This document shows, one piece after another, positions 1 to 38,863 of a stretch of DNA of 38,863 nt. The stretch spans positions 1 through 38,863 of the forward strand of contig JAZSFV010000146.1 in the NCBI GenBank assembly GCA_045532395.1. The letters run 5' to 3'. Under the pieces are notes generated by a model. That model did not search any database. It was not told where the DNA came from and saw only the letters and a program-made list of their open reading frames with translations. Each line of letters starts with the position of its first letter. The stretch's first letter is position 1. A program made the position numbers and the translations under genes. Source of the DNA: Acutalibacteraceae bacterium. Lineage in GTDB: Bacteria; Bacillota; Clostridia; Oscillospirales; Acutalibacteraceae.

Positions 1-613
1 GCAAATCAAAGGTTGTTTCCACTTCTTCTGCTGTGCGGAGTGTTGTATCTGTAAATTCTATAAGAACGATAAGACCGACAACAAGAATTGCACCTGCAAG
101 AGCAATAAGGATTGTGTTCTGCATTCTCATTGGGCCTGTTCTTATAACGTGTGCATAGTCAATTACGTTTACGTTTTCTGCGCCGATTGTTCTTTTAACT
201 GTATCTGCGAAAACTTCAACCATCTCATCTGCAATTCTTTTTACCATTTCTGTGTCTTTACCTGTAACACTCAGCTTCATAACACGTGTTTCTTCAACAG
301 TTGAAACGTTTATTTCATAGTCAGAAAGTCCGTCTTCCATGCCGAGGTTTTTAGCAACCGTGGTTGTAACAGTACGGCTCGTTGCAATAACACTGTAGTC
401 AAGAGCCAGCTTCTCATAATATGTAATTATGGAGTTGTTGTCTGAATCATTTTCTTCAACAGGTGCCATTACATAGAATGTTGTGGTTGCTGTGTATTCA
501 GATTCAAGCACAAAATAGTTGATGTATCCGCCTACTGCACCAAAAATAAAGGTAACAACCAATATAAGCGGTAACAACTGAATAAGAGATGTGGTAAGTC
601 TTTTTCCGGTCAT
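1..613 (-). CDS. Wzz/YveK(CpsC)-type polysaccharide chain-length determinant, N-terminal part (3' end runs off the window)
   Basis: Absent from the ORF track because it is cut by the window edge. ATG at 613-611 on the minus strand is preceded by GAAAGGAAGA. Translation starts MTGKRLTTSLIQLLPLILVVTFIFGAVGGYINYF. Two TM segments flank a ~150-aa loop, followed by LIEFTDTTLRTAEEVE, the usual Wzz/CpsC layout. Confidence 0.7.
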   Translation of the reverse strand, partial: MTGKRLTTSLIQLLPLILVVTFIFGAVGGYINYFVLESEYTATTTFYVMAPVEENDSDNNSIITYYEKLALDYSVIATSRTVTTTVAKNLGMEDGLSDYEINVSTVEETRVMKLSVTGKDTEMVKRIADEMVEVFADTVKRTIGAENVNVIDYAHVIRTGPMRMQNTILIALAGAILVVGLIVLIEFTDTTLRTAEEVETTFDL

Positions 614-842
614 TTGTATATCTTCCTTTCAAAGTGGACATAATACGCTTCTTTAATTCTATCACAAAGCATTACAAAAATCAACTCGTATTTGTCGTAA
701 AACACTTAAGAAATATTAAAGCGTGTCCCGTAAAAGTCTATAATTTCTTTTAAAGACTTTAATAATACCGAAACACGCCGAAAACATGATGATTTTAAAC
801 AAAAAAGCTTTTCATAAGATGATAATTTTCTATAACCCGCTT

Positions 843-1535
843 TCACTTTTTGGGTATAATTATTTTGTTTCTTTTTTTATCAAGTGTCATAATCATAACC
901 TGCGGTGCAGTCAGCTTTTCTTTTTTAAGAATACGGTCAATTTCTTTCTTTGTTGTGCCACACAAATTAAAGTTGGAATAAATATATCTGCCGTCAGACA
1001 CAACAACCGCCGGAATTCCCTTTTCTTCAGGCTCTTCTTCCAGGGAATTTAAAGTAAGCGGTGTTTTATCATTTTTGAGCATTACGCTCAGGCTACCGTT
1101 TGTTTCCACAATAGCATACTCCACATCAGAAATATCAAAAATATCTTTTTCACGCAAAGCTTCCATAATATCGTCAATGGAATACCTGATTTTTTTGAGA
1201 ATTGCTATATCAAGCTTTCCCTCTTTTATGATGTAGACGGCATTGCCTTCAATAAGCCGACGGAATTTTCCGCTCTTAAGGGCAAAGAAAGAAAAAATCA
1301 TCTCAAGAAGCACAAGAAAAGCAACTGCAGCAACAGAGTCCATTATAGGATCAGTCTTTTCCACGATGGGTGTTGATGCAATTTCGGAAAGAATAATAGT
1401 TATAACAAGTTCTGTCGGCTGAAGTTGTCCGATTTGCCTTTTACCCATAACTCTGACGGCAAGAACAACCATAATATAAACGATAAAAGTCCTCAGAAGA
1501 ATGGTTAACACGGCAAAACCTCCTAAAAATATCAT
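843..1535 (-). CDS. DUF421 (YetF-like) membrane protein
   Basis: 230-aa ORF. N-terminal TM segments and the GKRQIGQLQPTELVITIILSEIAS motif are typical of the DUF421/YetF family. Confidence 0.7.
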   Translation of the reverse strand: MIFLGGFAVLTILLRTFIVYIMVVLAVRVMGKRQIGQLQPTELVITIILSEIASTPIVEKTDPIMDSVAAVAFLVLLEMIFSFFALKSGKFRRLIEGNAVYIIKEGKLDIAILKKIRYSIDDIMEALREKDIFDISDVEYAIVETNGSLSVMLKNDKTPLTLNSLEEEPEEKGIPAVVVSDGRYIYSNFNLCGTTKKEIDRILKKEKLTAPQVMIMTLDKKRNKIIIPKK

Positions 1536-1614
1536 AAATAGTGTGTACCAAAACGCATAAAATATGTTAAAAAGTTAAAAAATACAGAAAACAAAATTTT
1601 TTTAAAAAAATCTA

Positions 1615-1643
1615 TTGACATATCAAAAAAAACACTATATAAT
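1615..1643 (+). promoter_or_regulatory. Consensus sigma-A promoter for tRNA-Lys
   Basis: TTGACA (1615-1620), exactly 17 nt, then TATAAT (1638-1643), about 25 nt upstream of the tRNA 5' end. Confidence 0.65.
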
Positions 1644-1667
1644 ATCAAGGTGTTCAGCAGAACAGAT

Positions 1668-1743
1668 GATCCATTAGCTCAGCCGGCAGAGCACTTGACT
1701 TTTAATCAAGGTGTCCGGAGTTCGAATCTCCGATGGATCACCA
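1668..1743 (+). tRNA. tRNA-Lys (anticodon UUU), CCA encoded
   Basis: Folded by hand as a 76-nt cloverleaf. Acceptor GATCCAT/ATGGATC. D arm GCTC-AGCCGGCA-GAGC. Anticodon arm CTTGA-CTTTTAA-TCAAG (TTT). Variable loop GTGTC. T arm CGGAG-TTCGAAT-CTCCG. Discriminator A plus CCA. Confidence 0.95.
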
Positions 1744-1747
1744 AGAA

Positions 1748-1785
1748 AACGGTAACTACTTCGGTAGTTGCCGTTTTTCTTTTTG
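1748..1785 (+). terminator. Rho-independent terminator after tRNA-Lys
   Basis: 12-bp stem AACGGTAACTAC / GTAGTTGCCGTT (one G-U pair), TTCG loop, then TTTTTCTTTTT. Confidence 0.85.
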
Positions 1786-1880
1786 GTTTTCTGTTTTTAA
1801 GGAGATTCGAACTCCATTTGCCATGTGCGACGGTTTGCCGTCAGGCAGAGGAGCACGGCGGACAATCTAAAAAACGGCAC

Positions 1881-1915
1881 AAAAAAAATCGTTCAGTTCT
1901 GACGGACTGAACGAT
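1881..1915 (-). terminator. Rho-independent terminator of the LtaS-like gene
   Basis: On the minus strand, TCGTTCAGTCCGTCAGAACTGAACGA hairpin followed by TTTTTTTT, just downstream of the stop at 1926. Confidence 0.8.
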
Positions 1916-1925
1916 TTTTATTTTA

Positions 1926-3806
1926 TTATTTATACGTGGTTACATATTTAGGGTCGAATGGTTTGTATTCTGCGTTAAGGATTTTTTCGTTATAAAGTGT
2001 GCTCTTATACATAAGCTTGTCGTTAACGTATTCCACGCCTTCCATTCCTGCACCGCTTTTTTCCATAACAGTCTTTTCGCCTGAGAAAAGGTTTGTGCCT
2101 ATGCCGAGTCTGTTTCCTTCAATTTTAACACCAATACTTGCAAGAAGTGTGGGGAACATATCAAAGTTTGCATAGTATCTGTTATGTGTTACCTCATCTG
2201 ATACATTTGCAACATTCGGAGCAGGGTTAATAATAAGGTTGAATGTTGTGCGGACATAATTTTCATCAAAGCCTTTGAAGAAATCAGGGTCCATGCTGAT
2301 GTGGTCGCCGATTAAAACAATCGTTGTGTTTTCATAGAAAGGTTGTTTCTGAATCCAACGGACAAATTCAGTAACTTCAGAAGCACTGTAAGAAATAGCA
2401 TTTGCATAAACGCTTCCGTAAGGAGTAGGTGTATTTTTGCCTACATAGCCGGGGAAATGAGTGTCTGCAGTTTCCATTACAAGATGGAAAGGCTTACCTG
2501 TTTCACTGAGCCTTGTAATTTCATCTTTTGCAAATTTATAAAGCTTATCATCCTCGTAGCCCCAGAATACTTTGTAGTTCTTAGGAATCAAGCCACGGCT
2601 TCTTGCAGCATCTGCGTCGATAATATTGAAATTACCATGCTTTGAATATAAGAAATCAAGTCCGCCGAATCTTGCTGATGAGCCAAGCACAAGCGACTGT
2701 TCATATCCTTGTGTTGCAAGAATATCACCTATTGTTGCAGCACCGGGCATGAATGTTTCTGCACTGTTATAGTTATTTGCCGAAACGGGAGCTTTCATTG
2801 AAAGACCTGTTGACATATTTACAATTGATGCTACCGACCATACGCAACCCGTTGCTGACTGAGGACCGCCGAAAGTATCTGTATGAGAGAAGCTGATACC
2901 TTCTTCTGCAAGGTCTGAAAGCGGTTTTATAAGGTTTGTATCCATGTGTCCGCCCAGATCTTTTGAAAGATATGAGTTTTCCATAGATTCAAGATAGATA
3001 TGAATAAGGTTTCTTTTCTGTTCGGGGAACTGCATTTTCACTGTGCTCGGGTCAACGTAGTTTTCTTCGATAAAAGTCGACTCAATCATATACATTTTTA
3101 TAAGGTCAGTAAGGCTGAAAGCAACAATTCCGTATGTAAGACCGCTGAGAAGAGAAATAATTGCAAGAACCATGCTGATAATACGTCTTACTTTTACTGA
3201 AATAACGCATATTTCTTTGTCTTTTCTCTTGAAATAAAGTTCTCTGTTTGAAAGAGCAAACGCAGCAAAGAAGAATGCAACTGCAACTGTTCTTAAAACA
3301 GGGATAGTTATGATTCCGTTAATAATACCTGAGTCTGTTGAATCTTTGGGAGATACCATGTTTATCAGCAACTGGTCAGGCGCAATCGCGCTGAAAGTGC
3401 CTACGCCCCAGAAAGTGCCGAAAATGCAAGCCATACCCAGAGTGAAAACAAAGATATAAACAATTTTCATTATTGTCTGTTTTCTTTCAGGTTTTATTTC
3501 TGCACGGGCAAAACGGAATTTACCGTCAACCAATCCCATTACAAAAGCCCATATCAAGCCGAGACCGAGAACAAAACCTGCGTGAACAAACGGAGTTAGC
3601 GGCCATTCATTTTTAAAAGATAAAATACCTCTTCCGTAATAGTTGGTAACAAGCTCTGTCATATAAATTGCAATAATATTTGTGCCGAGCAAGTCGCTGA
3701 TAATAATCATCACTGCGCTGAAAGCACTTTTTGCACGTTTGATTCCGAATGCATCGATTAAACCGACTGCAACGCCGAAAACGATTGCAAGAATAATAAA
3801 CAACAT
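1926..3806 (-). CDS. LTA-synthase-family / sulfatase-like (MdoB-like) membrane phosphotransferase
   Basis: 626 aa. About five N-terminal TM helices, then an extracytoplasmic alkaline-phosphatase-superfamily domain with IHIYLESMEN, HLVMETADTHFPGY and IVLIGDH motifs. Confidence 0.7.
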   Translation of the reverse strand: MLFIILAIVFGVAVGLIDAFGIKRAKSAFSAVMIIISDLLGTNIIAIYMTELVTNYYGRGILSFKNEWPLTPFVHAGFVLGLGLIWAFVMGLVDGKFRFARAEIKPERKQTIMKIVYIFVFTLGMACIFGTFWGVGTFSAIAPDQLLINMVSPKDSTDSGIINGIITIPVLRTVAVAFFFAAFALSNRELYFKRKDKEICVISVKVRRIISMVLAIISLLSGLTYGIVAFSLTDLIKMYMIESTFIEENYVDPSTVKMQFPEQKRNLIHIYLESMENSYLSKDLGGHMDTNLIKPLSDLAEEGISFSHTDTFGGPQSATGCVWSVASIVNMSTGLSMKAPVSANNYNSAETFMPGAATIGDILATQGYEQSLVLGSSARFGGLDFLYSKHGNFNIIDADAARSRGLIPKNYKVFWGYEDDKLYKFAKDEITRLSETGKPFHLVMETADTHFPGYVGKNTPTPYGSVYANAISYSASEVTEFVRWIQKQPFYENTTIVLIGDHISMDPDFFKGFDENYVRTTFNLIINPAPNVANVSDEVTHNRYYANFDMFPTLLASIGVKIEGNRLGIGTNLFSGEKTVMEKSGAGMEGVEYVNDKLMYKSTLYNEKILNAEYKPFDPKYVTTYK

Positions 3807-3861
3807 TTTATCCTCTCCTTTTTACCGTTATATTCTACAACATAATAAACAATTTTACAAG

Positions 3862-3901
3862 GGAAAAATTAAATCAGGCAGGGATAGAGTCTCCTGCCTG
3901 A
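3862..3901 (-). terminator. Rho-independent terminator of the 710-aa beta-helix gene
   Basis: 9-bp stem TCAGGCAGG/CCTGCCTGA (3874-3901), followed on the minus strand by TTTAATTTTT. Confidence 0.7.
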
Positions 3902-3907
3902 ATATGA

Positions 3908-6040
3908 TTAACCGAACTTATAAGGTGTGCCTGCATTATTTTCCCAGGGAATGAAGCCTATTTCTGATGCGGGAGAATTTTCAGCAAGTGTAAAGTCGCG
4001 GTTTTCTGCATCTTTAAATAAGGGATTTTTGAAAACTGCATTATTGTAATAGCCTTTACCAACCATGCTTACAATATTTTCTCTTTCAAAGAGCTTTGTT
4101 GAAGAACCTGAATAAACTGCTTTATTGCCGTAGTCCCAATAGAGATTGCTGTTGTCCTTGAACCAATCAAGATTTGTCGTCTGCCAGTACATAACTCTGT
4201 CGTCAGAAACAAGAATATTGTTTTCAAGGAAAAGTGAGTTATGCTCTTCGTTTCTTGTGATACGGAAAACACCGTCTCCGCCAAATGCAAAGATATTGTT
4301 TCTTATCATATTATCTTTGCCGTAATGCTGATGAAATGCCTGAGATGAGCAGTCATAAACCAGGTTATTCTCAACGAGAATTTCGCTTGAGCCTTCGTCA
4401 AGGTAAATGCCCCAACCGCCATAGCCTTGTGTACCGCCATAGCAGCCTACGTTGTAAATTTCATTACCGCTTAAAACTGTGTTGGGCTGAATACCTAAAG
4501 TATAAATACCGCCCATATCCGAAAGCCAGCCGTTACCGATATTGTAAATAAGGTTATCTTTTACCTGAATGTTATCTGTTGGGTTTTCAGTATATCCCCA
4601 TACCCAGCCGACAGAAACTGCAGTATACCAGCCGTCGTGAATTTCGTTGTTCCGGATTATACAGTCTGAAGCATGGCAGAGAAGCACACCGATTGAATGG
4701 TTATAGATTCTGCCGTATTCGTTGATTTCACAATTTGTGACTGAAATATTTTTTGTCACTGCGGGAATTGCATAAGGAGCGTTTATGAAAACTGCATTAC
4801 CGCCGATTTCGTCAAAATAGCAAGCATCAACAAGGCAGTTCTGCACATTTTCTTTGAACATAACTGCAGAGTTTGAAATGCTTCTGAATATGCAGTTTAT
4901 GAAGTTTACATTCTCTGCATTTCTGACTGTAATAACTGCAGGCACTTCATATGATGCCTGAGGGTGAGTGGGGTCAAAATCAATATGCTCATAATTAGGA
5001 TTTGTTTTGTCCATTGGCCAGATGTTAAGAGTACCGTTTACAAAATCCCAGTCAGTATCTATAAATCTGATACCGCTGAAAGAGATGTTACTTGCACCGT
5101 TAATGTCAAAGAAAGAATCAGTAACGGGAGCAGATAAAACAAGGTTATCTTTTGTTTCGTTTTCAAAAGGAATGTAATAAAGTTTCTTTTCTGCTCTGTC
5201 AAGATACCATTCGCCGGGCTCACTTACTGCTTCCTTTACATTTTCGTAAACATAGTTATCGTCATTTTCAATTGTCATTGCAGCAGGTTTTCTGAACGCT
5301 ACTCTGCCTGTTTCTGTGTCAACTGAATGCAAAGGGATAATATCGTCGCACCATTTGTGCATAATTCTTACATTCACGTCCTGAACGTTTGCAAAGTCCA
5401 TGATTTCATTTTCTTTTGCGTAGAAAGCAGTGTGGAGCTTGAAGAAGCCTGTTTCGTCATTTGGATAAAGTGCATCTTCAATATGTGCTTCTTTTGCAGT
5501 AAAACAGCCCTCTTTCGGCCATACGCTGACTGAAAGTCTCTTTTCACCATTGAAAAGTGAACGGAAATAAAGTTTATCTGTGTCAACATCTGTTACAAGT
5601 GCTTTTTTTCCGTTGATTTCTCCGTCTGCCCAGTCAGAAAGCTCTGCTGCGCCTGTGAAAGTAACTTCTTCTCCGGGAATACTTCTGTATGTAACATTCT
5701 GTTTATCTGAAGAATCAAAAAGAATTTCTTCATCAATAACATATTTGCCCGCTTTGAACCAGACAGTTATTTCACCATCTGTATTCATGTTTTTAAGTTT
5801 TTCTTTTGCTCCCTCAAGAGTTTTAAGGGGCATTTCTTCTGTGCCTGCGTTTGCGTCGTCACCGTCAGGAGAAACAACAAGGTCATTTTCTTTCATTTCA
5901 AAAACACCTTCGTCAAATTCTGTTTTTACTATGGTTTCTGTTTCAGGAAAAACACCTTGAACTTTTTCGGCAGGGCTGAACCACAAGCCGAGAAGTGTCA
6001 TAAGTGCAGTAAAAAAAGCAATAATTTTTTGTTTGAGCAT
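3908..6040 (-). CDS. Exported right-handed parallel beta-helix repeat protein (probable polysaccharide lyase/hydrolase)
   Basis: 710 aa. N-terminal signal peptide MLKQKIIAFFTALMTLLGLWF. C-terminal half is full of ~22-aa N/G/I-rich turns (NNxI.., GGxGIY) typical of pectate-lyase-fold repeats. Confidence 0.65.
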   Translation of the reverse strand: MLKQKIIAFFTALMTLLGLWFSPAEKVQGVFPETETIVKTEFDEGVFEMKENDLVVSPDGDDANAGTEEMPLKTLEGAKEKLKNMNTDGEITVWFKAGKYVIDEEILFDSSDKQNVTYRSIPGEEVTFTGAAELSDWADGEINGKKALVTDVDTDKLYFRSLFNGEKRLSVSVWPKEGCFTAKEAHIEDALYPNDETGFFKLHTAFYAKENEIMDFANVQDVNVRIMHKWCDDIIPLHSVDTETGRVAFRKPAAMTIENDDNYVYENVKEAVSEPGEWYLDRAEKKLYYIPFENETKDNLVLSAPVTDSFFDINGASNISFSGIRFIDTDWDFVNGTLNIWPMDKTNPNYEHIDFDPTHPQASYEVPAVITVRNAENVNFINCIFRSISNSAVMFKENVQNCLVDACYFDEIGGNAVFINAPYAIPAVTKNISVTNCEINEYGRIYNHSIGVLLCHASDCIIRNNEIHDGWYTAVSVGWVWGYTENPTDNIQVKDNLIYNIGNGWLSDMGGIYTLGIQPNTVLSGNEIYNVGCYGGTQGYGGWGIYLDEGSSEILVENNLVYDCSSQAFHQHYGKDNMIRNNIFAFGGDGVFRITRNEEHNSLFLENNILVSDDRVMYWQTTNLDWFKDNSNLYWDYGNKAVYSGSSTKLFERENIVSMVGKGYYNNAVFKNPLFKDAENRDFTLAENSPASEIGFIPWENNAGTPYKFG

Positions 6041-6043
6041 TTT

Positions 6044-6529
6044 TTAATCTCCTATATATTCAAAATATTTTTTAAGCATTGTATATTCGCGAAGATAAAG
6101 GCTTGCAATATCTTCTCTGTAGGTTGCATATTCGCCGAAAATTGCAAGAGCATTATTAACATCTACCCATTCAGGCACTGCGCCATGCTCAACTTCAATG
6201 TCAGTTAAATGTTTTTCGCATTCACCCTCAATTTCGCAGATAAAATAATTGCTTACATACATCGTTTCAAAACAATATTCATTTATTTTAAGAAACTGTT
6301 TTATTGGTTTTACTATATACCCCGCTTCTTCCTTAAGCTCTCGTACACAACATTCCGTAAGAGTTTCATTTTCTTCAAGTCCGCCACCGGGTGTCATAAA
6401 AACGCCTGTGTTAAGCTCATGAGTGAGAAGAATTTTCCCATTCTTTATAACAACACCCCTGCCTGCTTCGCGGATTTTTTCAGGCGGGTCGGAATAATTT
6501 TTGCTGTATTGGTTCAATGTTTCAAACAT
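6044..6529 (-). CDS. NUDIX hydrolase
   Basis: Nudix box GGGLEENETLTECCVRELKEEAGY. I move the start to the ATG at 6529 (MFETLNQ), which has GAGGTG 7 nt upstream. The track ORF begins 9 codons earlier with no RBS. Confidence 0.85.
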   Translation of the reverse strand: MFETLNQYSKNYSDPPEKIREAGRGVVIKNGKILLTHELNTGVFMTPGGGLEENETLTECCVRELKEEAGYIVKPIKQFLKINEYCFETMYVSNYFICEIEGECEKHLTDIEVEHGAVPEWVDVNNALAIFGEYATYREDIASLYLREYTMLKKYFEYIGD

Positions 6530-6646
6530 AAAAACACCTCTCAATAACTTTAACAATATAAATAATTTTTGTCAATAATCTGCTTGTAAATTTTTAATAT
6601 GTAGTGTAGAATATTTTAAAAGAATTTTTTCGTGAGGTGAGCCCGG

Positions 6647-8056
6647 GTGAGCAGTATTTTTTCTTTTTTCATGGCAGTAATTCAATTTTGTCTTATGTGG
6701 TTTGCGCCAATTGCAGGGAGCCACGAAATTATGATTGACACAACAAAAACTTATCAGGTCTTTGAAGATTTCGGCACAAGCTCATGCTGGTGGGCGCAGA
6801 CAATTGACGACGAAAAAATGGCTGACAAAATCGCAAAAAAACTTTATAGCAAAGAAGAAGGCTTAGGGCTTAAAATTTTTCGTTATAATATCGGTGGCGG
6901 TGAAGCGGATAACCCCGATACGAGAATATGGGATACATCACGAAGAACAGAAAGCTTTTATGTTCTGAACGAAGAAACAGGCGAATACGAATACGACTTT
7001 ACAAGAGATAAAAACGCACGAAGAATGCTTGACCTTGCAGTCAGGTACGGTGCAGAAAAAGTTATTCTTTTCTGCAACAGCCCTCATTTTTCAATGACAA
7101 AAAGCGGTCATGCTTCAGGCGGTCTCCAGCAGAACGTTTCTAACCTGCTCAAAGAAAATTATATGGCATTTGTTGACTATGTTCTGACTATTGCCGACTG
7201 GTTTGTAGCAGAAGGTTATCCCGTTTACGCCATTTCCCCCATCAATGAACCTCAATGGTCATGGGGCGGTGAATGGGTAGGCCAGGAAGGTTGCCATTAT
7301 GAAATTGATGAAGCAATAGAGCTTCTTGAACTTTTTGCAACCGAAATGCAGAAAAGAAACAGCCCTTATAAATTAAGCGGTCCTGAAAGCGGAGAAATGA
7401 GCTGGAATCATTACGAATATGTTGAAAAGTTTTTTGCAAGTGAAATTTTAAATAACTACTGCGATTCTTTTGCAGGACATTCCTATTGGATGGACACAAA
7501 AGGTGCTGAAAAAGCAGAAGTCGGCGAAAAATTCAGAAAAGATTATCCCGATAAAAAATATGAAATGAGTGAATGGTGCGAATTGCCTCTCACCATAGAC
7601 AGCAAAACAATTGAAAGCGGTCTTCACATGTCAGGAGTTATTGTTGACGACCTGACAAAAATGAACGCAGTTTCATGGCAGAGCTGGACGGCAGTCAACG
7701 GTGACGGACTTCTTGACAGAGTTGACGGCGAGCTTATAACATATAACAGATATTATGCATTCATGCACTTCACTTCCTTTATAAAACCCGGAATGGAAAG
7801 AGCAAGAATTTTTGATAACTTCGGCAAAAAAACAAAATTAAAAACAGTTGCGTTTATTGACGAAAACACAACTGTGATTGTTATTGTAAACCCTGAAGAA
7901 AAAGGGGAAGAAATTAAGTTTAATTGTCTTTCAGGAAATGCAGAAATTTATCTTACAGACGAAACACATAATTGTGAAAAAATTTACGAGGGAGAATTTA
8001 ACAAAAAAATAAATATCCCTCAAAAAAGTATTATGACAATTAAGGTTACTGTTTAA
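6647..8056 (+). CDS. Glycoside hydrolase family 30-like (O-glycosyl hydrolase)
   Basis: 469 aa. GTG start with GAGGTGA 6 nt upstream. Hydrophobic N-terminus. ISPINEPQW (acid/base Glu) and YEMSEWCE (nucleophile Glu) spaced as in GH30 TIM barrels, plus a C-terminal beta-sandwich. Confidence 0.65.
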   Translation: MSSIFSFFMAVIQFCLMWFAPIAGSHEIMIDTTKTYQVFEDFGTSSCWWAQTIDDEKMADKIAKKLYSKEEGLGLKIFRYNIGGGEADNPDTRIWDTSRRTESFYVLNEETGEYEYDFTRDKNARRMLDLAVRYGAEKVILFCNSPHFSMTKSGHASGGLQQNVSNLLKENYMAFVDYVLTIADWFVAEGYPVYAISPINEPQWSWGGEWVGQEGCHYEIDEAIELLELFATEMQKRNSPYKLSGPESGEMSWNHYEYVEKFFASEILNNYCDSFAGHSYWMDTKGAEKAEVGEKFRKDYPDKKYEMSEWCELPLTIDSKTIESGLHMSGVIVDDLTKMNAVSWQSWTAVNGDGLLDRVDGELITYNRYYAFMHFTSFIKPGMERARIFDNFGKKTKLKTVAFIDENTTVIVIVNPEEKGEEIKFNCLSGNAEIYLTDETHNCEKIYEGEFNKKINIPQKSIMTIKVTV

Positions 8057-8060
8057 AATA

Positions 8061-8270
8061 AATGCAGAATGCAAAATGCAAAGTGCAAAATTTTGGGGCT
8101 TCACCGATTATATTGCACCGATTTTGCATTGTATATGTCATTCACAATTTACTCGCATTAAAATTATGCAAAAGCTTATCGATGTCAACAAACTTTATGT
8201 TGTTAAAATAAAATAGGTGTGGACGGAGTCCACCATTAATTCTGCATTATGCACTTTGCATTCTGCATTA
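8061..8270. repeat. MITE-like element: 32-bp imperfect terminal inverted repeats made of four 7-nt AATGCAR units, flanking a 145-bp core
   Basis: Left arm 8061-8092 is AATGCAG AATGCAA AATGCAA AGTGCAA AATT. The right arm 8239-8270 reverse-complements to AATGCAG AATGCAA AGTGCAT AATGCAG AATT (28/32 identical). The core holds the hairpin GTGGAC-GGA-GTCCAC (8218-8232). No ORF. Confidence 0.6.
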
Positions 8271-8300
8271 AAAAAGGAGAGCCCTCGGCTCTCCTTTTTT
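8271..8300. terminator. Bidirectional rho-independent terminator
   Basis: AAAAAGGAGAGCC-CTC-GGCTCTCCTTTTTT. A-run and T-run on the two sides. Immediately downstream of the DUF711 gene stop (8302). Confidence 0.85.
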
Positions 8301-8301
8301 A

Positions 8302-9657
8302 TTAGTTTTTAAGGCTCTGTAAAGGAGCAGGGATTCTGCCGCCACGTGAAATGAATTTTTCAGGTGAAGCAGTGTTTACTCTCATAACAGGTCCGCTTCC
8401 CAAAAGTCCGCCGAAATTAAGCTCGTCGCCGACATCTTTGCCGATTGCAGGGATAAGTCTTACAGCAGTTGTTTTTGAGTTTACCATACCGATTGCTGCT
8501 TCGTCTGCGATAATTGCTGAAATAATTTCAGGTGTTACATCACCGGGCACTACAATCATATCAAGGCCAACTGAGCAAACGGCAGTCATCGCTTCAAGTT
8601 TTTCAAGAGTCAGGCAGCCGCTTCTTGCAGCGTTAATCATGCCTGCGTCTTCACTTACGGGAATGAATGCACCTGAAAGTCCGCCAACGTGAGAAGATGC
8701 CATTACGCCACCTTTTTTAACTGCATCGTTTAAAAGCGCAAGACAGGCTGTTGTGCCGTGAGCACCGCATGTTTCAAGACCCATTTCTTCAAGGATATAC
8801 GCCACAGAGTCGCCGACTGCAGGAGTAGGAGCAAGAGACAAGTCAACAATGCCGAAAGGCACACCAAGTCTTTTTGATGCTTCGTTTGCAACAAGCTGAC
8901 CCATACGTGTGATTTTGAATGCAGTTTTCTTGACCATGTCTGCCACTTCTGTGATATTTGCATCAGGAATTTTTGTAAGAGCGCTTCTTACAACACCGGG
9001 GCCTGAAACACCAACGTTGATTACGCAGTCTGCTTCGCCTGCGCCGTGGGAAGCACCAGCCATAAAGGGGTTGTCATCGGGTGCATTGCAGAAAACAACA
9101 AGCTTTGCAGCACCGGTACAATCGCGGTCTTCTGTTGCATAAGCTGCATTTTTGATAACGTTACCCATAAGTTTGACCGCATCCATATTGATACCTGTTT
9201 TTGTAGAGCCGATATTAACGCTTGAGCAGATATGTTCAGTGCGTGAAAGTGCTTCGGGGATACTGCGGATAAGTGCTTCGTCGCCTTGTGCAAAGCCTTT
9301 CTGCACAAGAGCTGAATAACCGCCTATAAAGTTTACGCCAACTTCTCTTGATGCTTTTTCAAGAGTAAGAGCATATTTTACAGGGTCTCCGCCTGATGAA
9401 GCAAGAATCATTGCAATAGGAGTAACTGAAATTCTCTTATTGATAATCGGAATACCGTATTCCTTTTCAGTGTCTTCACCTGTCTTTACAAGCTTTGGTG
9501 CAAGACGTGTGGTTTTATCGTAAATTTTTGTGCATGAAACATCAATGTCACCTGAACAACAGTCAAGAAGCGAAATACCCATTGTGATTGTTCTTATGTC
9601 AAGGTGTTCATTCTGAATCATGCCAATGGTTTCAAGAATATCGCCAGTATTAATCAT
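8302..9657 (-). CDS. PFL-family protein UPF0210 (DUF711)
   Basis: 451 aa. Starts [33 protein letters not shown] and ends [13 protein letters not shown], characteristic of the UPF0210 family. Paired with the upstream ACT protein. Confidence 0.85.
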
Positions 9658-9673
9658 GGTTTATGAACTCCTT

Positions 9674-9940
9674 TTATATTCTGTGCATTGAGTTGAAAAC
9701 GTCTTCATGCATAGCATGGATAACAAGACCTAATTTTTCGCCCTCGGCTTTGATTTCGTCCGAGAAAGCCGCAAAGTTTGCACCCTCAGCAGTTTCAACG
9801 AGCATAATCATACAGAACATATCCTGAAGAATTGTCTGTGAAACTTCAATTACGTTCATTTTGTTTTCTGCGCAGATGCCTGAAACTTTTGAAAGGATAC
9901 CTACCATGTCTTTACCTACAACTGTTACTACCGCTCTCAT
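9674..9940 (-). CDS. ACT-domain protein UPF0237
   Basis: MRAVVTVVGKDMVGILSKVSG... is a single ACT fold. Start moved to the ATG at 9940, with AAGGTGG 9 nt upstream. Confidence 0.85.
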   Translation of the reverse strand: MRAVVTVVGKDMVGILSKVSGICAENKMNVIEVSQTILQDMFCMIMLVETAEGANFAAFSDEIKAEGEKLGLVIHAMHEDVFNSMHRI

Positions 9941-10069
9941 AACTAAAGCCACCTTAAATAATTATAATAATGATGTATTATACCATACTATATATAAAAA
10001 AGCAAATTTTCCTTTTATTATTGCTTTTTTGTAAATTGTAGAGTAAAATATGTTCATAATATATTTATT

Positions 10070-10900
10070 ATGAAGGGACGACCTTACTTGGCATTTAAAA
10101 ACATTCTTGATATGCATGTACATACTGACAATTCTTTTGACGGAAACCACTCTGCCATGTTTATGTGTGAAGCGGCAGAAAAAGCAGGTTTACGCTCTGT
10201 TACTTTCACTGACCACTGCGAAGTTGATTTCTATAAAGAAAGACATTTTGACAGGTCAGATTTCCACTCATTCTTTGAAGTTTCAAAAGCAAGGTCTGCT
10301 TTCACGGGCAAGCTTCTCGTAAATACGGGCATTGAACTGGGCCAGCCCACTTACGACAAGGAAACAGCAGAATATATTATGAAAAGATTTAATTACGACC
10401 AGGTTATCGGCTCAATCCATAACCTTCGCGATATGCCTGACTTCTGCGAACTTAAATACGACGACTACGATATTTACAAGCTTCTTGATGAATATTTTGA
10501 CGAAGAGCTTGAGCTTGCTGAATGGGGCAAATTTGATACACTTGCTCACCTTACATATCCCTTGAGATACATGGTTGGTGACCAGGGTTATGAAGTTGAT
10601 CTGAATAAATTCAGCGATAAAATCGATGCTATTTTAAAAGCAGTTATCAGAAACGGTAAAGCGCTTGAAATCAACACTTCAGGCTACCGCCAGAAAATCG
10701 GCAGAACAATGCCTGATGTTGACATAGTAAAAAGATATAAGGAATTAGGCGGAGAGCTTATCACTCTCGGCTCTGACTCACACTTTGCAGAACACGTAGG
10801 CGCAGGCATTGACAGAGGCATGCAGTTGGCTCTTGACTGCGGATTTGATTCAATAGCACTTTTCCAGCAGAGAGAACCTGTTCTCATTCCAATTGAATAA
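10070..10900 (+). CDS. PHP-domain histidinol-phosphatase (HisJ) family protein
   Basis: Metal-ligand motifs DMHVHTDNSFDG, GSIH, LAHL and GSDSH. The start is uncertain: an in-frame TTG at 10088 has a better RBS (GAAGGGA). Confidence 0.75.
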   Translation: MKGRPYLAFKNILDMHVHTDNSFDGNHSAMFMCEAAEKAGLRSVTFTDHCEVDFYKERHFDRSDFHSFFEVSKARSAFTGKLLVNTGIELGQPTYDKETAEYIMKRFNYDQVIGSIHNLRDMPDFCELKYDDYDIYKLLDEYFDEELELAEWGKFDTLAHLTYPLRYMVGDQGYEVDLNKFSDKIDAILKAVIRNGKALEINTSGYRQKIGRTMPDVDIVKRYKELGGELITLGSDSHFAEHVGAGIDRGMQLALDCGFDSIALFQQREPVLIPIE

Positions 10901-10909
10901 GGTGATTTT

Positions 10910-11776
10910 ATGAAAATCAAGGCTTATGCAAAAATTAATTTAATGCTCGATATTCTCGGCACTCTTCCCAACGGTTACCATAATCTGTGGATGATTATGC
11001 AGTCTGTTTCTTTATACGACACAGTAACTGTCAAAAAGACTGATTCAGGCGAAATTACTCTTTCATGTTCAGTTGACGGTATTCCCCTTGACGAGAAAAA
11101 TATTGCTCACAAGGCGGCGAGAGCATTTTTCGAATATACGGGAATTGAAAACTGCGGAATACACATTCACATCGAAAAGGCAATTCCCTCCGAAGCAGGT
11201 CTTGCAGGCGGAAGTGCTGACGGTGCGGCAGTTTTAAAAGCACTGAATGAAATTTTTGATACCGGTTTAAGCGACAGAGTTTTGTGCCGTATCGGCAAAA
11301 AGTTCGGCGCAGACGTGCCTTTCTGCATTATGGGCGGCACATGCCTTGCCCAGAATATCGGCGAGGTTTTATCTGCACTTCCTGATATCCCCGAATATTA
11401 TTTTGTATTGGCGAAGCCTCAGATGGGCGTGTCAACAAAAGAAGCATTCAGCCTTGTTGACACTGCTTCATATATCAAAAAACCAAAGAAAGACGAAATG
11501 CTCATTGCTGCAGCAAATGAAGATTTTGAAAAAATGCTTAAGCTTGCGGCAAACGTTTTTGAGCAGGTAATCGAAGTACCCGAAAGAGTTGAAATCAAAA
11601 AAATCATGCGTGAAAACAACGCAAAGCTTTCTCTCATGAGCGGAAGCGGTCCCACAGTTTACGGTGTTTTTGAAGACAAAAAAGATGCAGAAAACTGTGC
11701 AGAAAAGCTTAAAACAATCATCAGAGATGTCTTTGTGGCAACACCTGTAAAATCAGGCTTGGAAATAATTGAATAA
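10910..11776 (+). CDS. ispE: 4-(cytidine 5'-diphospho)-2-C-methyl-D-erythritol kinase
   Basis: AKINLMLDI N-terminus and GHMP-kinase loop PSEAGLAGGSADGAA. 288 aa. Confidence 0.9.
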   Translation: MKIKAYAKINLMLDILGTLPNGYHNLWMIMQSVSLYDTVTVKKTDSGEITLSCSVDGIPLDEKNIAHKAARAFFEYTGIENCGIHIHIEKAIPSEAGLAGGSADGAAVLKALNEIFDTGLSDRVLCRIGKKFGADVPFCIMGGTCLAQNIGEVLSALPDIPEYYFVLAKPQMGVSTKEAFSLVDTASYIKKPKKDEMLIAAANEDFEKMLKLAANVFEQVIEVPERVEIKKIMRENNAKLSLMSGSGPTVYGVFEDKKDAENCAEKLKTIIRDVFVATPVKSGLEIIE

Positions 11777-11785
11777 AAATAAAAA

Positions 11786-11824
11786 ACACTGTCCATAATC
11801 AAATTACAAGGACGGTGTTTTTTT
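11786..11824 (+). terminator. Rho-independent terminator after ispE
   Basis: Stem ACACTGTCC / GGACGGTGT (one G-U pair), 15-nt loop, then TTTTTTT running directly into the spoIIR ATG. Confidence 0.6.
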
Positions 11825-12424
11825 ATGAAAAAAATAAAGATAATCGAATGTTCAATTTTTTTAGGATTTATAATTGCAATAGTTTTAAGCATTACGAGTT
11901 TTGCAGAAACCTGCGAAGAAATACGCACAGATGTTTTGAGACTTCACGTTATTGCAAACTCTGATTCATACGAAGACCAACAACTGAAACTTAAAGTTCG
12001 TGATGCTGTTTTAGAAGCAGGCAAAAATATTTTCGACGGTTCCGTTACAAGACAAAACGCTCAGGAAAAAATTGAAAAAGAAAAGAAAATTTTAGAAGAA
12101 GCTGCAAAAAAAGTTATTAAAGAAAACGGCTTTGACTACAATGTGGAAATTACGGTAACTGAAGAATATTTTACAACAAGAACATATGAAAACGTAACAT
12201 TACCTGCGGGAAATTATATGGCCGTGCGTGTGCTCATCGGCGAAAGTGTGGGCAAAAACTGGTGGTGCGTGATGTTTCCTCCCCTTTGCCTGCCTGCCGC
12301 CAACACTGATATAGATTCATTCTTTACTGACAAACAGGTACAGCTTGTTGAACGCAACCCAAAATATGAACCGCGTTTTAAAATCGTGGAAATTTTCGAA
12401 TCAATAAAAAATCGTCTTAAATAA
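11825..12424 (+). CDS. spoIIR: Stage II sporulation protein R
   Basis: Signal-anchor N-terminus, LRLHVIANSDSYEDQQLKLKVRDAVL, and the NWWCVMFPPLC motif. Confidence 0.85.
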   Translation: MKKIKIIECSIFLGFIIAIVLSITSFAETCEEIRTDVLRLHVIANSDSYEDQQLKLKVRDAVLEAGKNIFDGSVTRQNAQEKIEKEKKILEEAAKKVIKENGFDYNVEITVTEEYFTTRTYENVTLPAGNYMAVRVLIGESVGKNWWCVMFPPLCLPAANTDIDSFFTDKQVQLVERNPKYEPRFKIVEIFESIKNRLK

Positions 12425-12469
12425 TTGATAAAATATCACCTCTGTGCTATACTGACAGAGGTGATGTTT

Positions 12470-13606
12470 ATGCAGGAGAAAAAATGTCCCGTTTACAAAA
12501 AATGTAACGGCTGTCAGCTTATGAATATGAATTACGATGAACAACTGCGTTTTAAAGAAATAAAATGCGTTCGTTCTCTCGGCAAATACGGCAGAGTGGA
12601 AAAAATTGTTCCTATGGACAACCCTTATTTCTACCGCAACAAAGTGCAGACTGTTTTCAGAAAAGACAGACACGGCAATTTGATTTCAGGAATTTATCAG
12701 TCCTCCACAGGTGGTATTGTGGGGGTGGAAAAATGCTTGCTTGAAAACGAAAAAGCGAGTGAAATTGTAGCCGATATTAAAAAGTTAATCAAGAAATACC
12801 GCATCTTTGTTTTCAACCCTGCAAACGAAACCGGTTTTCTTCATCACGTGCTTATCCGTTCAGGCTTTAAAAGCGGAGAAATTATGGTTGTGTTGGCAAC
12901 ACGTGATGTTAAATTTGAGCAGAAAAATAATTTTGTAAAAGATTTAATTTCGCTTCACCCGCAGATTACTTCAATCGTGCAGACAGTGAGCCAAAGCGAA
13001 AAATTAGTGCTCGGCAGAACACAGAAAGTTATTTTCGGCAAGCCTTACATAGAAGATATTTTGTGCGGATTAAGGTTTAAAATTTCTGCAAATTCTTTTT
13101 ATCAGATAAACCCCGTGCAGACTGAAAAGTTATACACCAAAGCAATTGAACTTGCAAACCTTAAGGGCAACGAAACCGTAATTGACGCTTACTGCGGAAT
13201 CGGCACAATAGGACTTATTGCAGGTAAAAAAGTCAAAAAAGTTATTGCGGTTGAAAACGTGAAAGATGCAGTTTTAAACGCAAAGGAAAACGCAAAAATA
13301 AACGGCATTGAAAATGTTGATTTTTACTGCGCAGATGCTTCTGATTTCTTAAAAAGTTATGCAGAGGAAAACAAAGCAGACGTGGTTTTCCTTGACCCGC
13401 CAAGAATGGGAAGCACTCCAAAATTTTTGCATTCGGTTTTAAAACTGAATCCTAAAAAAATCGTATACATTTCATGCAACCCCGAAACTCAGGGAAGAGA
13501 TTTATACACACTCACAAAAGGCGGATATAAAGTCAGAAACATCTGCCCATTTGATATGTTCCCCCAGACAAACCATGTTGAATGCATAGCACTTCTTGAA
13601 AGGTGA
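12470..13606 (+). CDS. 23S rRNA (uracil-C5)-methyltransferase, RumA/RlmD/TrmA family
   Basis: Fe-S cysteine cluster CPVYKKCNGCQ, SAM motif VIDAYCGIGTIG, DPPR, and catalytic ISCNP. Start moved to the ATG at 12470 (GAGGTGA 5 nt upstream). Confidence 0.85.
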   Translation: MQEKKCPVYKKCNGCQLMNMNYDEQLRFKEIKCVRSLGKYGRVEKIVPMDNPYFYRNKVQTVFRKDRHGNLISGIYQSSTGGIVGVEKCLLENEKASEIVADIKKLIKKYRIFVFNPANETGFLHHVLIRSGFKSGEIMVVLATRDVKFEQKNNFVKDLISLHPQITSIVQTVSQSEKLVLGRTQKVIFGKPYIEDILCGLRFKISANSFYQINPVQTEKLYTKAIELANLKGNETVIDAYCGIGTIGLIAGKKVKKVIAVENVKDAVLNAKENAKINGIENVDFYCADASDFLKSYAEENKADVVFLDPPRMGSTPKFLHSVLKLNPKKIVYISCNPETQGRDLYTLTKGGYKVRNICPFDMFPQTNHVECIALLER

Positions 13607-13612
13607 TTTATT

Positions 13613-15586
13613 ATGAAAAAAATTACTGCTTTTATACTTTCGTTTATAATGATATTTTCTGTTTTATGTATGCCCGTTAATGCATCAGACGAAGAAATAA
13701 AAGTGCCTGCTATCGCAGAGTTTTTTGAAAAAACTTTCGGCGCTTTAATAAGCATAAGTGCAAGATATTTCAATTCGGTTTTCAATATAAATTCCGACAC
13801 TGTTCCCACACCCATAGTGCGTGAAGAAAATTGGGAAAGTTTTGACGGAAATATTGATTTCACACCTGAAATAACTTTAGAAGCAGAAACATGGGTTTGC
13901 AATGAAATCGTTCTGGAAAGCGACAAAACTTATGCTGACCCCTTCAATGACGTTGACGTTGATTTAATTCTCTACGGCAACGGCAGAAAATACACAATCC
14001 CCGCTTTCTGGGATGGCAAAAACACATGGAAAATCCGTTTTGTATGCCCCGAAAAAGGCGAATGGTTTTTTGAAACAGTTTGCACTGATAAAGAAAACAC
14101 TTCTTTAAACGGAAAAACAGGTAAAGTAAACTGCGCTGAATATTCAGGCGACCTTGATATTTACAAAAACGGTTTTATTACAACACGTTACGGCAAAAAA
14201 TACCTTACTTACCGGAACGGCACACCTTTCTTCTACCTTGGCGATACTCACTGGAGTTTAGGTGACGAAACCGTTGACATGGTAAAAACAATCTGCGAAA
14301 AGAGAGTTTCACAAGGCTTTACTGTTTTCCAGAGCGAGCCTATCGGTGCTCAATTTGACTTGGCTGACGGCATAAAAGATAATGATATTGCAGGATTTAA
14401 AGTAAACGATGAAAAATTCAGGATAATCGCAGACCACGGTCTTGTACACGCAAACGCACAGTTTTTCTTCCCCTATTCTATGGAGTTGCTTATCCGCAAC
14501 TTTGGCGGAGTTGAAGCTGACGGAGAAATGACAGACGGGGTCAGAACTTACCTTGAAAAAATTTCACGTTATTGGGTTGCACGTTATTCTGCTTACCCCG
14601 TTATGTGGACATTAGGTCAGGAAGTTGACAACGATTTTTATTGGAACGACACAACTCACCCTGAATGGAATTATGCGAACAACCCATACAAGCTTGTGGC
14701 TGAATATATTTCAAAGTATGACCCTTACACTCAGCCCATTACTGCCCATCAGGAAAACAGCGGTGCAACTGCCGCTTACGGTGACGGCAAAGGCACAGGC
14801 GAGAATGAAACAGTTTATTTTGAAGATGCGATGCCATCATGCTTCAGAGATGTTGAATCACACGATTTTTATGCAGCACAGTGGACACCTTCAAAAACTT
14901 CTCAGCTTGATTTCAAACGCGAAAAAGATTTCTGGTTTAACTCTCAGGGCAAACCCGTTATAAATTACGAGGGACAATACTGCTACCTGTGGACTAAAAA
15001 CTTCGGTGCAAGAATGCAGGGCTGGACATCTTACCTTAACGGAATGTACGGCTACGGCTGGGGCGGCCACGACACATGGAGCTACCTTAACATTTATGAC
15101 GAAGAAAACGATTCATCTGACGGTGTAGATACAATCACAAGCGAAGAAAAGAAAAACGCAACATGGGAAGATGCTCTTGAATACGAAAGCTCATACCAGT
15201 CAGGCTATATGAGATATTTCCTTGAGAAAACAGAGTGGTATAATTTAATCCCCCGCTTTGATGATAAGTCATATTTTACCCCTTGCGTTAACGTTTACTA
15301 CACTTACGCAAGCAACGAAGATAACTCTGAAATCGTAATTTATTTCTATTCCTTTACAGATACCACAATTGCAGAAAAAGTAAACACAAAACTTTTTGGC
15401 GGAGTTATGACCGGCACTATCGGAAACCTTGAAAAAAATGCTGAATATACTTACCAGTGGTTTAACCCCGTAACAAACGAGTATGGCGAAGAAATGACGT
15501 TCACTTCAAGTAAATTCGGCACTTATTACATCGGAAACAAGCCGGCTTCAAGCGACATGGTGCTTCTCGTCAGAGAAATTAAATAA
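13613..15586 (+). CDS. Exported DUF5060 + DUF4038 (GH140-like) glycoside hydrolase
   Basis: Signal peptide MKKITAFILSFIMIFSVLCMPVNA. FWDGKNTWKIRFVCPEKGEWFF is a DUF5060-type Ig domain. GTPFFYLGDTHWSL is typical of the DUF4038 TIM barrel. Confidence 0.6.
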   Translation: MKKITAFILSFIMIFSVLCMPVNASDEEIKVPAIAEFFEKTFGALISISARYFNSVFNINSDTVPTPIVREENWESFDGNIDFTPEITLEAETWVCNEIVLESDKTYADPFNDVDVDLILYGNGRKYTIPAFWDGKNTWKIRFVCPEKGEWFFETVCTDKENTSLNGKTGKVNCAEYSGDLDIYKNGFITTRYGKKYLTYRNGTPFFYLGDTHWSLGDETVDMVKTICEKRVSQGFTVFQSEPIGAQFDLADGIKDNDIAGFKVNDEKFRIIADHGLVHANAQFFFPYSMELLIRNFGGVEADGEMTDGVRTYLEKISRYWVARYSAYPVMWTLGQEVDNDFYWNDTTHPEWNYANNPYKLVAEYISKYDPYTQPITAHQENSGATAAYGDGKGTGENETVYFEDAMPSCFRDVESHDFYAAQWTPSKTSQLDFKREKDFWFNSQGKPVINYEGQYCYLWTKNFGARMQGWTSYLNGMYGYGWGGHDTWSYLNIYDEENDSSDGVDTITSEEKKNATWEDALEYESSYQSGYMRYFLEKTEWYNLIPRFDDKSYFTPCVNVYYTYASNEDNSEIVIYFYSFTDTTIAEKVNTKLFGGVMTGTIGNLEKNAEYTYQWFNPVTNEYGEEMTFTSSKFGTYYIGNKPASSDMVLLVREIK

Positions 15587-15596
15587 GCCTTATCTA

Positions 15597-15625
15597 TTGA
15601 CAAAATTCCTATAAAAGCATAAAAT
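15597..15625 (+). promoter_or_regulatory. Sigma-A-type promoter for the gtrB/gtrA-like pair
   Basis: TTGACA (15597-15602), 17 nt, then TAAAAT (15620-15625). Confidence 0.55.
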
Positions 15626-15661
15626 TAAATCGTATATATTTTTATAAAGGATGTTGAAAAA

Positions 15662-16609
15662 ATGTCTGTTAAACATTCTCTTGTTGTTCCTTGTTTCAAC
15701 GAAGAAGGAAACGTTGAAATCTTTTTTGCAGCAGCAAAAGAGGCTATGGCAGGGTATACTGACAGTTTTGAACTTGTTTTTGTCAACGACGGAAGCCGCG
15801 ACAAGACCGGTGAAAAATTAAAAAAACTCTTTGAAGAAAACAAAGATGTTAAAATAAAGGTTATCAATTTCTCAAGAAATTTCGGCAAGGAAGCCGCAAT
15901 GTATGCAGGTCTTAACGCATCAGACGGCGAATACACAACAATTATTGATGCTGATATGCAGCAACGTCCCGAAGTTGCCGTACAGATGGGCAGAATCCTT
16001 GACAATAACCCTGAATACGATATGGTTGCCGCTTTCCAGGAAAAGAGACAGGACGGAAAGCTTCTCAGCAAAATCAAAACAGGTTTTTATTCTGTAATCA
16101 ACAAAGTCAGCGAAGTTCATTTCATTGAAGACGCAAGCGATTTCAGAACAATGAGAAAAACTGTTGTTCAGTCTATTCTTGAGCTTACTGAATACCACCG
16201 TTTTTCAAAAGGAATTTTCTCTTGGGTGGGCTACAACACATGCTCAATTCCTTATCAGGTTATGGAGCGTCAGAGCGGTGAAACAAAATGGTCTGTCAAA
16301 AAGCTTATAAAATATGCTTTTGACGGAATCATGGCATACACAGACCTGCCCCTCAAGCTTCCCATGTATTTCGGTCTCATCTTTGCAGTGCTTGATGTTC
16401 TTCTTCTGTGCGGACTTCTTGTTGCAGACCTTGGTTTTTACGCAGACTGTTCACTGGGATATATCGCATGCCTTGTGATTATGCTTTTCTCAATTCTCTG
16501 CATTTTCATGGGAATCATGGGCACATATATCGGAAAAATTCATACTCAGGTCAAAAACCGTCCTGTGTATATTGCGAAAGAGATTTTAACTTATGAAAAT
16601 GATAAGTAA
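15662..16609 (+). CDS. GT2 polyprenyl-phosphate glycosyltransferase (GtrB/CsbB-like)
   Basis: VVPCFNEEGNV, VFVNDGSRD and DADMQ motifs, plus two C-terminal TM helices. Confidence 0.85.
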   Translation: MSVKHSLVVPCFNEEGNVEIFFAAAKEAMAGYTDSFELVFVNDGSRDKTGEKLKKLFEENKDVKIKVINFSRNFGKEAAMYAGLNASDGEYTTIIDADMQQRPEVAVQMGRILDNNPEYDMVAAFQEKRQDGKLLSKIKTGFYSVINKVSEVHFIEDASDFRTMRKTVVQSILELTEYHRFSKGIFSWVGYNTCSIPYQVMERQSGETKWSVKKLIKYAFDGIMAYTDLPLKLPMYFGLIFAVLDVLLLCGLLVADLGFYADCSLGYIACLVIMLFSILCIFMGIMGTYIGKIHTQVKNRPVYIAKEILTYENDK

Positions 16610-17054
16610 ATTATTTAAAAAATACAAAGAATTAATCACGTATGTAATCTTCGGAGTGCTGACAACTCTTGTAAACTTTGTATCGTTTAAACTTTTTAAT
16701 GTAATTTTAGGCGAAGAGCATTACCTTATTTCAAACGTAATCGCATGGTTTATTTCAGTAATTTTTGCATACGTCACAAACAAGCTTTTCGTTTTTGAAA
16801 GCCGTTCATGGAAAATGAAAATAGTCGGCAAAGAAATCGTTTCTTTCTTTGCAGCAAGAGTTTTTTCTTTTGCAATTGAAGAATTCGGCTTGTGGGTGCT
16901 TGTGGACCTGCTTGGTTTCGATTCTTATTCAATCAACATTTTCGGCATCGGAATCGGCGGAAAAATGATTGCAAAAATAGTTCTTGCAGTGATAGTTGTT
17001 ATCCTCAACTACTTCTTCTCAAAGCTTGTGATTTTCAAGAAAAAAGAAAAATAA
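16593..17054 (+). CDS. GtrA-family membrane protein
   Basis: 153 aa with four TM segments and the YVIFGVLTTLVNF ... NKLFVF signature. Overlaps the GT2 stop by 17 nt. Confidence 0.8.
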   Translation: MKMISKLFKKYKELITYVIFGVLTTLVNFVSFKLFNVILGEEHYLISNVIAWFISVIFAYVTNKLFVFESRSWKMKIVGKEIVSFFAARVFSFAIEEFGLWVLVDLLGFDSYSINIFGIGIGGKMIAKIVLAVIVVILNYFFSKLVIFKKKEK

Positions 17055-17060
17055 AAAAAT

Positions 17061-17090
17061 TAAGGACTTCAGCGAAACTGAAGTCCTTTT
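17061..17090. terminator. Bidirectional rho-independent terminator
   Basis: AAGGACTTCAG-CGAAA-CTGAAGTCCTT flanked by an A-run and a T-run, between convergent genes. Confidence 0.85.
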
Positions 17091-17098
17091 TAATTTAT

Positions 17099-18184
17099 TT
17101 ACCATTTATTCTCAACATATTCGCAGAATGCGTACATATCTTTGATTTGGAGTTTCGTTCCGTCATCAAGCGTTACGTCGCCGTTCCACAAGCCGTGAAC
17201 CTGATGAGAATGCATGCGGGCGAGATTGAAAACATTAATATCTGAATGGTGGTCATAGAACGGTTCCATTGTAAGATTGAATCTTCCGTCTTCTGAAATA
17301 AACTTCCATGGCTGCATATATTTATCAGGTTTGGGGAAAGTTTCAACATCGATTGCTCCGAATTTGTGTGCTTTTCCATCGTAGAAAAGACATGTTTCAG
17401 TTGCATTTGATTCGTCACCGATACCCCATGTGATTTCGAAACCGAAGAGATGCTTTTTGCCCTCTTCATCTGTAAGGTAAGTTGAGCCGCTGCCCCAATA
17501 CCATACCATCTGATAAGGAGTGTTTACTCTGCCCCAGTCAAGAGATGCAAATGTATCTTCCTTGCTGAATTCGTAAACTTCATTTCCGTAAATGTAAACG
17601 CCTGAGCAGGGCATACACATCTGCTTTGTTGTCATGAAATATTTTGTAGGATAGTTATTGAAAGGAAGAACTGTTGTGATATTTTCAAGGTCGGGAGCAA
17701 TATCCATTGTGAAATTGCAGATTACATCTTTGCCGTTTGCCTTGCCCTCAAAATGAAGAATTCTTTCTGTTTCTTTCGTGTCAAACAGAAATTCTGAAGC
17801 ACCTATTTTTGCTTTAAAGGTATTCGGGACATCACCTTTGGGATTAGGCACATATTTTTTACCGCCAAGGAAGAACGAAGTGGCATCTGCAATCTGTTTT
17901 CTGCCTCTGAGGTCAATAAGTTTTGCAGAAACATATCCGCCGACGGAAATATTTGCAAAGCTTAACTGCACCATGAATTTGCCGTCAGAAATCTGGTAGA
18001 AATCCCACTCTTTTTTTCTGTTGTTGGGAGTTGACCTTGTTCTGTCGTATTCAAAAACATTTCTTCTTGCCCAACCTTTTGCAAGAAGTGTGCCGTCATG
18101 ACCTAAAAGAGTTGTTTTTTCTGTATATTCTTTCTGCTTTGATTTTTCTTCCCATTCCCAGAAGCTTTTATAAGTTCTTTCCAT
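17099..18184 (-). CDS. DUF2804-family protein (cytoplasmic, function unknown)
   Basis: 361 aa, no signal peptide. KKEWDFYQI and WYWGSGS motifs as I remember DUF2804. Start moved to the ATG at 18184 (GAGAGGAG RBS). 14 nt downstream of the beta-helix gene stop. Confidence 0.55.
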   Translation of the reverse strand: MERTYKSFWEWEEKSKQKEYTEKTTLLGHDGTLLAKGWARRNVFEYDRTRSTPNNRKKEWDFYQISDGKFMVQLSFANISVGGYVSAKLIDLRGRKQIADATSFFLGGKKYVPNPKGDVPNTFKAKIGASEFLFDTKETERILHFEGKANGKDVICNFTMDIAPDLENITTVLPFNNYPTKYFMTTKQMCMPCSGVYIYGNEVYEFSKEDTFASLDWGRVNTPYQMVWYWGSGSTYLTDEEGKKHLFGFEITWGIGDESNATETCLFYDGKAHKFGAIDVETFPKPDKYMQPWKFISEDGRFNLTMEPFYDHHSDINVFNLARMHSHQVHGLWNGDVTLDDGTKLQIKDMYAFCEYVENKW

Positions 18185-18198
18185 ACTTAAAACTCCTC

Positions 18199-19830
18199 TC
18201 AACCGAATAATTCACCGGCAATTAATCTTTGGTATAAACCACCGAAGAATCTGAACACGTCAAGCATAATGTCAAAAATATCGTATGTGTCAAGGTCGCC
18301 TTCAACGCCGTCACCACCGTAGCAACCGATATTTGTTGATGTTATTTTTTCACCGTAAAAATCGTATTCCATCTTTTCAATATCGTCTCTTTCAAGACCT
18401 GCACCGATAAGTTTTGAGCCTTTAAGAAGACGGAAACTGTTTACGTCAGCCATATCATCTCCTGCAAAGTCAGGTCTTGTGTTCATTGAAAGCAAATCAA
18501 ATGGCGGGTTGGGTGCCATATAGTAGCAGTTGTTTTTGAAATCTGTTTTTGCATTAAGGTTACGGTCATTATAGTAAACGTAATAGCCGGGCTTGAAAGA
18601 GAAAATATTATTTGCAACAATACCGCTTTCAACGTTTACAACGTGCATTTCAGGACCGTTGACTATTGTGTTGTTGTAGAAACTGAACTCAACTTCACCT
18701 GAGCCGCTTGCCATACTGTTTCTGCCAACGTTGTCGTTAACTGAAAGGCAATAACGCACTGTGTTACCTATCTGCGGTCTGCCACCCATTGCATTGTTGC
18801 ATATAAATCTTATGTTATCGTGTGAGTAAACGTACTGATATGTACAGTAGTTTGAATCGGCGTCAAAGTCAACTGTCATTGCATCGCCATAGTTTTTCTG
18901 ACCGGCAATTTCAGTGTTCTCAATAACACTGTTTTTAGAGCCCCAGAACCACATTGAAGCAGTGAAATACTCTATGCTACCGTCAGGTAACGGCTCTGCA
19001 CCGCCAAGGCAAGTGTTGTAAGAAACGCAGTCTGTAACTCTCGCGCCGTCACACACACCTACAACGATAGCCTCTGCATACATGTTGTTGAAGTAACATC
19101 CTTCAACAAGAACATTTTTATTGTATGTTCTTTCAACTTTTGCGTGAGTTTCTGCAGGGTTGCCTCTTACAATACCCCAGAGCATAAATCCGTTAGCACA
19201 GTTTTCTACTGTACAGTTTCTGATTGTAAGGTCGTTTACTGTCTGCTTATAAAATTCTTCGGGTCCCCAGAGACCGTTTATCATAATCGCTGCACGTGCA
19301 TCTGCCGCACCGCTTCCGAACGGGTCTCTTGCATGGCGGTCATAGTTCTGCATATCGTAGAAATCTACATTTTCAATAACCATACCGTTTGACTGTTTGT
19401 TGACACCTCTTATCCAGATACCGCCGCCGTTGGGAGCAGTAATTGCAACATCAGAAACTGTTACATACTCGCAATCAACAAAATCAAAAACTTCGTTGTG
19501 GTTTGAAGTTCTCAAAATCGGCTTTTCTTCAGTTTCGTCACCGTAAGAAGAAATAACGATAGGGTTTTCTTTTGTGCCTGAAACTGTAAGACCTACTTCC
19601 ATTTCGTAAACGCCGCCACGTTTGAAAAGCACTTTTGTGCCGGGAACAAACTCCCAGTCACCATGGTTGATTGTTTTCCACGCACTGTCTTCACTGCGGC
19701 CTGTGTTTGAGTCGTCACCATTTACGCTGTCAATGTAATATACGGGAGCACTGTCAGCTGAAAAGCCGAAAATTGCCAGACAAGACATCAACACCGTAAC
19801 ACAAAGGATAATTGAAATTAATTTTTTCAA
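18199..19830 (-). CDS. Exported right-handed parallel beta-helix repeat protein
   Basis: TTG start with GAGGTG RBS. Signal peptide MKKLISIILCVTVLMSCLAIFGFSA. Repeated N/G-rich beta-helix turns. Confidence 0.65.
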   Translation of the reverse strand: MKKLISIILCVTVLMSCLAIFGFSADSAPVYYIDSVNGDDSNTGRSEDSAWKTINHGDWEFVPGTKVLFKRGGVYEMEVGLTVSGTKENPIVISSYGDETEEKPILRTSNHNEVFDFVDCEYVTVSDVAITAPNGGGIWIRGVNKQSNGMVIENVDFYDMQNYDRHARDPFGSGAADARAAIMINGLWGPEEFYKQTVNDLTIRNCTVENCANGFMLWGIVRGNPAETHAKVERTYNKNVLVEGCYFNNMYAEAIVVGVCDGARVTDCVSYNTCLGGAEPLPDGSIEYFTASMWFWGSKNSVIENTEIAGQKNYGDAMTVDFDADSNYCTYQYVYSHDNIRFICNNAMGGRPQIGNTVRYCLSVNDNVGRNSMASGSGEVEFSFYNNTIVNGPEMHVVNVESGIVANNIFSFKPGYYVYYNDRNLNAKTDFKNNCYYMAPNPPFDLLSMNTRPDFAGDDMADVNSFRLLKGSKLIGAGLERDDIEKMEYDFYGEKITSTNIGCYGGDGVEGDLDTYDIFDIMLDVFRFFGGLYQRLIAGELFG

Positions 19831-19865
19831 TTTAACACACCTCTTTTCTGTAAACTTACAAATTC

Positions 19866-19894
19866 ATTGTAACAGATTAGGAGATTACTTTGCA
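19866..19894 (-). promoter_or_regulatory. Sigma-A-type promoter of the 543-aa beta-helix gene
   Basis: On the minus strand: TTGCAA, 17 nt, then TACAAT. Confidence 0.5.
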
Positions 19895-19915
19895 ACACTT
19901 TTTGAATATTTTTAA

Positions 19916-19952
19916 ATAAAAAAGTCGGAGAATCCGTAGAAACTCCGACTTT
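19916..19952 (-). terminator. Rho-independent terminator closing the fibre/lysis operon
   Basis: On the minus strand: AAAGTCGGAG-TTTCTACGGATT-CTCCGACTTT followed by TTTTATTT, 5 nt after the endolysin stop. Confidence 0.8.
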
Positions 19953-19956
19953 GTTT

Positions 19957-20598
19957 TTATATTTCAGCCCATGTTTTAGGGCCGGCTATACCGTCTGCCA
20001 CCAGACCTTTTGATTTCTGAAAATTTTTAAGAGCAAATTCTGTGTTTTTACCGAACACACCGTCACAGATAAGTTTTTTATTGTCACTGCCCTTAAAGCC
20101 CATTTTATCAAGGCTTGTCTGCAGTGATTTTACACATTCCCCGCTTGAGCCGAGCTTCACCGTTTCAAAAAAACTTTTTACCGAGTATGTACTGCCGTCT
20201 TTTCTGTATCTGAAAAATGATTTTTTCTTTCTGGTATCAACGTGAATAAATTTCTGATACTTACTGTCAAGACCTACTCCCGTAAAGCCAAGCTTTTCGG
20301 CAAACCTTGCCGCTTCTTCAAGTTCTGAATTATCAGAAATTGTTATATCAGCCGCAAGTCCGTACAGGTGTTGGGAGTTGCTTACTCCGCCAACTTTTTT
20401 GTTATAACTTTGTGTTCTGTAAGCAGAAGAAATATTTATAACACCGAATTTATCTCTCAGCTTCTGCAGAAGATTTACTAATTTTTCGTCAATTAAAATT
20501 TCATCTGCTCCGTCACGGCTTCTGAATTCTTTTACCTTGAAATTTTCAGAAAGATTTTTGTTTCCGTCAGTTCTGAGTGAATATTTTTTAACCGCCAA
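19957..20598 (-). CDS. Phage-type endolysin: M15 zinc peptidase domain + PG_binding_1 domain
   Basis: SAYRTQSYN...SQHLYGLAAD...IHVD gives the H-x6-D...H zinc ligands. C-terminal GECVKSLQTSLDKMGF...DGVFGKNTEFALKNFQKSKGLVADGIAGPKTW is a peptidoglycan-binding repeat. Likely TTG start at 20598, using the GAGGAG formed by the last holin codons. The track's GTG at 20607 is the alternative. Confidence 0.85.
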   Translation of the reverse strand: MAVKKYSLRTDGNKNLSENFKVKEFRSRDGADEILIDEKLVNLLQKLRDKFGVINISSAYRTQSYNKKVGGVSNSQHLYGLAADITISDNSELEEAARFAEKLGFTGVGLDSKYQKFIHVDTRKKKSFFRYRKDGSTYSVKSFFETVKLGSSGECVKSLQTSLDKMGFKGSDNKKLICDGVFGKNTEFALKNFQKSKGLVADGIAGPKTWAEI

Positions 20599-20603
20599 AA
20601 ACG

Positions 20604-20930
20604 TCACTCCTCAATTTCCGTCAGTTGTTTTTCCCATGCCTTTTTTGCTTTGAGAAGAACATTTTCTATAATTTTTTCAAGCCTTTTTTCTGTGAGAAAA
20701 GTTTTAAGAATGAGAGGCATTTTGGAATAAACTTTTTTCACCACAAAGGCAAGCTTCATTTCACCGCTTTTTTCTCCGTAAAGTTCTTCTGCATCTGTCA
20801 CAAGAGAAAAAATATCGGCTTTAAGATAATCAAGTTTGTTTGTAAAAATCGAGCGGATTATTACAAACGCAAGTGAAACGATAAGAAGTATATCGCTCCA
20901 ATACTGCTCTGTAAACTGTAAAATTTTCAT
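20604..20930 (-). CDS. Holin-like small membrane protein (LL-H-type layout)
   Basis: 108 aa with one N-terminal TM (ILLIVSLAFVIIRSIF) and a charged C-terminal tail. Sits directly upstream of the endolysin and overlaps it. Confidence 0.5.
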   Translation of the reverse strand: MKILQFTEQYWSDILLIVSLAFVIIRSIFTNKLDYLKADIFSLVTDAEELYGEKSGEMKLAFVVKKVYSKMPLILKTFLTEKRLEKIIENVLLKAKKAWEKQLTEIEE

Positions 20931-21230
20931 TTATATGTGCTCCGTTTCTTTTATTTCATCTATTCTTTTATGTGCCTGCTTGCAGCTTTCTTCAACACGT
21001 GTCACACGCTCTGCAATAGTTTCAAGTTTCTGATTCACTGCTCTGTTTTCCCGTTTAAGGTCGTCAATACCTGCTTTTATGTAGCCAACGTCTGACTGCA
21101 GAACTCCCCGTCCCTGAGATTCATTTTCAATATCTTTATGCGAATTTCTACGGTGAGTAAGCACCGAAAAAACAACAGAAAAAGCAAGACTCAGAACTGT
21201 GCAGATTAAACCTGTTCCCAAATGTGTCAT
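20931..21230 (-). CDS. Small membrane protein: N-terminal TM + C-terminal coiled coil (BhlA/UviB-like layout)
   Basis: 99 aa from the ATG at 21230. TM GTGLICTVLSLAFSVVFSVLT, then a heptad-rich region DDLKRENRAVNQKLETIAERVTRVEESCKQAHKRIDEIK. Its stop abuts the next ATG. It occupies the xhlA position of PBSX-type lysis cassettes. Confidence 0.5.
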   Translation of the reverse strand: MTHLGTGLICTVLSLAFSVVFSVLTHRRNSHKDIENESQGRGVLQSDVGYIKAGIDDLKRENRAVNQKLETIAERVTRVEESCKQAHKRIDEIKETEHI

Positions 21231-21293
21231 ACAAAAGCTCCGCAAAGAAGGAAGAAGAAAAATGCTGTGTACATGGAAAAAATATTCAGAAGA

Positions 21294-21434
21294 TTATATA
21301 TCATAATTTTCTCCCGTAATTTCTTCAAACTGTTCAATGTCAATCCAGCCTTTTAAAACTGCATCGGCAACACGGTTTATATTCCAGAAACCGTCATCAA
21401 AATATTTTTTCACTTTTTCAAATCTGCTCATCAT
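21294..21434 (-). CDS. XkdX-family phage protein (46 aa)
   Basis: Too short for the ORF track. MMSRFEKVKKYFDDGFWNINRVADAVLKGWIDIEQFEEITGENYDI matches the XkdX pattern (F..vk.yyd.g.w....V...V.KG.It.eqy.eITGe.Y). GGAGGAGG RBS. Confidence 0.7.
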   Translation of the reverse strand: MMSRFEKVKKYFDDGFWNINRVADAVLKGWIDIEQFEEITGENYDI

Positions 21435-21573
21435 TTTCCTCCTCCAGTTCAACGTCGCACATCATAGCAATATAATCCATATCGGACAAAATTTTTTTAA
21501 GCTTTACAGAAAGAATCTGATTCTTTTTTCTTTCTTCAATTAACTGTTCTGAAATAGTTTTATACTTAAACAT
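21418..21573 (-). CDS. Hypothetical 51-aa protein (xkdW position)
   Basis: Absent from the ORF track. AAGGAG lies 7 nt before the ATG. MFKYKTISEQLIEERKKNQILSVKLKKILSDMDYIAMMCDVELEEENDEQI. Overlaps the XkdX start by 17 nt. Confidence 0.45.
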   Translation of the reverse strand: MFKYKTISEQLIEERKKNQILSVKLKKILSDMDYIAMMCDVELEEENDEQI

Positions 21574-21584
21574 AAATTAACTCC

Positions 21585-23147
21585 TTAACATATTGCGCAT
21601 GTGGGCACTACACCAAACGCATGAACCTTTGCAGAACTCACCGTGCCTACGCCACCGTCAGTAAGCACACGAAGATATCCGCTATCGCCGGGTGCTGCAT
21701 TTCTCAGCCACCAATGACGGGGTGAGCCTGTATAGTTTTTGATTCTTATTGCATCGGCTTCAAAATTGGGTTTCTGCCATGTTGAATTATCTTTGAAATA
21801 AGGGTAGTGGTTTGTGCCTTCAACATAAACTTCTTCTGAACTTATAATGAAAAATTTATCCGCTGTTTCCACAGTTGTTCCGTCAGGTAAAACAGTTGTT
21901 TTTTTGACGGGATTTACAGCACTGAGAAAATCTTCATCAAGACCATTCATAAAACCTGCAACAGACATATAATCTTTAGGTGCTAAAGAGTAGTTGCTCT
22001 GTCGCTCCCACCAATCAGTTTTATCAGAGTTAAGCCATTGTCTTATATCTGATTTCTGATAGTTAAGGTTACCCATATCACTGTGAATTCTGTAGTTTGA
22101 AGATAACAGGTTGATGCCTGTCATATCGCTCTGGTTTTTTGAAACCATTGTCACGTCGGTAGTGTAAACAATCTCTTCGTCCTGACCGTAAACATACACC
22201 TTGCCTTCTGATATTCTGATTAAACTGTATGGTGCAAGTTCGTTTTCAAAAGTAAACGCAACGTAATCAGGTGTATCTGCGTAGTTTGTAAGAGTAGTGT
22301 AATAATCTCCCGGCTGCAGATTTCTGATTGTATACGAAGAAGCTTCCGGCATAGAAAAAGGAATGTTTGAAATACATTCATCAAGCTGTAATGTAAGCGA
22401 ATGGCGAAATCCCTCTTGTGCAGGTATATCAACATCAATGCCGATTACAATCCACACAAGTTCTTTGTCATTTCTCATACATGAAAATCTGTCGCCGATT
22501 TTAATAAATTCCGATGCTCTGCCTGAACGGACAAGATATTTCAGACCTTCCCACGATTCAATATATGAGGCATCATAGCTTTTTGCATTCAATTCATCAA
22601 GTGCATCTTTCACATTCTGCGATTTGAGACCGCTGACACCATTATGGTAAGTGATTTTTTCTGCACTTATATTTTCAGGTTTACCTTTTACGCAATTCCA
22701 ATGAGTGTAGGGAAAAAGTGTTTTATCCTCATAAGTAAGCATTACGCTCTCTCCGAGAATGCCGAAATGCATACGTGCTTTCGTAAAGTTTTCAAAACTT
22801 TCGTCGATAGAAACAAAGTTCATGTTTTCCCAGTTTTCTTCTGTGCCGTAATAGTAAATATCAGTAAGATTCGCACATGAGGTAAACGAGCCTGAAATTG
22901 TATTTATAGCTTTGCCGAAATATATTTTTTCCAGACTTTCACAGTTAAACGTGTCGAAATAAGTTTTTTCCACATTGTTGCCTATTACAAGTTCTTTAAG
23001 GTTCGTAAAATTTATAAAAGTAAACCTTATTTCCTTTACGGGCAAAGAATTGTATGTATCGGGAATCACAACTTTTTCAAGCGTAGTATCCGATACTTTC
23101 GTTAAAACATATCCGTCACCGGCAGAATTTAAAACATAAGTAAACAT
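21585..23147 (-). CDS. Fibre-tip-like protein: BspA-type LRR N-domain + tail-fibre motif + DUF6273-like C-domain
   Basis: 520 aa, no signal peptide. LRR_5-like repeats at residues ~25-120 (VIPDTYNSLPVKEI...FTNLKELVIGNNV...CESLEKIYFGKAINTI...CANLTDIYY). NVKDALDELN is a fibre motif. C-terminal IRQWLNS, HWWLRNA and FGVVP resemble DUF6273. GGAGGTG RBS. Confidence 0.65.
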   Translation of the reverse strand: MFTYVLNSAGDGYVLTKVSDTTLEKVVIPDTYNSLPVKEIRFTFINFTNLKELVIGNNVEKTYFDTFNCESLEKIYFGKAINTISGSFTSCANLTDIYYYGTEENWENMNFVSIDESFENFTKARMHFGILGESVMLTYEDKTLFPYTHWNCVKGKPENISAEKITYHNGVSGLKSQNVKDALDELNAKSYDASYIESWEGLKYLVRSGRASEFIKIGDRFSCMRNDKELVWIVIGIDVDIPAQEGFRHSLTLQLDECISNIPFSMPEASSYTIRNLQPGDYYTTLTNYADTPDYVAFTFENELAPYSLIRISEGKVYVYGQDEEIVYTTDVTMVSKNQSDMTGINLLSSNYRIHSDMGNLNYQKSDIRQWLNSDKTDWWERQSNYSLAPKDYMSVAGFMNGLDEDFLSAVNPVKKTTVLPDGTTVETADKFFIISSEEVYVEGTNHYPYFKDNSTWQKPNFEADAIRIKNYTGSPRHWWLRNAAPGDSGYLRVLTDGGVGTVSSAKVHAFGVVPTCAIC

Positions 23148-23150
23148 TGT

Positions 23151-24818
23151 TTACACCTCCATAAAAACAGGCTCTTTGGTTTCGTAACCGATAACGCTTA
23201 TATAAGCCGTTTCGTTTTCTGTTTCCGCTTCACAGCCGTTAACTGAAATTTTTTCAATTATATTCTTTTCAGCATCAGACGGTGCGTGAAGTTCATTTGA
23301 ATGATTGAAAGCCTTGTCGTAATTAATTTTAAGTTCATCATTGAATCCGCAAGGGTCAGGAATGTCCGAAAGGTCGTTGTAAGAGCCTGAAAAAGCAATC
23401 TCATGAAGAGAATCAACATCTGCTTTCATTGAAAGCTCTGTCAATGCTTTTGACAGTTTTTCTTTTTCTTCGTCTGTGAAATCGTTTGAAGAAAGACCCT
23501 TGCCCGTTTCAGTTTTTACTGCGCCGATATTGTTAAGTGCAATAGCTTTTTCATCGTCAGTAAGATTCTGTGTTTTATAAGACACTGCCATATCATTTTT
23601 AAGGTCGCTTAATTTTTGGGGCAATTCTGTTTTATCCGCCTTCATTGAAATATCCTGATGCTCTGTCAATGCACGTGATAATTTTTCTTTTTCTCTGTCA
23701 GTAAAATCATTTGAAGAAAGACCTTTGCCTGCTTCAGCTTTTACTGCACCGATATTGATTCGTGCTATAAGCTTCTGGGAATCTGTCAGGTCCTGCTTAA
23801 TATAAGAAATTGCCATATCGTTTTTAAGGTCGCTTAATTTTTTCGGCACTTCCGTTTTATCGGCTTTCATAGAAATATCATCTACAAAATTCTTCTGATT
23901 CACCCAATCCATGGTTGCATATCCTGCAAGGCTCTGGTGGTGAGTGAGATATGCCCTGTCAAGCTTTGCAGGGGTAACACTTCCGTCTGAAATTTTAGAA
24001 GTTGTAATTGAATTAGGTCTTATTTTTACCTCATTCACACAATAGTTTGAAAGGTGTATGTTTGCAATTGAAGAATCTGCAATTTTCTGACCGCTTATAT
24101 TTTTATCACAGATTTTATCTGCCGTAATTGAGCCGTCTTTAAGTTTTTCACCGCCGATAGTTTTGTCAGCTATTTTTTCGCCTGTAACACTCTGTTCATC
24201 AATGGTGTCCGTTTTGACTGCATTTTTTGCAATTTTTGAACTTGTAACGCAGGAATCCTGAAGTTGCGCCATTGTAATGGTCGAGATTTTCAATTTGTTT
24301 CCATCAACAGAAAATTTCTTAAGTCTTTCACCGTCAATTTCATATGTTTCAAGAATTTCAGTCACTGCATTTTCCACATTTTCTTTAAACTTCACATCAG
24401 GCCTTACGGTCTCGAGCATCATACCCTCTCCTGTGAGTGAAGGAGAAAACTGCAAAGTAAATATCCCTGATTTTATGATTGCACTTACGTTTCCGTCTGA
24501 ATCAAGCTCATATGCATCAACCTGCACCATAACGCTGGGTGCTACGGCAATATAATCGTAAATGGGGCAGTAAATATACCCGTTTGAAAAATAAATTCCC
24601 TTTGTAGAAGAAGAATCACGATAAATATTTTCCGTAATTATTTTCCTTGAAAGAGAAAACGGTTCAAAACTCAGAGTATAATATTTAATACTTGACGCCT
24701 GAAAATCCGTATTAAGTTTTATCTTAAGCCTTTTGGCACAGTATTCTTCAATTCTTCCGCAGCCGGAGCTGAAACTGAAAGAACCTGACGAATCCATGCT
24801 GACCGTTAAATCTGTCAT
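23151..24818 (-). CDS. Phage tail-fibre-like repeat protein
   Basis: 555 aa, no signal peptide. Residues ~186-286 form about ten short S/T-x-x-x-K-I-x-D repeats. Residues 316-468 form 2.1 tandem ~75-aa repeats carrying the GLSSNDFTDxEKEKL fibre motif. Confidence 0.7.
   Translation of the reverse strand: MTDLTVSMDSSGSFSFSSGCGRIEEYCAKRLKIKLNTDFQASSIKYYTLSFEPFSLSRKIITENIYRDSSSTKGIYFSNGYIYCPIYDYIAVAPSVMVQVDAYELDSDGNVSAIIKSGIFTLQFSPSLTGEGMMLETVRPDVKFKENVENAVTEILETYEIDGERLKKFSVDGNKLKISTITMAQLQDSCVTSSKIAKNAVKTDTIDEQSVTGEKIADKTIGGEKLKDGSITADKICDKNISGQKIADSSIANIHLSNYCVNEVKIRPNSITTSKISDGSVTPAKLDRAYLTHHQSLAGYATMDWVNQKNFVDDISMKADKTEVPKKLSDLKNDMAISYIKQDLTDSQKLIARINIGAVKAEAGKGLSSNDFTDREKEKLSRALTEHQDISMKADKTELPQKLSDLKNDMAVSYKTQNLTDDEKAIALNNIGAVKTETGKGLSSNDFTDEEKEKLSKALTELSMKADVDSLHEIAFSGSYNDLSDIPDPCGFNDELKINYDKAFNHSNELHAPSDAEKNIIEKISVNGCEAETENETAYISVIGYETKEPVFMEV
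23415..23873 (-). repeat. Intragenic tandem repeat (about 225 nt x 2.1, diverged)
   Basis: SMKADKTEVPKKLSDLKNDMAISYIKQDLTDSQKLIARINIGAVKAEAGKGLSSNDFTDREKEKLSRALTEHQDI is followed by SMKADKTELPQKLSDLKNDMAVSYKTQNLTDDEKAIALNNIGAVKTETGKGLSSNDFTDEEKEKLSKALTEL and then SMKADV. Confidence 0.9.
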
Positions 24819-24835
24819 ATATCTTCCTTTCTGCC

Positions 24836-25051
24836 TCAGGAATAATAATGAAGAAGAGTTCTGGCGTTGGATGCCATTTCATTTTTCTGATTATAAAAAA
24901 GTTTAAGTAAAGTCTGCACGATATAGATTTCATCGCTGTTATGTTCCTTTATCGCCCGCCTCAGTCTTTCGCGATAAACTGCAATTTTTTCATCCATTAT
25001 GCTGACTTCTTCAAGATAATCTTCACCAAGTTCTTTTAATGTTTTACTCAA
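24836..25051 (-). CDS. Hypothetical 71-aa helical protein, translationally coupled to the regulator
   Basis: TTG start overlaps the upstream TGA (TTGA). AAGGGGGA RBS 6 nt upstream. No recognisable motif. Confidence 0.5.
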   Translation of the reverse strand: MSKTLKELGEDYLEEVSIMDEKIAVYRERLRRAIKEHNSDEIYIVQTLLKLFYNQKNEMASNARTLLHYYS

Positions 25052-25668
25052 ATGAAATCCCCCTTTAAAATGTAATCAGCCGAAACGCTGAAAAAGTCTG
25101 ATAAAACAGTAATCTCCCGTGCGTCAAGCTGTTCTTTTCCCTTTAACACTTTTTCAAATTTATTTCTGTCAAGTCCGACAGATTCACAGAGTAATTCCTG
25201 TCCGATATTTTCCTTATTCATAAGGCGGATAAGCCGCATACTCACCGCAGGTAAAGAAAATTTTCTGCGTGAAACTGCCCCTTTGTTAATCATAACTTCA
25301 AGGGGCATCATTTTGTCGTTCTCGCAACTGTTCTGATAAAAAACGACATATTTAAGTTTTTCTCTGATTTCCTTTACCGCATCGTTGTAATACCTGTACA
25401 CATTTGATTCGCACGTGCCCATGCTTTCTGCAACCGCACCGATTTTTTCTCCGCCGAAAAATACTCTTTCAAAAACTTCACGTCTGCCCTTTGTCAGCTC
25501 GTTTTCAATAACAAAGCAGATAAGTCTCTGCATATCACGCTTTCTCTTTCTCTCAAGATACTGTCTTGGATTTTCTATGCTCTTGTCATAGAAAAAATCA
25601 AATTCTTTTTCTGCCGTCAGTATCTCCTCTGATGAAAACTGTGTTGAAGTAAGAGGTGTTTTTGTCAA
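25048..25668 (-). CDS. Fusion regulator: sigma-70 region-4-like HTH + C-terminal XRE-type HTH
   Basis: TTG start with AAAGGAGAAA RBS. LTKGRREVFERVFFGGEKIGAVAESMGTCESNVYRYYNDAVKEIREKL is sigma region 4-like. MRLIRLMNKENIGQELLCESVGLDRNKFEKVLKGKEQLDAREITVLSDFFSVSADYILKG is HTH_3-like. Confidence 0.65.
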   Translation of the reverse strand: MTKTPLTSTQFSSEEILTAEKEFDFFYDKSIENPRQYLERKRKRDMQRLICFVIENELTKGRREVFERVFFGGEKIGAVAESMGTCESNVYRYYNDAVKEIREKLKYVVFYQNSCENDKMMPLEVMINKGAVSRRKFSLPAVSMRLIRLMNKENIGQELLCESVGLDRNKFEKVLKGKEQLDAREITVLSDFFSVSADYILKGDFI

Positions 25669-25697
25669 ATTTTTATTTCTCCTTTCTCATTTATAAC

Positions 25698-25711
25698 CGA
25701 ACAAATGTTCG
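25698..25711. promoter_or_regulatory. LexA (DinR) Cheo box
   Basis: CGAACAAATGTTCG matches the Firmicute consensus CGAAC-RNRY-GTTCG at every defined position. On the minus strand it is followed after 2 nt by TATAAA (25695-25690), and the RBS/TTG of the regulator lie about 20-30 nt further on. Confidence 0.65.
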
Positions 25712-25713
25712 TT

Positions 25714-25729
25714 TACACTATTTAGTGTA
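25714..25729. promoter_or_regulatory. Perfect 7-2-7 palindrome TACACTA-TT-TAGTGTA (candidate second operator)
   Basis: Read directly from the sequence. It lies 2 nt from the Cheo box, over the expected -35 region of the minus-strand promoter. Confidence 0.4.
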
Positions 25730-25828
25730 GAGTAGATTTGTGGTTTTTTCAAACGAACATCCCACTAAAGTGACATTATACGGACTCATCTCTCTTGAGT
25801 GCTTGACAAAGTTTTTTGCCGATAAATG

Positions 25829-25857
25829 TTGACAAAAATCAAAAAACAGTTATTATA
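25829..25857 (+). promoter_or_regulatory. Sigma-A-type promoter of the divergent sigma/anti-sigma operon
   Basis: TTGACA (25829-25834), 17 nt, then ATTATA (25852-25857). It lies inside the 5' extension of track ORF 25816, which argues for the downstream TTG start. Confidence 0.5.
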
Positions 25858-25902
25858 AACTTATATAGGTGTATTTTCTTTTGTACGGGGAGTGAAAAAG
25901 TC

Positions 25903-26424
25903 TTGAAAGAAATCGAAATTGCCGAAAAGATATGGCAGGAAAACGAGGTCTACATAAGAAAATTATGTAACTATAAATTGAGCAGCCACCCTGACCTTAT
26001 CGACGACTGCATGCAGGATGTTTTTCTCGCACTTATCACTGCTGTACACGATGAAAAAGAAATCAATAACCATAGAGCATGGCTTACAAAAGTAACCGTC
26101 AATAAGATAAACGACATTTACCGTGAAGAAAAGAAAAAGAATGAAAATCAGGTTTCCCTCGAGGAAGAAACTGTTACCTTAACTTCCGATTTTGACTATT
26201 CATATACAGAAGACATAACAGAAAAAGAGTTGGACAAGCATCTGGAAACAATTCTTCAATCTCTGAGTGACAACGAAAAAACACTTATTGAAGACTTTTA
26301 TCAGAATAATTTAAGCGGACGTGAAATTGCAGAAAAGTTAGGTATTACGGAAACTAACTTACGTCAGCAGATTTTCAGGCTTAAAAGAAAAGTAATAAAA
26401 AAAGTAAAAGAAATTTTTGAATAA
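25903..26424 (+). CDS. ECF-type sigma-70 family RNA polymerase sigma factor
   Basis: Region 2 (DDCMQDVFLALITAV...HRAWLTKVTVNKINDIYR) and region 4 (LSDNEKTLIEDFYQNNLSGREIAEKLGITETNLRQQIFRLKRKV). TTG start at 25903 with GGGGAGTG RBS. Confidence 0.8.
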   Translation: MKEIEIAEKIWQENEVYIRKLCNYKLSSHPDLIDDCMQDVFLALITAVHDEKEINNHRAWLTKVTVNKINDIYREEKKKNENQVSLEEETVTLTSDFDYSYTEDITEKELDKHLETILQSLSDNEKTLIEDFYQNNLSGREIAEKLGITETNLRQQIFRLKRKVIKKVKEIFE

Positions 26425-26475
26425 TTTTTGTAACATTCTGTAGTTTTAACGACTATATAAGTGAGGGATGAAAAA

Positions 26476-27252
26476 GTGGTTACAAGTTCTGATTTAATCA
26501 AACTTATAAAAGATAAAGAAAATAATTTCACCGAAGAAGAACTTAAAAAGATTCTTGATGCGGAGCTTATGAAAGATGAGTCAGAAATTGACACTGACTT
26601 GGTAGAGTGTTGCCTTCAGGCTCTTGAAGACGGCAAAAAACCGATGCCCGCCAAGAAAGAAAAGAAAAAAACTCTGAAATTTATTTTCTTTGCAGGTGCA
26701 GCTGCAGCTCTTATCTTTGTAAACATCATTGCGTTTTCAGACTTCGGCAAAAAAGACAACACAAATCAGGTAATCCACATCACTTCCCCCAACGCAACCA
26801 CACCCGTTAAGCCCTCACAGACCATAGTGGTTGAAGAAGTTACGGACATCAAGGGTGCACCCACTACAAACCCTGACGGCAACGCAGATTCTCTCGGTTT
26901 ATCTTTAAAAAGCCAACTGGAAAACGCCGGATTCACTGACGTGTCTTTACCTGCAGAAGTTATCAAAGCAGGCGAAGCTGCAATAAACATAAACGGCGAT
27001 ACAGTAACTTTTTCTTCAATCGTTAACGAACAAAGCATTAATATCGTAATTGCAAAAAATCAGCCTGCCCCCTCTATGAAAGCCCCCGAGGGAGCGGAAA
27101 GTCAGACGATAAATTCAAACGGGATTTCTGCCCTTGTAACAAGCGAAGACGGCGTGTCTGTCATCACTTACAGAAAAAATTCCCTGAATTATCAGATAAT
27201 CACAACTGTTTCACTTGAGGAGGCGGCAGAGATTGCAAAGACAATAAGGTAG
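26476..27252 (+). CDS. Putative anti-sigma factor / single-pass membrane protein (DUF4367-like C-domain)
   Basis: Cytoplasmic N-terminal region, one TM (LKFIFFAGAAAALIFVNIIAF), and an extracytoplasmic domain. Sits directly after the sigma gene. GTG start at 26476 (GAGGGA RBS), with 26461 as the alternative. Confidence 0.5.
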   Translation: MVTSSDLIKLIKDKENNFTEEELKKILDAELMKDESEIDTDLVECCLQALEDGKKPMPAKKEKKKTLKFIFFAGAAAALIFVNIIAFSDFGKKDNTNQVIHITSPNATTPVKPSQTIVVEEVTDIKGAPTTNPDGNADSLGLSLKSQLENAGFTDVSLPAEVIKAGEAAININGDTVTFSSIVNEQSINIVIAKNQPAPSMKAPEGAESQTINSNGISALVTSEDGVSVITYRKNSLNYQIITTVSLEEAAEIAKTIR

Positions 27253-27259
27253 TGATTTT

Positions 27260-27925
27260 ATGTCAAAAAAACTCTTGGCACTTACTCTTTCTTTGCTTAC
27301 ACTCTCGTTAGTTTTCACCGCTTGCAAAAAGCAGGCAGAAACAGAACAAAACGGAAATTCACAAGCTGATATTTCATCAACCAGCCTTCCTTATTCAAAG
27401 GGTACTTCATGGATAAGCCCTGAAACAAATGAAGAATGGGCAATTTCTGGCCCTACTGTTGCTTCTGAAATTGCAGTTTCAGACCCTACAAAATGTCCCG
27501 AAGAAAATTTAAACCCTTACGGCGTGAATTATCTTACAGGAATAAAGGAAATCACATTTTATTCAGGCGGAAAAACCAAAGCACCAACTTCACATCAGGC
27601 ATCGGAAGTTTTAAAAGTTCTCAATGAAGAACTTAACAGTAATTATTGGGATATGTTAAAACTTGCAGTAACCGAAGATGATATTGAAAATCTCAAAGCA
27701 AACACCACTTGCCTTGAAATCACATTCGGTTCAGCAACAAAAATCCGGGACAACTGCGATTGTATCGAGCCCTGCGTTTATGAATTTGATAAAATTCTTA
27801 TCACACTTGATAATGAAAACGCAAACACAATTTACTTTTCACAAAACGGAAGATATAAACATGGTCCCATAAGATTCCCCCATTCGGACCTTTCCGAAAA
27901 CCTTTTTAAAATTTTATCCGATTAA
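27260..27925 (+). CDS. Lipoprotein of unknown function
   Basis: Signal peptide with lipobox LSLVFTAC. 221 aa. Confidence 0.7.
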   Translation: MSKKLLALTLSLLTLSLVFTACKKQAETEQNGNSQADISSTSLPYSKGTSWISPETNEEWAISGPTVASEIAVSDPTKCPEENLNPYGVNYLTGIKEITFYSGGKTKAPTSHQASEVLKVLNEELNSNYWDMLKLAVTEDDIENLKANTTCLEITFGSATKIRDNCDCIEPCVYEFDKILITLDNENANTIYFSQNGRYKHGPIRFPHSDLSENLFKILSD

Positions 27926-27926
27926 C

Positions 27927-27957
27927 AAAAAATCCCTGACACCGTCAGGGATTTTTC
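27927..27957 (+). terminator. Rho-independent terminator
   Basis: AAAAAATCCCTGAC-ACC-GTCAGGGATTTTT. Confidence 0.85.
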
Positions 27958-28008
27958 TTGACTTTAAAACTAAATGCGTATATTATTAAACTAAAGGGAG
28001 GTTTTTGT

Positions 28009-29256
28009 ATGAAAAAAATAATTTCAATTGTTTTATGTCTTACCCTTATTTTACAGCTTGGCATTGTAGGCTTTGCTGCTGAAAACGAAACCGTTTCAAC
28101 AGGCTTTACCCAAGAAGATTTTCTTACCGTAAAAGGTAGGGATATCGTGAATCAGAAAGGTGAAAAAATTATTCTCAAAGGCGTAAACCTTGGCGGTTGG
28201 CTTATTCAGGAAGACTGGCTCTGCCCTTACGAGGAAGTAAAGGACCATCACGAAATGCTTGAGACTCTCATTGAACGTTTCGGCACTGAAAAAGCATATG
28301 AGCTTATGAACACTTATGAAGATAATTTCATCACAGAATACGACCTTGACCTTATCAAGGAAATGGGCTTCAATGCAGTGCGTGTGCCTTTTTGGTACAG
28401 AAATTTCTATTCAGACGATAAGGGCACAAAAATCCTTGACGAAAACGGAAAGTGGGATTTGTCAAAACTCGAATGGGTAGTAAGTGAATGTTCAGAAAGA
28501 AGACTTTACGTTGTTCTTGACATGCACGGTGCTCCCGGTTTCCAGAGTGACGCGCCTCACAGCGGTAAAGGCGACAGCTGCGGACTTTATGACGACACAG
28601 AAGAAGGCGAATTTTACCGCACACTTACTGATGAACTCTGGACGGAAATTGCTCTGCGTTTCAAAGAAAACCCTGCAGTTGCAATGTATGACCTTCTGAA
28701 TGAACCTATGTGCGACGTTGAATGCGGTGAACTTACAAGACGAGTAAAGAACGAATCAATCTATCTCCGCCTTTATGATACTGTACGTGCAGTAGATACT
28801 GACCATATTATTACCATGGAAGCAATCTGGACAGGTTTTGCTCTTCCCTGGGCTTGGGCAAGAGGCTGGGAAAATGTTGTTTATCAGGTTCATTTCTATA
28901 ATAATTCAGACTTCATTTTTGCATTCTTCCTGCTTCTTACAATAGTTCTGCATCCCACAGTGCCTCTGATGATGGGCGAATTTTATCCCCATCAGGAAAC
29001 AACATGGGAAGGCTGCTTCAAGTCTCTTAAAAACTTTGATTACTCCTGGTTTTTGTGGACCTACAAAGCCGCAAACCACGGAATGTGGGAAAGCGACTGG
29101 TGCCTGAAAGGTGCTGCAGACGGCTTCGAGCGAGCAAAAATCAAAACAGATTCCTATGAAGAAATCGCACGCAAATGGGGCGAAAAAATCCAGACACAAA
29201 ACTCCTACGTTGACACAGGCCACTACGACCGCGACGTAGCAAACCACCTTAAATAA
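28009..29256 (+). CDS. Exported glycoside hydrolase family 5
   Basis: ATG at 28009 with AGGGAGG RBS. Signal peptide MKKIISIVLCLTLILQLGIVGFA. GVNLGGWLIQEDW, AMYDLLNEP (acid/base) and MMGEF (nucleophile) motifs. Confidence 0.8.
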   Translation: MKKIISIVLCLTLILQLGIVGFAAENETVSTGFTQEDFLTVKGRDIVNQKGEKIILKGVNLGGWLIQEDWLCPYEEVKDHHEMLETLIERFGTEKAYELMNTYEDNFITEYDLDLIKEMGFNAVRVPFWYRNFYSDDKGTKILDENGKWDLSKLEWVVSECSERRLYVVLDMHGAPGFQSDAPHSGKGDSCGLYDDTEEGEFYRTLTDELWTEIALRFKENPAVAMYDLLNEPMCDVECGELTRRVKNESIYLRLYDTVRAVDTDHIITMEAIWTGFALPWAWARGWENVVYQVHFYNNSDFIFAFFLLLTIVLHPTVPLMMGEFYPHQETTWEGCFKSLKNFDYSWFLWTYKAANHGMWESDWCLKGAADGFERAKIKTDSYEEIARKWGEKIQTQNSYVDTGHYDRDVANHLK

Positions 29257-29260
29257 CATT

Positions 29261-29294
29261 AAAAGAGGTTGTAGAAATTACAACCTCTTTTTTA
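29261..29294 (+). terminator. Rho-independent terminator after GH5
   Basis: AAAAGAGGTTGTA-GAAAT-TACAACCTCTTTTTT. Confidence 0.85.
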
Positions 29295-29350
29295 CTGAAA
29301 CACACAGATAAATTATAAATTATTTTCATATAATTGCGTCGCAGACCCGA

Positions 29351-29382
29351 AATTCTGCATTTTGAATTCTGCACTCCGCATA
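29351..29382. repeat. Solo copy of the AATGCAR-heptamer arm
   Basis: AATTCTGCATTTTGAATTCTGCACTCCGCATA is 25/32 identical to the right arm at 8239-8270. Like that arm, it is followed directly by an A-run plus a terminator hairpin. Confidence 0.5.
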
Positions 29383-29419
29383 AAAAAAGCCTGCTACCAA
29401 TCAGTAAGCAGGCTTTTTC
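29383..29419 (-). terminator. Rho-independent terminator of the YhhN-family gene (bidirectional shape)
   Basis: AAAAAGCCTGCT...AGCAGGCTTTTT. Confidence 0.8.
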
Positions 29420-29423
29420 TGAT

Positions 29424-30122
29424 TTATTTCATAAAGAAAAGTGATGCTGCAATTAAAATCTGTCCGCCGTAATATGTAACGTGGTTAATTATAACTCTCA
29501 CTCTGTTGCATTTGCCTTTGACGAAGAAAATCTGGCTTAAAACAAGGTCTGAAGCAAAGAAAGACAAACCGCCTGCGAAGAAAAGAATCTGCGAAATTTC
29601 CATTCCGTAGTTTTGCATTGTCATAAACCCTACAGAGAAGGTCATAGAAGCAAGAGCACCGTAAGCGTTTGCAATTACCTTGAATTTGCCCATTTCCATT
29701 TTTGTGAGTTTTGCAGCAAAACCTGAAAACAGTAAAACCACCAATGGTGCAGTAAAGCAGATAAGAGCATTTACAAGTGACATGGGGTAATGGACGAAAA
29801 CAGCCGCAACCATAATTACATGCTGAATCATAAATGTTACAAAGCCAAAAGTCAGGAAAGTATCGCTGTTTTCTTTCTGAATCCATTTAAGTTCAATGAA
29901 AACATCACCCAGAATGCCGAAAACTCCGCCCATGACAATCATCAAAGCAAAGGTAAGATTAACGTTGGGGTTGCTGATTATTGCCGAGATACCTGTTGCA
30001 ACAAAAAGCGAACTTGTTAAAACTTTAATTGCAAGGTCAGAGTAATTTACTTTTACACCTCGTCTTATTGTGAAAAACACGGTAACTGCTAAACATAAAG
30101 CAAAAACTATTTTGAAAATCAT
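29424..30122 (-). CDS. YhhN-family (lysoplasmalogenase-like) membrane protein
   Basis: 232 aa with about 8 TM segments. GILGDVFIE and FFASDLVLS motifs as in the YhhN/TMEM86 family. Confidence 0.7.
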   Translation of the reverse strand: MIFKIVFALCLAVTVFFTIRRGVKVNYSDLAIKVLTSSLFVATGISAIISNPNVNLTFALMIVMGGVFGILGDVFIELKWIQKENSDTFLTFGFVTFMIQHVIMVAAVFVHYPMSLVNALICFTAPLVVLLFSGFAAKLTKMEMGKFKVIANAYGALASMTFSVGFMTMQNYGMEISQILFFAGGLSFFASDLVLSQIFFVKGKCNRVRVIINHVTYYGGQILIAASLFFMK

Positions 30123-30150
30123 GTTTTTTCCTCCTTATAATGTTTGTTGT

Positions 30151-30323
30151 TTGTCGAAACGCTGAAAAGCGCTTCGACAAGCCACTTTTCAAGTGGCTTT
30201 AGCAAAATCAAATTGTATTATTTGATTTTGCACAACACTCATTTCAATGGATATGGACAAATTTCCAAAGGAAATTTGTGGCAAAAATCAAAGATTTTGA
30301 GTCGAAACAAGTATGTTTCGACT
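30151..30323. other. Array of six consecutive stem-loops in an intergenic region
   Basis: Hairpins at 30151-30180 (12-position stem, 11 paired, one A-C mismatch), 30180-30198 (8 bp), 30202-30231 (12 bp perfect), 30257-30279 (10 bp perfect), 30285-30299 (6 bp) and 30300-30323 (10 bp perfect). The first and last share GTCGAAAC. Confidence 0.6.
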
Positions 30324-30334
30324 TACCATAACCA

Positions 30335-30940
30335 TTACAACCAACCCATATATTCGCCAAGATATCCTGCTCCGATTCCTGCTACGGCAGAAATGACGAT
30401 AATAACAATGGGGTTCATTTTTTTCTTTATACTTAAGAAAAGCATTACTGCAAATAAAAGTGCCGAGAAAATAAATGTGTAGCTTGCAAGAACTGAAAGT
30501 GCAACTGAATCGGGGAAGAAAACAGTTTTGCCGATTGAGATTACAGCCGCAGAAATAAGCCCGATAACAACAGGTTTAAGTCCGCTCATGCAACCTGCAA
30601 CGATTTTATTTTCTTTAAATTTCTGATAGAATTTTGCAACAAAAAGAATAACGATAAACGATGGCATTACAACACCTAATGTGGCACTGCATGCACCTAA
30701 AATTCCCCCGGGAATGCCGAATACCGCTTTACCCATCTGCGTGCCCACGAATGTTGCCATGTTGATTGCAAAGGGGCCAGGAGTAGATTCGCTTACTGCA
30801 ATAAAGTCAACAATCTGCTCCATTGTAAGCCAGCCGTTGTTGATTGCTTCTGCCTGAATCAAAGGAAGCATAGCGTAACCGCCACCGAAAGTGAAAGCAC
30901 CGATTTTGAAGAAAGTGAGAAAAAGCTTGAGAAAAATCAT
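30335..30940 (-). CDS. Chromate transporter family protein (short-chain CHR, C-terminal-type half)
   Basis: KIGAFTFGGGYAMLPLIQ signature. 201 aa. ATGA overlap with the upstream half. Confidence 0.85.
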   Translation of the reverse strand: MIFLKLFLTFFKIGAFTFGGGYAMLPLIQAEAINNGWLTMEQIVDFIAVSESTPGPFAINMATFVGTQMGKAVFGIPGGILGACSATLGVVMPSFIVILFVAKFYQKFKENKIVAGCMSGLKPVVIGLISAAVISIGKTVFFPDSVALSVLASYTFIFSALLFAVMLFLSIKKKMNPIVIIVISAVAGIGAGYLGEYMGWL

Positions 30941-31503
30941 TTCTTCTCCTCCTTTCTTTTGTCAGTTACGAGGGAATAAATAAGCCCTGCAATCGCGCTT
31001 GCAATTATTACAATAAACACGTTCACATCAAACACTGCAGTTAAAATAAACGATACCGCAACGATTATATACGCAACAATATTTTTCGGGCATGCAGTTG
31101 CCATTTTCTTTGCAGCTTTCACAATAAGCGCCAGAACACCTGCTCGGATTCCCATGAAAGCATATTTCACAACCTTGAAAGCAAGGAATTCCTTGAAGAA
31201 ATAAGATATAACCGAAATTATAAAAAGCGAGGGTAAAACCACTCCTAAAGTTGCCATAACAGATCCGAAAACCCCTGCTACCTGATAGCCTACGAATGTG
31301 GCAGAGTTAATTGCGATAGGACCGGGAGTTGACTCTGAAATTGCAAGAATATCAAGAATATCTTCTTCCTTTATCCAGCCTCTTTTTTCTGCAATTTCCG
31401 ACTGAATAATGGGCACCATGGCATAACCGCCGCCAAAAGTAAATGCGCCGATTTTAAAAAACACTAAAAAAAGTTTCAGTGCTTTTTTAAAATTCCCTTT
31501 CAT
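30937..31503 (-). CDS. Chromate transporter family protein (short-chain CHR, N-terminal-type half)
   Basis: KIGAFTFGGGYAMVPIIQ signature. 188 aa. Confidence 0.85.
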   Translation of the reverse strand: MKGNFKKALKLFLVFFKIGAFTFGGGYAMVPIIQSEIAEKRGWIKEEDILDILAISESTPGPIAINSATFVGYQVAGVFGSVMATLGVVLPSLFIISVISYFFKEFLAFKVVKYAFMGIRAGVLALIVKAAKKMATACPKNIVAYIIVAVSFILTAVFDVNVFIVIIASAIAGLIYSLVTDKRKEEKK

Positions 31504-31649
31504 TGAAGTTTACCTCTTTCCAATAAAATACAATTCTTTTATCTTTGTATATTAAATCATATTTACCAAGTAAAATCAATAGAAATTTGTTGCAAAGTAA
31601 TCGTAATACTGGTATAATTTTTGGTATATTCTTATTGGGAGTAAAAGTT

Positions 31650-33011
31650 ATGAAAGAACTTAAATTTTTTGTAGTTGCTGACCCTCACTTTTTTGCATAT
31701 GAACTTGGTGCTTACGGCAAAGAATACGAAAATTTTATGGACTTCGAGCAGAAATGCTTTGCAGAAACAGAAGCCATAAACAGAGCTTTTTTCAAAATGA
31801 TGGAAACAAACGATGAAGCTGATATTATACTCATCGCAGGTGATTTATCTTTCAACGGTGAAAGAAAAAGTCATGAAAAATTTTCAGAACTTCTCAGAGA
31901 TTTCAAAGAAAAAAGCGGCAAGAAAGTTTTTGTCGTATCTGCAGGCCATGACATTTCGGAAAGCCCCTTTGCTTATGACGGTGGCGAAAGAATAACGGTA
32001 GAGGGAATTTCTTTTCATGAACTTTACGATTTTTACAAAGATTTCGGCTATGATGACGCGATAGAATTCAACAAAGAGCATCTTTCCTACGTTGCGGATT
32101 TGTCAGAAGATGTCCGTCTTCTTGTTATCTGTAACGATACTGCTGAGGGTTCAAACAAGACTTACGATGATGAGTTTTTGAATTGGATTTATGCTCAGGC
32201 GCAAAAGGCAAAAGAAGATAAAAAAGTAATGATTGCCATGGAGCATTACCCCGTTTTGCCGGGCCAGCCCGCTTTGATGCTTATCCCTGATGCACGTCAG
32301 AAAGAAAGCAAAAAGTTAATCGAAGCACTTGCAGATAACGGCGTTCATCTTATTTTTACGGGACATATGCACAACCAGAGCATAAACGTAACAGAAACTG
32401 AAAAAGGAAATAAATTTTATGATGTCTGCACAGGCTCTCTTATAGGTTGCCCTGCTTACTACAGACTTGTGACTGTCAGAGATGAAAATACTGTTGAAAT
32501 CAAAAGCTATGAAGTTCCTGAATTTGAATGGGACAAAAAAGGAAATTCAGGCAAAGAATATCTTAAAATTCAGTTTGAAAGAATGATTCGCACAATCCTT
32601 TACTCCATGGAAAAAGATCCGCAAAGATTTCTCGGTAAATTCGGTGCAGGAGATAAAGAAAATTTATATAAACCCGTAAGTTTTATCGGCAAAAAATTAA
32701 ACAACTGGACTGTGGGTAAAGTTTCACGTCTTTTCTTTGTAAAGGCTCATAAAGATATTAAAAACCGTAAATTCAATGAATTTGCAATCGACATCGTAAG
32801 GCAACTTTTTGAAGGAAACCAACCCTTTGTTGAGGGTAATCCCGAGGGTGATACTCTGCTTAAAGTTTTCAAAAGATTAAAACCCGTTTTTAAAATCCTC
32901 AACAAAAAACTGAAAGGCTCACAGGGTGAAACCATCGACCTTTATGAAATTCTGAAACACTCTGCAGGTAACTACGGCATTGACGACCATAATGCTGTAA
33001 TAAAATTTTAA
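31650..33011 (+). CDS. Calcineurin-like metallophosphoesterase
   Basis: ATG at 31650 (GGGAG RBS). VVADPHF, AGDLSFNG and FTGHMHN metal-binding motifs. Confidence 0.75.
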   Translation: MKELKFFVVADPHFFAYELGAYGKEYENFMDFEQKCFAETEAINRAFFKMMETNDEADIILIAGDLSFNGERKSHEKFSELLRDFKEKSGKKVFVVSAGHDISESPFAYDGGERITVEGISFHELYDFYKDFGYDDAIEFNKEHLSYVADLSEDVRLLVICNDTAEGSNKTYDDEFLNWIYAQAQKAKEDKKVMIAMEHYPVLPGQPALMLIPDARQKESKKLIEALADNGVHLIFTGHMHNQSINVTETEKGNKFYDVCTGSLIGCPAYYRLVTVRDENTVEIKSYEVPEFEWDKKGNSGKEYLKIQFERMIRTILYSMEKDPQRFLGKFGAGDKENLYKPVSFIGKKLNNWTVGKVSRLFFVKAHKDIKNRKFNEFAIDIVRQLFEGNQPFVEGNPEGDTLLKVFKRLKPVFKILNKKLKGSQGETIDLYEILKHSAGNYGIDDHNAVIKF

Positions 33012-33041
33012 AGTAAAAATTTTTCTTCTTAAAAAAATAAC

Positions 33042-33087
33042 TCCGTGGCGATAACAAATAAGCCACGGAATTATTTTTGTTTTTTTC
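33042..33087 (+). terminator. Rho-independent terminator after the metallophosphoesterase gene
   Basis: Stem TCCGTGGC/GCCACGGA, 12-nt loop, then TTATTTTTGTTTTTTT. Confidence 0.75.
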
Positions 33088-33094
33088 TCTATAA

Positions 33095-33132
33095 ATACAA
33101 CCGCTTTTTTCTTTATGAAAAAGCGGTTGTAT
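33095..33132. other. 15-bp perfect hairpin
   Basis: ATACAACCGCTTTTT - TCTTTATG - AAAAAGCGGTTGTAT. Possible second or bidirectional terminator between the convergent units. Confidence 0.6.
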
Positions 33133-33183
33133 TCTTCTCTGCTCTTTCTCTTACTCTATCTCTTTTTCTATCTCTTTCTCTGT

Positions 33184-33217
33184 GTCACATTGTGACTCGT
33201 TTTGGTCACATTGTGAC
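33184..33217. promoter_or_regulatory. Two identical 13-bp palindromes GTCACATTGTGAC, 21 bp centre to centre
   Basis: Located at 33184-33196 and 33205-33217. The 1-nt centre rules out a stable RNA hairpin, so they look like protein-binding sites. Confidence 0.4.
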
Positions 33218-33223
33218 GCTTAA

Positions 33224-33382
33224 TCATTCTTTTTTACTATGGCAAAATTCTTTATTTGCACAGCTTCCGCATCCGCAGGAGCAAGAACTTTTGCCGTTTT
33301 TCTTGTTTTTTATGCCCTTTATCACAATTGCAAGGAAAATTACAACCACAATTGAAAGGACTAAAATCGTCTGCCAATTCAT
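33224..33382 (-). CDS. FeoB-associated Cys-rich membrane protein (52 aa)
   Basis: Absent from the ORF track. MNWQTILVLSIVVVIFLAIVIKGIKNKKNGKSSCSCGCGSCANKEFCHSKKE has one TM plus a CxCxCxxC cluster. The AAGGAG RBS overlaps the feoB stop codon. Confidence 0.75.
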   Translation of the reverse strand: MNWQTILVLSIVVVIFLAIVIKGIKNKKNGKSSCSCGCGSCANKEFCHSKKE

Positions 33383-33394
33383 AATTTTTTCTCC

Positions 33395-35578
33395 TTATTT
33401 TTTTAAGGAATTTGTTTTATTTTTATTTTTTCTTGCAAGTAAATACACCATAAGTGCGAAAACTGCTACTGCCGCACCTGTAAGGAAAGTGAAGTTTCCT
33501 GTCACAAAGAATGTTCCGAACTGATAAACCATCAGAGAAATTGCGTAAGCAAAAACACACATGTAGCCGATTGCCGCGGCAGTCCATTTTGCACTGTTCA
33601 TTTCTTTTCTGATTGCGCCCATAGCAGCAAAGCAAGGAGCACAAAGAAGGTTAAATATCATAAAGGAATATCCTGCAAGTTTACTTCCGTCAAAGAATTC
33701 CATGCCCATTGAAACATAATCTTCTCCTGCAGTAGAAAGTGCACCGAATACACCTACAACTTCTTCTTTCGCAACAAGACCGAGAATTGTTGCAACTGCC
33801 GCCTGCCATCTGCCGAAGCCGAGAGGCTTGAATATTACTGCAATGGCGCTGCCGATTACGTTGAGAACTGAGTTTTCATCACCTGTTATAAAATGGAATC
33901 CGCCCTCAAATGAAAGATTGTTAAGCGTCCAGATAACAATGCTTGCCGCAAGAATAACACTACCTGCTCGTTTAATAAACGACCAACCACGCTCCCACGT
34001 TGTTCTTAAAACATTTGATGCTAACGGCATATGATAAGCGGGAAGTTCCATAACAAAAGGTGAAACATCTCCTCTGAAAGCCTTAGTTTTCTTGAGTATG
34101 ATACCTGAAATTACAACTGCCGCAACACCTACAAAATATGCTGATGTGGCAATAAATGAATTTCCGCCAAAAAGTGCACCTGCAATCATACCAACCATAG
34201 GCATTTTTGCACCACAAGGGATAAAAGCAGTTGTCATAATTGTCATTCGTCTGTCACGCTCAACTTCAATTGTACGCGATGCCATAATGCCGGGAACACT
34301 GCAGCCTGAGCCCACAAGCATGGGGATAAAGCTTTTTCCTGAAAGACCGAATTTCCTGAAAAGTCTGTCCATGATAAATGCAACACGGGACATATAGCCG
34401 CAATCTTCAAGAAGCGAAAGCATAAGGAAAAGAACTACCATCTGCGGCACAAAACCAAGCACTGCACCTACTCCGCCTACAATTCCGTCCATAACAAGGC
34501 TGTAGAGCCATGGTGCAATTACGGGTGTGCCGTCAGGTGAAAGTAAAACTTTATCAAGAAGCTCGGGAACACTTAACCAATTTCCCATAAAGTTTGGAAG
34601 CTCCCCTGCTGACACCAATTCTTTAAAAGAGCCGAACAGACCGTCATTCATGAAAACAACTGTCCAATCGCCTATAGTGCCGATTGAAAGAGTATAAACT
34701 ACAAACATAATAAGTGCAAAAATCGGTAATGCAAGAATTCTGTTAGTAAGTATTTTATCAATTTTATCAGACGTTGTCAGTTTGCCTGCATTCTTTTTCT
34801 TGTAACAACCGTCAAGCACTCTGCCAACATAAATATAACGGTCGTTTGTAATTATACTTTCCGCATCGTCATCGTATTCTTTTTCAACGTGGCAAATGTC
34901 CTTTTCAATGTGTTGAAGAATATCTTTATCAAGCTTTAACTGTTCAATAACTCTCTTATCACGTTCAAAAATTTTGATTGAATACCATCTCTGCTGTGCT
35001 TCCGGAAGATTATGTACCGTTGCTTCTTCAATGTGCGCAAGGGCGTGCTCAACTTCACCTGAAAAAATATGTGCGTGTACAGGTTTGTGGCTTTTTGCTG
35101 CTTCAATTGCCGCTTCAGCCGCTTCAATTGCACCCTCACCTTTAAGTGCAGAAACTTCAATAATTTTACAACCAAGTTTCATTCCTAATTTTTCAATATC
35201 AATTTTATCACCGTTTTTTCTTACAATATCCATCATATTAATGGCTATTACAACAGGAATGCCAAGCTCCATAAGCTGAGTTGTAAGATAAAGGTTTCTT
35301 TCAATATTAGTGCCGTCAACAATGTTTAAAATTGCATCAGGACGCTCGTTTACAAGGTATTTTCTCGCAACTACTTCCTCAAGAGTATAGGGCGACAAAG
35401 AATAAATACCGGGCAGGTCTGTTATTATAACCGAATCGTTTCTTTTAAGTTTTCCCTCTTTTTTCTCTACGGTCACACCGGGCCAGTTGCCTACATACTG
35501 GTTAGAGCCTGTAAGCAGGTTGAACAATGTTGTTTTACCGCAGTTAGGGTTGCCTGCAAGTGCAATCTTCAATTCCAT
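33395..35578 (-). CDS. feoB: Ferrous iron transport protein B
   Basis: G-domain IALAGNPNCGKTTLFN and DLPGIYSL, plus a polytopic membrane domain. Start moved to the ATG at 35578 (MELKIALAG). Confidence 0.95.
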   Translation of the reverse strand: MELKIALAGNPNCGKTTLFNLLTGSNQYVGNWPGVTVEKKEGKLKRNDSVIITDLPGIYSLSPYTLEEVVARKYLVNERPDAILNIVDGTNIERNLYLTTQLMELGIPVVIAINMMDIVRKNGDKIDIEKLGMKLGCKIIEVSALKGEGAIEAAEAAIEAAKSHKPVHAHIFSGEVEHALAHIEEATVHNLPEAQQRWYSIKIFERDKRVIEQLKLDKDILQHIEKDICHVEKEYDDDAESIITNDRYIYVGRVLDGCYKKKNAGKLTTSDKIDKILTNRILALPIFALIMFVVYTLSIGTIGDWTVVFMNDGLFGSFKELVSAGELPNFMGNWLSVPELLDKVLLSPDGTPVIAPWLYSLVMDGIVGGVGAVLGFVPQMVVLFLMLSLLEDCGYMSRVAFIMDRLFRKFGLSGKSFIPMLVGSGCSVPGIMASRTIEVERDRRMTIMTTAFIPCGAKMPMVGMIAGALFGGNSFIATSAYFVGVAAVVISGIILKKTKAFRGDVSPFVMELPAYHMPLASNVLRTTWERGWSFIKRAGSVILAASIVIWTLNNLSFEGGFHFITGDENSVLNVIGSAIAVIFKPLGFGRWQAAVATILGLVAKEEVVGVFGALSTAGEDYVSMGMEFFDGSKLAGYSFMIFNLLCAPCFAAMGAIRKEMNSAKWTAAAIGYMCVFAYAISLMVYQFGTFFVTGNFTFLTGAAVAVFALMVYLLARKNKNKTNSLKK

Positions 35579-35597
35579 TAATCTTAATCCTTTCACG

Positions 35598-35613
35598 GTT
35601 AGTTTTCACTAAC
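35598..35613. promoter_or_regulatory. Palindrome GTTAGT-TTTC-ACTAAC between feoA and feoB
   Basis: Shares both half-sites with the palindrome upstream of feoA. Confidence 0.4.
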
Positions 35614-35651
35614 TTATCAACAAAAAACATCAGGGCTTACTGCCCTTTTGT

Positions 35652-35873
35652 TTATTCTATTTCAATCATCTGTGCATCGGCTTTACGCAAAGACAGTTCA
35701 TATCCGCGTACTCTTACTTCAATCGGGTCGCCTAAAGGTGCTGCTTTTCTTACGTAAATTTCCACACCTTTTGTAATGCCCATGTCCATAATGCGTCTTT
35801 TGAGTGCGCCTTCACCATGAAGTTTCACAACTTTCACTGTAGAGCCGATTCTTACATCTTTTAATGTTTTCAT
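35652..35873 (-). CDS. feoA: FeoA-family protein
   Basis: SH3-like FeoA motif VKVVKLHGEGALKRRIMDMGITKGVEIYVRKAAPLGDPIEV. The second ATG (35873) has the better spacing to AAGGAG. Confidence 0.85.
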   Translation of the reverse strand: MKTLKDVRIGSTVKVVKLHGEGALKRRIMDMGITKGVEIYVRKAAPLGDPIEVRVRGYELSLRKADAQMIEIE

Positions 35874-35890
35874 AATCATTCTCCTTGCAC

Positions 35891-35908
35891 AGTTAGTCTA
35901 GACTAACT
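35891..35908. promoter_or_regulatory. 18-bp perfect palindrome AGTTAGT-CTAG-ACTAACT (candidate metalloregulator operator of feoAB)
   Basis: Lies between the predicted -10 and the RBS of feoA. Confidence 0.5.
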
Positions 35909-35916
35909 ACATATAT

Positions 35917-35945
35917 ATAATAATAAAAACAACAAAAAAAGTCAA
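35917..35945 (-). promoter_or_regulatory. Sigma-A-type promoter of feoA-feoB
   Basis: On the minus strand: TTGACT, 17 nt, then TATTAT. The palindrome starts about 8 nt downstream of the -10. Confidence 0.55.
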
Positions 35946-36026
35946 TATTTTTCCGTTGTTTTTTTATTTTTGTAATTTCTTATAATAAGTTATTTTCAGA
36001 GGGTTTGTACGTTTTGGAAAAATACA

Positions 36027-36058
36027 CAAAAAAATCAGGGCAGATTTTTCTGCCCTGA
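36027..36058 (-). terminator. Rho-independent terminator of the NSS transporter gene
   Basis: TCAGGGCAG...CTGCCCTGA followed on the minus strand by TTTTTTTG. Confidence 0.85.
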
Positions 36059-36064
36059 AAAATT

Positions 36065-37438
36065 TTAAAGTTTCATAATTCCGAAAGCATCAAGAACTGA
36101 AGAAACGAGAATAAGTGTGATAAACACAGGAGCGATATATTTGATAACTACAGTAAAGAGAGTTTTTGCTTTAAATTTACCGCCAATTTCAATTTCTTCA
36201 ATAAGTGCTTTGGGTTTGAGAACATAACCTACAAAGATGCAGGTAAGAAGTGCCACAATCGGCATGATTACGCTGTTACTTATAAAATCAAAGAACGTGA
36301 GTATATCGTCAAGACCCAAAGGTTTGATGTCGCTTAAAACGCCGAAGCCGAGTGCTGACGGAAGACCGATAATAACAGAACCTAAGAAAACAACAACACA
36401 AGTAACCTTTCTCTTCCAACCTGTTTTATCCATGATAATTGAAACAACTGTTTCCATAAGTGAAATTGAAGAAGTAAGTGCTGCGAAAAGCACAAGAAGG
36501 AAGAAGAGTATACCAACTATTCTGCCGGCTACTGGACCCATAAATTCAAAAACTTTAGGAAGCATTACAAACATAAGGCTGGGACCTTTGCCAACGTCTG
36601 CTTCTCCGCCTGAGAAAGCAAAAACAGCAGGAATAACCATAAGACCTGCAAGGAATGCAATACCTGTGTCAAAAAGTTCAATCTGTCTTACTGACTTTTC
36701 AATGCTTACTTCTTTCTTCATGTATGAGCCGTAAGTAATCATAATACCCATAGCAAGTGACATTGAGTAGAAAAGCTGACCCATGGCTGCAAGAAGTGTT
36801 TTACCTAATTTGCCGAGTGTGAAACCATCGAAATTAGGGATAATATAATATTTAACACCTTCCATAGCACCGGGTAATGTCATTGAATAAATCGCAATAA
36901 AAATTGTAAGTGCAATAAGTATAGGCATCATGAATTTGCTTACTTTTTCAATGCCTTTTTCAACGCCCAGAAGAACAATAATTGCAGTAACGCCAAGGAA
37001 AAGCAGGAAGTATCCGATTGACGGACCTGTGTTTGAAACGAAGTTTCCGAAATAGCTGTCGCCTGCAGCCGCCGCAACATCGCCCTTGACATAAACGGTC
37101 ATATATTTTGTAACCCAACCGCCGATTACTGAATAGTAAGGAAGTATTATTGCAGGTACAACAGCACCGAACCAACCGATGAATGAGAATTTCTTATTAA
37201 GTTTGCCGTAAGCATTGATTGCACTCTGTCCTGTTTTTCTGCCTATTGCGATTTCAGTGCACATAAGTGCAAAGCCAAAAGTTATAGCAAGCAAGAGATA
37301 AACGAGAAGGAAAATTCCTCCGCCGTACTGAGCCGCAAGATAAGGAAAACGCCATATATTTCCAAGTCCTACAGCAGAACCTGCAGCAGCAAGAACAAAA
37401 CCAATCTTGCCTGTGAAACTGCTTCTGCTTTTTTCCAT
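36065..37438 (-). CDS. Sodium-dependent transporter, SNF/NSS family
   Basis: GFVLAAAGSAVGLGNIWRFPYLAAQYGGG signature. 457 aa with about 12 TM segments. Confidence 0.9.
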   Translation of the reverse strand: MEKSRSSFTGKIGFVLAAAGSAVGLGNIWRFPYLAAQYGGGIFLLVYLLLAITFGFALMCTEIAIGRKTGQSAINAYGKLNKKFSFIGWFGAVVPAIILPYYSVIGGWVTKYMTVYVKGDVAAAAGDSYFGNFVSNTGPSIGYFLLFLGVTAIIVLLGVEKGIEKVSKFMMPILIALTIFIAIYSMTLPGAMEGVKYYIIPNFDGFTLGKLGKTLLAAMGQLFYSMSLAMGIMITYGSYMKKEVSIEKSVRQIELFDTGIAFLAGLMVIPAVFAFSGGEADVGKGPSLMFVMLPKVFEFMGPVAGRIVGILFFLLVLFAALTSSISLMETVVSIIMDKTGWKRKVTCVVVFLGSVIIGLPSALGFGVLSDIKPLGLDDILTFFDFISNSVIMPIVALLTCIFVGYVLKPKALIEEIEIGGKFKAKTLFTVVIKYIAPVFITLILVSSVLDAFGIMKL

Positions 37439-37504
37439 GTTTTCAACCTCCGGAACATAATTATTTATACATTATATCAGCATTTGTCTTATTCGTCAAC
37501 TTTT

Positions 37505-38863
37505 TCACTTTAAAGTTACTATTGTTACACCGTTTTCGCCCTCGCCGTAAATGCCGAGACGGTAACTTTTAACAAAACGGTTGCCTTTAAGATACTGCTG
37601 TACAGCACTGCGAAGAACGCCTGTTCCCTTACCATGAACAACTGTAAATTCAGTAATCGACAAACGGTAAGCAGTGTCAATATATCTGTCAAGAGTCATA
37701 ATTGCTTCGTCTGCGTTCATGCCACGTAAGTCAACCTTTGTTTCTGCCTTTGCGGTGCTTCGTGCTTCAAAGTTTGAAGTTCCGCTTCTTTTGGGCGGAG
37801 TTTTCTTCGGCTCTTTGTTTTCCATAAGCCTTAAATCAGAAATATGAACTCTCGTCTTTATAGCGCCTGCAACAACGCCCACTTCACCTTTCTTATCAGG
37901 CAAAGATGTAACTTCCGCCTGCTTTGCAAGGCTTGCGATAACAACATGGTCGCCGATTTTAAGGTCACGGGGCAATACATAATCATCATCTTCTGCAAGG
38001 TTCATAACAGGGTCTGCCGCACTGTCTATAGATTCAAGACCTTTCTTCATAGCAGACCTTGCTCTACGTGCTAAATCAGACGCATCCTTTGTCTTTTTCT
38101 GCTCTTTTCTCAAAGCATCAATTTCATTAAGAAGTGCGTAGCTTTCACGTCTTGCGCCTTCAACGATTTTGACCGCTTCGTTGCGTGCTTTTTCGATTTC
38201 TTTTTCACGTATAACTGAAAGTTCTTCTTTTTGTTTTGTAACTTCTTCTTTAAGTCTCTCTGCTTCCTTAAGGGCTTTTTCTGCCTTTTCTTTTTCTTCT
38301 TCCATCAGTTTACGTGTGTTTTCAAGCTTGTCGTAAACTGCTTCAAAACGAGTGCTTTCAGTGTCAACCAATTCTCGTGCTCTGTCTACAATTTCCCCGT
38401 TCATTCCAAGTCTTTCGGAAATTGCAAAAGCATTTGATTTACCCGGCACACCGATTAAAAGCTTATATGTGGGACGTAATGTTGCAACATCAAATTCGCA
38501 AGAGCCGTTTTCTACTCTGGGAGTATCAACCGCGTAAGATTTAAGTTCTGCATAGTGTGTTGTTGCGCCGATTTTTGCACCGTTTATGTGAAGCCTTTCA
38601 AGAATTGCAGTGGCAAGTGCTGCACCTTCAACAGGGTCAGTACCTGCTCCTAATTCGTCAATAAGAACAAGGCTTTTTTCACCTGCAATGTTAAGTATTT
38701 CGATAATATTTGTCATATGAGCACTGAAAGTTGAAAGTGACTGCTCAATGCTCTGCTCATCGCCGATATCTGCAAGAATATTTTCAAAAACTGAAACACG
38801 GCTTCTGTCAGATGCAGGAATCATAAGCCCGCACATCGCCATCATAGACATAAGCCCAAGCGT
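37505..38863 (-). CDS. mutS2: Endonuclease MutS2, C-terminal ~450 aa (5' end lies beyond the window)
   Basis: MutS ATPase motifs LVLIDELGAGTDPVEGAALA, a long coiled-coil linker, and a C-terminal Smr domain DLRGMNADEA...VHGKGTGVLR. The reading frame stays open to the window edge. Confidence 0.9.
   Translation of the reverse strand, partial: TLGLMSMMAMCGLMIPASDRSRVSVFENILADIGDEQSIEQSLSTFSAHMTNIIEILNIAGEKSLVLIDELGAGTDPVEGAALATAILERLHINGAKIGATTHYAELKSYAVDTPRVENGSCEFDVATLRPTYKLLIGVPGKSNAFAISERLGMNGEIVDRARELVDTESTRFEAVYDKLENTRKLMEEEKEKAEKALKEAERLKEEVTKQKEELSVIREKEIEKARNEAVKIVEGARRESYALLNEIDALRKEQKKTKDASDLARRARSAMKKGLESIDSAADPVMNLAEDDDYVLPRDLKIGDHVVIASLAKQAEVTSLPDKKGEVGVVAGAIKTRVHISDLRLMENKEPKKTPPKRSGTSNFEARSTAKAETKVDLRGMNADEAIMTLDRYIDTAYRLSITEFTVVHGKGTGVLRSAVQQYLKGNRFVKSYRLGIYGEGENGVTIVTLK

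Follow-up and report, generated by a model that had tools for sequence, protein, structure and literature searches.

A minus-strand operon in which fibre-like and lysis genes stand behind a predicted DNA-damage switch, and around which no virion genes are found, raises the question whether such a locus is the end of a prophage, one part of a particle encoded in more than one place, or a module that the host cell has put to its own use. An initial annotation favoured the last of these and proposed that a fibre/LRR protein pair is released by lysis.

Layout and control region of the operon

The locus consists of nine open reading frames, all intact, in a single minus-strand operon (25668-19957), as the initial annotation had described it. 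The gene junctions overlap or are spaced by 0-17 nt, as was also claimed, except for a gap of about 48 nt between the XkdX gene and the gene of a TM/coiled-coil protein, which had been missed. Domain searches and a repeat check bore out that the window (the whole 38.9-kb stretch analysed) carries no terminase, portal, capsid, tail or integrase gene and that no att-like repeats flank the cassette. The large ORFs outside the cassette all have host-type Pfam domains.

The proposed boundaries of the operon, a promoter with a perfect Cheo box at one end and a terminator at the other, were likewise found. A σA-type promoter (TTGAAA-17 nt-TACACT; 25724-25752, minus strand) is followed, directly downstream of the -10 hexamer, by the palindromic Cheo/LexA box CGAACAAATGTTCG (25698-25711), the sole exact CGAAC-N4-GTTCG sequence in the window, where 0.01 is expected by chance. 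At the other end is an intrinsic terminator with 16-nt arms, a 12-nt loop and a T run (19915-19958, minus strand). An exact Cheo box occurs once in each related locus, always at the cassette promoter, and is invariant in alignment A2. Both promoter hexamers are invariant in 14 aligned loci, the sequence of the spacer being variable, and hardly a base differs within the main family in promoter, LexA box, RBS and TTG start, at a protein identity of no more than 47-77 %. This conservation of LexA box and promoter covers all 17 main-family loci and, combined with the presence of a LexA box in three distant lineages (in one of which the promoter position differs), supports the predicted SOS control. 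Further upstream, the motif TGTCAA-N16-AGTCC (25782-25808, minus strand) is a candidate second promoter or regulator binding site. It has a single match in the window, its columns are invariant in alignment A2, and it is kept in loci without the divergent sigma gene as well as, with a spacing of N17, in the distant lineages L030 and L031.

Proteins encoded by the cassette

The first gene (25048-25668) specifies a 206-aa predicted DNA-binding regulator with a sigma-70 region-4-like HTH (residues ~36-106) and an XRE/Cro-type HTH (~143-204). The profile scores are 20.6 bits for Sigma70_r4_2, below the cutoff, and 22 bits for HTH_26, at the cutoff; both domains are present as precomputed Pfam hits in orthologues. 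The fusion of these two domains, as annotated initially, is upheld; as the protein has only region 4 and lacks sigma region 2, it is not a sigma factor of the Xpf/UviA/TcdR type with which it had been compared. In L030 and L031, two distant cassettes, a homologue with 27-31 % identity is again encoded by the first gene; in L036 and L033 this place is taken by a version with region 4 only. The second gene (24836-25051) encodes a 71-aa helical protein that is always paired with the regulator and belongs to a family with an invariant C-terminal L..YY; Pfam and PDB searches gave no informative match for it.

The third gene (23151-24818) encodes a 555-aa fibre-like protein made up of an N-terminal β-sandwich (residues 1-145), a pentapeptide-like solenoid (~146-295), two repeats of ~75 aa and a tip, with an internal duplication of 225 nt (23435-23879). 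Matches to tail-fibre PHROGs are confined to residues ~144-360, and the PDB profile matches are to β-solenoid and pentapeptide repeats. The N-domain was modelled by AF2 with a pLDDT of 70-80, and the fibre monomer with low confidence (pLDDT 53). In Foldseek, the N-domain came closest to a chain of a phage baseplate (9m8o_Q), at a non-significant E of 2e-3. In the family defined by this domain it is always located at the N-terminus, with swapped C-termini (collagen, Ig, GDPD), and in one distant member the N-region matches the PHROG tail-fibre family phrog_10972. Neither tblastn against INPHARED phages nor pattern scans of IMG/VR detected the N-domain, and in every context examined the fibre gene lies 3' of the regulator pair and never of a baseplate gene. 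The domain looks like a docking domain, for which a tail or baseplate encoded elsewhere would be a possible partner.

The fourth gene (21585-23147) encodes a 520-aa putative binding protein. Its N-terminal part is a BspA-type LRR (1-130), which a disordered linker connects to a DUF6273 domain of C-type-lectin fold (~216-520). The match to LRR_5 is weak; that to DUF6273 stands at 1.7e-12. The AF2 model (pLDDT 85) gave Foldseek matches to the Thomasclavelia ramosa IgA peptidase, TpLRR and 4gt6, and to viral DUF6273 proteins (E 3e-20). A baseplate-anchor domain is absent, its usual place being occupied by the LRR. The translations agree with the claim that neither the 555-aa nor the 520-aa protein has a signal-peptide-like N-terminus. 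Of the lectin or toxin domain that the initial annotation had suggested looking for in these two proteins, the lectin type is present as DUF6273 in the 520-aa protein, whereas a toxin or enzymatic domain is recognisable in neither, so that no mechanism of killing suggests itself. Exchange between lineages has affected the tip of the fibre and the C-terminus of the LRR protein.

Two small proteins follow. The first (21418-21573) is an acidic protein of 51 aa and a candidate assembly factor that is kept in all loci with a DUF6273 domain; the second (21294-21452; 52 aa) belongs to the XkdX family (PF09693, 7.7e-15; TIGR01669), relatives of which are called as 45 aa with a start at an internal ATG. 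Both are lost from locus L012, where the LRR protein has no DUF6273. The seventh gene (20931-21245; 104 aa, in a range of 99-104 aa) specifies a lysis-associated protein (phrog_1863) with an N-terminal TM helix and a coiled coil, without a Pfam match at E ≤ 0.01. It is the best-conserved protein of the cassette, with 64-77 % identity between loci. The operon ends with a 108-aa single-TM putative holin (20604-20930; phrog_15303, 2.5e-19), for which the holin call is weak (phrog_6918, 8e-4), and a 216-aa endolysin with Peptidase_M15_3 and PG_binding_1 domains and no signal peptide (19957-20607).

Recurrence in related and distant lineages

The nine-gene cassette is present in identical order at no fewer than 16 further loci of Acutalibacteraceae/Oscillospiraceae, nearly all at one chromosomal site. 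The relatives comprise 12 GTDB species representatives and further metagenome contigs, all of them being MAGs or metagenome contigs. The shared neighbours are a GH5 cellulase and an ECF sigma factor on one side and a β-helix protein, DUF2804, GtrA, GT2, trmA and spoIIR on the other. Each of the nine ORFs has remained intact at all loci of sufficient length (at least 16 diverged loci). Virion genes are absent within 10 kb of the cassette at about 20 loci from five cassette lineages, and a full prophage was not found at the cassette site in any relative. The dN/dS is 0.13-0.27 for the nine cassette genes (0.27 for the regulator, 0.14 for its partner and 0.13 for the TM/coiled-coil protein; within the fibre, 0.10 for the N-domain vs 0.2-0.3 for shaft and tip) and 0.07-0.12 for the host flanks, all values being approximate because dS between the loci (~0.6-1.3) is near saturation. 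Judged by comparison of these loci, a check that the initial annotation had suggested, the cassette is under purifying selection in all nine genes and has been retained vertically over the long term. The proposed domestication is supported by this selection and by the intact recurrence, mostly at one site, without structural genes. In one relative (P0052), genes 3' to 9' are deleted and an in-frame fibre-endolysin fusion remains, which indicates that the cassette is dispensable in some lineages.

The sigma-r4 regulator, its partner (75-80 aa there, 71-80 aa overall), the fibre N-terminal domain and the LexA box recur in three distant lineages (L030, L031 and L036). Their fibre tips differ from those of the main family, as do their lysis enzymes where visible: an M23 peptidase and Phage_holin_1 are located 3' of the fibre gene in L036 and a phage r1t-type holin (Pfam Phage_r1t_holin) in L030, while the sequence of L031 ends too early to show these genes. 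Host genes flank L030 and L036. A fourth lineage (L033/L034) shares the gene trio; no LexA box was seen there. That LexA control and a lysis module have both been kept convergently speaks for a functional role of each.

Proposed working, alternatives and known systems

Intact retention at one site across many species of gut Clostridia makes the cassette look like a previously undescribed, working bacterial tool rather than a dead prophage. An even chance is given to the reading that it is a domesticated, chromosomally fixed, phage-derived and SOS-triggered operon without virion or tail, which lyses its producer cell and so sets free leaderless binding proteins. In an unstressed cell, LexA bound to the Cheo box would keep the operon silent. 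Upon DNA damage, RecA-driven cleavage of LexA would derepress a single transcript, the first products of which, the sigma-region-4/XRE protein and its 71-aa partner, would probably strengthen expression or act as a gate to it, perhaps via the upstream TGTCAA-N16-AGTCC element. The two leaderless binding proteins, i.e., the fibre with its constrained N-domain and fast-evolving shaft and tip, and the LRR-DUF6273 protein, would be made next, followed by the two small, chaperone-like proteins and, last, by the lysis set. Once the producer has lysed, both binding proteins would be free, together with the endolysin, to act on other cells at their surface. We infer induction, the role of the regulator, trimerisation of the fibre, release by lysis and an extracellular role, which may be killing or targeting of competitors, adhesion or receptor masking.

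The decaying 3' end of a prophage, which the initial annotation had kept as its main alternative, would account for a gene order like that of a late-operon end, for the XkdX and lysis PHROGs and for the large deletion in P0052. It is contradicted by the recurrence of nine intact ORFs, by their dN/dS, by the invariant promoter and operator and by the lack of a full prophage at the site in any relative, and is considered highly improbable. Lysis could itself be the function, as in an SOS suicide or abortive-infection module that stops phage development or sets free DNA, membrane vesicles or public goods, with the two large proteins as secondary passengers. Expression of the PBSX holin-endolysin under SOS makes membrane vesicles in B. 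subtilis (PMC5589764), and in the main family as in L030 and L036, LexA control is combined with a complete lysis set, albeit of different enzymes. What all lineages share, however, is the regulator pair and the fibre N-domain and not any particular lysis enzyme; purifying selection acts on the two large genes, which account for over half of the operon; and the cassette gave no match to known defence systems, all of which renders such a role unlikely. A similarly low probability is given to a donor of fibres to, or parasite of, co-resident prophages, which would mount alternative receptor-binding proteins on helper virions to change or sabotage their host range and time this with its own lysis genes. 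The SOS trigger would act at the time when prophages are induced, DUF6273 and tail-fibre repeats are modules by which phages bind receptors, and the fibre tip and the C-terminus of the LRR protein are the parts exchanged between lineages. Yet the cassette has been fixed at one site through speciation without integrase, replication or packaging genes or att repeats, the searches of INPHARED and IMG/VR yielded no phage whose fibre N-domain matches, the LRR takes the place of a BppU-type anchor, and a species-variable helper fits poorly with strict conservation in at least 16 lineages.

The main surviving alternative, with a low albeit appreciable probability, is a tailocin or GTA-like particle with split loci, of which the cassette would supply fibre, lysis and regulator genes, with the structural genes elsewhere in the chromosome. 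In such a system the remote locus would be activated by the sigma-r4 regulator, and the fibre would attach to the baseplate through its N-domain. In the RcGTA of Rhodobacter, head spikes, tail fibres and lysis genes are placed apart from the structural cluster. An operon that opens with a regulator gene would suit this arrangement, and so would the N-domain: it is the most constrained part of the fibre, its N-terminal placement with swapped C-termini is typical of baseplate-docking fibres, and both the non-significant baseplate match and the phrog_10972 match of the distant member point the same way. Against it stand the absence of structural genes from the window and within 10 kb of the loci surveyed in five lineages, the position of the fibre gene behind the regulator pair and never behind a baseplate gene, and the failure to find the N-domain in INPHARED or IMG/VR, which is unexpected for a baseplate adaptor from common phages. 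Moreover, the known tailocins of Firmicutes (PBSX, diffocin, monocin) are contiguous clusters.

A domesticated operon without virion, as preferred here, resembles several known systems in part. The late-operon end of PBSX in Bacillus subtilis (xkdV-xkdW-xkdX-xepA-xhlA-xhlB-xlyA), which the cassette had been said to mirror, has the same order of fibre, small proteins with XkdX, membrane/holin proteins and cell wall hydrolase. The analogy holds for gene order and the homology for XkdX, the only detectable homologue, while XhlA, XhlB, XlyA and XepA have no match: the endolysin is an M15 peptidase and not an amidase, and the TM/coiled-coil protein differs from its PBSX counterpart in that its TM helix is N-terminal and that it has no Pfam match at E ≤ 0.01. 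PBSX is domesticated, chromosomally fixed and phage-derived, as is the cassette in the preferred reading, and it is SOS-inducible, as is predicted for the cassette from its LexA box. However, PBSX has full sets of head and contractile-tail genes in one cluster, and it is controlled by the Xre repressor and the Xpf sigma factor instead of by a LexA box directly on the operon and a sigma-r4/XRE protein. Diffocin and monocin are likewise domesticated phage-derived loci in which receptor-binding proteins that evolve fast are combined with a lysis cassette and with induction by stress, the last of which is a prediction for the cassette; tailocins depend on genes for tube, sheath, baseplate and tape measure that adjoin the fibre genes, and these are absent from all cassette flanks searched.

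[quoted passage not shown] The N-terminus of the cassette protein is its BspA-type LRR and neither a BppU-type baseplate anchor nor an Ig stalk, and the reverse transcriptase and template repeat of DGR-targeted proteins are absent near its gene. PblA and PblB of Streptococcus mitis phage SM1 are tail-fibre-like adhesins without signal peptide that reach the surface only through the phage holin and lysin (PMC2920869). A similar route is proposed for the leaderless fibre-like protein of the cassette, which is vertically inherited without a prophage, whereas PblA and PblB are virion components of a complete inducible prophage.

Holin/endolysin-dependent export of leaderless cargo, or type 10 secretion (T10SS), proceeds via a specialised lysing subpopulation (PMC10847048, PMC12485765). 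As in the cassette, a phage-derived lysis cassette lies beside large leaderless cargo and a dedicated regulator in Yersinia entomophaga (Tc toxin), C. difficile (TcdE/TcdL with TcdR), Serratia and Salmonella (chitinase) and C. perfringens (bcn/uviAB). The bcn locus of C. perfringens is DNA-damage inducible. TcdR and UviA are group-5 sigma factors, which the cassette regulator is not, and the cassette is predicted to be under direct LexA control. The cargo differs as well: that of the cassette, devoid of toxin or enzyme domains, consists of phage receptor-binding proteins, a fibre and an LRR/C-type lectin.

The operon, its surroundings, and its conservation

Nine minus-strand ORFs running from 25668 to 19957 and encoding proteins of 206, 71, 555, 520, 51, 52, 104, 108, and 216 amino acids (genes 1 to 9, counted from the promoter end) form one operon, as claimed in the initial annotation. 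The tight junctions that it described are present as 4-nt overlaps and gaps of 0 to 17 nt, with the exception of a gap of approximately 48 nt between gene 6, which encodes an XkdX-family protein, and gene 7. The ends were also placed correctly: a promoter (TTGAAA-17-TACACT) with a Cheo box, the LexA operator of Firmicutes (25698-25711), bounds one side and a hairpin followed by a T run (19915-19958) closes the operon on the other. Domain scans (Pfam, PHROG, and NCBIfam) of the window ORFs revealed no replication, packaging, virion, or integrase genes, in line with the earlier reading. All remaining sizeable ORFs carry host-type domains, among them spoIIR, a trmA-like methyltransferase, GT2/GtrA, DUF2804, several glycoside hydrolases, a sulfatase, chromate transporters, FeoB, MutS2, and an ECF sigma factor. 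A repeat search of the window found no att-like repeats flanking the cassette. A phage satellite or integrative element was considered and rejected: integrase, replication and packaging genes and att repeats are all missing, and the site is constant in nearly all loci. PADLOC returned only trivial HTH, coiled-coil, or repeat matches. Secreted polysaccharide-degrading enzymes are abundant around the cassette (1926-8056, 13613-15586, 18199-19830, and 27958-29256) and include a sulfatase, a GH141-like beta-helix protein, GH30, an apiosidase-like enzyme, a 543-aa beta-helix protein, and a GH5 cellulase, which fits a fibre-degrading gut or rumen organism.

Relatives were collected by context look-ups and by a scan in which each GTDB species was represented by one genome. 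The cassette is carried by 12 species representatives and by metagenome contigs, all of them MAGs of uncultured Acutalibacteraceae/Oscillospiraceae from animal guts, and it is syntenic in at least 16 loci. A tblastn synteny map showed all nine genes intact and in identical order in every locus of sufficient length except L012, in which gene 4 is shortened and genes 5 and 6 are absent. Nearly all loci have the same neighbours, namely the GH5 cellulase and a divergent ECF-sigma operon on one side and the 543-aa beta-helix protein, DUF2804, GtrA, GT2, trmA, and spoIIR on the other; the upstream host genes differ in L024, and L012 and L021 are devoid of the sigma operon. No structural phage genes (tail tube, sheath, tape-measure, or baseplate) were found in the window or within 10 kb of approximately 20 related loci.

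Proteins encoded in the host flanks are 80-90 % identical between loci as compared to 47-77 % for those of the cassette, which therefore evolves faster, yet remains intact. Median Nei-Gojobori dN/dS values of the nine genes range from 0.13 to 0.27 (0.11-0.22 for the closest pairs, 0.07-0.12 for the host flanks); with a high dS (0.6-1.3) these values are approximate but far from neutrality. The two comparisons proposed in the initial annotation, recurrence of the cassette without structural genes and purifying selection on it, were thus both carried out with a positive result. The main alternative put forward there, a decaying prophage end, is contradicted by the recurrence and synteny of the cassette, its intact ORFs, and the dN/dS values. 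One close relative did lose most of the cassette: in its protein P0052 (NCBI contig of 61,349 nt), fibre residues 1-250 are joined in frame to endolysin residues 90-216, a deletion of approximately 4 kb having taken the C-terminus of the fibre, genes 4 to 8, and the N-terminus of the endolysin. Read from its sequence, P0052 records a natural event in which the middle of the cassette was deleted; loss therefore happens, but as an exception. The strain is a natural knock-out and a potential strain for comparison.

Promoter region and the regulator pair

The promoter directly precedes the Cheo box CGAACAAATGTTCG (25698-25711), the operator being placed right after the -10 hexamer. In the 38.9 kb it is the sole exact CGAAC-N4-GTTCG, for which shuffled sequences give 0.01. 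Alignment of the upstream regions of 14 loci revealed that both promoter hexamers, the LexA box, the RBS (GAAAGGAGAA), and the TTG start codon are invariant, whereas the 17-nt promoter spacer and the surrounding bases vary; at the level of the alignment, this is a clear phylogenetic footprint. Among the loci with the cassette promoter, 18 listed entries contain the exact 14-mer, a count that includes one duplicate (L017, identical to L011) and the separate contigs L028 and L038. Where present, the exact box occurs once per locus and always at the cassette promoter. L024, L026, and the distant loci L030 and L031 keep the GAAC-N4-GTTC core rather than the exact box.

A second element, TGTCAA-N16-AGTCC (25782-25808, minus strand), is invariant upstream of the LexA-controlled promoter. 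It is kept in loci from which the divergent sigma gene is missing, and it recurs with an N17 spacing in distant lineages (L030, approximately 131-158; L031, approximately 385-412), the proteins of which are only around 30 % identical. Because of its -35/-10-like spacing, the conserved element suggests a second, alternative (ECF-like) promoter or a site for the regulator encoded by genes 1 and 2. On the opposite strand, a GTCAAC element and a TATAAT-like box make up the promoter of the divergent ECF sigma gene. The divergent operon (25816-27925, plus strand) shares this intergenic region with the cassette and encodes an ECF-type sigma factor (202 aa), an anti-sigma-like DUF4367 membrane protein (263 aa), and a lipoprotein (221 aa). 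It evolves faster than the cassette (26-59 % identity; dN/dS of 0.37-0.39 for the two downstream genes) and is missing beside it in L012, L021, and L024. A functional link between the two operons, for example in envelope-stress sensing or immunity, is possible.

Gene 1 combines a sigma-70 region-4-like HTH with an XRE/Cro HTH in one chain. Both domains are near threshold in the window copy and are present as precomputed Pfam matches in its orthologues; no sigma region 2 was detected in domain scans. A tblastn search of the INPHARED phages with this regulator gave no match. The combination of a region-4-only protein with a partner of around 9 kDa is found in genes 1 and 2 and in their counterparts in L030, L031, L033, and L036, and it resembles SigO-RsoA of B. 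subtilis, a two-subunit sigma factor in which a region-4-only protein is likewise encoded next to a partner of that size (PMC7826278, PMC10028694). The architecture fits, but gene 2 has no similarity to region 2: none of 16 members of its family gives a Sigma70_r2 signal with Pfam, a PDB profile search yielded no sigma match, and hhalign against an ECF sigma profile returned a probability of 0.6 %. A two-subunit sigma factor is therefore kept here as speculation, a lead rather than a finding. The region-4 protein, its partner of 71-80 aa, and the TGTCAA-N16/17-AGTCC element may together form a new small transcription module.

The binding proteins, the lysis genes, and the wider family

The 555-aa product of gene 3 is fibre-like. 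An exact-protein look-up found no record of the sequence, and approximately 50 full-length homologues share 45-81 % identity with it. As read from the translations, neither this protein nor the 520-aa gene 4 product has a hydrophobic leader at the N-terminus. The most constrained part of the fibre is its N-terminal domain (N-domain; median identity 72 %, dN/dS 0.10), while solenoid, repeats, and tip are looser (dN/dS 0.2-0.3). Tips have been replaced in several lineages, in which the homologues cover only around 72 % of the query. The central region is a pentapeptide-like beta-solenoid, and tail-fibre PHROGs match residues 144-360 or thereabouts only. A 225-nt tandem duplication (23435-23879; 79 % identity) encodes two repeats of approximately 75 aa with the pattern ..MKADKTE.P.KLSDLKND...LSSNDFTD.EKEKL.., and differences in the copy number of this unit probably account for the orthologue lengths of 434-637 aa. 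The AF2 model of the monomer is poor (pLDDT 53) apart from an N-terminal beta-sandwich, and Foldseek against the PDB gave generic Ig/FN3-like matches only, from which no partner could be inferred. In INPHARED, tblastn matched phage fibres to the central repeats only; the N-domain was not found there, also when two distant N-domains were used as queries. Pattern scans of IMG/VR with the fibre, three distant N-domain proteins, and an intermediate N-domain alignment gave repeat-region matches or nothing. Of the JGI metagenome scans, one matched three short contigs and the other nothing.

Gene 4 specifies a BspA-type LRR_5 domain and a DUF6273 domain. In the AF2 model (pLDDT 85), the LRR (residues 1-130) is followed by a disordered linker and then by DUF6273. 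Foldseek matched the model to the IgA peptidase of T. ramosa and to BspA-type LRR proteins in the PDB, and to gut-phage DUF6273 proteins in BFVD (E = 3e-20). [quoted passage not shown] DUF6273 has a C-type-lectin fold, and DGRs often target it in the receptor-binding proteins of gut phages, those of Faecalibacterium included (PMC10743442, PMC11792537). A homologue with a BppU_N baseplate anchor is located in a siphophage tail module near a reverse transcriptase (L029). That receptor-binding protein (BppU_N plus DUF6273) and the RVT_1 gene two genes further on lie at L029 10001-13627, and the module is probably a DGR diversifying the DUF6273 domain. Diversification of gene 4 in the same way was rejected: its DUF6273 domain has the C-type-lectin fold, but no RVT domain occurs among the window ORFs and the window holds no long direct repeat of the gene 4 3' end that could be a template. 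Since the protein matches phage DUF6273 proteins and carries an LRR in place of an anchor, gene 4 is, judged by its domains, a phage-type receptor-binding head on an adhesin-type LRR and not on a baseplate anchor.

In the L012 variant of gene 4 (11463-12476) and in P0158 and P0159, the LRR is kept while the DUF6273 half is replaced (337-394 aa). As genes 5 and 6 are lost from L012 jointly with that half, the two small proteins, gene 6 being an XkdX-family member (PF09693, 7.7e-15), may be assembly factors of the DUF6273 domain. The last three genes provide a holin-like membrane protein and a peptidoglycan hydrolase in the same operon as the cargo genes. Gene 7 (phrog_1863) specifies an N-terminal TM helix and a coiled coil, and gene 8 (phrog_15303) has a weak match to holins. 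The endolysin call for gene 9 (Peptidase_M15_3 and PG_binding_1) is strong.

Phmmer with fibre residues 1-165 against 1.8 billion representative proteins retrieved 73 proteins in which the domain is always N-terminal. Their total lengths are 132-1009 aa, with the exception of one 2551-aa repeat protein that matched weakly. The parts behind the N-domain are typical of phage fibres: collagen, Ig-like, or GDPD sequences or the same solenoid repeats. The N-region of one distant member matches the PHROG tail-fibre family phrog_10972. Distant fibres with a GDPD (glycerophosphodiester phosphodiesterase) domain or collagen triple-helix repeats are encoded at L031 1348-4197 (P0193) and L033 1021-2679 (P0243).

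In L030 and L031, of which the N-domains are 35-41 % identical, a LexA box is followed by homologues of gene 1 (202 aa, 27-31 % identity) and gene 2 (75 aa) and then by the fibre. After the fibre in L030 come a 95-aa ORF, an r1t-type phage holin (Pfam Phage_r1t_holin), and host genes. The L036 cassette has ilv/leuA on one side and sugar-metabolism genes on the other; a perfect Cheo box inside the spacer of its TTGACA-17-TAAAAT promoter precedes genes for a 123-aa Sigma70_r4_2 protein, an 80-aa protein, a 608-aa fibre, and three small ORFs, followed by an M23 peptidase, an 80-aa ORF, Phage_holin_1, and a 61-aa ORF. In L033/L034, the fibre is of the collagen type and comes after a region-4-like protein of 106 aa and a protein of 95 aa; these short contigs showed no Cheo box. 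A Gram_pos_anchor (LPXTG) protein follows there, with spoIIR near as in the window, and the L033 cassette has an RHS/YD-repeat-like partial ORF in front of it. None of these contexts showed a virion gene. Because the four distant contexts share them, the regulator pair and a fibre with this N-domain are, from comparison of the loci, the conserved core, which is usually LexA-controlled and usually accompanied by some lysis module.

Possible function and relation to known systems

Comparison of the loci argues strongly for a functional, SOS-wired cassette of unusually minimal architecture and for a wider family to which it belongs. In the most likely sequence of events, DNA damage would relieve LexA repression, and one transcript would then give both regulator proteins, the two leaderless binding proteins and the small proteins assisting them, the TM/coiled-coil protein, the holin-like protein, and the M15 endolysin. 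Lysis of the producer would free the binding proteins together with the hydrolase. An endolysin released along with them can act on Gram-positive cells from the outside. Domain scans found no toxin domain in the cassette proteins; one distant fibre carries a GDPD (teichoic-acid-type) domain. It is tentatively proposed, with rather less than even confidence, that these loci define an unrecognised, self-sufficient class of phage-derived elements in Oscillospirales, which may be called tail-less fibre-lysis cassettes. LexA-gated lysis of a subpopulation would release free receptor-binding proteins, without tail or capsid, to act in trans on neighbouring cells, the N-domain docking on a cassette-encoded or cellular partner instead of a baseplate. 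The released proteins might guide the co-released cell-wall hydrolase to competitors, mask phage receptors on kin, serve in adhesion, or decorate membrane vesicles derived from lysis.

The main rival is a split-locus tailocin or GTA, for which the fibre would be supplied from a separate locus. The docking-like conservation of the N-domain and the fact that the first gene is a regulator would both suit it; yet no structural genes were found within 10 kb in approximately 20 loci from five lineages, the N-domain is absent from the phage collections searched, and the fibre is always found behind the regulator pair. A donor of fibres to helper phages is less likely, as is a module serving purely for suicide or abortive infection.

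If the fibre and lectin proteins freed from a tail-less fibre-lysis cassette act on other cells, they would be interbacterial effectors or adhesins of a new, narrow-spectrum type and would also provide soluble receptor-binding proteins of natural origin for uncultured Oscillospirales. The cassette is also a concrete case for the exaptation of prophage ends after loss of the virion genes. No account of a fibre-plus-lysis cassette lacking structural genes turned up in the literature searches.

The cassette is best filed with domesticated phage-derived modules and lysis-dependent release. The fibre-like proteins PblA and PblB of phage SM1 become adhesins only via holin and lysin (PMC2920869), and SOS-driven activity of the PBSX holin-endolysin leads to membrane vesicles (PMC5589764). 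As in PBSX, an XkdX-family protein is encoded between the fibre and the lysis genes. Unlike in PBSX and tailocins, no tail tube, sheath, tape-measure, or baseplate genes are adjacent; XhlA, XhlB, and amidase matches are also missing, the endolysin being of the M15_3 type, and in place of control by Xre and Xpf, region 4 and an XRE HTH reside in one chain that is devoid of region 2. Leaderless cargo encoded with holin and endolysin is a likeness to T10SS, in which holin and endolysin release such cargo from specialised subpopulations, as is predicted here. Phage parts that bacteria have domesticated are known either as whole machines (tailocins, GTAs, and contractile injection systems) or, in T10SS, as bare lysis cassettes for toxin export. 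The present cassette would be an intermediate design, in which only the receptor-binding end and the lysis end of a phage are wired directly to the SOS response and have been retained over long evolutionary spans in Clostridia that are abundant in the gut and rumen.
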